A DNA stretch of 32,000 nt from Thermofilum pendens Hrk 5. GTDB lineage: Archaea > Thermoproteota > Thermoprotei > Thermofilales > Thermofilaceae. This document shows, in pieces, positions 1-32,000 of the stretch (positions within the stretch are counted from its first letter, which is position 1; every line of letters starts with the position of its first letter). The stretch is taken from positions 1,620,001 through 1,652,000 of the forward strand of contig NC_008698.1 of NCBI RefSeq assembly GCF_000015225.1. Direction: 5' to 3'. The translations under genes were made by a program, and so were the position numbers. The notes beneath the pieces are model-generated. The model saw only the letters and a list, made by a program, of their open reading frames with translations. It made no database searches and was not told where the DNA came from.

Positions 1-4
1 AAAC

Positions 5-484
5 CTAGCTCTCATTCTCTTTGCTGGTTTTCAAATAGTTTTCAATCTCTTGAATAAGCATCTCAACGCTTATCATCAGGAAGCCGTACTTTTGAAGAGC
101 TTCGTATCTGCTGGGATCACCGCTAACTAGCACGAAATTCTTCTCCAGAACGTATGCTACGTTTACGATGTCTTCGAAGGGAGCACTGAGTGAGTGATGA
201 AGAAGATCGCTCATAATCATCGCAGTTCTTTGTGCAACGTTATCGTCGAGATGCTCAATCACATCGTAGATATTTTTCAGCATTGTTAGAACCTTTAACC
301 CGTCCTTAGTTTTCCTAGAGTAATACAGGTAAGTCAAAAATTCCACGAGAGAGAAAACGGTCACATGAACTTTGTATCGAGCTACGATTAGAGGTATAAG
401 GTTTTTGTAGCGGATACTGTGTAGTAGCGCCAATGCAGGAGCATCCAAGAGTATATCCGTCGACGGCGCTAAAGGATACTCCAT
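5..484 (-). CDS. vapC: PIN-domain toxin (VapC-like ribonuclease)
   Basis: 159-aa ORF. Candidate PIN acidic residues lie in ILLDAPAL, SLVEFL, EDIVNVA and VSGD. It starts 9 nt after the stop of a small antitoxin-like ORF on the same strand. Confidence 0.7.
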   Translation of the reverse strand: MEYPLAPSTDILLDAPALALLHSIRYKNLIPLIVARYKVHVTVFSLVEFLTYLYYSRKTKDGLKVLTMLKNIYDVIEHLDDNVAQRTAMIMSDLLHHSLSAPFEDIVNVAYVLEKNFVLVSGDPSRYEALQKYGFLMISVEMLIQEIENYLKTSKENES

Positions 485-493
485 TTTTCAGAC

Positions 494-715
494 CTAGGCT
501 TTAGTTTTTTGAATGCTCTTCATCTGTCTAAAGAAGGCTAAAGCTTCGGCGGCATCCACGTCTATTTCAAGCTTCTCAACGCTTTCCTGTACGCGGCTGA
601 CGTGCCATTGTTCTACGAGGGCTCTTATCACGTCGTTATAGGACTGAAAACCCAGTTTATCCTTTAGTTCTCTAAGCCTTTTCCAAGTCGCCTCATCTAC
701 AGCTATTGTCTTCAT
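494..715 (-). CDS. vapB: VapB-type antitoxin (DUF217/PF02697-like by memory)
   Basis: The ORF track gives 494..757. The internal ATG at 715 gives MKTIAVDEATWKRLRELKDKLGFQSYNDVIRALVE, the typical N-terminus of small archaeal VapB-like antitoxins. The longer form would overlap the GH1 gene. Confidence 0.6.
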   Translation of the reverse strand: MKTIAVDEATWKRLRELKDKLGFQSYNDVIRALVEQWHVSRVQESVEKLEIDVDAAEALAFFRQMKSIQKTKA

Positions 716-716
716 C

Positions 717-2258
717 CTATATCCCCCTAAACTCGACGATGTCTTTCTTATACTCACTTGGTATAAAACCTTGCTGGATTATATGCTTATAAATCCTTGA
801 AGAATGCCTTGGAATTCTACTCTTCGTGATGAGGTCTACTTCGAACAAACCGAAACGTTGCCGAAAACCATGAGCCCACTCGTAGTTATCCGTTAACGCC
901 CAATGCAAATAACCTTCTACATTTATTCCTTCCTCTATGGCTAGTAATAATGCATACAGATGGTTTACGAGATAACTGGGACGTATTACGTCCCTAGGAT
1001 CGGAGGTGCCGTTCTCCGTGACTAAAAGCTTACTCGCGTAGGTCGACCCAATCCTCAATGCATCAATAAGCCCTTCTGGATAGAACTCCCACCCCATTCC
1101 ATCACAAGCTCTTCCAATCTTCGAGAGTCCGAACGGAACACAAGCGTATCCGTAACCAGCCACTGCTTCGAAGTCTAATACTGGATGTCCGTTAAAGCGA
1201 CGAGAAGACTCTTTGACAACAATCCTAGTGTAGTAGTTAACACCTAACCAGTCAAGCTTCCCGCCTAGAGCAGCGGGTTTAAGGATATTTTTGCCGTCAA
1301 GCGCGACATCTAATCTGCCGTTCTTTACGGCCTCTAGTAGCAACTCGTTATGGAAATATGAATAATGCTCAACGGCTTTTTCTGATTTTGTTCCCTCGGG
1401 AGAGTATGCTGGAATTATATTGTAGATTAGACCCACCTCTGCCGGAGAATTAGAGTCGGGATCAGCCTTTACATTGTCAAACTTCTTTATCATATCGTAA
1501 GCTAAGGCATGAGCGATAGCAGTGTTTACCAATGCTTTAGGAACTGCCTGGGGCTTATTGACACCTGGAGGAAAACCTGTGTAAGTGCCTAGATAGCCTA
1601 GCTCTATAGGTACTACTGGTTCATTAAACGTGGACCACATATCTACTAAGTCGCCAAACTTCCATGCAACGTAAGCTGCGTACTTCGCCATCTCAATAGG
1701 GAAGCTTTCCTCGAGGAGGCCTAAAGGTCCCTCAGAAAGCTCAGAAGACTTCGCCCTTATAGGGTCGTGAATCCAGTAAGGTAACGTAAAGTGTACAAGG
1801 TTTACGATTACTTTGAATCCTCTTTTGCGTAAGTCAAGCAGTATTTCTCTGTACATCTGCACGGCCTTCCGACAAGCATACCTGTCCAGAGCCCTAAGGG
1901 TATCCTCGTCTATCCTTACGCTCTTAACGAAACCCAAGGAATCCTTCTCAAAATCTACCTCTATAAACCAGGTCGGATGTGGAAAGATTCTGCTCCACTC
2001 TATTCCCAGCCTGTAAGTGTTAAGTCCCAGCTCCCTTGCCAATTCATGATCCTTCCCAAATAGTTCGAAGTAGTTTATACCGTCTTCTGGCAGATCTCCA
2101 CTGACAAGTCTGGAAGAGATGTTGTGAGGGTCACGTACCCAGTGCCACCAATCGGTGTTTGTGTCTATGAAGCGCCTATACTCGTCTCCCATCTCGAACT
2201 GAAAACCTGACTCGGAGACTCCCCACCTAAATTTTTGCGGAAACATCATTGTACTCAT
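717..2258 (-). CDS. Glycoside hydrolase family 1 beta-glycosidase
   Basis: FPQKFRWGVSESGFQFEMG N-terminus, acid/base motif TFNEP and nucleophile motif VTENG. Start moved to ATG 2258 (MSTMMFPQKF, 513 aa); the ORF track extends to 2363 through an unconserved Lys/Asn-rich leader that covers the promoter region. Confidence 0.9.
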   Translation of the reverse strand: MSTMMFPQKFRWGVSESGFQFEMGDEYRRFIDTNTDWWHWVRDPHNISSRLVSGDLPEDGINYFELFGKDHELARELGLNTYRLGIEWSRIFPHPTWFIEVDFEKDSLGFVKSVRIDEDTLRALDRYACRKAVQMYREILLDLRKRGFKVIVNLVHFTLPYWIHDPIRAKSSELSEGPLGLLEESFPIEMAKYAAYVAWKFGDLVDMWSTFNEPVVPIELGYLGTYTGFPPGVNKPQAVPKALVNTAIAHALAYDMIKKFDNVKADPDSNSPAEVGLIYNIIPAYSPEGTKSEKAVEHYSYFHNELLLEAVKNGRLDVALDGKNILKPAALGGKLDWLGVNYYTRIVVKESSRRFNGHPVLDFEAVAGYGYACVPFGLSKIGRACDGMGWEFYPEGLIDALRIGSTYASKLLVTENGTSDPRDVIRPSYLVNHLYALLLAIEEGINVEGYLHWALTDNYEWAHGFRQRFGLFEVDLITKSRIPRHSSRIYKHIIQQGFIPSEYKKDIVEFRGI

Positions 2259-2294
2259 GTTCGAAGCACCTTTGCCATTTTTTGGGGATTTACC

Positions 2295-2305
2295 ATTATA
2301 TAAAT
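2295..2305 (-). promoter_or_regulatory. TATA-like box for the GH1 gene
   Basis: The minus strand reads ATTTATATAAT, about 42 nt upstream of ATG 2258, in the AT-rich divergent intergenic region. Confidence 0.4.
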
Positions 2306-2341
2306 CTTTACCCTGTTGTAATATTATAACTTCGTAGAAAA

Positions 2342-2352
2342 ACTTATAAGTA
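2342..2352 (+). promoter_or_regulatory. TATA-like box (palindromic CTTATAAG) for the ABC transporter operon
   Basis: ACTTATAAGTA lies about 44 nt upstream of ATG 2391. A GAGG Shine-Dalgarno-like element sits 8 nt before the ATG. Confidence 0.4.
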
Positions 2353-2390
2353 TCCATGTTCACATCAATCTTGCAACAGAGGCTGAAAAT

Positions 2391-4301
2391 ATGAAAAAGG
2401 CAAAAGTTGCACCAATACTGGTACTAGTAGTTCTCGCGACAATCGCCCCTGTTTTCGCAGCGCCCGAGACTATACCCAGGGAGGAAGCCATCTACGTCGG
2501 CGGCGGAATGTGGTCTCCACCGAACAACTGGAACCCCCTAATACCGTGGTCCGCTGTAACGGGTACAATAGGGCTTGTCTACGAAACATTGTATCTATAT
2601 AACCCTGCAAACGGAACTTTCATTCCTTGGATAGCCGATGGTCAACCCAGCTTCCAGGTAAGCGGTAATACAGTGAGAATAACAATTAAGCTAAAAGAGG
2701 CAAGATGGCAGGACGGGCAACCGCTTACAAGCGAAGATGTTGCGTACACGTTCTACGAGTTTCCGAAGAAAAACACAGCCGTCTATTATTCTAGCATTCT
2801 AAACTACCTGCTGTCCGTTGAAACACCCGACACCAGAACCGTAGTTTTTGTCTGCAATGCCACAACCGTAAACTACCCGCAGATCTACGATTTCCTGAGA
2901 TCAGTCGCTATAATCCCGAAACATGTATGGGTTAACAAGGAAAAACCATTGGAAGATGCAAACTGGCCGCCCATAGGCTCCGGGATGTACAAGGCTAGTA
3001 GCTACACGTCTGACCGCATGATATGGGTTCGCGACGATAACTGGTGGGGCACGAAGTACTTCGGAACACCCGGTCCAAGGTATATCGTATACGTCATGGT
3101 ATCGAGTAACGCTGTTGCTCTAGCGATGCTGGCTCGAGGAGAGCTGGACTGGAGCAACTACTTCCTGCCAGGCTTCTCCAGTCTTGTACAACAATACCCG
3201 TTCTTAGTAACCTGGTATAATAAGTCACCGTGGAACCTTCCTGCAAACGTTGCATTCCTCTTTGTGAACACGAAAAAAACGCCCATGGATAACCCTACTT
3301 TCCGCAAAGCTCTCTACTACGCTATAGACGTGGATAAAATAATCAACACAGTATTTGAGGGGGGCGTTATCAAAGCCTTACCTATAGGCATACTCGACAT
3401 ACCTGGATACAAGCCTTTCATCGACACAGAACTTATATCTAGGTATGGGTATAAGTACGACCCCGAAAAAGCAAAGCAATTGCTTGACAGCATAGGGATA
3501 AAGGACTATAATGGAGACGGGTGGAGAGAGCTACCCGGAGGCAAGCCTTTAAAACTTACTATAATTGTGCCGTATGGCTGGACTGATTGGATGGAGGCAG
3601 CCAGACTTATCGCAAGCGATCTCCAGAGAGTAGGACTTTACGTCGAGGCGCAGTTCCCGGACTACTCGGCGTATAGCGAGGCATTGTACAAAGGAACATT
3701 TGACATGTTGATAAACAACTTTGGCAGCTTTGCCTCTATATCCCCCTGGGTTATCTACAACTGGGCACTATGGCCCGATGCCCCACCCGTAGGCGAATAC
3801 TCCTGGAGCGGGAACTTTGGCAGGTACTCTAATCCGAAGGTAACAGAGCTTTTGCACACAATAGCGAATACACCTCTCAGCGATGTTACCAAGCTGAAGC
3901 AACTCTACGGTCAACTTGAACAAATATACCTAGACGAGATGCCTTACATACCATTATGGTACAACGGCTACTGGTTCATTGGCTCGAAGCTGTACTGGAC
4001 AGGATGGCCTAGCGCCGATAACCCGTACGGCGTACCGGTGACGTGGCCTGGGAGGTGGCAAGACGGCGGCTTATTGGTGCTCCTTAAACTCAGACCTGTG
4101 AAAACTCCCACAACTACTCCAACAACTACACCGACCACTCCAACTACTCCGACTACCCCCACTGCTCCGACGACGCCTACCGCTCCAGCACCAGACTACA
4201 CTCCGTACATAGTGGCGCTAATAGTGATAGTCGCTATACTTGCCGTAGCTTACATGTTCTTTGTACAGCGCAAAAAGAAGGAAGAAACCAAGCCTCAATA
4301 A
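2391..4301 (+). CDS. ABC transporter substrate-binding protein, family 5 (Opp/Dpp class), probably beta-glucoside/cello-oligosaccharide binding
   Basis: 636 aa with an N-terminal signal peptide (MKKAKVAPILVLVVLATIAPVFAAPE). The body is typical of SBP family 5. The C-terminus has a Thr/Pro linker, one hydrophobic anchor and a basic tail. Sugar specificity is inferred only from the flanking GH1 and GH12 genes. Confidence 0.9.
   Translation: MKKAKVAPILVLVVLATIAPVFAAPETIPREEAIYVGGGMWSPPNNWNPLIPWSAVTGTIGLVYETLYLYNPANGTFIPWIADGQPSFQVSGNTVRITIKLKEARWQDGQPLTSEDVAYTFYEFPKKNTAVYYSSILNYLLSVETPDTRTVVFVCNATTVNYPQIYDFLRSVAIIPKHVWVNKEKPLEDANWPPIGSGMYKASSYTSDRMIWVRDDNWWGTKYFGTPGPRYIVYVMVSSNAVALAMLARGELDWSNYFLPGFSSLVQQYPFLVTWYNKSPWNLPANVAFLFVNTKKTPMDNPTFRKALYYAIDVDKIINTVFEGGVIKALPIGILDIPGYKPFIDTELISRYGYKYDPEKAKQLLDSIGIKDYNGDGWRELPGGKPLKLTIIVPYGWTDWMEAARLIASDLQRVGLYVEAQFPDYSAYSEALYKGTFDMLINNFGSFASISPWVIYNWALWPDAPPVGEYSWSGNFGRYSNPKVTELLHTIANTPLSDVTKLKQLYGQLEQIYLDEMPYIPLWYNGYWFIGSKLYWTGWPSADNPYGVPVTWPGRWQDGGLLVLLKLRPVKTPTTTPTTTPTTPTTPTTPTAPTTPTAPAPDYTPYIVALIVIVAILAVAYMFFVQRKKKEETKPQ
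4104..4193 (+). repeat. Thr/Pro-rich low-complexity linker inside the binding protein
   Basis: Encodes TPTTTPTTTPTTPTTPTTPTAPTTPTAPAP directly before the C-terminal membrane anchor IVALIVIVAILAVAYMFFV. Confidence 0.9.
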
Positions 4302-4312
4302 GCCCATAAATA

Positions 4313-4323
4313 TTTTTCTTTTT
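4313..4323 (+). terminator. Oligo-T tract (T5CT5), possible attenuating terminator after the binding-protein gene
   Basis: TTTTTCTTTTT lies 12 nt after stop 4301. It is followed by GGTGA and ATG 4336. Archaeal terminators are oligo-T tracts. Confidence 0.4.
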
Positions 4324-4335
4324 GGGTGATAGACG

Positions 4336-5379
4336 ATGACTTCAAAGATTCTTCAAGGACATAGGGTTAACAGCGGTTTGCTTAACTATTTTCTTAAAAG
4401 GCTATTCATACTACTTTTATCCTTCTTCCTCATCGTCACGATAAACTGGTTAATTCCACGAATGGCTCCTGGAAATCCTGTCGACGTATTAATAAGCAGA
4501 ATGGGTTTAACTGGGTTACAGGCTTCAGCGGAGCAAATGAGAAGTTACTTTCTTAAAGCATTTGCCCTAGACAAACCTCTCTGGGAACAGTACATAAACT
4601 TCTGGCTAGGGCTTTTCCAGGGAGACTTGGGTATCAGTGTCTACAGGTTTCCCACACCTGTCAGCGAAATAATAATGGAGGCAATACCGTACACTGTAGC
4701 GCCAGTGGCTCCTGCTCTCCTAGTATCATGGTATATTGGAAATAAGCTAGGAGCTCTAGCAGCTAAGAAGCGCCTACTCGACAACATACTCGTGCCACTC
4801 GCCTACTACCTTGCTAATGCACCGTACTTTTGGCTAGGAGTAGTACTCCAGTTTGTGTTCTCCGTAGAGCTCTGCAAGTCAACGCCCATATGTCTGCCAT
4901 CCGGCTTCCCATACTCCAGGGGGCTTACGCCAAGCCTCAATGTTACGTTCTTGTGGGATGCTTTCATGCACTGGATACTCCCATTTGCCTCCTACGTACT
5001 CGTACAAATGGGCGGGTGGATGATAGGTATGAGAAACATGATTATCTACGAGCTAGGCTCCAATTATGCAAAGTACATGGAAGACCTTGGTTTCTCCGAT
5101 TCTATGCTGAGCAAGTATGTATACAGGCACGCGCTACTTCCGCAGGTTACCGGGCTAGGAATACAGATAGGCATGCTGGTTAGCCTGGGAGTCGCAGTCG
5201 AATTTGTTTTCTCGTACCCAGGGCTCGGATACTACTTAGTGAATGCGATACAAAACAGGGACTACTTCCTGACACAGGGCATTGTACTTGTAGTGACAAT
5301 TAGCGTTCTCGTGGCTAACTTCATCATAGATATCCTCTACGGAGTTCTAGATCCTAGGACAAGGTTAACAGAACAGTAG
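4336..5379 (+). CDS. ABC transporter permease (OppB/DppB-like)
   Basis: 347-aa polytopic membrane protein in operon position after the binding protein. The C-terminus LYGVLDPRTR is typical of this permease class. Confidence 0.9.
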   Translation: MTSKILQGHRVNSGLLNYFLKRLFILLLSFFLIVTINWLIPRMAPGNPVDVLISRMGLTGLQASAEQMRSYFLKAFALDKPLWEQYINFWLGLFQGDLGISVYRFPTPVSEIIMEAIPYTVAPVAPALLVSWYIGNKLGALAAKKRLLDNILVPLAYYLANAPYFWLGVVLQFVFSVELCKSTPICLPSGFPYSRGLTPSLNVTFLWDAFMHWILPFASYVLVQMGGWMIGMRNMIIYELGSNYAKYMEDLGFSDSMLSKYVYRHALLPQVTGLGIQIGMLVSLGVAVEFVFSYPGLGYYLVNAIQNRDYFLTQGIVLVVTISVLVANFIIDILYGVLDPRTRLTEQ

Positions 5380-6258
5380 GTGAGCGCTATGTCCACTTGG
5401 TCCAGACTAAAGGCCTCCTTCGTCTGGAGTTTAAAATACCTTTTAAGGAAGCAAAGAGTACGCTTCGCACTCTTCTGGGTACTGTTCACGATCGTGCTTG
5501 CCGCTGTAGGACCTCTTATAACCCCGTACGACCCTACTCAAACGGCGGGACCCCCGCGTCAACCCCCATGCAGTAAGTACTGGCTTGGAACAGACTGGTT
5601 CGGCTTCGACCTATTTACAAGAGTTGTATATGGTCTTAGAGTATCACTCTACGTAGGAGTCATCGCGGCAATTGTCGGAACAACTGTGGGAGTTCTACTC
5701 GGACTAGTCTCGGGGTACTTCGGCGGTCTAGTCGATGAAATCGTATCGTTCGTAGTGAACTTGCTTCTAACCATACCCCCACTACTCATAGTGATACTTG
5801 TACTCACTTACATTGGCTTTAGGGGCCTCGAGTTTAATGGACTGCTGATAGGATTACTTCAGTGGCACTGGGTTGCAAGGGCCGTTCGAAGCATAACAAA
5901 GTCCCTCCGTTCTCGAGACTTCGTTTTAGTGTCCAGGATGAGCGGGCTTTCCGCGTTCGAAACCATACTCAACGATATTCTCCCAAATATGCTTTCATAC
6001 GTAGCCTTAGTGTTTGTCCTGCAATTCTCAAGTGCCGTATTCTTCTCAGTTACACTCGAGTTCTTTGGACTAGTACCCGGCAACATAATGTCCATAGGGT
6101 TCATACTTCAACAAGCAGTGCTCTGGAATGCAATACAGATGAATGTATGGTGGTGGGCAATAATACCTGGAATACTGATAACGCTGTTTCTGGGTAGCCT
6201 CTATGTGATATCGTCTTCTCTCGACGAGCTTTTCAATCCTCGGCTAAGGGGTGAATGA
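5380..6258 (+). CDS. ABC transporter permease (OppC/DppC-like)
   Basis: 292-aa polytopic membrane protein. It starts immediately after the previous stop and ends LDELFNPRLRGE. Confidence 0.9.
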   Translation: MSAMSTWSRLKASFVWSLKYLLRKQRVRFALFWVLFTIVLAAVGPLITPYDPTQTAGPPRQPPCSKYWLGTDWFGFDLFTRVVYGLRVSLYVGVIAAIVGTTVGVLLGLVSGYFGGLVDEIVSFVVNLLLTIPPLLIVILVLTYIGFRGLEFNGLLIGLLQWHWVARAVRSITKSLRSRDFVLVSRMSGLSAFETILNDILPNMLSYVALVFVLQFSSAVFFSVTLEFFGLVPGNIMSIGFILQQAVLWNAIQMNVWWWAIIPGILITLFLGSLYVISSSLDELFNPRLRGE

Positions 6259-7223
6259 ATGTGAACACAATCCTTCAGGTTCGTGACGCCCGGATATACT
6301 ACGCTGTGAAAGGTACAGAGGTAAAAGCCGTAGATGGAGTTTCATTCGAAGTCCACGAAGGAGAAATACTGGGGATAGTAGGCGAAAGTGGCAGTGGAAA
6401 ATCAACATTGCTAAACTCGCTCGTAAATGTGAGGCCGCCCATGAAGTACATCGGCGGAGATGCACTGTTTGATGGGAAAAATCTCTACAGGATGAGCAAG
6501 GAAGAAAAGAAAAGTGTACTCGGCACACGCCTAACGATTATTCCTCAGTATGCACTGGATGCTCTACCACCAGTTTTCAGAATAAAGCAGTATCTTGCAG
6601 ACTTCGCAAAAACGCATGGACTGAGTGAGAGCGAAATAATTAAGCTGGCACGAGAGCGGCTTAAGGAGGTCTCGCTGTCCGAAAAAGTACTTGATATGTA
6701 TCCCATAGAGCTTTCAGGCGGAATGCGTCAACGCGTAGCAATAGTGATAGCCTCCCTAACATCGCCTCGGTTGCTACTGGGAGACGAAATCACCTCCGCA
6801 TTAGATGTGGTCACGCAGAAGGGGATAATGCTCAACATTAGAAGATTTGTCGATGAAGGACTTATAGGATCTGCCGTACTGGTAACACACGATATATCCC
6901 TGATATACCAAGTAGCGGATACAATCATGGTCATGTATGCTGGGAAAGTAGCGGAGATAGCACCAGCAGAGGAAATAGCTAAAAAACCGCTACATCCATA
7001 CACGAACATGCTGATATCATCTTTAACAAAGCTCGGCGTTAAGGCTTCTCAGCAGAGACTTTCGGGAATAAAAGGACTTCCACCGAGCCTAGCAAATCCT
7101 CCGCCGGGTTGCCGGTTCGCGCCCCGATGCCCATACGCGGTTGGCAGGTGTAAAAGCGAGGAGCCCCCAGCAAAAAATGTAGACGGTCATCTTGTAGCCT
7201 GCTGGTTGAGGGGGTGGGATTAG
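6255..7223 (+). CDS. ABC transporter ATPase (OppD/DppD-like)
   Basis: Walker A GESGSGKS, signature LSGGMRQR and a C-terminal Cys motif PPGCRFAPRCPYAVGRC. ATGA overlap with the permease stop. Confidence 0.9.
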   Translation: MNVNTILQVRDARIYYAVKGTEVKAVDGVSFEVHEGEILGIVGESGSGKSTLLNSLVNVRPPMKYIGGDALFDGKNLYRMSKEEKKSVLGTRLTIIPQYALDALPPVFRIKQYLADFAKTHGLSESEIIKLARERLKEVSLSEKVLDMYPIELSGGMRQRVAIVIASLTSPRLLLGDEITSALDVVTQKGIMLNIRRFVDEGLIGSAVLVTHDISLIYQVADTIMVMYAGKVAEIAPAEEIAKKPLHPYTNMLISSLTKLGVKASQQRLSGIKGLPPSLANPPPGCRFAPRCPYAVGRCKSEEPPAKNVDGHLVACWLRGWD

Positions 7224-8197
7224 TGGTTGAACTGTTAAGACTAGAGAACGTGACTAAGGAATACTCCAGAGGACTCTTCGGTGGAACGAGGTTCAGAGCC
7301 GTAGAGGATGTCAGCTTTAAGGTCGATAAAGGAAAGATATTGGCGTTGATAGGCGAGAGCGGAAGTGGCAAGACAACAATAGCCAGGATAATCCTAAGGA
7401 TCCTAAGGCCTACTAGCGGAAGAGTTATTTTCGAGGGGAAGGATATCTTTGCCTTCGATGCCGAGGAATCTGCGGCTTACTACAGAAACGTTCAAGGAAT
7501 ATTTCAGGACCCCTACTCCAGCTTTAACCCCCTGAAAACGGTGGACGATATCCTAGAGCTAACGTGTAAAAAGTATACGTGCTCGGAGTACCCAGAAAAC
7601 GCGATTAAACAAGTACTTGAAAGAGTGGGGCTTGATCCGCAAAGCGTTCTTGGAAAGTTCCCTCACCAGCTCAGTGGCGGACAGTTGCAGAGAGTCTCCA
7701 TAGCGAGAGCTCTATTGGTGAAACCTAGACTACTAGTGGCAGACGAGCCCGTATCAATGCTGGATGCCTCAACGAGGGTGGACATATTAAATATCCTCTA
7801 CGATCTAAAGACCGGTGAAAACATCTCGACGTTGCTCATAACGCATGACGTTTCTCAAGCGTACTACGTCGGAGACGAGATAGTTGTATTGTATAGGGGA
7901 CACGTCATGGAAAGAGGGGACGCCACAATATTGGAAAAACCCCTTCACCCATACACGACGAACCTTCTAGCATCCGTACCAACACTTAGCTCCAGGTGGG
8001 CGACCGAGGAAAAGATTCGGGCAGCGAGGCTAAGGCTCGAAGCAGAAGAAGAAACAGTCTACACCACTACTGGATGCAAGTACGCTTCGAGGTGTCCCTA
8101 CGCTTCAGAGAAGCTCGGATGCTTCACAAGGAAGCCACCAGAAATAGAGGTTGAACCCGGACATTTCGTGAGGTGCTGGCTTTATGAAAGAAGGTAA
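7214..8197 (+). CDS. ABC transporter ATPase (OppF/DppF-like)
   Basis: Walker A GESGSGKT, signature LSGGQLQR, Walker B LLVADEP and a C-terminal GCKYASRCPY motif. Confidence 0.9.
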   Translation: MGLVVELLRLENVTKEYSRGLFGGTRFRAVEDVSFKVDKGKILALIGESGSGKTTIARIILRILRPTSGRVIFEGKDIFAFDAEESAAYYRNVQGIFQDPYSSFNPLKTVDDILELTCKKYTCSEYPENAIKQVLERVGLDPQSVLGKFPHQLSGGQLQRVSIARALLVKPRLLVADEPVSMLDASTRVDILNILYDLKTGENISTLLITHDVSQAYYVGDEIVVLYRGHVMERGDATILEKPLHPYTTNLLASVPTLSSRWATEEKIRAARLRLEAEEETVYTTTGCKYASRCPYASEKLGCFTRKPPEIEVEPGHFVRCWLYERR

Positions 8198-8423
8198 GGT
8201 AGCTCTAGGCTCTAGAGAGTTGCTTATAGCACTGTTCACTCTTCTTTTACTAGACGCTGTCTCTCTAGCATACCACATTCAGCGTAGAATGCTTAACGAA
8301 AGTTTTTACCTAGGTCTAGTCACTCTACTAATCATCCTAATAGGCATAGTTCTCATCTTAAGAATGGAGGTTTCGTCTTTACCGAGAAAAGCCTCAGGCG
8401 AGAATAATGTTGCTCGGATTTAA
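8184..8423 (+). CDS. Small two-pass membrane protein, unknown function
   Basis: 79-aa ORF with two hydrophobic segments. It overlaps the ATPase stop by 14 nt and the GH12 start by 17 nt, suggesting translational coupling. No recognisable motif. Confidence 0.4.
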   Translation: MKEGKVALGSRELLIALFTLLLLDAVSLAYHIQRRMLNESFYLGLVTLLIILIGIVLILRMEVSSLPRKASGENNVARI

Positions 8424-9384
8424 AACGGCATTATTTCTGCTATTAGTACTAGTAGTCACACTAGCAGGTATTTTCATCACAGTTTTCCGCTTAGAAGAAC
8501 CTCAGGGGCGCTTAACCCTGGTTCCCTGCTCCCGGTACGCCGTCGCGGTGGCGGACGGGAGCAGGGTTTCGGTCTGGAAGCCGGTGGGGGCGGCGTCTAT
8601 AGACCCGAACCTATGGGGGCTTGTGGACTTCGAGGGAAGCGGGCTCGTACGCGGGTCGGCGCGGATGGAGTGTAGGGCGGGTGGACCCCTCCTCATCGAG
8701 ACCGCGCTGGAGGTCGACGCCCCTCTGAGGCAGGGCGTGGTGGCGTACCACGAGGTAATATACGGGGTAAAGCCGTTCGGCGTCGACCCCGCGCACCCCC
8801 TTCCGCGCGACCCTCTCCCTCTCCCCGCTAGGCTGGACCTACTACCCAGGGTGGTGGCTCTAGCCGAGTACTCCGTGCACTGGAGCAGTACCGGGGTGAA
8901 CGTGGCGTACGACGTCTGGCTGAAGAGGAGGGCGGGGGAGCCCGGGGTGTCGCGGGGAGACCTGGAGGTCATGGTCTGGCTTTACTGGGACAACGCCACC
9001 CCGGCTGGCTCCGCGGTATCGAGGTTCGAGGCGCCGGTTCTCGTGAACTGCACCCTTAAACCTCTCAACTGGACCGTGTGGATCCAGCGCTCCATAGGGG
9101 GAGGGTGGACCTACGTTGCGTTCACGCCAAGCGCGCCCGTACGCTCGGGGAGCGTGGCTGTAGACCTCAAGCTGTTCCTCGACAAGGCGGTAGAGCTCCT
9201 GGAGGAGTCGACGCCGGGGCAGTGGTCGGCGAGGGACCTTCACGTAGTATCGGTGGAGTTCGGTAGCGAGGTCTTCTACTCCAAGAGGATAGCGGTGAGC
9301 TGGGAGCTCAGAAGGCTGGAGTTACTCGTATCGCCGTCGAAGACCACCGCCGAGGAGGCTTTGAGAGGCGCCTGCAAGGGTTGA
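8407..9384 (+). CDS. Glycoside hydrolase family 12 endo-beta-1,4-glucanase with N-terminal membrane anchor
   Basis: GH12-like motifs NLWG, YHEVIYGVKPFG, NVAYDVWL, LEVMVWL (nucleophile Glu region) and VEFGSEVF (acid/base Glu region). N-terminal hydrophobic anchor ALFLLLVLVVTLAGIFITVF. Confidence 0.8.
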   Translation: MLLGFKTALFLLLVLVVTLAGIFITVFRLEEPQGRLTLVPCSRYAVAVADGSRVSVWKPVGAASIDPNLWGLVDFEGSGLVRGSARMECRAGGPLLIETALEVDAPLRQGVVAYHEVIYGVKPFGVDPAHPLPRDPLPLPARLDLLPRVVALAEYSVHWSSTGVNVAYDVWLKRRAGEPGVSRGDLEVMVWLYWDNATPAGSAVSRFEAPVLVNCTLKPLNWTVWIQRSIGGGWTYVAFTPSAPVRSGSVAVDLKLFLDKAVELLEESTPGQWSARDLHVVSVEFGSEVFYSKRIAVSWELRRLELLVSPSKTTAEEALRGACKG

Positions 9385-9398
9385 AGGAAAGACCCGGC

Positions 9399-11045
9399 TC
9401 ACCCGGTTTTCCCTTCCCCGGCGCTCTTCTCCCGTAGCTCGCGCAGAGGCTCCGCGAACTTCCTCATGGCGTATTCCCAGGCGCGCTCCATACACTCTAC
9501 TGCCCTGTCCGCCTCATCCCAGGTCACGGCGCTCTCCAGCTTGTACCTCCTCGTGTAGCTCTTAGACAGGAAGTGCAGGCACTCCTCCACCTTTCTCGGC
9601 ACGGCGTCGCCCTCCACGAGGAAGAGCATCATCGAGAAGAGCCTGTGCTTCCTGAAGTCCTCTATCTCGGACGGCACTATCCTCTTCACCTTGAGGGCCA
9701 AGGCGTCTACCAGGAACTCCACGGACTGCTCGGCGTAGAACATCGACTGGTCGAGAAGCCCCCTCCTTCTCATCTCGTAGGCTAGCTCCATGTACTTCTG
9801 CGCCTCCCGGTAGTAGCTGGCGGCTAAGCCGTCGAAATCCACGGGGCGCCTACGCCTAGGCCTAGCGTAGCCGGCACCGCGCACCGGGGTAACAGCCCCT
9901 CTCTTCGCCCCGCGCTGCACGGCGACCGCGGCAGGACTCCAGGCTTCGAGGAGGGGCTGCTTCCGCTCTGGCTCCGCCTTCCCGGGTGGGAGTAGGAGCA
10001 CCCTTAAAACGCCCACGGTGGTTAGCGGGCCCGCGGCTATTGCTGGCGCGGCTACCGCCGTGCATGCGTAGCAGGGGCTTTTCCCGAACACGTAGCTCAG
10101 GGGCTCTACCAGCGACATGTAAGCCGTCATCAAGGCTATACCCGTAGCCGCGTAGTCGTCCCGGCGGGGTAGAAGCCTGTACACGTACGTGGCCGCGAGG
10201 AGGACTGTGACGGGCAACGCCACCACAGATACGGCGGTGCCCCTGAACACTTCGAGGGCAGCGTAGGCCGCGGCCGAGGATACCACCGGCGCCACTACGC
10301 CCGCGCTACTCCCCTCGAGAAGCACGCGGAGAGCCGCGAAGACCGTGAGCGAGGCGACGAGCACGAGTAACGGTACGTCGAGGTAGGTGTTCCAGCCGAG
10401 GGCAGCCTCGTAGGCAGAGGCTGACGCGGCGAAGGCGGGTACCGCTAGGAGCAGTAGGGCCGACCCTTTGCCGAGCAGCGAGGCGTCGCTACGGAGTAGC
10501 TCGCGCCACCTCTGGCTAGCCACGGCTACGAAGGCGTAGGCGAACCCCACGTATGCGAGCACGGGCGGCTTGACCGCGAGGGCTAGGAGCCCCGCGAAGA
10601 AGAGCGTTACGCCCAGGAACCAGGCTTCACCACCGCTCCCCGCGGTTACCTTGAAGACCGGGTACATCGCTGGCAACGCGAGGATGGGAAGGAGGTACGC
10701 CGCCTCCCTCGCGGCTAGGTTTTCAAGCCCGTACGCGACGGTAGACAAGTACGCGAAGACCTTCAGCCTGTACACCCCGCTACTCTCGTCCGGCTGGGCG
10801 CACTCCGCTCCGAGGAGGGCTGCCAGGAAGGCTAGCAGGGTCGGCAGGAAGGCTACGTCCCCGCCTGTCAGCGCGTACACCCCGAACCTTTTCGCGGCTT
10901 CCCCGAGGGGCTGCCAGCCGCTGTACTCGTAGAGTATCAGCATTACCGCCGAGGCGTAGAGCCAGGCGAAAAGAATCGTGCTGACATTCCTGCAGGCATC
11001 CCTCGCTGCAAGCGTGGGTACCTCGCTCGAATCGTTTAAACCCAT
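9399..11045 (-). CDS. Polytopic membrane protein with C-terminal HEPN-like domain
   Basis: About 10-12 hydrophobic segments over the first approx. 370 aa, then a basic linker (GYARPRRRRP). The last approx. 140 aa align by eye with the PF05168-type HEPN proteins in this window (AEQSVEFLVDALAL ... KHRLFSMM ... LSKSYTRRY). ATG 11045 is preferred over GTG 11051; a TTTAAAA box lies about 30 nt upstream. Confidence 0.7.
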   Translation of the reverse strand: MGLNDSSEVPTLAARDACRNVSTILFAWLYASAVMLILYEYSGWQPLGEAAKRFGVYALTGGDVAFLPTLLAFLAALLGAECAQPDESSGVYRLKVFAYLSTVAYGLENLAAREAAYLLPILALPAMYPVFKVTAGSGGEAWFLGVTLFFAGLLALAVKPPVLAYVGFAYAFVAVASQRWRELLRSDASLLGKGSALLLLAVPAFAASASAYEAALGWNTYLDVPLLVLVASLTVFAALRVLLEGSSAGVVAPVVSSAAAYAALEVFRGTAVSVVALPVTVLLAATYVYRLLPRRDDYAATGIALMTAYMSLVEPLSYVFGKSPCYACTAVAAPAIAAGPLTTVGVLRVLLLPPGKAEPERKQPLLEAWSPAAVAVQRGAKRGAVTPVRGAGYARPRRRRPVDFDGLAASYYREAQKYMELAYEMRRRGLLDQSMFYAEQSVEFLVDALALKVKRIVPSEIEDFRKHRLFSMMLFLVEGDAVPRKVEECLHFLSKSYTRRYKLESAVTWDEADRAVECMERAWEYAMRKFAEPLRELREKSAGEGKTG

Positions 11046-11172
11046 CGGCACCCACTATTATAGAACCTCGCGGTTTTAAATTGGTAACTAAAGAGTTAAC
11101 AGCGCTCAGCCCCGGTGCCGGGGGACCGATCCCCCTCTACCGCGCGTGGAGACACGTGTGAGGGAAAAAGGG

Positions 11173-12420
11173 TTAAGCCGAGACCTCTTCGAGGCTTCTC
11201 CCCTTCGTCTCGACGCCCAGCGCGGCGACCACGGCGGCGGAGACCACGTGCGCCAGCGCGAAGACGGCGAAGGGGGCCGAGGGGTTCCCGTACGACTGTA
11301 TCATGACGCCGGCCACGTAGGGTCCGAGGATCCCGCCTATCCTCCCGAATGCGTTTGCCCACCCGCTACCGGTTCCCCTGAGCTCGGTTGGGTACAGCTC
11401 CGGAGTGTAGGCGTAGGTCACGCCCCAGGCGCCGAGGTTGAAGAACGAGACTAGCACGCCCCACGCGAGGGCCTCGAGGTCTGTCTTCGCGGCCCACAGC
11501 CCGGCGCTCGCGATGCCCGCGCCCAGCATGTAGGCGGCGAGGACGGGCTTCCTGCCGGCGACCTCTACGAGGTAGGCTCCCGACAGGTAGCCCGGTATCT
11601 GGGCTAGCGTTATCAGTATCGCGTAGTCGAGGCTCCTGACGAAGGGTATGCCGCGCTTGTAGAGTATGTCGGGGAGCCAGAGGAAGATCCCCCAGTACGC
11701 GAGTACGAGCATGAACCAGTGGATCCACAGCATCACGCTCCTCCTCAGGTACCTCCTCCCGACGAGGTCCCTCAGCCCGGCCCTAGCGGCCGGCTGGGCC
11801 CGCGGCACCTCTACCCCGAGCCTCCCCGCGAGGGCCTCGGCTTCGGCGAGCCTACCCTTAGACACGAGGAACCTGAGGGACTCCGGGACGGCTACGTAGA
11901 GAACAGGGAGCAGTGCCAGCGCCGCGCTGGACGCTAAGAAGACGGCGCGCCAGCCGTAGCTGGGCGCGATTAGCCGCGATAGCACGAGGGATGCCAGCCA
12001 CCCGAGCGCCCACGCGCTCTCCAGCACTGCGACCTGCCTGCCCCTGGAAGAGGTCGGCGCGTACTCCGCTAGGAGCACGCTCGCCGTGACCATGTAGCCC
12101 GCGTTCCCGGCCCCCGCGAGCACCCTGTACACCGATAGGTCCAGCCATCCCCGGGCCGCGGCGCTCATAGGGGTGAAAACACCCATGAGTGCGTAGGAGG
12201 CGACGAGGGACGCCCTACGCCCAACCCTGTCGGAGAGGTAGCCGATCAGGGAGGCGCCGAGGAGCATCCCGAGGAGCCAGCTGCTCAGAACCCTCCCGGC
12301 CTCCTCCGCTCCCATCGCGAGCTCCGCCCTTATCAGCGTCAAGGTCCCGCTGACCACTCCCGCGTACATCGCGCCGATAGCCCAGCCAGCCATCAAGACG
12401 GGGAGTAGGCGCGACTTCAT
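11173..12420 (-). CDS. Major facilitator superfamily transporter
   Basis: 415 aa with about 12 hydrophobic segments. MFS signature GYLSDRVGRR lies between the predicted second and third segments, with a second-half repeat AGRKP. Confidence 0.9.
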   Translation of the reverse strand: MKSRLLPVLMAGWAIGAMYAGVVSGTLTLIRAELAMGAEEAGRVLSSWLLGMLLGASLIGYLSDRVGRRASLVASYALMGVFTPMSAAARGWLDLSVYRVLAGAGNAGYMVTASVLLAEYAPTSSRGRQVAVLESAWALGWLASLVLSRLIAPSYGWRAVFLASSAALALLPVLYVAVPESLRFLVSKGRLAEAEALAGRLGVEVPRAQPAARAGLRDLVGRRYLRRSVMLWIHWFMLVLAYWGIFLWLPDILYKRGIPFVRSLDYAILITLAQIPGYLSGAYLVEVAGRKPVLAAYMLGAGIASAGLWAAKTDLEALAWGVLVSFFNLGAWGVTYAYTPELYPTELRGTGSGWANAFGRIGGILGPYVAGVMIQSYGNPSAPFAVFALAHVVSAAVVAALGVETKGRSLEEVSA

Positions 12421-12508
12421 ACAGGTTCAAGAGGCTAAAAGCACTAAAAAGCCTTAGCGTCCGACAGGCTTAAACCATGGGGCTTCGCGTTGAGGGCTGG
12501 GGGTAGCC

Positions 12509-13861
12509 GTGCCCGGAGGAGGATCCAAGCTGAGGCTCGTAACCACCTCTCTGCTCGTCACACTCCTGATCCTGTCACTACGGCTAGCGGTCTACGCGCT
12601 TACGAACAGCCTCGCCGTGCTCGCGGACGCTTTCCACAGCCTGGTAGACATACTGGGGAACGTGTTCGCCGTAGCGGCTGTCGCCGTCTCCTCGAAGGGG
12701 CCCGACGCGGACCACTCCTACGGGCACGAGAAAGCCGAGAGCCTCGGCACGCTGTTCGTCGCTGGGCTACTGACGGTAATCTTTGCGTTCATAGTTTACG
12801 AGTCGCTTCAAAGAGCCCTCGCGCCCAGCTACTCGGTCGCGTTCACCGCGTGGTCCTCCCTTCTCCTCGCGTTCACGATGTCGATGGACATGTGGAGGGC
12901 GAGGGCTCTCTCCAGGGGCGCGCGGCTCTACAGGTCCACGGTTCTGGAAGCCGACGCGCTACACTACACCAGCGACTTCTACGCCACCGGGACTATCCTC
13001 GCGCTGAGCGTGGTCGGCACGCTGTACAAGGGCCCGTACCTCAAGTACCTGGACATGGCCGTGAGCGTAGCGATCGCCGGCTACTTCGCTTACTCGTCGC
13101 TGAGGCTCGCCAAGACAGCCGTAGACGAGCTCATGGATAGGACTCCCACAGAGGTCGTAGCCCTCTTCCGCGAAGTCGCCTCGAGCCGCGGTCTACCCGT
13201 CGAGAGGGTTAGAGCCAGGAAGGCGGGGCCCAGGGTTTTCCTCGACGCCGTGGCGCGGATCCCGCCGGGCATGACCCTAGAGGAGGCTCACAGGCTCGTA
13301 GACGAGGTGGAGGAGGAGCTGAGGGGCAGGGCGGGGGTGGACGTAGACGTTACTATACACATGGAGCCCCAGGACGAAGTAGCGGCTACGATCGCCCGTA
13401 GAGTGGAAGAGGCGGCTCGCCGCGAAGGAGTAGTCAGAGTGCACGGACTAGAGCTAGCCAGGGGCGAGGGCGGGGTACACGTAAGGTTTCACGTGGAGGC
13501 TAAGCCGGACGTCAGCGTCGAGGAGGCGAAGAGGATAGCGGACGAGCTTAAAAGAGAGGTAGAGTCGACGCCCGGCGTTTCCAGCGTCGTTGTCCACGTA
13601 GAGCCGGCGGCGAAGAGCGAGGAAGACGTCAGGAAAGCCGTGGAAAGAGTGCTGAGCCGGGAGGGGCTCCGCGGGAAGCTCGAAGTCGCCGACGTAAAGG
13701 TTGTAAAGACCGAGGGGAAGACGCTCGTAGACATAGTGTGCAAGGTTCCCCGGGGGGAAAGCATAGAGGAAGCCCACAGGAGTGTGGGTAGGCTTGAAGG
13801 AGTGCTGAGGGAGGAGCTCGGCGAGAAGTACCTGGTCACCGTATGCCTGGAGCCAACTTAG
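12509..13861 (+). CDS. Cation diffusion facilitator (CDF) metal efflux protein with three tandem C-terminal cytoplasmic domains
   Basis: CDF motifs HSLVD and ADALHYTSD lie in the membrane part. It is 450 aa, against roughly 300 for a typical CDF. Three consecutive approx. 80-aa units each end in H(M/V)EP or LEP. Confidence 0.9.
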   Translation: MPGGGSKLRLVTTSLLVTLLILSLRLAVYALTNSLAVLADAFHSLVDILGNVFAVAAVAVSSKGPDADHSYGHEKAESLGTLFVAGLLTVIFAFIVYESLQRALAPSYSVAFTAWSSLLLAFTMSMDMWRARALSRGARLYRSTVLEADALHYTSDFYATGTILALSVVGTLYKGPYLKYLDMAVSVAIAGYFAYSSLRLAKTAVDELMDRTPTEVVALFREVASSRGLPVERVRARKAGPRVFLDAVARIPPGMTLEEAHRLVDEVEEELRGRAGVDVDVTIHMEPQDEVAATIARRVEEAARREGVVRVHGLELARGEGGVHVRFHVEAKPDVSVEEAKRIADELKREVESTPGVSSVVVHVEPAAKSEEDVRKAVERVLSREGLRGKLEVADVKVVKTEGKTLVDIVCKVPRGESIEEAHRSVGRLEGVLREELGEKYLVTVCLEPT

Positions 13862-13863
13862 CA

Positions 13864-13962
13864 AAACATCGTTAGACATAGACAAAACAATGTTATACAA
13901 TCATTCCTGAAAAGAGATTAGGTTGAATAACAACGTTATACATTGATATAACAATGTTATGC
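13864..13962. repeat. Four phased copies of AACAAYGTTATRC-like motif in an AT-rich island
   Basis: aacatcgttagaca (13864-13877, degenerate), aacaatgttataca (13886-13899), aacaacgttataca (13929-13942) and aacaatgttatgc (13950-13962). Start-to-start spacings are 22, 43 and 21 bp. Confidence 0.6.
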
Positions 13963-14066
13963 TTATTCCGCCACAAAAACGTGCACCAACAAACAAGCAC
14001 AGCCCGGTAAAGAGAGCCTTGAAACATGCATCCCCGCCCACGCTCACCCGAGCACCCGGCGTTCGC

Positions 14067-14074
14067 CTTAAATA
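14067..14074 (+). promoter_or_regulatory. TATA-like box CTTAAATA
   Basis: Lies 36 nt upstream of in-frame TTG 14106. The same octamer sits at a similar distance upstream of the vapB-like gene at 19893. Confidence 0.45.
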
Positions 14075-14105
14075 CTCCTGCTTCCAGATTACTTGGGGGC
14101 CTGGG

Positions 14106-15266
14106 TTGGGAGTTAGGGCCGAGTTTCTGAGGCTACTGGAGGAGGACGTGGAGTTTAGGTATGCAGTCGCAGGCTACCTGGGAGTGTTAGAGGTTTTGAG
14201 GAGGCTAGACTCCCTAGCCGAGGAGATGAAGAGGCTCAGAGAAGAAATGCACGCGGGCTTCGCGAAGCACGGGGAAATACTTGAAAGGCTCGAAAAGATC
14301 CTCGAGAAGCACGAAGAGGCCTTGAGAAGACACGATGAGGAGCTAATCAGGCTTAGAGAGGACATGAATAAGGGGTTTGCCAGGCACGACGAGCAACTCG
14401 CAAAGCTTAGGGAAGACATGAACTCCGGCTTCGCGAGGCACGACGAAGCATCGAGAAGGCACGAGGAGCAACTTGTGAAGCTTAGAGAGGACTTCAACAA
14501 GCTGAGGGAGGATATGAACAAGGGCTTCGCTAGACACGACGAGGCTCTTAAAAGGCATGAAGAAGAACTCGTGAAGCTTAGGGAGGACATGAACGCCGGC
14601 TTTGCTAGACAAGACAAAGAGCTCACCAGGCTTAGAGAGGACATGAACGCCGGTTTCGCTAGGCATGACGAGTTATTCAGGAGGCATGAAGAGGAGATGA
14701 AGGGACTACGGGAGGATATGAATAAGGGATTTGCCAGGCACGATGAAGCGTTGAGGAGGCACGAGGAAGAGCTAGTAAAGCTCAGAGAGGACATGAACAA
14801 AGGCTTTGCTAGACACGACGAGGCGCTGAGGAGGCATGAGGAGATTTTAGAGAAGCATAGCGAGGAGTTAGCAAAGTTGAGGAGCGCTATGATTGCCGGT
14901 TTTGGGGAGTTAAGCAAGTTTGCGGGTATGACCTTCGAGGAATTTGTTAGGAAGTTCCTGACCGCTTACCTCAGGGAGGCGGGCGAAGTCCCGGAAGGCT
15001 CAGAGCTGAGGAGGGAGGTCGTAGAAGGCGAGGAGATAGACCTCTTCCTCGAAGAACCACTCATAGTCGGAGAAGTAACGGCACACGCAGAGTCCCTGGA
15101 GGAGCTTGAGAAGCTAGTCAGGAAGGCGGAGCTGGTGAAAGCCAAGTACGGTAAAGAACCCAGGAAAATCCTAGTCATACTTACAGCGCCCAGGGACTTA
15201 GCAGAGAAACTTGAAAAAATTGCCGGCGAGAAGGGCGTAGAGCTCATAATAGGGAGAACAGCCTAG
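14106..15266 (+). CDS. His-rich coiled-coil repeat protein with PD-(D/E)XK-like C-terminal domain (DUF3782-like by memory)
   Basis: The ORF track starts at 13959. The first 49 codons cover the AT-rich repeat island and the TATA box and look non-coding, so TTG 14106 (LGVRAEFLRLLEEDVEFRYAVAGYLG) is preferred. Nine LREDMNxGFARHDE-type units are followed by EIDLFL...LIVGEVT...ILVILTAPRDLAEKLEKIAGEKGVELI. Confidence 0.8.
   Translation: MGVRAEFLRLLEEDVEFRYAVAGYLGVLEVLRRLDSLAEEMKRLREEMHAGFAKHGEILERLEKILEKHEEALRRHDEELIRLREDMNKGFARHDEQLAKLREDMNSGFARHDEASRRHEEQLVKLREDFNKLREDMNKGFARHDEALKRHEEELVKLREDMNAGFARQDKELTRLREDMNAGFARHDELFRRHEEEMKGLREDMNKGFARHDEALRRHEEELVKLREDMNKGFARHDEALRRHEEILEKHSEELAKLRSAMIAGFGELSKFAGMTFEEFVRKFLTAYLREAGEVPEGSELRREVVEGEEIDLFLEEPLIVGEVTAHAESLEELEKLVRKAELVKAKYGKEPRKILVILTAPRDLAEKLEKIAGEKGVELIIGRTA
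14234..14909 (+). repeat. Intragenic tandem repeats (about nine units, 18- or 25-codon period)
   Basis: LRE(D/E)MNxGFARHDE cores are separated by short (QLAK, ELTR) or long (ALRRHEEELVK) spacers. The copies differ mostly at synonymous positions. Confidence 0.9.
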
Positions 15267-15577
15267 CCCACTGTCAGCTTCTAGAAGCCGGGAGAGCCGC
15301 ACACGGTTCCTAGGATGCTCGACATCAATGTCGGCGAAGCCGCGAGGACCCCGCTCGAGCGCTACGTCGCGAATCGGGAAGAGGTCGTCCCAGGAAGATG
15401 CTGAGGCGTACCAAGGAGCGCTTAGAGAGCAGGGTTGAGCCGGCCACTATAGCCAGGCTGATCCAAGAGAACAGAGCACAAGTGATTTTTTTCTCTTAGA
15501 GCCTCCGCTACGTGCGCCGTTTCTCCGTTAAGGCTCTCCGAAAACTGTAGCCCAACAGGTGCTGAAAAGCGAGGGGC

Positions 15578-15943
15578 TTAGGAAGTACCCGGTCGGCTCT
15601 TTCGGGCTTTCTCGGCGAAGTCTCGGCTCAGCAGTCCGAGATCGTCCCGTAGCTTTACCCCTCTCTCCACGGCCTCTAGCGCCAGCTGGTCTCCTCTCTC
15701 GAGGAGCCTTTCGAACTCCTCGGGGGTGAGGGGTATAACTTCGTATCCCGGCGGGACTTCGATGGCCTTCAGCCTCTCCAAGGGGCCTCCCTTGAACTCC
15801 CCGGATACCAGCACCACGTCTACGTCGCTCCACTCGTTGAAGTCGCCCCTCGCGTAGGAGCCTACGAGCACAGCCGTAACGCTACCTCTAAGCCTGCTGG
15901 CCCATTCTAAAGCCTCCTTCACCACCTCCTCTCTGAGCTTCAC
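15578..15943 (-). CDS. Minimal nucleotidyltransferase (MNT), partner of HEPN
   Basis: LVGSYARGDFNEWSDVDVVLV motif. GTG 15943 overlaps the HEPN stop as GTGA, with GGAGG just upstream. The ORF track extends to 16060 inside the HEPN gene. Confidence 0.85.
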   Translation of the reverse strand: MKLREEVVKEALEWASRLRGSVTAVLVGSYARGDFNEWSDVDVVLVSGEFKGGPLERLKAIEVPPGYEVIPLTPEEFERLLERGDQLALEAVERGVKLRDDLGLLSRDFAEKARKSRPGTS

Positions 15944-16350
15944 CCTCCTTTCAACGACCTCCAAGATCTCTCCACCCACCTTACTATTTCCTCTGCGTGC
16001 CTTATAGCCTCTTCTGCGTCCATCCTGGAGTAGTACTCCGCCGGGATACCCTCGTGCCACGCGTTCGGATACCTCGTAGGCACGTAGTACTTGTCCAGAG
16101 TAATCGCAGCCTGCATCACGTCCTGAGGAACACTTATGCCGCCAGGCATCACCCTTAGTAGGCGGGACACGCTATGCCCGTGGTGAGGGAGCCCCAGCCC
16201 GTAGAGAAGAGCCTTAACCGCGAACTCGGCTGCTTGCTGGGCCTTAAAGCAAGCCCAGTTGTAGTCTCCTCTCTCTAGATCCCCGCGCGCAGAGCTCAGG
16301 GTTCTCCTGGCTGTCTCCATCCACCTTTCGTACTCAGGGGAGTCCAGCAC
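15940..16350 (-). CDS. HEPN domain protein (PF05168-like)
   Basis: FKAQQAAEFAVKALLY, GHSVSRLL and LDKYYVPTRYPNAWH (Rx5H present). A CTAAATATC box lies 30 nt upstream of GTG 16350. Confidence 0.85.
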   Translation of the reverse strand: MLDSPEYERWMETARRTLSSARGDLERGDYNWACFKAQQAAEFAVKALLYGLGLPHHGHSVSRLLRVMPGGISVPQDVMQAAITLDKYYVPTRYPNAWHEGIPAEYYSRMDAEEAIRHAEEIVRWVERSWRSLKGG

Positions 16351-16510
16351 GGTCTCAATCTTCCATTAGTGGAGAGATATTTAGCTCTTCCGGCCTACGC
16401 ATGGGACAGAAGAAAAAAGCGGAAACTACGCTACACTTATTAGGCTTCTACGCTTCCTATCGCGGTGATCCTGCCCACGCACCGGGCGGTACGCGTAAAG
16501 GTGTTGCCGG

Positions 16511-16927
16511 TTGAGCGGCGAGTACGTAGAGACCCTGAAGCGTAGAGCTGTGAAACTCCTCCAGGTAGCAAGGTCCATCGAAGACGCTGGGCTAGCGCTG
16601 TTCCTCGCTGAGCAAAGCGCCCAGCTGTACATAAAGGCTGTTCACTACGAGCTACTCGGCGAGAAGGTACGAGGGCATGGCTTGAGGGAGCTCCTGGGCC
16701 TTTTCGCGAGGAGCCTAAGAGAGGCGGGCTACGAGAAAGAGGCAGACGCTATCACAGGCTTAGCCCTCGAGCACCGCCGCGCCCTGGCTCTCCTCGAGGA
16801 AGCCTACACGATGGGTAGGTACGGAACGTATGTCTACGGCTCCGAGGACGTCGAGATTGCTGTTAGGACTGTCGAGAAGCTCGTGGAGACACTAGAGAAG
16901 GTGGCTAAGAGTGTCAAGCTGGGTTAA
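16511..16927 (+). CDS. HEPN domain protein (divergent, no Rx4-6H)
   Basis: FLAEQSAQLYIKAVHYELLG, GHGLRELL and EEAYTMGRYGTYVYG. TTG start; followed by an overlapping MNT gene. Confidence 0.75.
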   Translation: MSGEYVETLKRRAVKLLQVARSIEDAGLALFLAEQSAQLYIKAVHYELLGEKVRGHGLRELLGLFARSLREAGYEKEADAITGLALEHRRALALLEEAYTMGRYGTYVYGSEDVEIAVRTVEKLVETLEKVAKSVKLG

Positions 16928-17279
16928 GCGTCACTTCGAGCACTTGAGGAAGTGGCGCGAATACGCCGAAGCCATTGCTAAAGCGGCTATGGACGTGGTG
17001 CCCGGCGCCAGGGTCTACGTTATCGGCGGAGTCGCCGAGGACAGGGTTACCGCGCTGAGCGACATAGACATCCTGGTGGTGGTACCCGGCGGCGCGCGTA
17101 AAGGGCTCTACGCGGACGTCCTTGAAAGAGCAATCGACGCGTACGGGCTACCCTGGGACGCCCCGGTAGAGCTACACATAGTCAGCGAGAACGAAGCCAA
17201 AGAGTACTTGAGACGCGCGAGACGAGCCGTACACGTAACCCCTGGAGGCTTAGAGGTCGACAATCGCTCGAAGGCTTAG
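16911..17279 (+). CDS. Minimal nucleotidyltransferase (MNT)
   Basis: VYVIGGVAEDRVTALSDIDILVVV motif. GTG start overlaps the HEPN gene end by 17 nt. Confidence 0.8.
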   Translation: MSSWVKRHFEHLRKWREYAEAIAKAAMDVVPGARVYVIGGVAEDRVTALSDIDILVVVPGGARKGLYADVLERAIDAYGLPWDAPVELHIVSENEAKEYLRRARRAVHVTPGGLEVDNRSKA

Positions 17280-17430
17280 AGGACTGTTTACCTGTGAAAA
17301 GCCTTCTCTCCGGTTGCCGATCCTCAGCCTTCACGAGCCTCTCCGCGTGCCCCGAGAGTAACCTCCATAAGTCTCTACCTGCGCCCCATAGACGAGTATG
17401 CAGTATGAGGTTCGCGAAAAAGTATAAACA

Positions 17431-17439
17431 TATATAAAA
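17431..17439 (+). promoter_or_regulatory. TATA box TATATAAAA
   Basis: Centred about 34 nt upstream of GTG 17469. It is too close to the ORF-track start at 17448. Confidence 0.5.
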
Positions 17440-17468
17440 GCTTTTAAGTGCAAGAAGGGGACGGGCAG

Positions 17469-17858
17469 GTGAGTGACGAGGCTCTGCGCTGGCTCTCAGA
17501 GGCGGAGTGGGATCTCGAGACCGCCGAGATTCTTCACAAAGCGGGTAGGTACAATGCTGCCGCCTTCTACGCTCACCAGGCGGCTGAAAAGGCTTGTAAA
17601 GCGCTACTTTACAGTATACACGAGGCCCCGTGGGGGCACAGCGTTAGGGTTCTCCTGGAGAGGTACTTTGAGGCCAGGGGGTTGAGAATAGATGAGCTCC
17701 TCAGCTATGCCAGAGAGCTGGACAGGCACTACATACCCGCGCGCTACCCCAATGCCCACCCAGCGGGAACGCCGCACGAAGCTTACGACAGCGAAGCCTC
17801 TTCAAGGGCTATTAGCGCCGCCAAAGCGATAGTCGACTTTGCGAGGCGAAGCCTTTGA
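17469..17858 (+). CDS. HEPN domain protein (PF05168-like)
   Basis: FYAHQAAEKACKALLY, GHSVRVLL and LDRHYIPARYPNAH (Rx4H present). Start GTG 17469 is chosen from the TATA position; the ORF track starts at 17448. Confidence 0.85.
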   Translation: MSDEALRWLSEAEWDLETAEILHKAGRYNAAAFYAHQAAEKACKALLYSIHEAPWGHSVRVLLERYFEARGLRIDELLSYARELDRHYIPARYPNAHPAGTPHEAYDSEASSRAISAAKAIVDFARRSL

Positions 17859-18247
17859 ACACTTTGAGCGACGTCGTTGAGAGACTGAAAAACAGGTTCA
17901 AAGTGTACGCAGTTATACTCTTCGGCTCGAGGGCTCGCGGCGACTGGAAGCCTTGGAGCGACTACGACCTTCTTGTAATAGGCGACTTCGATAAAGACTA
18001 CCTAGATAGGATAGGAGAGGTTCTCGACGCGCTACGGGACGTCAGGCTCCCTGTGGAGCCCCACCCATACACTCTGAGTGAAGCCCTCGAAATGGTCGAG
18101 AAAGGTAACCCGCTAATAATCAGCGCCCTTGAAGAAGGGGTGGTGCTACACAGCACGGGCGAGTTCGAGAAACTGGTAAAAGCCTTCGAAGAGCTGAAGA
18201 AGAAAGGATTGGAGAAGACGAGAACCTCCTACAAGCTACACGCATAG
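17855..18247 (+). CDS. Minimal nucleotidyltransferase (MNT)
   Basis: ILFGSRARGDWKPWSDYDLLVIG motif. TTG start overlaps the HEPN stop as TTGA. Confidence 0.85.
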   Translation: MNTLSDVVERLKNRFKVYAVILFGSRARGDWKPWSDYDLLVIGDFDKDYLDRIGEVLDALRDVRLPVEPHPYTLSEALEMVEKGNPLIISALEEGVVLHSTGEFEKLVKAFEELKKKGLEKTRTSYKLHA

Positions 18248-18360
18248 AGCGCGCGGCGACAACGTAACCCGATAGCTGAAAGCCTACCGCCGGGCTCTTG
18301 TGCGAATCCTTACAAAGCGCTAGACTCTTGAGCCGCCGCGAATCCTCCCAGCTACGGCAC

Positions 18361-18780
18361 CTACAAGTCTCCCGAGAACGCATCGATGCGTTCGCACAAC
18401 CTCCTGCAACCCGCCTCGTAGTACAGCTCGTCCAGCGTCCGGCTCAGCAAGGACTCGTAGAGCCCCGGAACCCTTTCCAGCACCACCACCCCCTTTGTCA
18501 GCACGCTGTACCTAAACCGGGGCGGTATCTCGTCGAGAGGAACCACGTCGACCGGCACGCCGAGCGCGAGCTCCAGCCTCGCCGAGAGCGCCGCCAGGTA
18601 CCCGAGATCCCCGCGCTTAGTATAAACCGCCAAGTCCACGTCGCGGTAGCTGTCGAGGCTGACAAAACTACCGAACACTACGGCCAGCAACACCTCCTCC
18701 TCGGAGCCAAGCACCTCCCTCAGCTTAGCCAAAACCTCCTCCTTACCCCCACTGTAGTACCTGTACTCGTCAAAAGCCAA
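18361..18780 (-). CDS. mntA: MntA-type nucleotidyltransferase (partner of DUF86/HepT)
   Basis: AVVFGSFVSLDSYRDVDLAVYT motif. TTG start overlaps the upstream DUF86 gene end by 11 nt. Confidence 0.85.
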   Translation of the reverse strand: MAFDEYRYYSGGKEEVLAKLREVLGSEEEVLLAVVFGSFVSLDSYRDVDLAVYTKRGDLGYLAALSARLELALGVPVDVVPLDEIPPRFRYSVLTKGVVVLERVPGLYESLLSRTLDELYYEAGCRRLCERIDAFSGDL

Positions 18781-19182
18781 GCTCTCGCTTCACCCTCTCC
18801 AAGAACTCTCTAACCGCTTTAAAATCCTTCCTGACGCTATCGTACACGCGTCTATCGTCTACAACCCAGTACCTGTGGATAAGCAGGTTCCTCAACCTAA
18901 CAAGCTTAACCAGCTCCTCGAACTCCCAAGCATTCATAAGACCCTTCTCAACTAGCACGCTAAACGTCCTCACAGGCGTCTCAGGCCTAACCCCGTAGGC
19001 GTTTCTAGCGATATGGTAGCACAAGGCTATAAGCGCCTCAACCAGCACTGCGAGGTAGTACCTTATCTCGCTCCTCTCAGCGCGCGAAAGACTCTCGAAG
19101 GGCTTAGAGGCTTCTTCGAGGACATCCTCATAGATTCTTCTATGTCCAGCAGGAGCTTCCTTACATACTCCCTGTCGATCAC
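18770..19182 (-). pseudogene. hepT: DUF86/HepT HEPN toxin, apparently frameshifted near codon 16
   Basis: The C-terminal frame (to 18770) carries LRNLLIHRYWVVDDRRVY (Rx4H). That frame stays open and DUF86-like up to a stop at 19202-19204 but has no ATG/GTG/TTG before GTG 19048. A second frame starting at GTG 19182 reads VIDREYVRKLLLDIEE, a typical DUF86 N-terminus. The two join with a 1-nt shift around 19130-19142 (AGAAGAA). Confidence 0.65.
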
Positions 19183-19202
19183 CAGCAACCGCCCCCAGCG
19201 CG

Positions 19203-19646
19203 CTACTCCTTACCGAAGAGCCTTAATCCCTCTTTAACGGCTACCTCCGCCAATCTCTCATCGAACGTCAAGAAAGCTTCAAAATTCTTCGCCGAGGCTA
19301 TTTGAAGAGCATCAGCAATGTAAACCCCGTACCTAAAGACGTACCTCACGGACTCTACAAGTATAGGCTTGCTTATACGCACCACCCTGAGAGACCCCAA
19401 CCTAGCCAGCGTGCTAACCTCGCTCAGGAACTTCGAGAAACAGTCATTCACGTCGGCGATAACGCCCCTCCTCCTATACTTATCGAACACCACAGCTACC
19501 TCACCGATGTTAAAAAGCGAGAAACCTATCGTGACGTCCCCCGCATACGCCCCCGCATAGATCTCGTCGAGCACGTCCGTCCCCTCCTCCACCACGTACC
19601 TCTTGACAATCGCGCTGGTATCAAGGTAAACGCTCCTCACGCCCAT
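19203..19646 (-). CDS. vapC: PIN-domain toxin (VapC-like)
   Basis: VYLDTSAIVKRY N-terminus, then FNIGEV, YIADALQIA and LTFDERL acidic positions. ATG 19646 overlaps the upstream antitoxin gene by 26 nt; the ORF track starts at 19664. Confidence 0.8.
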   Translation of the reverse strand: MGVRSVYLDTSAIVKRYVVEEGTDVLDEIYAGAYAGDVTIGFSLFNIGEVAVVFDKYRRRGVIADVNDCFSKFLSEVSTLARLGSLRVVRISKPILVESVRYVFRYGVYIADALQIASAKNFEAFLTFDERLAEVAVKEGLRLFGKE

Positions 19647-19893
19647 ACCTAACCTCCCTAACAACGTCCTCAGCCCTCAACCCCCTAACCCTCCCACTAA
19701 CAACCTCCTGCGGCGAGAAATACCTACACTCGACGCCGAGATCCCTGCACAAATCCCTCACAAAAGCCTCCACGTCGTACATAGACAGAAGCTCCTCGAC
19801 AAGCTCGCTGAGAGACCTACCCTCAAAGGCAAGCCTACTCTTAACCCTCGAAACAAGATCCCTATCCAGCGAGAGAGTAACCTTCACCTTCAC
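19621..19893 (-). CDS. vapB: Ribbon-helix-helix (CopG-like) antitoxin
   Basis: VKVTLSLDRDLVSRVKSRLAFEGRSLSELVEELL is an RHH pattern. GTG 19893 is preferred because the CTTAAATA box (minus strand, 19927-19934) lies only 9 nt from the ORF-track start at 19917. Confidence 0.7.
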   Translation of the reverse strand: MKVKVTLSLDRDLVSRVKSRLAFEGRSLSELVEELLSMYDVEAFVRDLCRDLGVECRYFSPQEVVSGRVRGLRAEDVVREVRYGREERLP

Positions 19894-20032
19894 GTAAACC
19901 CGCCCGTAAGTATACACGTAAAGAAGTATTTAAGTATAGCTACAGCCGGCCCAGAGAGCTCCCGCTCGGCGAGAAAGCTACACCTATCCACCGTCCGCAA
20001 GCACGGCAACCGGTAGGCGGCCGCTACCAGCC

Positions 20033-20521
20033 CTACTTAGCCTGCTGAACGACTTTCCTCGCGTACTCAAGCAACCACCTAGCTATCGGTAAAGCAGATT
20101 CAACGTCCTCGAGCCTGTACTTTGCCTCGTGAAAGCCCCAAACGTGAACATCGTACGCAGTAGCCCAAGCGAACCTGATTCTATCCTCGCCGAGAATCCT
20201 GGAGAGATCCGTCGAAGCCTGACCCAGCAACCAAGCGTCCCACCTCCCCCTCCTCCTAACCTCTTCAAGCTGCTTAACGTTAAACCTCTCAGCCAACGCC
20301 TTGACGCACTCCTCGACGGCCTTGTAGATCTTCTCAGAAGCCTGAACAACGTTACCCTTAGCCACGTACTCCTCGGCCTCCCTGAGCATCTCCTCGGCGA
20401 AATCGATCCTAGCCCCGGCAACCTCGACAGGGTCTACTAAAGCCCTAGACGGCAGAGCCCCCTCCAAGTCGACGCCCCTCCTCTCGGCCTCCTCAGCGAA
20501 CCCCCTGGAAATAGTTACCAC
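20033..20521 (-). CDS. PaREP1-family protein (HEPN/KNTase_C-like helical bundle by memory)
   Basis: GNVVQASEKIYKAVEECVKALA and AYDVHVWGFHEAKY match the PaREP1 pattern (xQAxEKxxxA...LHxxxYxG). No adjacent MNT of its own. Confidence 0.7.
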   Translation of the reverse strand: MVTISRGFAEEAERRGVDLEGALPSRALVDPVEVAGARIDFAEEMLREAEEYVAKGNVVQASEKIYKAVEECVKALAERFNVKQLEEVRRRGRWDAWLLGQASTDLSRILGEDRIRFAWATAYDVHVWGFHEAKYRLEDVESALPIARWLLEYARKVVQQAK

Positions 20522-20583
20522 TGCGTCTATGACTTTCCTGAAAAGGGAAAAATGCTTTTACGGCATGCAAGGGACTCAGCCCC

Positions 20584-20928
20584 CTAAGAAAGCTCCACCG
20601 CGTACTCCATCGCATCCTGCACCACCACGCTTCTCTTCAGCGCCTCCTCGAACTCCTCCGGAGTATACACTAGAAACTCGAACGCGAGCTCCCTGCTAGC
20701 CAGCCCCCTCACAAACCTATACCTCTCGCCGGGCTCCATACCCTCAAAGCACCTAGAAACCACCACCAGGTCTACATCGCTGTCCTCGACCCACGTCCCC
20801 CTAGCATAGCTACCGAACAAGTAGACCCTGGCATCCCCGCACACCCTCCTAATACTCTCCACAAAATCCCTCAGGGCCCCCGCAACCCTAGGGGGTAGCG
20901 AGAGCCTCTCTAACCCTTTCAACGACAC
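20584..20928 (-). CDS. Minimal nucleotidyltransferase (MNT)
   Basis: VYLFGSYARGTWVEDSDVDLVVVS motif. GTG start overlaps the upstream HEPN gene by 41 nt. Confidence 0.85.
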   Translation of the reverse strand: MSLKGLERLSLPPRVAGALRDFVESIRRVCGDARVYLFGSYARGTWVEDSDVDLVVVSRCFEGMEPGERYRFVRGLASRELAFEFLVYTPEEFEEALKRSVVVQDAMEYAVELS

Positions 20929-21289
20929 CCCTAGCCACCTCTATAGCTCGAACAGCCTGCGCCCTCGAGAAACTCGCAGAAGGCCTCCTAAGGCCCGCGT
21001 TAGGATACCTGGCTGTGACGTAGTACTGGGAAAGCTCCGGGAGAGCCTCCTCGACGTCCCCTGGGAGAGAAAGCGTGCCTTTCAACTCGCTGTAAAGCAT
21101 CACCAGGTCATGGGCCCTAGGAGGCCTCCTCCTCAGAAGCCCTATGTAACAGGCCTTAAAAGCCTTCTCCACAGCCTGCTGAGCCATGAAACAAGCCAAG
21201 CTATAGTCCCCTACACCCTCAGCCCTCACAGCCCTCTCAAGATCTGCAACAGCCTCCTCAAGCCAGTCCACAGCCTCCTCCCTAACCAT
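20888..21289 (-). CDS. HEPN domain protein (no His in Rx4-6H position)
   Basis: FMAQQAVEKAFKACYIG, AHDLVMLY and LSQYYVTARYPNAGLRRP. Confidence 0.85.
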   Translation of the reverse strand: MVREEAVDWLEEAVADLERAVRAEGVGDYSLACFMAQQAVEKAFKACYIGLLRRRPPRAHDLVMLYSELKGTLSLPGDVEEALPELSQYYVTARYPNAGLRRPSASFSRAQAVRAIEVARGVVERVREALATP

Positions 21290-21503
21290 CCACCGCAGAC
21301 CCCACTCCTCCCAGTCCTACAGCCGCTCCCCCTTATATCCTTTCACCATCTATCCCTCGAGAAAACGAGAGAGGCTCACCCCACGTACACCTACACGAGC
21401 ATACGCGGAGCGCGCGAAGAAGGAAAATATCAGCGGAAAAGTCTGGGGAGCCTGAGCTGAGAAGGGAAGGCACCAGAGGCCTAGCAGATCCCGTGCGTAG
21501 GAA

Positions 21504-21983
21504 CTAGGCGCGCCCTGTAGGCAAGGGGCTTTCGCGCGAAGTATAGATAGTGTGTTCATCGATCACTCTAAGAGAGTGAGGTTGTCTCCTCGCAGAGGTA
21601 GCTCTAGCCTTTTTGAACTCTTCAAGCATCTTTTTAACCTGTTTAATTGCGTACTCGGCCTCTTTGGGGTTATAGACTCCCTCGTAAAAGGCTTCATCGT
21701 GTAGCGTTTTCATGATATCGCTGTAGAGAGCTCTAAGGTCTTCCCTGTTCATCTTTCTAAGTAGAGATCTCCGTTCGCTGTGTGATTTCGGCGTCACGTT
21801 CATCTTTCGGTATATGTAGGAGTTTACGGCAAGTACCATAGAGAAGAAGGCTTTATCCGCAGCGTTTCTGTAAAGCATTACATCCCTTGTTTTGATCGCC
21901 TTCTCAAACTCTTCTTCAGCATATTTCAGAATCTCTTCAGCGGTTACCAAGGTAACATCCTCTTCGGCCACCACCCCTCCCAC
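21504..21983 (-). CDS. PaREP1-like protein
   Basis: YRNAADKAFFSMVLAVNSYI, SHSERRSLL and LHDEAFYEGVYN. GTG start. Visibly AT-richer than its neighbours. The last approx. 30 codons are unconserved-looking tail. Confidence 0.55.
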   Translation of the reverse strand: MGGVVAEEDVTLVTAEEILKYAEEEFEKAIKTRDVMLYRNAADKAFFSMVLAVNSYIYRKMNVTPKSHSERRSLLRKMNREDLRALYSDIMKTLHDEAFYEGVYNPKEAEYAIKQVKKMLEEFKKARATSARRQPHSLRVIDEHTIYTSRESPLPTGRA

Positions 21984-22077
21984 GTCACTAAGCGTTCAGT
22001 GTAAAATATTAATTTCACGCCTAATGCTCACCATTTTCCCGCGCGCTTTGTAAGCCCACGAAGTCCCAGGAAGAAGT

Positions 22078-22569
22078 TTACCGGTTCTTAAGTTCTCTTA
22101 GCCTTTGAGCTACCGTCTTTACGAGCCCCTCTACATGCTTAATAGCTGTCTCTACGTGGCTCTCCTTGCACCATCCCTCGTAGAAGCATGTATGCATGCC
22201 GTTAGCAGCCATCCAGGCGTCGTAGACCCATTCGCCGAGCTCGCTCTCGATCAGGCTTTCGTAGTCCCACAGCTCCCCGTGGCTTGTTAATCTTCTGCCA
22301 TCTTTCCACATAGCGTAAGCTTTCACAGCTAGCGCGGCTGCGCCCCAGGTTTTCTCGGCAGCCTGTCTAACATCCCCCCTCTTCAGCTCTTCTCTAGCCC
22401 GATCGAGCAGGTACAAGGCAACCTCCACATATTCTCTAGCCCTGTCGCTTGGGTCGAAGTCACGCGTGAGAAAGTCTACTATGTACTCCTCGATAGTTAC
22501 ACCACGCTTTCTGGCTTCCTCCAAGATCTTTTTAGCGAGACTTGGAGGTAGGGCGATGGGTACAGCCAT
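22078..22569 (-). CDS. PaREP1-family protein
   Basis: GDVRQAAEKTWGAAALAVKAYA, SHGELW and NGMHTCFYEGW. Confidence 0.7.
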   Translation of the reverse strand: MAVPIALPPSLAKKILEEARKRGVTIEEYIVDFLTRDFDPSDRAREYVEVALYLLDRAREELKRGDVRQAAEKTWGAAALAVKAYAMWKDGRRLTSHGELWDYESLIESELGEWVYDAWMAANGMHTCFYEGWCKESHVETAIKHVEGLVKTVAQRLRELKNR

Positions 22570-22738
22570 CTAGGCGTTTACAAGAGTAGTGGCTAGCCTA
22601 TAAAGCTTTACCGGTCGCCACCTCTTTGAGCCTCTACTCGGGAGCACGCATCAGTGCCTGATTCTCGGGAAGGGCCGTGCTTGAGACGTAGCTTAACCGC
22701 GTTTGCTTTGACTGTAAAGCCTATAAAAGAGAGAAACC

Positions 22739-23210
22739 TTGAACTGCCGAGGGTGCGGCGCCGCGAGTTTCACGTACGTCGACGTGCTGGTGCGTGGGGC
22801 CAAGGGCTCCAAGGCTGTTAAAATGCTCGTCGACACGGGCTCCACCTACGTGGTGCTAGACCCGACGACCGTTAGGGGAGCTGGGCCTCTACGAGACCCC
22901 GTACACCGTCGAGCTCACCCTGGCGGATAAGAGGAGGATCGGAGCCAGGCTGTACTTGGCCGAGGTTGAAGTCAAAGGCAGGAAGTGGCCCGTGCTCGTA
23001 GCCGAAGTCGACGCCCCCGTCCCCTTGCTGGGCGTTTACGCGCTGGAGACCCTGGGCCTGAGGGTGAATCCGACAACGGGCGAGCTGGAAGAGGTGTCAC
23101 CGGAGGGAGGATACCTGCTGGTTGCAGGGCTCATGCTTTCCTGCTTAAAGCTCACTTTCTCCCATCTTCGAAGGATAAAAGCGAAAACAGCCTCGTACAG
23201 CCAGGAATAG
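22739..23210 (+). pseudogene. Retropepsin-like (clan AA) aspartic protease, frameshifted at a G4 run
   Basis: Frame 1 gives KMLVDTGSTYVVLDPTTVR and then runs out of alignment. From 22878 a second frame gives ELGLYETPYTVELTLADKRRIGARLYLAEVEVKGRKWPVLVAEVDAPVPLLGVYALETLGLRVNPTTGELEEV, colinear with the intact paralogue at 26582-26935. The frames switch at GGGG 22875-22878. Confidence 0.65.
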
Positions 23211-23312
23211 TAAACCCTGGACGACTATTAGAGATTCGACGCACATAAAGCCTCCTAGAATCAAACGTTACAGTCCCCGATCAAAGTCGAGAAGCAGGAA
23301 ATCTAGGACTAA

Positions 23313-23711
23313 TTAATCAGCGTTGGGGGGGGCGGCTGAGGACTCGCTGAACCCATGCTCTCTCAGCACCCGCTCCAGCTGTTGCTGGCAGTTAGCCGCA
23401 CGGTATACCACGCCCCTCTTCCTCGTCTGGGACATTAGCTCTCGGTAGACCATGCTGTCCACCCCCCTCTTGGAGTGAAGCACAGCTACGATCCTGAACG
23501 GGTTGCAGAGCCCCGGCACAGCGGCGGCGAGCGGCCCGCGTAGCAACGCTTCGACCGTGCTCTCCAGCTTCCTCACGTCGTCGATCTTCGCCCTCTCCGT
23601 TTCCTCCACCACTGCCACGGCGCCCTCGCCTACGAGGAGGTAGTCTGCCCGCTTACCCCTCCAGTTCACCGCGCGTGCCAGCTCCTCCAGGTCTATCTTC
23701 ACGGCGACCAC
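23313..23711 (-). CDS. Small alpha/beta protein, PD-(D/E)XK-like topology, unknown function; ATPase partner
   Basis: 132 aa. GTG 23711 lies 1 nt after the ATPase stop (TAG C GTG). ADYLLVGEGAVAVVEET ... FRIVAVLHSKRGVDSMVYRELMSQTRKRGVVY aligns by eye with the C-terminal modules of the proteins at 14106-15266 and 25719-26534. Confidence 0.7.
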   Translation of the reverse strand: MVAVKIDLEELARAVNWRGKRADYLLVGEGAVAVVEETERAKIDDVRKLESTVEALLRGPLAAAVPGLCNPFRIVAVLHSKRGVDSMVYRELMSQTRKRGVVYRAANCQQQLERVLREHGFSESSAAPPNAD

Positions 23712-23712
23712 G

Positions 23713-25086
23713 CTAAGCCAGGATCCTCGCCCTCTCCTCCGCCAGCTCCTCGGCGACCCTCACGAACTCCTCCTCAGGCACACCCTCCGGCCCCACATCC
23801 AACCTCTCGACAACAGCCCTCCTCCCCTCAGCCCTGAGCAAGTAGGCCGCCACGAGCCCTGGATCCAAAACCTCGGCCGCGCTGTACCCCAGCCTCTCCG
23901 CCACACCCGGCGACGAGGACAACGCCACCATGTTGCTAACCGCGTAGAGCAGGTAATCGCTGTGCGTCGAGAGGACCACCACCTTCCCGTGCTTCTTGAC
24001 AGCCCTAGCGATAAGCCTCGCTAAAGCCTTCTGCGCCCGAGGATGCAGGTGGGCCTCGGGCTCCTCGATAAACACTAGCCATGGTTGCTCTGGAACCACG
24101 AGGGCCAGCGCTACAGCTAGCGACTCGCGCACACCCGAGGGGGCGCGGGGCAGGGGAAGCCTCTGGCCACTCCACGTGTTGACGTATACTGCGCGCACCC
24201 CGCCCTCCGGGATTGCCTCCACGCTACAACCGAGCTCTCTCAGAAAGTCCTCCAAGTCTCCCGTGTCGACCTTCCCCTCGGCCAGGCTCTCGGCCAGCAT
24301 GAAGTAGGCGTCCCTGAAGTGCTCGTCGGGGTACAACACGTCCTTAAGCAAGCTAGGCCTAGCGTAGGGCTTAAGGAGGATCCTTGAAAGCCCAGCCCTG
24401 CTGTCAGGCAGAAGCACGGAAACGCCGGGAGCCTCGAAGAAGATGTCGAGAGCCTTGTACAAATAAATCGCTAACACCTTGAGCACCGCGTCAACCAAGT
24501 CGGACGGACTCAAAACCGCTTCGTCGTACAGACTGACGCCGGAGAGCCTATGAATAATCCTAAGCCTCCCAGGCGCCGGCACAGTGACCTCTAGCTCGTC
24601 CAGGAAGCCCTCGTAGGGTTTGTGCCGGCTCACTGCGAGGCGCCCACCCTCAATCACGAACTCGATGGAGGAAAACGAGCCCGCAACACCCACAACCGCC
24701 CGCCCCGAGCCGCTCCGCACGAGCTCCTGCAGACCAGCGCCGAACACTTCCTCGAGCGTCCTGCCGAGGCCCGTAGCGAGGGCCCCGGGAAGCGCCTCCA
24801 GGTATAGCTTGAGGAGCCTCTTGAAGCTATCCCGGGACGCAGACCCTTTCTCGACACCCTCCAAAACCTCGCCTACGAGCTCCCCTGCCCCGAGCTCTGA
24901 GACAGCCTCGCCGAGCAACTTTAAGTCGGGCATCGCTACTGTCAGCGCCCACACTAGCTGCAATAGCATCGACTTACCCACACTGTTCCTGCCCACGAGA
25001 ACCGTCAGCGGCCTAACCTCTATACTCGCCTCCTCGAAAGGACCGAAGTCCCTCACGTATACACGCGCATTAACAGGCATTCCCAT
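23713..25086 (-). CDS. ABC/SMC-like ATPase (AAA_15/AAA_21 type)
   Basis: N-terminus VYVRDFGPFEEASIEVRPLTVLVGRNSVGKS (Walker A). LLPDSRAG, signature-like PSGVRESLAVALAL, Walker B plus D-loop WLVFIEEPEAHLHP, and STHSDYLL. Start ATG 25086 or 25080; the ORF track uses TTG 25089. Confidence 0.85.
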   Translation of the reverse strand: MGMPVNARVYVRDFGPFEEASIEVRPLTVLVGRNSVGKSMLLQLVWALTVAMPDLKLLGEAVSELGAGELVGEVLEGVEKGSASRDSFKRLLKLYLEALPGALATGLGRTLEEVFGAGLQELVRSGSGRAVVGVAGSFSSIEFVIEGGRLAVSRHKPYEGFLDELEVTVPAPGRLRIIHRLSGVSLYDEAVLSPSDLVDAVLKVLAIYLYKALDIFFEAPGVSVLLPDSRAGLSRILLKPYARPSLLKDVLYPDEHFRDAYFMLAESLAEGKVDTGDLEDFLRELGCSVEAIPEGGVRAVYVNTWSGQRLPLPRAPSGVRESLAVALALVVPEQPWLVFIEEPEAHLHPRAQKALARLIARAVKKHGKVVVLSTHSDYLLYAVSNMVALSSSPGVAERLGYSAAEVLDPGLVAAYLLRAEGRRAVVERLDVGPEGVPEEEFVRVAEELAEERARILA

Positions 25087-25107
25087 CAACGCATCCAGCG
25101 CAACACT

Positions 25108-25117
25108 CTATTAAACC
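25108..25117 (-). promoter_or_regulatory. TATA-like box GGTTTAATAG for the ATPase operon
   Basis: Centred 27-33 nt upstream of the candidate ATG starts, implying a leaderless or near-leaderless transcript. Confidence 0.45.
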
Positions 25118-25242
25118 TGACGAAGACCCCCCGCGCACTAAAGCCAAAAGCCTCACCCATACGCCTGGATAGGCGGGGAAGCTGAACGCAGGCCCCGGCA
25201 CCGCAACCCTTAAGCGCGGAAAGCCACGTCCAAAGCGCGGCC

Positions 25243-25608
25243 ATGCGTGCACACAAACCTCCCGGCAGAGAACCGGTACTACTGGAAGCCCCGGGCTTGC
25301 AGAACGCCCCCGTACTGGAGGCCAGGCTCCTGCACGACGAGAGCATCGGGACCTACCTACAGGTCACACTGAGCTGCGGAGCCAGGGAGGCCCTAGAGCT
25401 GTGGGAAAGAGCGGCGGGCGCCGCGAGGCTCCTCGGCGTGCCAGTGCTAATCTACTGGACAGGACCCACCGACCCGCCGCCCTCCGAGCTGGGAGCCAGA
25501 CTGGGCAGGATACTAGCCAAGATGGGCGTATTCCTGGCGACTAAGGAACCCATAGACACCCTCCAAGCCCTCAAAGAAGAGCGGGCGACAAGCCCTCCCC
25601 CGAAGTGA
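25243..25608 (+). CDS. Hypothetical protein
   Basis: 121-aa ORF divergent from the ATPase operon. Codon pattern looks coding, but there is no recognisable motif or clear promoter, and the start is uncertain. Confidence 0.35.
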   Translation: MRAHKPPGREPVLLEAPGLQNAPVLEARLLHDESIGTYLQVTLSCGAREALELWERAAGAARLLGVPVLIYWTGPTDPPPSELGARLGRILAKMGVFLATKEPIDTLQALKEERATSPPPK

Positions 25609-25718
25609 CCTCCACTCACGAGTCGCGCGCACCGCTTCAGCGTTAAAACACGTCTCCGCCTGAACTCACCAAAAATTCATATAAGCTGGCGGGCGTACAG
25701 CGTAATTGGAAAACTGTA

Positions 25719-26534
25719 ATGGCCATTCCATCCATTGACTGGTCCAGGCTCGAAGAGGTAGTCGAAAGAGCCGTGAGGAGAGCTAGGGCCGATGAGCTGA
25801 GAGACCTAGCCGAGGCCGTCAAAGTGCTCGCCGAGTACATGAAGACAGGCTTCGAAAGCACGCTCAGAGCCATAGAGGACCACTCCAAGATGATAGAGGA
25901 GCTAACCAAGGAGGTCAGAAATAACTCCAGAATCCTCGAAGAACACTCGAAAGTCCTTGGAGAGCATTCTAGGAGAATAGAAGAACTGGCCGGAGAGATC
26001 AGAAATCACTCCAGAGTCCTCGAAGAGCACTCCAAGAGATTAGAGGAGCTAACCAGGGAGGTCAGAAATCACTCTAGAATCCTTGAAGAACACTCCGAGA
26101 GGCTGAAAGAGCTGACCAAGAGCGTGGGAGAGCTGAAGGCCGCCGTAGGGTCCATCGGCAGGAGGTGGGGCAGGGACCTCGAGAAGCTCGTCTACGAGCT
26201 GTACAAAGACGCGCTGCTAGGACTCGGCGTGAAGGACGTCGGCAAGATAGAAAAGTACACGTACGTCGACATAGACGGGAAGTACTACAGGAGAGGCGCC
26301 AGGATAGAGCTAGACATATACATGCACGACACCAGCGTCTACTTCATCGAGGTGAAAAGCCTCCTGGAAGTAGACGACGTGTACTGGTTCAACGAGAAGT
26401 GCGGCATCGTATCCAAGATCATAGGCAGAACGCCGACCAGGAGAATCATCGTAGCAGTGAACGCCGCGAAGGAAGCCATCGAAGCAGCACGAGAACTCGG
26501 CATCGACGTAGTCTACGGCTCGATAGTAGACTGA
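25719..26534 (+). CDS. His-rich coiled-coil repeat protein with canonical PD-(D/E)XK C-terminal domain (DUF3782-like by memory)
   Basis: Eleven-residue-type repeats (EEHSKxLEELTxEVRNHSRILE, several copies), then ELDIYM...VYFIEVKS (D...ExK) and RRIIVAVNAAKEAIEAARELGIDVVYG. Confidence 0.8.
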   Translation: MAIPSIDWSRLEEVVERAVRRARADELRDLAEAVKVLAEYMKTGFESTLRAIEDHSKMIEELTKEVRNNSRILEEHSKVLGEHSRRIEELAGEIRNHSRVLEEHSKRLEELTREVRNHSRILEEHSERLKELTKSVGELKAAVGSIGRRWGRDLEKLVYELYKDALLGLGVKDVGKIEKYTYVDIDGKYYRRGARIELDIYMHDTSVYFIEVKSLLEVDDVYWFNEKCGIVSKIIGRTPTRRIIVAVNAAKEAIEAARELGIDVVYGSIVD

Positions 26535-26581
26535 AACGCCAGAACGTAAGGCAACGCGCCGACACACAGCTACCCGGACAG

Positions 26582-26935
26582 TCAGAGCGCCGGCACCGCC
26601 TCAACCCTTCTAAACTGTTTCGTCGTAGGGTCAACCTCTAGTGCCAAGTTCTCGAGAGCCGTGACACCCAGAACCTCCGCGTCACCCTCCCTAGCGAAAA
26701 CAACAATACACGTCGCCCTCTCACCCATGCACCCAATAACGGCCTCACCGATCTCGCGCTCAACAACCCTACCCCCAATCGTCCCGAACACCCTCCTACC
26801 CGTAGGCTCAATGCCCAGCCCCCTTAACCTGCCACCCTCAATCCACGTATACATAGAGCCCGTATCGACCAAAAGCTCGAAGCCAGCACACCTAGACCTA
26901 TCGCGAAGATTGCACACCTCGACCCTAGCAACCAC
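26582..26935 (-). CDS. Retropepsin-like (clan AA) aspartic protease, intact
   Basis: ELLVDTGS catalytic motif and C-terminal LGVTALENLALEVDPTTKQF. GTG 26935 is preferred because a CTTATAG box lies 27 nt upstream; the ORF track extends to 27025. Confidence 0.75.
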   Translation of the reverse strand: MVARVEVCNLRDRSRCAGFELLVDTGSMYTWIEGGRLRGLGIEPTGRRVFGTIGGRVVEREIGEAVIGCMGERATCIVVFAREGDAEVLGVTALENLALEVDPTTKQFRRVEAVPAL

Positions 26936-27108
26936 GCAACTACTCAAGGCACCCCCACTATAAGCTAGCTCGTAGCTTTTTACAATCAACGCGGGCGCCG
27001 CGACCAAGCACCCTCGGTCGAGCACGCGAAGACATGCCCACCGCGGATCAAGCGGCTACGCGCGCGTAACTTTTCATAGTTCTACAATTACGCTTGCATC
27101 CACCGCTC

Positions 27109-27357
27109 CTACTCCTGACTAGACACAACTCTTTTCCCCTCCTTCTCCCTCAACACGGCAACGTCTTCATACACGGGTACGTCCTCCCTGAGCTCCGTCA
27201 CCCCCAGCCTCCTCCTAAGAGCATCCACAGCCACAACGCCATACTTCTCGCACAAAACCTCCTCAACAGCCCTAACCACATCCTCCTCGCCGACAAAGCA
27301 AGGCACCTCGACAACAACCTTCTTGCGAGCTCCCACGACGCTCACGCCCCACTCCAC
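27109..27357 (-). CDS. Hypothetical small acidic protein
   Basis: Glu/Val-rich ORF with a coding-like codon pattern; the opposite-strand ORF is Pro/Leu/His-rich and looks spurious. The start is uncertain: GTG 27357 is chosen because the ORF-track start at 27411 lies upstream of the TATA-like element at 27395-27406. Confidence 0.4.
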   Translation of the reverse strand: MEWGVSVVGARKKVVVEVPCFVGEEDVVRAVEEVLCEKYGVVAVDALRRRLGVTELREDVPVYEDVAVLREKEGKRVVSSQE

Positions 27358-27391
27358 AATAAACTCCGGCGTTGAAATACCTTTCCACCCG

Positions 27392-27408
27392 AACCTTATA
27401 TTTCTGAG
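27392..27408. repeat. 17-bp direct repeat copy A (AACCTTATATTTCTGAG) with TATA-like core
   Basis: Identical to 27464-27480. Lies at the 5' edge of the minus-strand ORF. Confidence 0.9.
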
Positions 27409-27463
27409 CACCCAGATCCCCGGCTAGTGTCTGCGCTATTGGCTCAACCTTGTGTGCTCGGAA

Positions 27464-27480
27464 AACCTTATATTTCTGAG
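27464..27480. repeat. 17-bp direct repeat copy B (AACCTTATATTTCTGAG), probable vapB promoter
   Basis: Identical to 27392-27408. The TTATATTT core is centred 35 nt upstream of ATG 27506. Confidence 0.9.
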
Positions 27481-27505
27481 TAACAAGATGGTATCTGAGA
27501 AAATT

Positions 27506-27757
27506 ATGATATCCGAGGTCAGAGTAAGGCTCAGCAAAAAGAACACCCTATACATACCGAAAAGCATAGCCAAAGCCGTTGGAATCAGGGAGGGCTCCAA
27601 GCTGAAACTCAGGGTCGAGGGCCACCGCATAATAATCGAGCCCGTGCCTGACCCCTTCGAGCTCGCACTACACGGCTCCAAGTTCGCCGAAACCACGTTT
27701 GAGGAATTCGAAAAGGAATCGGAGGAGCTCCAAGATGAGCTCTTCGGCCAGGATTAG
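27506..27757 (+). CDS. vapB: AbrB/SpoVT-type antitoxin (VapB-like)
   Basis: MISEVRVRLSKKNTLYIPKSIAKAVGIREGSKLKLRVEGHRIIIEPV is a swapped-hairpin AbrB pattern. Alternative starts are 27488 and 27452. Confidence 0.75.
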   Translation: MISEVRVRLSKKNTLYIPKSIAKAVGIREGSKLKLRVEGHRIIIEPVPDPFELALHGSKFAETTFEEFEKESEELQDELFGQD

Positions 27758-28214
27758 GATACTCTTGGACTCGACGTACCTGTTGCCTATAGTCGGTGTG
27801 AACGTCGAGGGTGTAGAGGGTACATTAGCTCTACTAAAGAAGCTCCGCGACAGCGGTGTTGCCGAGTACTACTACACGCAGTTCAATATCTTAGAAATCG
27901 TGGGCAAGCTGAGCAGGGTTGGGTACAACAGCAGTAGAGCACTCGCAGGCCTTGCATCCATCTTCGAGGAGTTCATAGAGGAAAGCCCGACAGTGGAGGG
28001 AGTTATGAAAGCGCTCGAGCTGAGAAGGAAAGGCCACAGAGACCTAATAGACCTCCTACTCTACACAACATCACTAACCAGAGGCCTACTCTTCCTCACC
28101 AGGGACGTCCACCTGGTAGGGTTCCTCAAGAAGCAAGGAGAACCCACCCACAACGTAATACTCGAAGAAGAACTCGCCGAAAAGTACGGGCAAAGCCCCG
28201 CCAAAAACATTTAA
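27735..28214 (+). CDS. vapC: PIN-domain toxin (VapC-like)
   Basis: IRILLDSTYLLP, FNILEIVGKL, DLIDLLLYTTSL and FLTRDVHL. ATG 27735 overlaps the antitoxin end by 23 nt; the ORF track starts at 27699. Confidence 0.8.
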   Translation: MSSSARIRILLDSTYLLPIVGVNVEGVEGTLALLKKLRDSGVAEYYYTQFNILEIVGKLSRVGYNSSRALAGLASIFEEFIEESPTVEGVMKALELRRKGHRDLIDLLLYTTSLTRGLLFLTRDVHLVGFLKKQGEPTHNVILEEELAEKYGQSPAKNI

Positions 28215-28255
28215 CACCACACGCACCGACACACCACGCCCACAGGTGGCAACGC

Positions 28256-28474
28256 TTGAACACCACTAGCGCGAAGGTCCCCAACCGGGTTAAAAAGATA
28301 CTCGAAAAGCGCGGCGCAAAAGTATCCAAGCCCACCGGGAAGGCGCCGACCGCGGAGAAAACCGGCGAAGAAGAGCTGAGAAAAGCCCTCGACGAATTTG
28401 CCAGCACGCTGAAAGACAAGATAGACCCCCGCGCGTGGGCTGAGATAATCGATGAAAACCGCAAATCACGGTGA
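28256..28474 (+). CDS. Hypothetical small Lys/Glu-rich protein
   Basis: 72-aa ORF with a TTG start and no motif. An antisense 120-aa ORF overlaps it, so coding status is uncertain. Confidence 0.3.
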   Translation: MNTTSAKVPNRVKKILEKRGAKVSKPTGKAPTAEKTGEEELRKALDEFASTLKDKIDPRAWAEIIDENRKSR

Positions 28475-28630
28475 AAACGCGTAGCCAAGCATCCCGAGAA
28501 GATGTAGAAATTGAAGAGAATAAGGTAAGAGACCTACTCAGGTAGCTCCGCTAGCCTCGCGCATACGTCCTTAAAAGTGGTATTAAGTAACGAAGTAATA
28601 TATACGAGCCTGCTTTTTAGTTGCTTAGGT

Positions 28631-28996
28631 ATGGCAAGAAAGAAGAGCTACCGTGCAAGTAGCCCGCTAAAGTACGAGTATAAGATGTACAGGCTGTTCG
28701 GCGGCAATGCACCCGAAGGACTTATCGCTCAGCTTGTAGCCACTCTGAGGAGCGAGTACGAGAAGAACTACGGCTTCTACAGGCAGGCTTGGGAAAGCCT
28801 CAAAAAACAGACTTGGGTTCAGCAGTTGCCCAAAGGCGAGTACGGTAAGCTTAAGGCAGCCCTGAACTACCTGCTTAAGGCTCTACGGGACAAGAAGCTC
28901 GCGCCCGAGGACACCCTCATCGAACTTACTAAGGTCATAGGTCTTTCCGATGACGTAGCACAAAGGTTGATCGATTTCGTTCAGCACTACTGCTAA
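28631..28996 (+). CDS. Hypothetical protein
   Basis: ATG 28631 (MARKKSYRASSPLKYEYK...) is preceded by AATATATAC about 20 nt upstream. The ORF track starts at 28577. No recognisable family. Confidence 0.5.
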   Translation: MARKKSYRASSPLKYEYKMYRLFGGNAPEGLIAQLVATLRSEYEKNYGFYRQAWESLKKQTWVQQLPKGEYGKLKAALNYLLKALRDKKLAPEDTLIELTKVIGLSDDVAQRLIDFVQHYC

Positions 28997-29028
28997 AGAG
29001 CTGAGCAAAGAACGAAGAACACTAGGAG

Positions 29029-29085
29029 AAAAAGCCAACCGAAGCCGAAAAAGCCTAATTAGAAGAAGCTGAGAAGTCCAAAAAA
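29029..29085 (-). terminator. Three oligo-T tracts (T5, T5, T6 on minus strand) downstream of rmlC
   Basis: Plus-strand A5 at 29029-29033, A5 at 29048-29052 and A6 at 29080-29085, within a purine-rich spacer between convergent genes. Confidence 0.4.
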
Positions 29086-29134
29086 TCGAAGAAGAAAGAC
29101 ACCCGCTCCCCCGCTAGCTTTACGTAGCCCGCGG

Positions 29135-29692
29135 CTACAGCGGGTACTCGAAGTTCGTCTCAGCCTCCCTGAACAACGGGCACCTCGAATCCCTACCACT
29201 CACCACAGCCCCCTCCACCCTCGGCCACCTAATCCCGAGATCAGGATCCCTCCAGAAAATACACCTCTCGTGCTGAGGACTATACTCCTTCGTCACGAAG
29301 TAGAGGAAGAAAGAATCCTCCAAAGCCTGAAAACCGTGAGCAAAGCCCGGAGGAACCCAAAGCGCGAAGCCCGGCTCCAACACCACAGACACATGCCTCC
29401 CAAACCACGGCGACCCCCTCCTAATATCCACCGCCACGTCGAAAACCCTACCACTCACCACGTACACAAGCTTCCCCTGCTCCATCGGCTTAAGCTGGTA
29501 GTGAAGAGCCCTAACAACCCCAGCCCTCGAAAAGCTAAGATTCACCTGGACAAAGCCGTACGGCACACCCCCCGAGAGGAACTCAGTCCTCTTGTACAGC
29601 TCCGCGAAGAAACCCCTCTCATCGGGGAAAACCGCGTACTCGACGAGCACCACGTCCGGAATCTCAAGCCTCCTAAACGACTTAAACGGCAC
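29135..29692 (-). CDS. rmlC: dTDP-4-dehydrorhamnose 3,5-epimerase
   Basis: LEIPDVVLVEYAVFPDERGFFAELY, RALHYQ, KLVYVVSGRVFDVAVDIRRGSPWFG and PPGFAHGF (cupin RmlC pattern). GTG 29692 is preferred; GTG 29707 and the ORF-track start at 29791 are alternatives. Confidence 0.85.
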   Translation of the reverse strand: MPFKSFRRLEIPDVVLVEYAVFPDERGFFAELYKRTEFLSGGVPYGFVQVNLSFSRAGVVRALHYQLKPMEQGKLVYVVSGRVFDVAVDIRRGSPWFGRHVSVVLEPGFALWVPPGFAHGFQALEDSFFLYFVTKEYSPQHERCIFWRDPDLGIRWPRVEGAVVSGRDSRCPLFREAETNFEYPL

Positions 29693-29708
29693 CAGACACA
29701 CCCCCACG

Positions 29709-29993
29709 TCACTCCTCGGCAAACATGTCCAGCGCAAGCCCAGTATCGTAGAACCTCGTCCTAAGAATACCCCTCGCCCTCGAAGTATCAAGGCTCGAAT
29801 CCCTAGGCCTCCTAGCCACCCACCCCTTCATCTCCGCCGCGCTCACAGCATCCACGAGGTCAGCCGAGTAGCCAAGCCTCTCGGCAAGCCTAACGGCGAA
29901 CTCGTACCTCGACATCCTCTTGCATGTGTAGTACTTACACCATGAACTCCATGGAGCTAAGCTACAAATCCTGAGACAGCAAGACAGAACCAA
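29709..29993 (-). pseudogene. rmlD: 5'-truncated remnant of dTDP-4-dehydrorhamnose reductase (rmlD C-terminal approx. 70 aa)
   Basis: SRYEFAVRLAERLGYSADLVDAVSAAEMKGWVARRPRDSSLDTSRARGIL matches the C-terminal end of RmlD-type reductases. The N-terminal Rossmann part (about 200 aa) is absent, and other frames upstream show nothing similar. Confidence 0.55.
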
Positions 29994-30015
29994 CAGTCCT
30001 CAAACCGTAGGCTTT

Positions 30016-30030
30016 AAAAATGTAAAAAAA
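30016..30030 (-). terminator. Oligo-T terminator (T7 and T5 on minus strand) after the protease gene
   Basis: The minus strand reads ATTTTTTTACATTTTTAAAG immediately after stop codon 30039-30041. The TTTTTAAA part could double as a TATA box for the downstream remnant/rmlC. Confidence 0.5.
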
Positions 30031-30038
30031 TTTATTTT

Positions 30039-32000
30039 TTACTTAGATACTCTAATCCAGTCCTCTAATAGATACCAGTCCGTCCATTTTACGTAGCTAC
30101 CTCCATAGTCCCTGTAGTACACCGGTAGCGACGGGAGACTTACAAGGAAGCCAGCAACGGCATCGAACTTCTGACCCTCAGCACCGTAGTTCTGCACCAT
30201 AAAGGAGAATGTAAACACAGTTCCAGACGGATAGGGTCCAGAGACCGAGGACGGCGAGATAGAAGTGATCCCCGGCGTGTATCTCTGATCGTAGTCGAGC
30301 CACGGAGTCATCGGTCTATACGCACCAGCAGAGATATATTTCACAATGTACGGAAGTGAGTACCTTATCACGAACGTGCCACCACCAGTAACGGACGCTG
30401 GAAGCTTCTGCTGAGCCTGTAGCACCCTTGCTTTCGCCGAGATAATCTCGGAAGCCCCAGCCGACGCGTCAAACAGCGCGCTCCTCACTACAAATGTGAA
30501 CACACCGCTCTCAGGCTTGCCGTGCGGGTACAGCCATGTACGGTAGTCGATAGCCGGGAATATCACTACGCGCTTAGCGTTCTGCACAGAGCCCGCGCCC
30601 GTATCAAACCACATGAAAAGCCCTCCTCCCAAGTACCGATGCCACGAAGCACCCTGACCGAAGTAGGCACCCGCGAACTGGCCGTCGGGTCCAACGGCGT
30701 AGGCTATTAGCGAGGTATCAGGCAGAGACCAGCCAGCCTCGAACTCGAAAGCTAGACCGTTCGGCACGCCGGGCTTAACGTGGAACAAGCGCCAGTCGCC
30801 CGACTCGTACCTCCAACCCCAGTCGTTAGCACCCCTAATGCTGAACGCACTAGGCCACCTGCCGTTAACACCTGTAACCAGGTTTACAGAGGAAGCTCCA
30901 ACCGTAGTATACACGTTGAACGAGTACGGTATCGCCGTTGCGTGACCAGTAACGTTGTTCACTGCAACAACCTCGCCAATATACGTCGTGGGCACAGCAT
31001 TGCTTGGAACCTTGAGAGTTAGCGTAAAGGTCTGCGAGCCACCAGGTGAGATCGTAGCCGTGCTCGGCGAGACAGAGACCCAGCTATCGCCAGCCGTGTC
31101 CACGTAGTTAACTGTGACTGTGACGGGTATCGGTGGTACGTAGCTCGGCGCGTCGGGACCCCTTACCAGGTCTACCGTGACTACTATCCCCTTGAAGCCT
31201 CCCGCGCTTAGCCTACCCGCCGGGTTGCTCATCGTGGCTAGGTTCCAGTTAGACCAGGCGGCGCCGTAGTTCACGAGTACCATTTCGTCTGGATCCGGGA
31301 CGCCGTTAGCGTTGGTATCGCTCCTCCAGATGTGGATCCACACCCTCACCCTCACGTCCGGCCGATAGTTGTAGTTCGAGTCGAACTTGGAGAACGGGAT
31401 AGTAGCCACGACCTCCATGAAGCGCAACGTGGACGTCAGGTTAGCAGCGGTGAAGACCCAGTAAGTTCTATTGTAGCTTGTCCCAGGCGAGAGCGAAAGA
31501 GACCTGCTCAGCACCGTGGTATTCGTCAGCTTAAATATCCGTGGAGACAGGGAGACGGAAACAGTCTTGTTTGTTGGGTTCTTAACAGTCAGTGTGATAC
31601 TTTTGTTGCCACCGACCGGTACGTCACCGAAGAACAGCGAACCACCAATTCTCGATGCTACCGCAGACGGCATACTACAGCTTGGGAGAGATAGCTCGGT
31701 ACCAGCCCACCAAAGCATGTACGCAGCGATATTGTCGCACCACTGCCAGTACCAGGTACTAGCCGCTTTAGAGGAGTAGGCAGACCATAGAGAGTTACTC
31801 ATAAACTGAATTTCGTACTTAGCCGCTGTTTTACCAGCAAGCAATCTCGCTAAAGACACAGCGTAGAATGCGTTTACGCGGCCGAAGCCTTGGGACGGAC
31901 CATCGTACCCTACTCCCTGGGCAGTAGACGCTATTATGCTCTTCACGAGGTCGGGATCCGCCGTGGGCAGAACCTGGTACACCAGCGCCGCAACACCGGC
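30039..32000 (-). CDS. Subtilisin-like (S8) serine protease, C-terminal part; 5' end outside window
   Basis: The reading frame is open to the window edge (AGVAALVYQVLPTADPDLVKSIIASTAQGV...GFGRVNAFYAV is the end of an S8 catalytic domain). It is followed by about 600 aa of beta-rich extension, e.g. SPGGSQTFTLTLKVPSNAVPTTYIGEV. Confidence 0.8.
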   Translation of the reverse strand, partial: AGVAALVYQVLPTADPDLVKSIIASTAQGVGYDGPSQGFGRVNAFYAVSLARLLAGKTAAKYEIQFMSNSLWSAYSSKAASTWYWQWCDNIAAYMLWWAGTELSLPSCSMPSAVASRIGGSLFFGDVPVGGNKSITLTVKNPTNKTVSVSLSPRIFKLTNTTVLSRSLSLSPGTSYNRTYWVFTAANLTSTLRFMEVVATIPFSKFDSNYNYRPDVRVRVWIHIWRSDTNANGVPDPDEMVLVNYGAAWSNWNLATMSNPAGRLSAGGFKGIVVTVDLVRGPDAPSYVPPIPVTVTVNYVDTAGDSWVSVSPSTATISPGGSQTFTLTLKVPSNAVPTTYIGEVVAVNNVTGHATAIPYSFNVYTTVGASSVNLVTGVNGRWPSAFSIRGANDWGWRYESGDWRLFHVKPGVPNGLAFEFEAGWSLPDTSLIAYAVGPDGQFAGAYFGQGASWHRYLGGGLFMWFDTGAGSVQNAKRVVIFPAIDYRTWLYPHGKPESGVFTFVVRSALFDASAGASEIISAKARVLQAQQKLPASVTGGGTFVIRYSLPYIVKYISAGAYRPMTPWLDYDQRYTPGITSISPSSVSGPYPSGTVFTFSFMVQNYGAEGQKFDAVAGFLVSLPSLPVYYRDYGGSYVKWTDWYLLEDWIRVSK

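Follow-up and report, generated by a model that had tools for sequence, protein, structure and literature searches.

The window analyzed here, a stretch of 32,000 nucleotides from Thermofilum pendens Hrk 5, carries on its reverse strand an open reading frame at 9399..11051 (stop codon at 9399-9401) that encodes 550 amino acids from a GTG at 11051. An in-frame ATG at 11045, two codons past this GTG, gives a form of 548 residues that is found in the database as protein P0001, and the long product was called by two independent gene callers, as 548 and 550 residues. The earlier note had read a single frame at 9399-11045, and this holds, the longer form simply beginning at the GTG. The frame contains no stop codon over its whole length, against 9-23 stops in each of the other five frames across the N-terminal part and 2-11 across the C-terminal HEPN part. 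GC contents at the three codon positions are 0.67/0.52/0.79 in the N-terminal part and 0.57/0.37/0.87 in the C-terminal part, with the third-position peak of the gene, 0.88-0.92, in the HEPN part. The same codon-position pattern is seen in the neighboring MFS, CDF, and GH12 genes, which, together with the open frame, marks the ORF as coding sequence. A chance GC-rich ORF and an antisense shadow of another gene were ruled out by the stop counts and the codon-position GC. A TATA-box-like TTTAAAA was read on the reverse strand at 11074..11080, about 26 nt 5' of the GTG and about 32 nt 5' of the ATG, and only three other A/T runs of at least 6 nt occur between 9300 and 11250; its spacing would be compatible with a leaderless or near-leaderless crenarchaeal transcript. 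No comparable element lies 5' of the HEPN part, an observation that supports a single gene. Rfam and tRNA scans of the window returned no RNA genes.

The gene neighborhood was then described from the same window. An MFS gene is located 121 bp upstream on the same strand, a GH12 gene is convergent with the target at a distance of 14 bp, and a CDF gene is also present. The first HEPN/MNT pair is found about 4.5 kb away and belongs to an island that comprises four HEPN-MNT pairs (4.5-10 kb from the target), PIN, PaREP1, and an AAA_15/21 ATPase, in agreement with the earlier description of an MFS neighbor and of a HEPN/MNT array a few kb off. HEPN-MNT modules carry an adjacent, usually overlapping, MNT gene. 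Here the flanking positions are occupied by the MFS and GH12 genes, so the target has no MNT partner, and the nearest MNT (15578-16060) is already partnered by its own HEPN. The ORFs of the window that were scanned with Pfam include no cas genes, PADLOC gave no match to the target, and a search for flanking repeats around the high-GC segment, as boundaries of a mobile element, gave nothing convincing.

The C-terminal HEPN domain is of the PF05168 type (aa 413-527, 9471..9815 on the reverse strand) and was recognized by Pfam, Foldseek, and alignment. The Pfam match scores 38.1 bits (gathering cut-off 22) with an E-value of 1.9e-9, and covers model positions 4-113 of 117; PF05168 was the sole Pfam HEPN model matched, with DUF4145-related and other TM-HEPN models giving no match. 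The note had made its HEPN reading depend on a significant match for this domain, and one was obtained. Its further claim of colinearity with the HEPNs of the window was reproduced by a MAFFT alignment, which recovers the pairings of AEQSVEFLVDAL with AQQAAEFAVKAL, KHRLFSMM with GHSVSRLL, and LSKSYTRRY with LDKYYVPTRY. When the three nearest stand-alone HEPNs of the window were combined into a profile, the C-terminus scored 19.4 bits, compared with a maximum of 12.2 in 2000 shuffles, and pairwise BLASTP with the fourth gave 29% identity over 118 aa (E=1e-4). Identity to the four stand-alone HEPNs is weak, at 20-29%, and a recent local duplication of one of them was ruled out on this ground. 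Judged from sequence, the assignment is significant through the Pfam profile, not through pairwise colinearity.

The predicted structure points in the same direction. In a single-sequence AlphaFold model, the HEPN part reached pLDDT values of 57-82, which is moderate confidence only, and a Foldseek search with this part matched 1wol and 1ufb with target TM-scores of 0.73-0.75, an rmsd of 3.1 Å, and a probability of 1.00. Over the set 1wol, 1ufb, 1o3u, 3o10, 2hsb, and 2q00, which includes ST0689, TT1696, TM0613, the sacsin HEPN, and AF0298, target TM-scores were 0.63-0.75 and probabilities 0.99-1.00. The four-helix up-and-down HEPN fold is recovered, on this moderate-confidence model, and the target retains the conserved Arg-Tyr of the "xRY" helix as well as the His of the "GHS" helix. 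Profile and predicted fold together identify the C-terminal domain as a true HEPN of the MNT-associated PF05168 type.

The endoRNase motif of this domain is degenerate. The alignment with the window HEPNs places the Rx4-6H site at R502-Y-K-L-E-S-A-V509 (9525..9548, reverse strand), where window HEPNs read RYPNAWH and RYPNAH. In the target, R502 is kept and the residues at R+5 to R+7 are S, A, and V, that is, neither His nor Asp; the His that had been reported missing is indeed missing, and neither Rx4-6H nor Rx4-6D is present. Two of the four stand-alone HEPNs of the window are likewise without the His and are still paired with MNTs, so its loss is no peculiarity of the target. The tail belongs to the HEPN fold and family but is probably not an active RNase. 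Non-catalytic binding roles are established for HEPN domains without the motif, for example in MtlR and human sacsin, and HEPN proteins lacking it may still be toxic (PMC3710099); "non-catalytic" therefore does not equal "harmless" or "merely structural." Like the human sacsin HEPN (3o10) and MtlR, the target has lost Rx4-6H yet kept the fold, and the role presumed is one of binding or regulation; the sacsin and MtlR proteins, however, lack a membrane domain and are soluble, either multidomain or stand-alone.

The N-terminal part is a multi-segment integral membrane domain, as previously claimed (aa 22-352, 9996..10988 on the reverse strand), with about 12 hydrophobic helices by hydropathy, charge-free segments, and AlphaFold helices. 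Eleven charge-free stretches of 16-25 residues are present and, when combined with the AlphaFold helices, give a total of 12. The loop between helices 6 and 7 (aa 181-195) is both the biggest and the most positively charged. A hand count of charges, rather than a trained predictor, gave 12 K/R on the side of the N-terminus and C-tail versus 6 on the opposite side, suggesting that the topology is probably N-in/C-in with both ends in the cytoplasm. This asymmetry, together with the 13 K/R of the linker described below, would place the HEPN domain in the cytoplasm.

The membrane part had been proposed to be a channel- or transporter-like module, and our searches do not bear this out. Pfam, NCBIfam, PADLOC, PHROG, and PDB sequence searches of this part gave no match, even when Pfam and NCBIfam were read up to E=10. 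When the two halves were compared as a possible 6+6 internal duplication, their alignment did not exceed that of shuffled sequences (z=0.7), and the comparison with the adjacent MFS protein was likewise negative (z=-0.6). Neither by profile nor by internal duplication could the domain be linked to the known transporter and channel families, the major facilitators included. In two single-sequence AlphaFold runs the membrane part reached pLDDT values of about 50, and the Foldseek matches of this model, which were designed or generic helical repeats and unrelated proteins with E>0.09, were discarded as meaningless. The notion that the HEPN domain "gates" the membrane module is pure conjecture.

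The two domains are joined by an Arg/Pro/Ala-rich linker (aa 353-405, 9837..9995 on the reverse strand; 17% R, 15% P, 17% A). The Arg-rich character ascribed to it was readily recognized, with 13 K/R among the 56 residues of aa 350-405, including RPRRRRP. The linker has the weakest codon-position periodicity of the gene (GC1/2/3 of 0.80/0.62/0.74) and its lowest pLDDT (28-42), as would be expected of recently recruited spacer sequence.

This junction could also be explained by two products, a stand-alone HEPN being made in addition to, or instead of, the long protein from an internal GTG at V404, V390, or V378, or by an error of assembly or sequencing. The in-frame GTG at V404 (9840..9842, reverse strand), a putative internal start, coincides in the alignment with the beginnings of the stand-alone HEPN proteins. 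Besides V404, the in-frame candidate starts on this strand are the GTGs at 9920 and 9884 and the ATG at 9791. The GTG at 9884 is preceded, at a distance of 11 nt, by a GAGAGGGG stretch, and the occurrence of the sequence in one genome only leaves an error without cross-check. However, no A/T-rich promoter-like element was found within 160 nt upstream of the internal starts, the sole internal A/T hexamer being at 10004-10009. The frame is moreover open for 402 codons upstream, where about 10 stops would be expected by chance (0.025 stops per codon, calculated at the local base composition), and both gene callers returned the long product. We consider two products, or an error at the junction, quite unlikely.

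Searches for homologues recovered the target and nothing else. The full-length protein, its HEPN part, and its membrane part were each compared by word index with 5.8 billion proteins, and the matches up to E=10 comprised only the target itself; an exhaustive phmmer search of 1.84 billion representatives gave the same result. Genome, metagenome, and viral contigs, scanned by pattern and by tblastn, yielded no relative, and a contig look-up with the exact protein gave no further carrier. The 90% cluster consists of just two start-codon variants of the target protein, and the sequence is present in a single genome. The survey for the same fusion elsewhere, which the earlier note had put forward, thus yielded no second example among the billions of proteins searched. 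As the target is a singleton, arguments from conservation, co-occurrence, or defense context have no footing.

Related loci were found through the neighboring genes. In the closest genomic relative, a Thermofilales MAG (locus L001) with an MFS protein 76% identical, the MFS gene is followed downstream by a convergent ORF of 235 aa and then by ABC-transporter-like genes, and no target-like sequence is present beside it. GH12 homologues with 55-58% identity were found at three further loci (L048-L050), which hold no similarity to the target. At two of them (L048 and L049, from metagenomes), the GH12 homologue is followed downstream, in the position equivalent to that of the target, by an MNT/HepT pair belonging to another family.

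We favor a model in which an orphan membrane protein of about 12 helices and a cytoplasmic, non-catalytic HEPN tail drawn from the HEPN-MNT pool form a young, species-restricted chimera, and we give this reading a probability of about 0.45. From the many HEPN-MNT toxin-antitoxin pairs of the genome, one HEPN cassette would have been fused in frame with the gene for the orphan membrane protein, with the low-complexity Arg/Pro/Ala linker as the junction and with loss of the MNT partner. Since HEPN domains act as dimers, the tail would dimerise the membrane protein; on the cytoplasmic side of the membrane it would also, or instead, bind nucleotide, RNA, or a free HEPN/MNT partner, and it would not be expected to cleave RNA. 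The chimeric origin, the topology, and these roles are what we infer for a protein that is a one-off unusual fusion and not a demonstrable new system.

The fusion could alternatively be a neutral accident, in which the orphan membrane gene lost its stop codon and is read through into a decaying HEPN toxin gene downstream. The HEPN tail would then contribute no function, and the fusion would persist merely as harmless and young. The singleton status of the target fits such an origin, as do the loss of both the catalytic His and the MNT neighbor, and the linker resembles translated spacer, being of low complexity and of the weakest codon periodicity. Mobile HEPN cassettes are also numerous in such genomes, the MNT/HepT pairs downstream of GH12 in L048 and L049 being examples. 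A decaying gene would, however, not be expected to retain an intact domain of 145 aa, well over the Pfam threshold and with a GC3 of 0.88-0.92, and loss of the His alone is no sign of decay when two MNT-paired HEPNs of the window lack it too. We regard an accident of this kind as rather unlikely, if worth keeping in mind.

Comparison with known HEPN systems sets the young chimera that we favor apart from each of them. The C-terminal 115 residues fit the profile of the HEPN-T family (PF05168), and the model superposes on its stand-alone proteins ST0689 (1wol), TT1696 (1ufb), and TM0613 (1o3u). Unlike in that family, where the proteins are stand-alone or MNT-fused, the HEPN of the target sits behind about 350 residues of membrane helices, with neither an adjacent MNT gene nor the His/Asp of Rx4-6H. 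Csx28, which is encoded beside cas13b in type VI-B2 CRISPR-Cas, combines one N-terminal helix with a divergent HEPN domain and assembles as an octameric membrane pore. The target resembles Csx28 in that its HEPN is tied to the membrane via an N-terminal TM sequence and is predicted to be cytoplasmic. It differs in having about 12 helices in place of the single N-terminal one, no cas gene among the scanned ORFs of the window, no sequence similarity, and no PADLOC match. In a survey of HEPN architectures, membrane fusions have one or two TM helices only, and a fusion of HEPN to a polytopic membrane domain is absent from it (PMC3710099). Three bacterial TM-HEPN groups were described there by Anantharaman et al. 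2013, the first DUF4145-related with one TM helix, the second with a helical domain, a TM helix, and HEPN, and the third with HEPN, two TM helices, and a Zn-ribbon; they were proposed to be stimulus-dependent and, at the membrane, to sense RNA or act on it (PMC3710099). The target is like them a HEPN, here predicted to be cytoplasmic, on an inner-membrane protein. The bacterial proteins, in contrast, have one or two conserved TM helices (WP signature), fall into other HEPN families, and in most cases retain the catalytic motif, whereas the target matches PF05168 but neither DUF4145 nor a related profile, and has 12 helices.

These precedents, the pore formed by Csx28 (bioRxiv 10.1101/2021.11.02.466367) and the three bacterial groups (PMC3710099), would be in line with a dedicated Csx28-like effector of abortive infection or toxicity, and an island with many toxin-antitoxin and defense-like genes lies 4.5 kb away. 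The HEPN domain would sense RNA, a nucleotide, or a partner from the HEPN/MNT island and open or close a pore or transport path of 12 helices, leaving the cell depolarised or arrested. Several findings argue against this model: PADLOC gave no match, no conserved partner or homologue was found, the immediate neighbors (GH12, MFS, and CDF) are of a housekeeping type and not of a defense type, the membrane domain has no sign of a channel or transporter fold, and Csx28 has one helix against the twelve of the target. Such an effector is very unlikely, and a Csx28-like role is best described as possible but unsupported. Highly improbable, in our view, is a stand-alone archaeal effector that would be the counterpart of Csx28 without CRISPR, a degenerate cytoplasmic HEPN sensing RNA, a nucleotide, or the HEPN-MNT state on a 12-helix pore or transporter of a fold not seen before. 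The membrane effector or sensor with a non-catalytic HEPN proposed in the earlier note is left with its first half, the in-frame fusion of a HEPN without the His to a polytopic domain; its channel or transporter character found no support.

If functional, the protein would be the first MNT-type HEPN attached to a polytopic membrane protein. With it, the few membrane-tethered HEPNs (Csx28, Ire1, and the bacterial TM-HEPN groups) would gain an archaeal member and a new membrane fold, and it would show in nature how a domain of toxin-antitoxin origin can come to serve as a cytoplasmic tail for regulation or dimerisation. Its presence in one genome, with no conserved partners, speaks for ready shuffling of HEPN domains in Thermofilales-like crenarchaea more than for a new system. 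The four HEPN-MNT pairs of the nearby island are a possible source pool for such cassettes.

The fusion gene, in which a hydrophobic N-terminal part is followed by a HEPN part, is a single ORF (9399..11051, minus strand) of 550 aa when read from a GTG. An ATG at 11045, two codons after this GTG, gives a 548-aa protein identical to the public database entry P0001. The frame holds no stop in 550 codons; each of the other five has 9-23 stops in the N-terminal part (402 codons) and 2-11 in the C-terminal part. G+C by codon position is 0.67/0.52/0.79 in the N-terminal part and 0.57/0.37/0.87 in the C-terminal part; the flanking MFS gene has 0.64/0.52/0.87, and the CDF and GH12 genes show a matching pattern. 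The stop counts and the neighbor-like codon-position values ruled out that the ORF is a by-product of 63-66% G+C. A promoter-like TTTAAAA (11074-11080, minus strand) precedes the GTG by 26 nt and the ATG by 32 nt, the spacing expected for a crenarchaeal TATA box ahead of a leaderless or near-leaderless message, and we infer that it may be the TATA box of a (nearly) leaderless fusion transcript. An in-frame GTG located exactly at the start point of the stand-alone HEPN proteins would favor a model where two products are made. However, no internal promoter-like element was seen in the sequence and two gene callers agreed on the long product, so that two products are improbable, as is a sequence error where the two parts join.

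The C-terminal HEPN domain proposed in an earlier note was recovered, with aa 413-527 matching Pfam HEPN PF05168 (E=1.9e-9; 38.1 bits, the curated threshold being 22 bits; 110 of the 117 model positions). In a single-sequence model this part had a pLDDT of roughly 57-82, and Foldseek placed it on ST0689 (1wol), TT1696 (1ufb), TM0613, sacsin HEPN, AF0298, and SSO HEPN structures (TM-score relative to the target, 0.63-0.75). It is also colinear with the four stand-alone HEPNs of the window, as had been described, though the similarity is weak (20-29% identity, pairwise E of 1e-4 to 0.4). The reported absence of the Rx4-6H His was borne out, the site reading R502-YKLESAV with the Arg kept and neither His nor Asp; Asp often replaces His in the PF05168 motif (PMC3710099). 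Two window HEPNs have the His (RYPNAWH in 15940-16350, RYPNAH in 17448-17858), and those at 16511-16927 (plus strand) and 20888-21289 (minus strand), reading GRYGTYVYG and ARYPNAGLR, are without it and still paired with an MNT gene. His loss is therefore not distinctive of the fusion protein and, going by these sites, motif loss is common among HEPN-T proteins of the Thermofilum pendens genome.

The predicted membrane domain was likewise found. Eleven charge-free stretches of 16-25 residues each (aa 22-352), taken together with helices in the AlphaFold models, give twelve hydrophobic helices separated by very short loops, and in amino-acid composition (19% Ala, 16% Leu, 11% Val) this part is similar to the neighboring MFS transporter. 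A hand count placed 12 loop Lys/Arg on the N-terminus side vs 6 on the opposite side, with 13 more in the 56 residues after helix 12. By the positive-inside rule, this distribution argues for cytoplasmic location of both termini, a topology call made from hand-counted charges and not by a trained predictor. To our knowledge, the cytoplasm is the working place of every known HEPN domain. The Arg-rich linker corresponds to aa 353-405, rich in Arg, Pro, and Ala, where model confidence is lowest and codon periodicity is the weakest in the gene.

A channel- or transporter-like nature of this module, also suggested earlier, was not upheld. The membrane part had no match in Pfam, NCBIfam, PADLOC, PHROG, or the PDB by sequence, and neither internal duplication nor similarity to the MFS neighbor was found. 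Two AlphaFold runs on the fusion protein gave it a pLDDT of ~50, and the Foldseek matches of these low-confidence models were designed helical repeats (E>0.09), which we rejected. The largest positive loop falls between helices 6 and 7, and the 12-helix N-in/C-in layout is reminiscent of secondary transporters, a resemblance only, as every test of likeness failed.

The gene neighborhood of the fusion gene was then explored. The MFS gene, which the earlier note had placed next to it, precedes it on the same strand with a 121-bp gap, and the fusion gene has its own promoter-like element. A CDF metal transporter gene lies further upstream; downstream, 14 bp separate the fusion gene end from that of a convergent GH12 glycosidase gene, beyond which GH1 and the Opp-type ABC operon are located. 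No nucleotidyltransferase gene adjoins the fusion gene. Word-indexed searches of 5.8 billion proteins with the full-length protein or its membrane part (E up to 10) returned only the fusion protein itself, and the HEPN part alone gave zero matches. Exhaustive phmmer against 1.84 billion representatives (E up to 0.001) again returned only the query, and no relative was confirmed when contigs from genomes, metagenomes, and viruses were scanned. The MFS gene has its best relative (76% identical) in a Thermofilales MAG; after this orthologue come a convergent 235-aa ORF and then ABC-transporter-like genes, and the fusion gene is not there. GH12 homologs 55-58% identical were found in metagenome contigs, where the convergent downstream neighbor, at the fusion gene's position, is an MNT + HepT-like (PF01934) pair with an RNVVVHEY motif (L048, 6524-7431; L049, 4640-5457; both minus strand). 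These HepT-like genes belong to a different HEPN family and have no detectable similarity to the fusion protein. With no relatives, and other genes at the related loci, conservation is therefore lacking for the membrane domain as well as for the fusion. The spot beside GH12 seems to be a landing place for HEPN cassettes.

We favor, with a probability of about 0.45 for the whole mechanism, a model of recent chimera formation, restricted to this species, in which a toxin-antitoxin-derived HEPN cassette was joined to an orphan membrane-protein gene through recruited spacer sequence. The product would be a membrane protein with a cytoplasmic HEPN tail that is not an RNase and would act by homodimerization and binding of nucleotide, RNA, or a partner protein, which are general properties of motif-less HEPN domains (PMC3710099). 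A neutral read-through accident, leaving a HEPN tail without function, is unlikely, although it ranks first among the alternatives, before two products or an error and then a Csx28-like effector.

By profile and fold, the C-terminal domain is a member of the HEPN-T family, but the fusion protein lacks that family's catalytic motif and MNT neighbor. It is not a member of Csx28 (one helix, encoded beside cas13b) or of the bacterial transmembrane-HEPN groups of Anantharaman et al., which have 1-2 helices and other HEPN families. Surveyed PF05168 architectures are stand-alone proteins, MNT fusions, and sacsin (PMC3710099); the polytopic fusion is not among them and is therefore counted as a new architecture variant. 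A Csx28-like membrane effector would have a precedent in Csx28 itself and a toxin-antitoxin-like island nearby, from 15.5 kb onward. However, the protein is without PADLOC match, conserved partner, or family, and we regard such an effector as very doubtful; that the protein is an archaeal polytopic counterpart of Csx28 is more improbable still. The observation made earlier was thus confirmed, but its interpretation only in part: judged from sequence, this unusual architecture is a singleton that shows no conservation, partners, or recognizable membrane fold, and allows no argument beyond the existence of the fusion.

The region 15578-28214 is a dense toxin-antitoxin or defense-like island. It contains four HEPN(PF05168)-MNT pairs (15578-16350 and 20584-21289, minus strand; 16511-17279 and 17448-18247, plus strand), a PIN gene (19203-19664), three PaREP1 genes (20033-20521, 21504-21983, 22078-22569), an AAA_15/AAA_21 ATPase (23713-25089) and its 132-aa partner without family assignment (23313-23711), a DUF3782+PDDEXK_10 protein (25719-26534), and a MazE/AbrB-PIN pair (27452-28214). 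Both the PaREP1 genes and the closest relative found for MFS suggest a Thermofilales-like crenarchaeon as the source.

A sharp compositional break was observed at ~8.2-8.4 kb (717-8197 vs 8407-13861), GC3 being 0.46-0.54 in GH1 and the Opp-type ABC operon and 0.77-0.87 in the GH12, fusion, MFS, and CDF genes; a foreign origin of one block or the other is possible. A 79-aa hydrophobic ORF without family match (8184-8423, plus strand) overlaps two genes, the second ABC ATPase gene at its end and GH12 at its start.

A 435-aa coiled-coil protein (13959-15266, plus strand), with DUF7491 as its sole Pfam match, matches PADLOC PDLC01085 “C3a181, diadenylate cyclase” over aa 238-429 (E=1.2e-30), which could reflect coiled-coil bias or a real defense-associated protein; its gene has an internal repeat (14302-14371 and 14431-14500). 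Between the CDF and coiled-coil genes, a 32-nt A/T-rich intergenic element is present in two copies (13865-13896 and 13929-13960), 84% identical and 64 nt apart. Each is roughly palindromic (AACAxCGTTAxACAT...AACAATGTTAT) and could be an operator or promoter element.

Follow-up and report, generated by a model that had tools for sequence, protein, structure and literature searches.

Two anti-phage systems of bacteria, both validated experimentally, provide the closest comparison for the locus described here. PD-T4-4, from Escherichia coli ECOR58, was reported as an "ATPase, nuclease" system (Vassallo et al., 2022; PMC9519451) and consists of two tightly coupled genes on the same strand, of which the first encodes the ATPase and the second a small PD-(D/E)xK-fold protein, with a gap of 1-13 nt between them in the verified plasmid copies. 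WonAB, from the WASA-1 prophage of Vibrio cholerae, also joins an ABC ATPase to a PD-(D/E)xK protein, and the available text of the paper describing it reports that both genes are needed for defence, that point mutations in the ATPase or in the nuclease abolish it, including K71A in WonB, whose lysine is thus essential, and that the system acts by abortive infection (PMC12137116). According to the same text, inactivation of the ATPase leads to loss of WonB, DNA is not simply degraded in infected cells, and the complex is predicted to form via dimerised C-terminal extensions (PMC12137116). Homologues are placed there mainly in Gram-negative bacteria, an archaeal member is not mentioned in the text available, and the operon class "OLD-ABC ATPase + novel REase" is credited to a 2020 survey of ABC ATPases by Krishnan et al. 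(PMC12137116). A further system, HEC-02, combines an ABC ATPase with a NERD-type PD-(D/E)xK protein, both genes being required for defence (bioRxiv 10.1101/2024.01.29.577857). PARIS (AriAB), Septu (PtuAB), Gabija (GajAB) and OLD share the general logic, in that an OLD/SMC-like ABC ATPase sensor is paired with, or fused to, a nuclease.

Here we describe a two-gene operon from the hyperthermophilic archaeon Thermofilum pendens Hrk 5, a host unlike that of PD-T4-4, found in a stretch of 32,000 nt that was analysed as a whole and is referred to below as the window. The operon lies on the minus strand and encodes an ABC ATPase (A) followed by a small open reading frame (B) (Table 1). A preliminary description of this DNA had reported the two reading frames, the GRNSVGKS, FIEEPEAHLHP and STHS motifs in the ATPase and a junction of TAG-C-GTG that leaves a single nucleotide between the genes, and all of these can be read directly from the sequence; the 1-nt gap falls within the PD-T4-4 range. 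The ATPase is 457 aa long from the ATG at 25086, where the 457-aa database protein also starts; counted from the TTG at 25089 it has 458 aa. The small protein is 132 aa long from the first GTG, and its 129-aa database counterpart begins at the second GTG, at 23702. One TATA-like box, TTTAATAG, had been proposed to serve both genes; the box is present and its 26-nt spacing from the ATG is compatible with a leaderless archaeal transcript; as judged by its match to the consensus alone, it is probably the promoter of a leaderless bicistronic message.

Table 1. Features of the T. pendens operon; positions are counted from the first nucleotide of the window.
Feature	Position	Strand	Residues	Basis or remark
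TATA-like box TTTAATAG, candidate promoter	25108..25115	-		26 nt upstream of ATPase ATG; consensus match only
ABC-type ATPase, PD-T4-4_A type	23713..25089	-		ORF; stop codon TAG 23713-23715
Walker A GRNSVGKS	24970..24993	-	33-40 (K39)	Translation
ABC signature-like motif PSGVRE	24124..24141	-	317-322	Invariance
Walker B and D-loop FIEEPEAHLHP	24040..24072	-	340-350	Translation
H-loop STHS	23959..23970	-	374-377 (H376)	Translation
C-terminal extension of ATPase	23716..23922	-	~390-458	Predicted secondary structure: beta-hairpin and long helix
Compact restriction-endonuclease-fold protein, putative effector	23313..23711	-		ORF
Start of beta-2, "PD" position, family motif K-H-A-D	23643..23645	-	D23	66/66 members
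Beta-3, (D/E)-x-K position	23598..23606	-	E36-E37-T38	Family alignment
End of beta-4, invariant His	23475..23477	-	H79	66/66 members
After beta-5, invariant Cys	23388..23390	-	C108	66/66 members

The larger of the two proteins is an ABC ATPase of the OLD/SMC type. It matches Pfam AAA_15 (E 7.8e-21) and AAA_21 (E 6.3e-20), its predicted structure is confident (AF2 pLDDT 90.7) and the fold resembles the heads of Rad50, SMC and RecN as well as PtuA, while its sequence matches include an OLD-family nuclease and GajA, the GajA models covering the ATPase core only. The motifs of the ATP site are all intact, and across 21 ATPase homologues G33, N35, G38, K39 and S40 of Walker A, the stretch from E342 to H349 in Walker B and the D-loop, and T375, H376, S377 and D378 around the H-loop are invariant. 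The H-loop lies 33 residues past the Walker B Glu, a spacing identical to that of the mutated WonA residues E300 and H333. PSGVRE, in which P317, S318, G319, R321 and E322 are invariant in the same homologues, is assigned as the putative signature motif because it is positioned ahead of Walker B. By Pfam and structure the protein has no Toprim domain, and the chain ends after a C-terminal extension of ~70 aa with conserved residues at P410, Y416, L430, G436, F442, E452 and R453 (21 homologues).

Among the PADLOC models, PD-T4-4_A was the best match of the T. pendens ATPase (E 6.4e-25), and it also ranked first among defence models for the ATPases of Staphylothermus and Pyrobaculum and for every related bacterial ATPase tested. 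PDC-M47A, part of a PADLOC candidate system, came second or third for these ATPases, behind PD-T4-4_A. The ATPases of PARIS, Septu, Gabija and OLD have AAA_15/AAA_21 motifs in common with the T. pendens protein, however, their models score well below PD-T4-4_A on it, and the PADLOC "AriA" matches stem from models that have the length of the generic Pfam AAA_15/AAA_21 profile. When the ATPase family was aligned with bona fide PD-T4-4_A (a set verified by PADLOC, with A at 2e-258 and B at 5e-107), hhalign returned 99.9% and E 4.7e-31 over 413 columns, spanning columns 11-461 against 2-467 and thus running end to end with the C-terminal extension included. That extension, which aligns to the C-terminus of PD-T4-4_A, is common to both and is probably a docking platform for the small protein, as suggested by the WonA/WonB models in the available text of PMC12137116. 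FIEEPEAHLHP aligns with IDEPELNLHP of PD-T4-4_A, and BLASTP paired residues 341-451 of the T. pendens protein with 342-450; identity between the two ATPases is only ~16-31%. A scan of a genome collection with the ATPase alignment was swamped by the generic EEPEAHLH pattern, and its matches were mostly distant bacterial relatives. The same scan brought to light a family of longer ATPase partners, referred to here as the intermediate partner family.

The small protein belongs to a Thermoprotei-wide family (n=80 cluster representatives), of which 66 members were aligned and used to count residue conservation. No Pfam, NCBIfam or PADLOC model matched it, and when the 66 members were scanned against the same three collections only scattered chance matches appeared, none of them (0/66) to PADLOC PD-T4-4_B. 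A PDB sequence search with the family profile gave only a non-significant match to TPR-CHAT (E 0.025). The AF2 model (pLDDT 85.6, pTM 0.82) is confident, and its best Foldseek matches have the restriction endonuclease (REase) fold and comprise BspD6I, the Can2 nuclease domain, FokI, Mus81/XPF, Bse634I and phage endonucleases, with likenesses to Hjc and FANCM-type domains as well; probabilities reach 0.96-1.0, with weak E-values (~0.03) to solved structures. On this model the protein is a predicted PD-(D/E)xK fold with D and E at the canonical hairpin positions. The architecture put forward in the preliminary description, an ATPase next to a nuclease-fold protein, therefore holds. The D-hhhh / hhhhEET pattern noted there is also real, its D23 and E36 being invariant in 66/66 members, whereas the similarity seen by eye to the C-terminal modules of the proteins at 25719-26534 and 13959-15266 did not survive profile comparison (hhalign ~1%). 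The former of these matches PDDEXK_10 marginally (E 5e-4, which falls just short of the Pfam cut-off), so any resemblance would be at the level of the general fold and not specific homology.

The partner sets this operon apart from several of the named systems. AriB of PARIS is a DUF4435/Toprim protein and PtuB of Septu an HNH nuclease, whereas the T. pendens partner is a separate, REase-like protein with neither a Toprim fold nor a match to HNH or to any Pfam or PADLOC model. In Gabija and OLD the ATPase is fused to Toprim, and Gabija has a UvrD-like helicase in addition; the T. pendens ATPase lacks Toprim and a Pfam scan of the neighbouring ORFs gave no helicase match. HEC-02 has a comparable pairing with its NERD-type partner, however, its models gave no match to T. 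pendens B and were absent from the best 25 models listed for the ATPase, and HEC-02B was matched once, marginally (E 0.003), by one intermediate partner. Intermediate partners also matched PDC-M47B and PDC-M29B weakly, whereas T. pendens B matched no PDC-M47 or PDC-M29 model; a literature search on these two PADLOC candidates found nothing.

Homology of the small protein to PD-T4-4_B is indirect, through the intermediate partner family (40 proteins aligned). The members of this family are longer than compact B and carry an N-terminal Cys-rich part absent from it, all are named "hypothetical protein" in the databases, and no Escherichia or Vibrio member was found among them. Compact B against the intermediate family gave hhalign 92.9% (E 3.7e-7), the intermediate family against bona fide PD-T4-4_B gave 96.8% (E 2.1e-10), and the direct comparison of compact B with the PD-T4-4_B alignment was not significant (4.8%). 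A jackhmmer search started from one bacterial partner recovered 53 of 61 downstream ORFs, the T. pendens type among them. PD-T4-4_B and compact B keep a common register for the Asp, for the acidic residue and for the helix that comes next, although T. pendens B, at 129-132 aa against 184-210 aa, lacks the N-terminal domain of ~50-80 residues. Considered at the sequence level, the pair would be a divergent, miniaturised archaeal branch of the bacterial PD-T4-4 / WonAB family, a kind of system that is already known. The likeness to WonAB, in which the ABC ATPase carries OLD-type motifs and the effector is a variant of the REase fold, was drawn from the published description. The pair had previously been presented as uncharacterised, and as either a new variant or a new system. 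The first alternative is borne out by a protein that is truncated, has Thr for Lys and is unseen by Pfam, PADLOC and NCBIfam, but profile searches largely assign the pair to the PD-T4-4 / WonAB type and the claim of a new system is therefore unsupported. We consider it likely that the locus is a two-gene operon of this type, in which an OLD/SMC-like ABC ATPase would act as sensor and regulator, paired with a translationally coupled small REase-fold effector, the whole forming a compact Thermoprotei subfamily.

The putative active site is where compact B departs most from its relatives. PD-T4-4_B has D…(D/E)-x-K with an invariant Lys (K110), whereas T. pendens B has D…E-E-T. D23 corresponds in the alignment to the conserved Asp in the C-D motif of bacterial partners and E36-E37-T38 to the E-L-K motif of the intermediate family; E36 is present in 66/66 compact members, E37 in 58/66 and T38 in 53/66. 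The remaining members have Ala, Val or Ser at the lysine position, and Lys never occurs there (0/66). In the intermediate family the same position is Lys in 33/40 and Thr in 3/40. The invariant H79 and C108 set compact B apart from PD-T4-4_B, C108 aligning with a C-terminal Cys kept in 33/40 of the longer partners. As the motif lysine is invariant in PD-T4-4_B and essential in WonB, its replacement by Thr makes catalytic competence uncertain. Migration of the lysine to K48 was considered and dropped, this position being Lys in 41/66 and Gln in 21/66 members, with Gln also found in bacterial E-L-T variants.

These observations bear on the possibility that the small protein has lost catalysis and serves as a REase-fold adaptor or regulator, such as a nucleic-acid-binding sensor or a specificity subunit, with the toxic or protective activity residing either in the ATPase or elsewhere, in a protein not linked to the pair. 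The absence of the lysine from every family member, the essential role of its equivalent in WonB, the missing N-terminal Cys-rich part and the absence of simple DNA degradation in infected cells that carry WonAB would all fit such a role. However, D23, E36, H79 and C108 are 100% conserved and D45 nearly so, which suggests a maintained metal or active site, and the E-x-T variant recurs among the longer partners of related ATPases. Active restriction endonucleases without the motif lysine exist, with Glu at this position in BamHI and Gln in BglII, and here K42 (K/R in 53/66) and K20, both near the motif in sequence, could provide the charge. A dead adaptor is therefore, in our opinion, unlikely. 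A tentative proposal in the other direction is that compact B (~120 aa, D…E-E-T, invariant His79 and Cys108) may be a REase-fold enzyme of minimal size whose active site has been re-wired, a His or a relocated Lys, for instance, standing in for the canonical Lys; substrate or mode of activation may then differ from those of bacterial PD-T4-4 and WonAB, and together with its ATPase it could become the first pairing of ABC ATPase and nuclease shown to work as an antiviral system in hyperthermophilic archaea.

Returning to a PD-T4-4 / WonAB-type operon with an active effector, the pair is probably an antiviral or abortive-infection module, and its mode of action can be outlined by analogy with WonAB and PD-T4-4, for which alone, within this type, a joint need for both partners in protection against viruses is known. 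We infer that A and B form a complex, that this complex responds to a trigger and that B cuts nucleic acid despite the change from Lys to Thr. The ATPase would dimerise head to head around two ATP, with its conserved C-terminal extensions offering a platform that holds, and perhaps stabilises, the small nuclease. Replication, a nucleic-acid structure or some other cue of viral origin may alter the ATPase cycle, upon which a metal-dependent nuclease site (D23, E36, possibly H79) would be freed or activated. Cleavage of nucleic acid would then put an end to virus production, the infected cell probably being sacrificed.

In a metagenome scan that used an alignment of 13 closer compact B sequences as query, the ATPase gene lay directly upstream of the compact B gene at all 13 informative loci (13/13). 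The loci of Staphylothermus, Pyrobaculum and Desulfurococcaceae, together with five more, show the same adjacency, the two genes being spaced by -29 to +17 nt, and so does every other locus fetched, except where the contig end cut it. Conservation of the two genes as neighbours is strict, and homologues at ~50% identity retain order and tight spacing in unrelated genomic contexts, which makes the pair more than a chance association. The neighbours vary by locus, HEPN/MNT, PaREP1, PIN and other ABC-ATPase pairs being frequent among them. Two homologous loci have ordinary metabolic neighbours, which counts against the explanation favoured here. The toxin-rich island reported around the T. pendens genes in the preliminary description was recovered; three HEPN-MNT pairs and three PaREP1 proteins are encoded there, along with two PIN proteins and a single MazE-type antitoxin. 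A search of the 32,000-nt window for tRNA genes found none, and the idea of a tRNA-marked integrated element was rejected on that account. Homology of the ATPase, conserved acidic residues on the REase fold of its partner, strict adjacency and a variable, toxin-rich island are the features in evidence at this locus.

Such surroundings could also suit a module that is mainly selfish and, through addiction or in the manner of a toxin-antitoxin pair, stabilises the variable island; the ATPase would then control a toxin, the nuclease-fold protein, and neither would serve specifically against viruses. The pair is embedded among HEPN-MNT, PIN-MazE and PaREP1 genes, bona fide PD-T4-4 pairs fill about half of tiny 4.2-4.8 kb ColE1-type plasmids, and the loss of WonB on ATPase inactivation would be in keeping with a controlled toxin. 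Nonetheless, PD-T4-4 and WonAB protect measurably against phage, defence and addiction can coexist, and the sequence of neither protein gives a sign of toxicity, so we regard a purely selfish role as improbable. A housekeeping module for DNA repair or recombination, with a mini Rad50/SbcC-like ATPase and a structure-specific nuclease, is very improbable: Rad50, RecN and SMC heads are among the best structural matches of the ATPase and the nuclease fold is like that of Mus81/XPF, Hjc and FANCM-type domains, but there is neither a long coiled coil nor an Mre11-like partner, the nearest relatives in sequence are the defence ATPases PD-T4-4_A, OLD and GajA, the neighbouring genes differ between genomes with the pair in variable islands, and the family also occurs on bacterial plasmids. 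Least probable of all is that the two genes form a truly new defence system without relation to the named ones, since the failure of every Pfam, NCBIfam and PADLOC model to recognise the small protein and the non-significant direct comparison with PD-T4-4_B are outweighed by an ATPase homologous end to end with PD-T4-4_A, by significance at both profile-profile steps to PD-T4-4_B and by the same motif register and gene order.

To our knowledge, few archaeal defence systems have been tested besides CRISPR, restriction-modification and toxin-antitoxin pairs. As the small protein is unseen by all PADLOC models scanned, pairs of this type probably go uncalled, and the two alignments, of 66 compact B proteins and 40 intermediate partners, can be used to build detection models. 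The T. pendens pair opens no new category of system; it indicates that the bacterial ATPase-nuclease defence family represented by PD-T4-4 and WonAB would reach hyperthermophilic Thermoprotei in a miniaturised form. A Thr-for-Lys effector of ~120 aa would offer a compact, thermostable test case for the way in which the active sites of REase-fold proteins cope with rewiring, and the pair as a whole would be a test case for the control of a nuclease by an ABC ATPase.

The ATPase and its small neighbour lie on the minus strand in the arrangement set out in the preliminary description, which is confirmed from the sequence: both ORFs, their junction (the ATPase stop TAG, a single base C, then the GTG of the 132-aa ORF), the ATPase motifs GRNSVGKS, FIEEPEAHLHP and STHS, and a TATA-like box are all present. 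The T. pendens Hrk 5 database entries match the window at 100% identity for the ATPase and 99% for the small protein; the 457-aa ATPase entry uses the ATG at 25086, and the small-protein entry (129 aa) starts at a second GTG, three codons inside the 132-aa ORF. The TATA-like box is a consensus match only, and its 26-nt distance from the ATG would be the spacing expected for a leaderless archaeal transcript.

The locus carries an intact PD-T4-4_A-type ABC ATPase with a conserved C-terminal extension. It matches the Pfam families AAA_15 (E = 8e-21) and AAA_21 (E = 6e-20), and its top defence-system model is PD-T4-4_A (E = 6e-25), with 'AriA' models, GajA, HEC-01A and others all scoring lower; the matching 'AriA' models are generic, their lengths equalling those of the Pfam AAA_15 and AAA_21 profiles. 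The search gave over 500 homologues; the nearest 120 are full length and 38-57% identical, and those with a named source come from Thermoprotei (Staphylothermus, Pyrobaculum, Acidilobaceae, Desulfurococcales). Across 21 of these, the motifs Walker A, PSGxRE, EEPEAHLH and THSD do not vary, nor does a set of C-terminal residues. Its AF2 model, a confident one (pLDDT 90.7), resembles the heads of Rad50, SMC and RecN as well as PtuA, and the solved proteins closest by sequence are an OLD-family nuclease and GajA. One homologue, in a Pyrodictiaceae MAG (L006, 3995-5355), is broken into two overlapping ORFs of 322 and 154 aa, reflecting either a frameshift/pseudogene or an assembly error.

The small protein matched no model in Pfam, NCBIfam or the defence-system set PADLOC. 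An exhaustive profile search gathered 80 cluster representatives, nearly all of 100-165 aa, and all 66 of those that were aligned share D23, E36, H79 and C108, with D45 almost as well conserved. K-H-A-D and V-E-E-T are the motifs that mark the family; at position 38, 53 of the 66 sequences have Thr and none has Lys. In the confident AF2 model (pLDDT 85.6, pTM 0.82), D23 lies where one hairpin strand begins, with E36-T38 on the following strand. Foldseek matches are nearly all restriction-endonuclease (REase)-fold proteins (BspD6I, the Can2 nuclease domain, FokI, Bse634I, Mus81/XPF, FANCM, phage endonuclease I and Mrr-type enzymes), at probabilities up to 0.96-1.0 and with weak E-values. Together, the confident model and these almost exclusive matches support the nuclease-like fold first proposed for this protein. 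The ATPase is tightly coupled to this REase-fold protein, whose invariant acidic residues occupy the canonical positions. Kinship of the small protein with two neighbouring proteins, suggested earlier from an alignment by eye, was not supported (hhalign about 1% for each).

The two genes are strictly co-inherited, and the question raised at the outset of whether they stay adjacent can be answered positively. At 13 of the 14 loci from a metagenome scan that used the small protein as seed, the ATPase ends a few bases upstream; at the fourteenth, the small-protein gene touches the contig end. The two nearest small-protein homologues each lie directly 3' of a same-type ATPase in differing genomic contexts, and four ATPase homologues from across the family (Staphylothermus hellenicus, Pyrobaculum and two metagenome contigs) each precede an ORF of 119-127 aa that the small-protein profile matches at 1e-37 to 1e-41. 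The flanking genes vary between loci, frequent ones being HEPN/MNT pairs, PaREP1, ATPase_2, DUF3782-PDDEXK_10 and further ABC-ATPase pairs. Three related archaeal loci (L088 6241-7898, L089 5838-7495, L087 6643-8309) hold, within 1-1.3 kb downstream, another AAA_15/AAA_21 ATPase, different from the first and paired with a small partner of its own. In L088 and L089 that partner weakly matches DUF3226; the L087 partner matches nothing in Pfam. It seems that ABC-ATPase modules tend to cluster.

In T. pendens the pair sits in a variable, toxin-rich island. The HEPN/MNT and PIN genes originally described around it were found again, as three HEPN-MNT pairs and two PIN proteins, together with one MazE-type antitoxin and three PaREP1 genes; positions 16511-21289 form a dense toxin-antitoxin island with two PaREP1 genes just past its end.

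Features of the window in and around the ATPase and small-protein pair
Feature	Position	Strand	Remarks
ATPase ORF	23713-25089	minus	458 aa from TTG, or 457 aa from ATG at 25086
Small-protein ORF	23313-23711	minus	132 aa from GTG
TATA-like TTTAATAG	25115-25108		26 nt upstream of ATPase ATG; consensus match only
HEPN-MNT (nucleotidyltransferase) pair 1	16511-17279		
HEPN-MNT (nucleotidyltransferase) pair 2	17448-18247		
PIN protein	19203-19664		
PaREP1 gene	20033-20521		
HEPN-MNT (nucleotidyltransferase) pair 3	20584-21289		
PaREP1 gene	21504-21983		
PaREP1 gene	22078-22569		
DUF3782 + marginal PDDEXK_10 protein	25719-26534	opposite to ATPase	about 630 bp from ATPase start
Retropepsin-like D-T-G-S ORF	22739-23210		appears as two ORFs, 22739-22930 and 22956-23210
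Retropepsin-like D-T-G-S ORF	26582-27025		
121-aa ORF	25243-25608		divergent from ATPase promoter region; no Pfam match
Five co-directional ORFs	2391-8197		636, 347, 292, 322 and 327 aa

The DUF3782 protein has a repetitive coiled-coil N-terminus with repeats of the form RNHSRILEEHS. A DUF3782 + PDDEXK_10 protein also lies immediately upstream of an ATPase homologue on an unrelated metagenome contig (L087, 3273-3923), an arrangement that may be due to chance or to a loose association. The retropepsin-like ORFs on both sides of the pair carry the motifs LVDTGSTYVVL and LLVDTGSMYTWI; the split in one is possibly due to a frameshift, and a Pfam scan of the 147-aa ORF gave nothing. The five-ORF block resembles a transporter operon in its layout, and positions 1-8000 (G+C 42-49%, vs 51-65% in the remainder) may have been horizontally acquired.

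When reference genomes were scanned with the ATPase alignment, most of the matches were distant relatives in bacteria and archaea; at 61 of these loci the ATPase gene is tightly coupled to an ORF of 115-312 aa (mostly 130-230 aa) downstream. These ORFs gave no consistent Pfam match and several gave weak matches to the PADLOC models PD-T4-4_B and PDC-M47B; jackhmmer from one bacterial partner collected 53 of the 61, T. pendens-type proteins included. The longer partners (40 aligned) share a C-D motif (Asp in 39), an E-L-K motif (Glu in all; Lys in 33, Thr in three), a Q/K-L helix and four conserved Cys, two N-terminal, one just ahead of the catalytic Asp and one C-terminal, a pattern that suggests a structural metal site. 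All database entries of this longer family (130-230 aa) read 'hypothetical protein'. Partners of the longer, canonical type are present in archaea as well (Thermofilales, Nitrosopumilales, Methanomicrobiales and Asgard MAGs), so archaeal occurrence of the wider family is unsurprising by itself.

Profile-profile comparison aligns the compact archaeal family with these longer partners over 116 columns (92.9%, E = 3.7e-7), placing H-A-D on C-D, V-E-E-T on (I/V)-E-L-K and C108 on the C-terminal Cys. Plasmid-borne pairs from Escherichia, Klebsiella, Serratia, Bernardetia and Annamia served as the PD-T4-4 anchor set, two being verified as bona fide PD-T4-4 (A 2e-258, B 5e-107, both full length). PD-T4-4_A aligns with the archaeal ATPase family end to end, C-terminal extension included (99.9%, E = 4.7e-31), and their kinship is direct and strong. 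PD-T4-4_B matches the intermediate partners (96.8%, E = 2.1e-10) but not, at a significant level, the compact family directly; the partner's kinship is therefore transitive, through intermediates that match both sides. By these links the pair is a divergent, miniaturised Thermoprotei branch of the PD-T4-4/WonAB-type ABC-ATPase + REase family, and not the new system once thought possible. On three ColE1/Rop-type plasmids of 4.2-4.8 kb from E. coli and Klebsiella (L105, L107, L109), the ATPase and small-partner pair, verified as PD-T4-4 in L105 and assigned via similarity to verified pairs in the other two, takes up about 40-50% of the sequence, the rest being mostly replication functions; such tiny plasmids fit either defence cargo or an addiction role.

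PD-T4-4 was recovered by functional selection in E. coli, with the annotation 'ATPase, nuclease' (PMC9519451); in later studies the effector is assigned to PD-(D/E)xK, and the partner is a P-loop/ABC ATPase that assembles into higher-order complexes (bioRxiv 10.1101/2025.07.10.664194; 10.1101/2024.01.29.577857). WonAB of Vibrio cholerae, an OLD-type ABC ATPase with a variant PD-(D/E)xK nuclease, is said to be kin to PD-T4-4 (PMC12137116) and has also been linked to an 'OLD-ABC ATPase + novel REase' operon of a 2020 survey (as cited in PMC12137116). Its defence needs both genes and is lost in ATPase-site mutants and in WonB K71A, WonB is predicted to dock on the dimerised C-terminal extensions of WonA, and protection is by an abortive infection that does not depend on lysis and involves no bulk degradation of DNA (PMC12137116). 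The literature consulted does not discuss archaeal members.

By analogy, the C-terminal platform of an ATPase dimer would hold the small protein, the ATPase cycle would be altered by a virus-derived cue, and the nuclease would be switched on and infection halted, probably at the cell's expense. Catalysis is the main uncertainty of this reading: the small protein has Thr at the (D/E)xK Lys position, and WonB cannot do without the corresponding Lys. A non-catalytic adaptor is a serious, though less likely, rival. The perfect conservation of D23, E36, H79 and C108 favours retained activity, and E-L-T variants are found among bacterial partners as well. BamHI and BglII, too, are active REases without this Lys.

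Within the PD-T4-4/WonAB-type family, the pair corresponds to the new variant that the preliminary description had offered as its alternative. What is new is a compact effector of about 120-130 aa without the N-terminal Cys-rich region, which combines a D...E-E-T motif with an invariant His and Cys and is missed by all Pfam, NCBIfam and PADLOC models.
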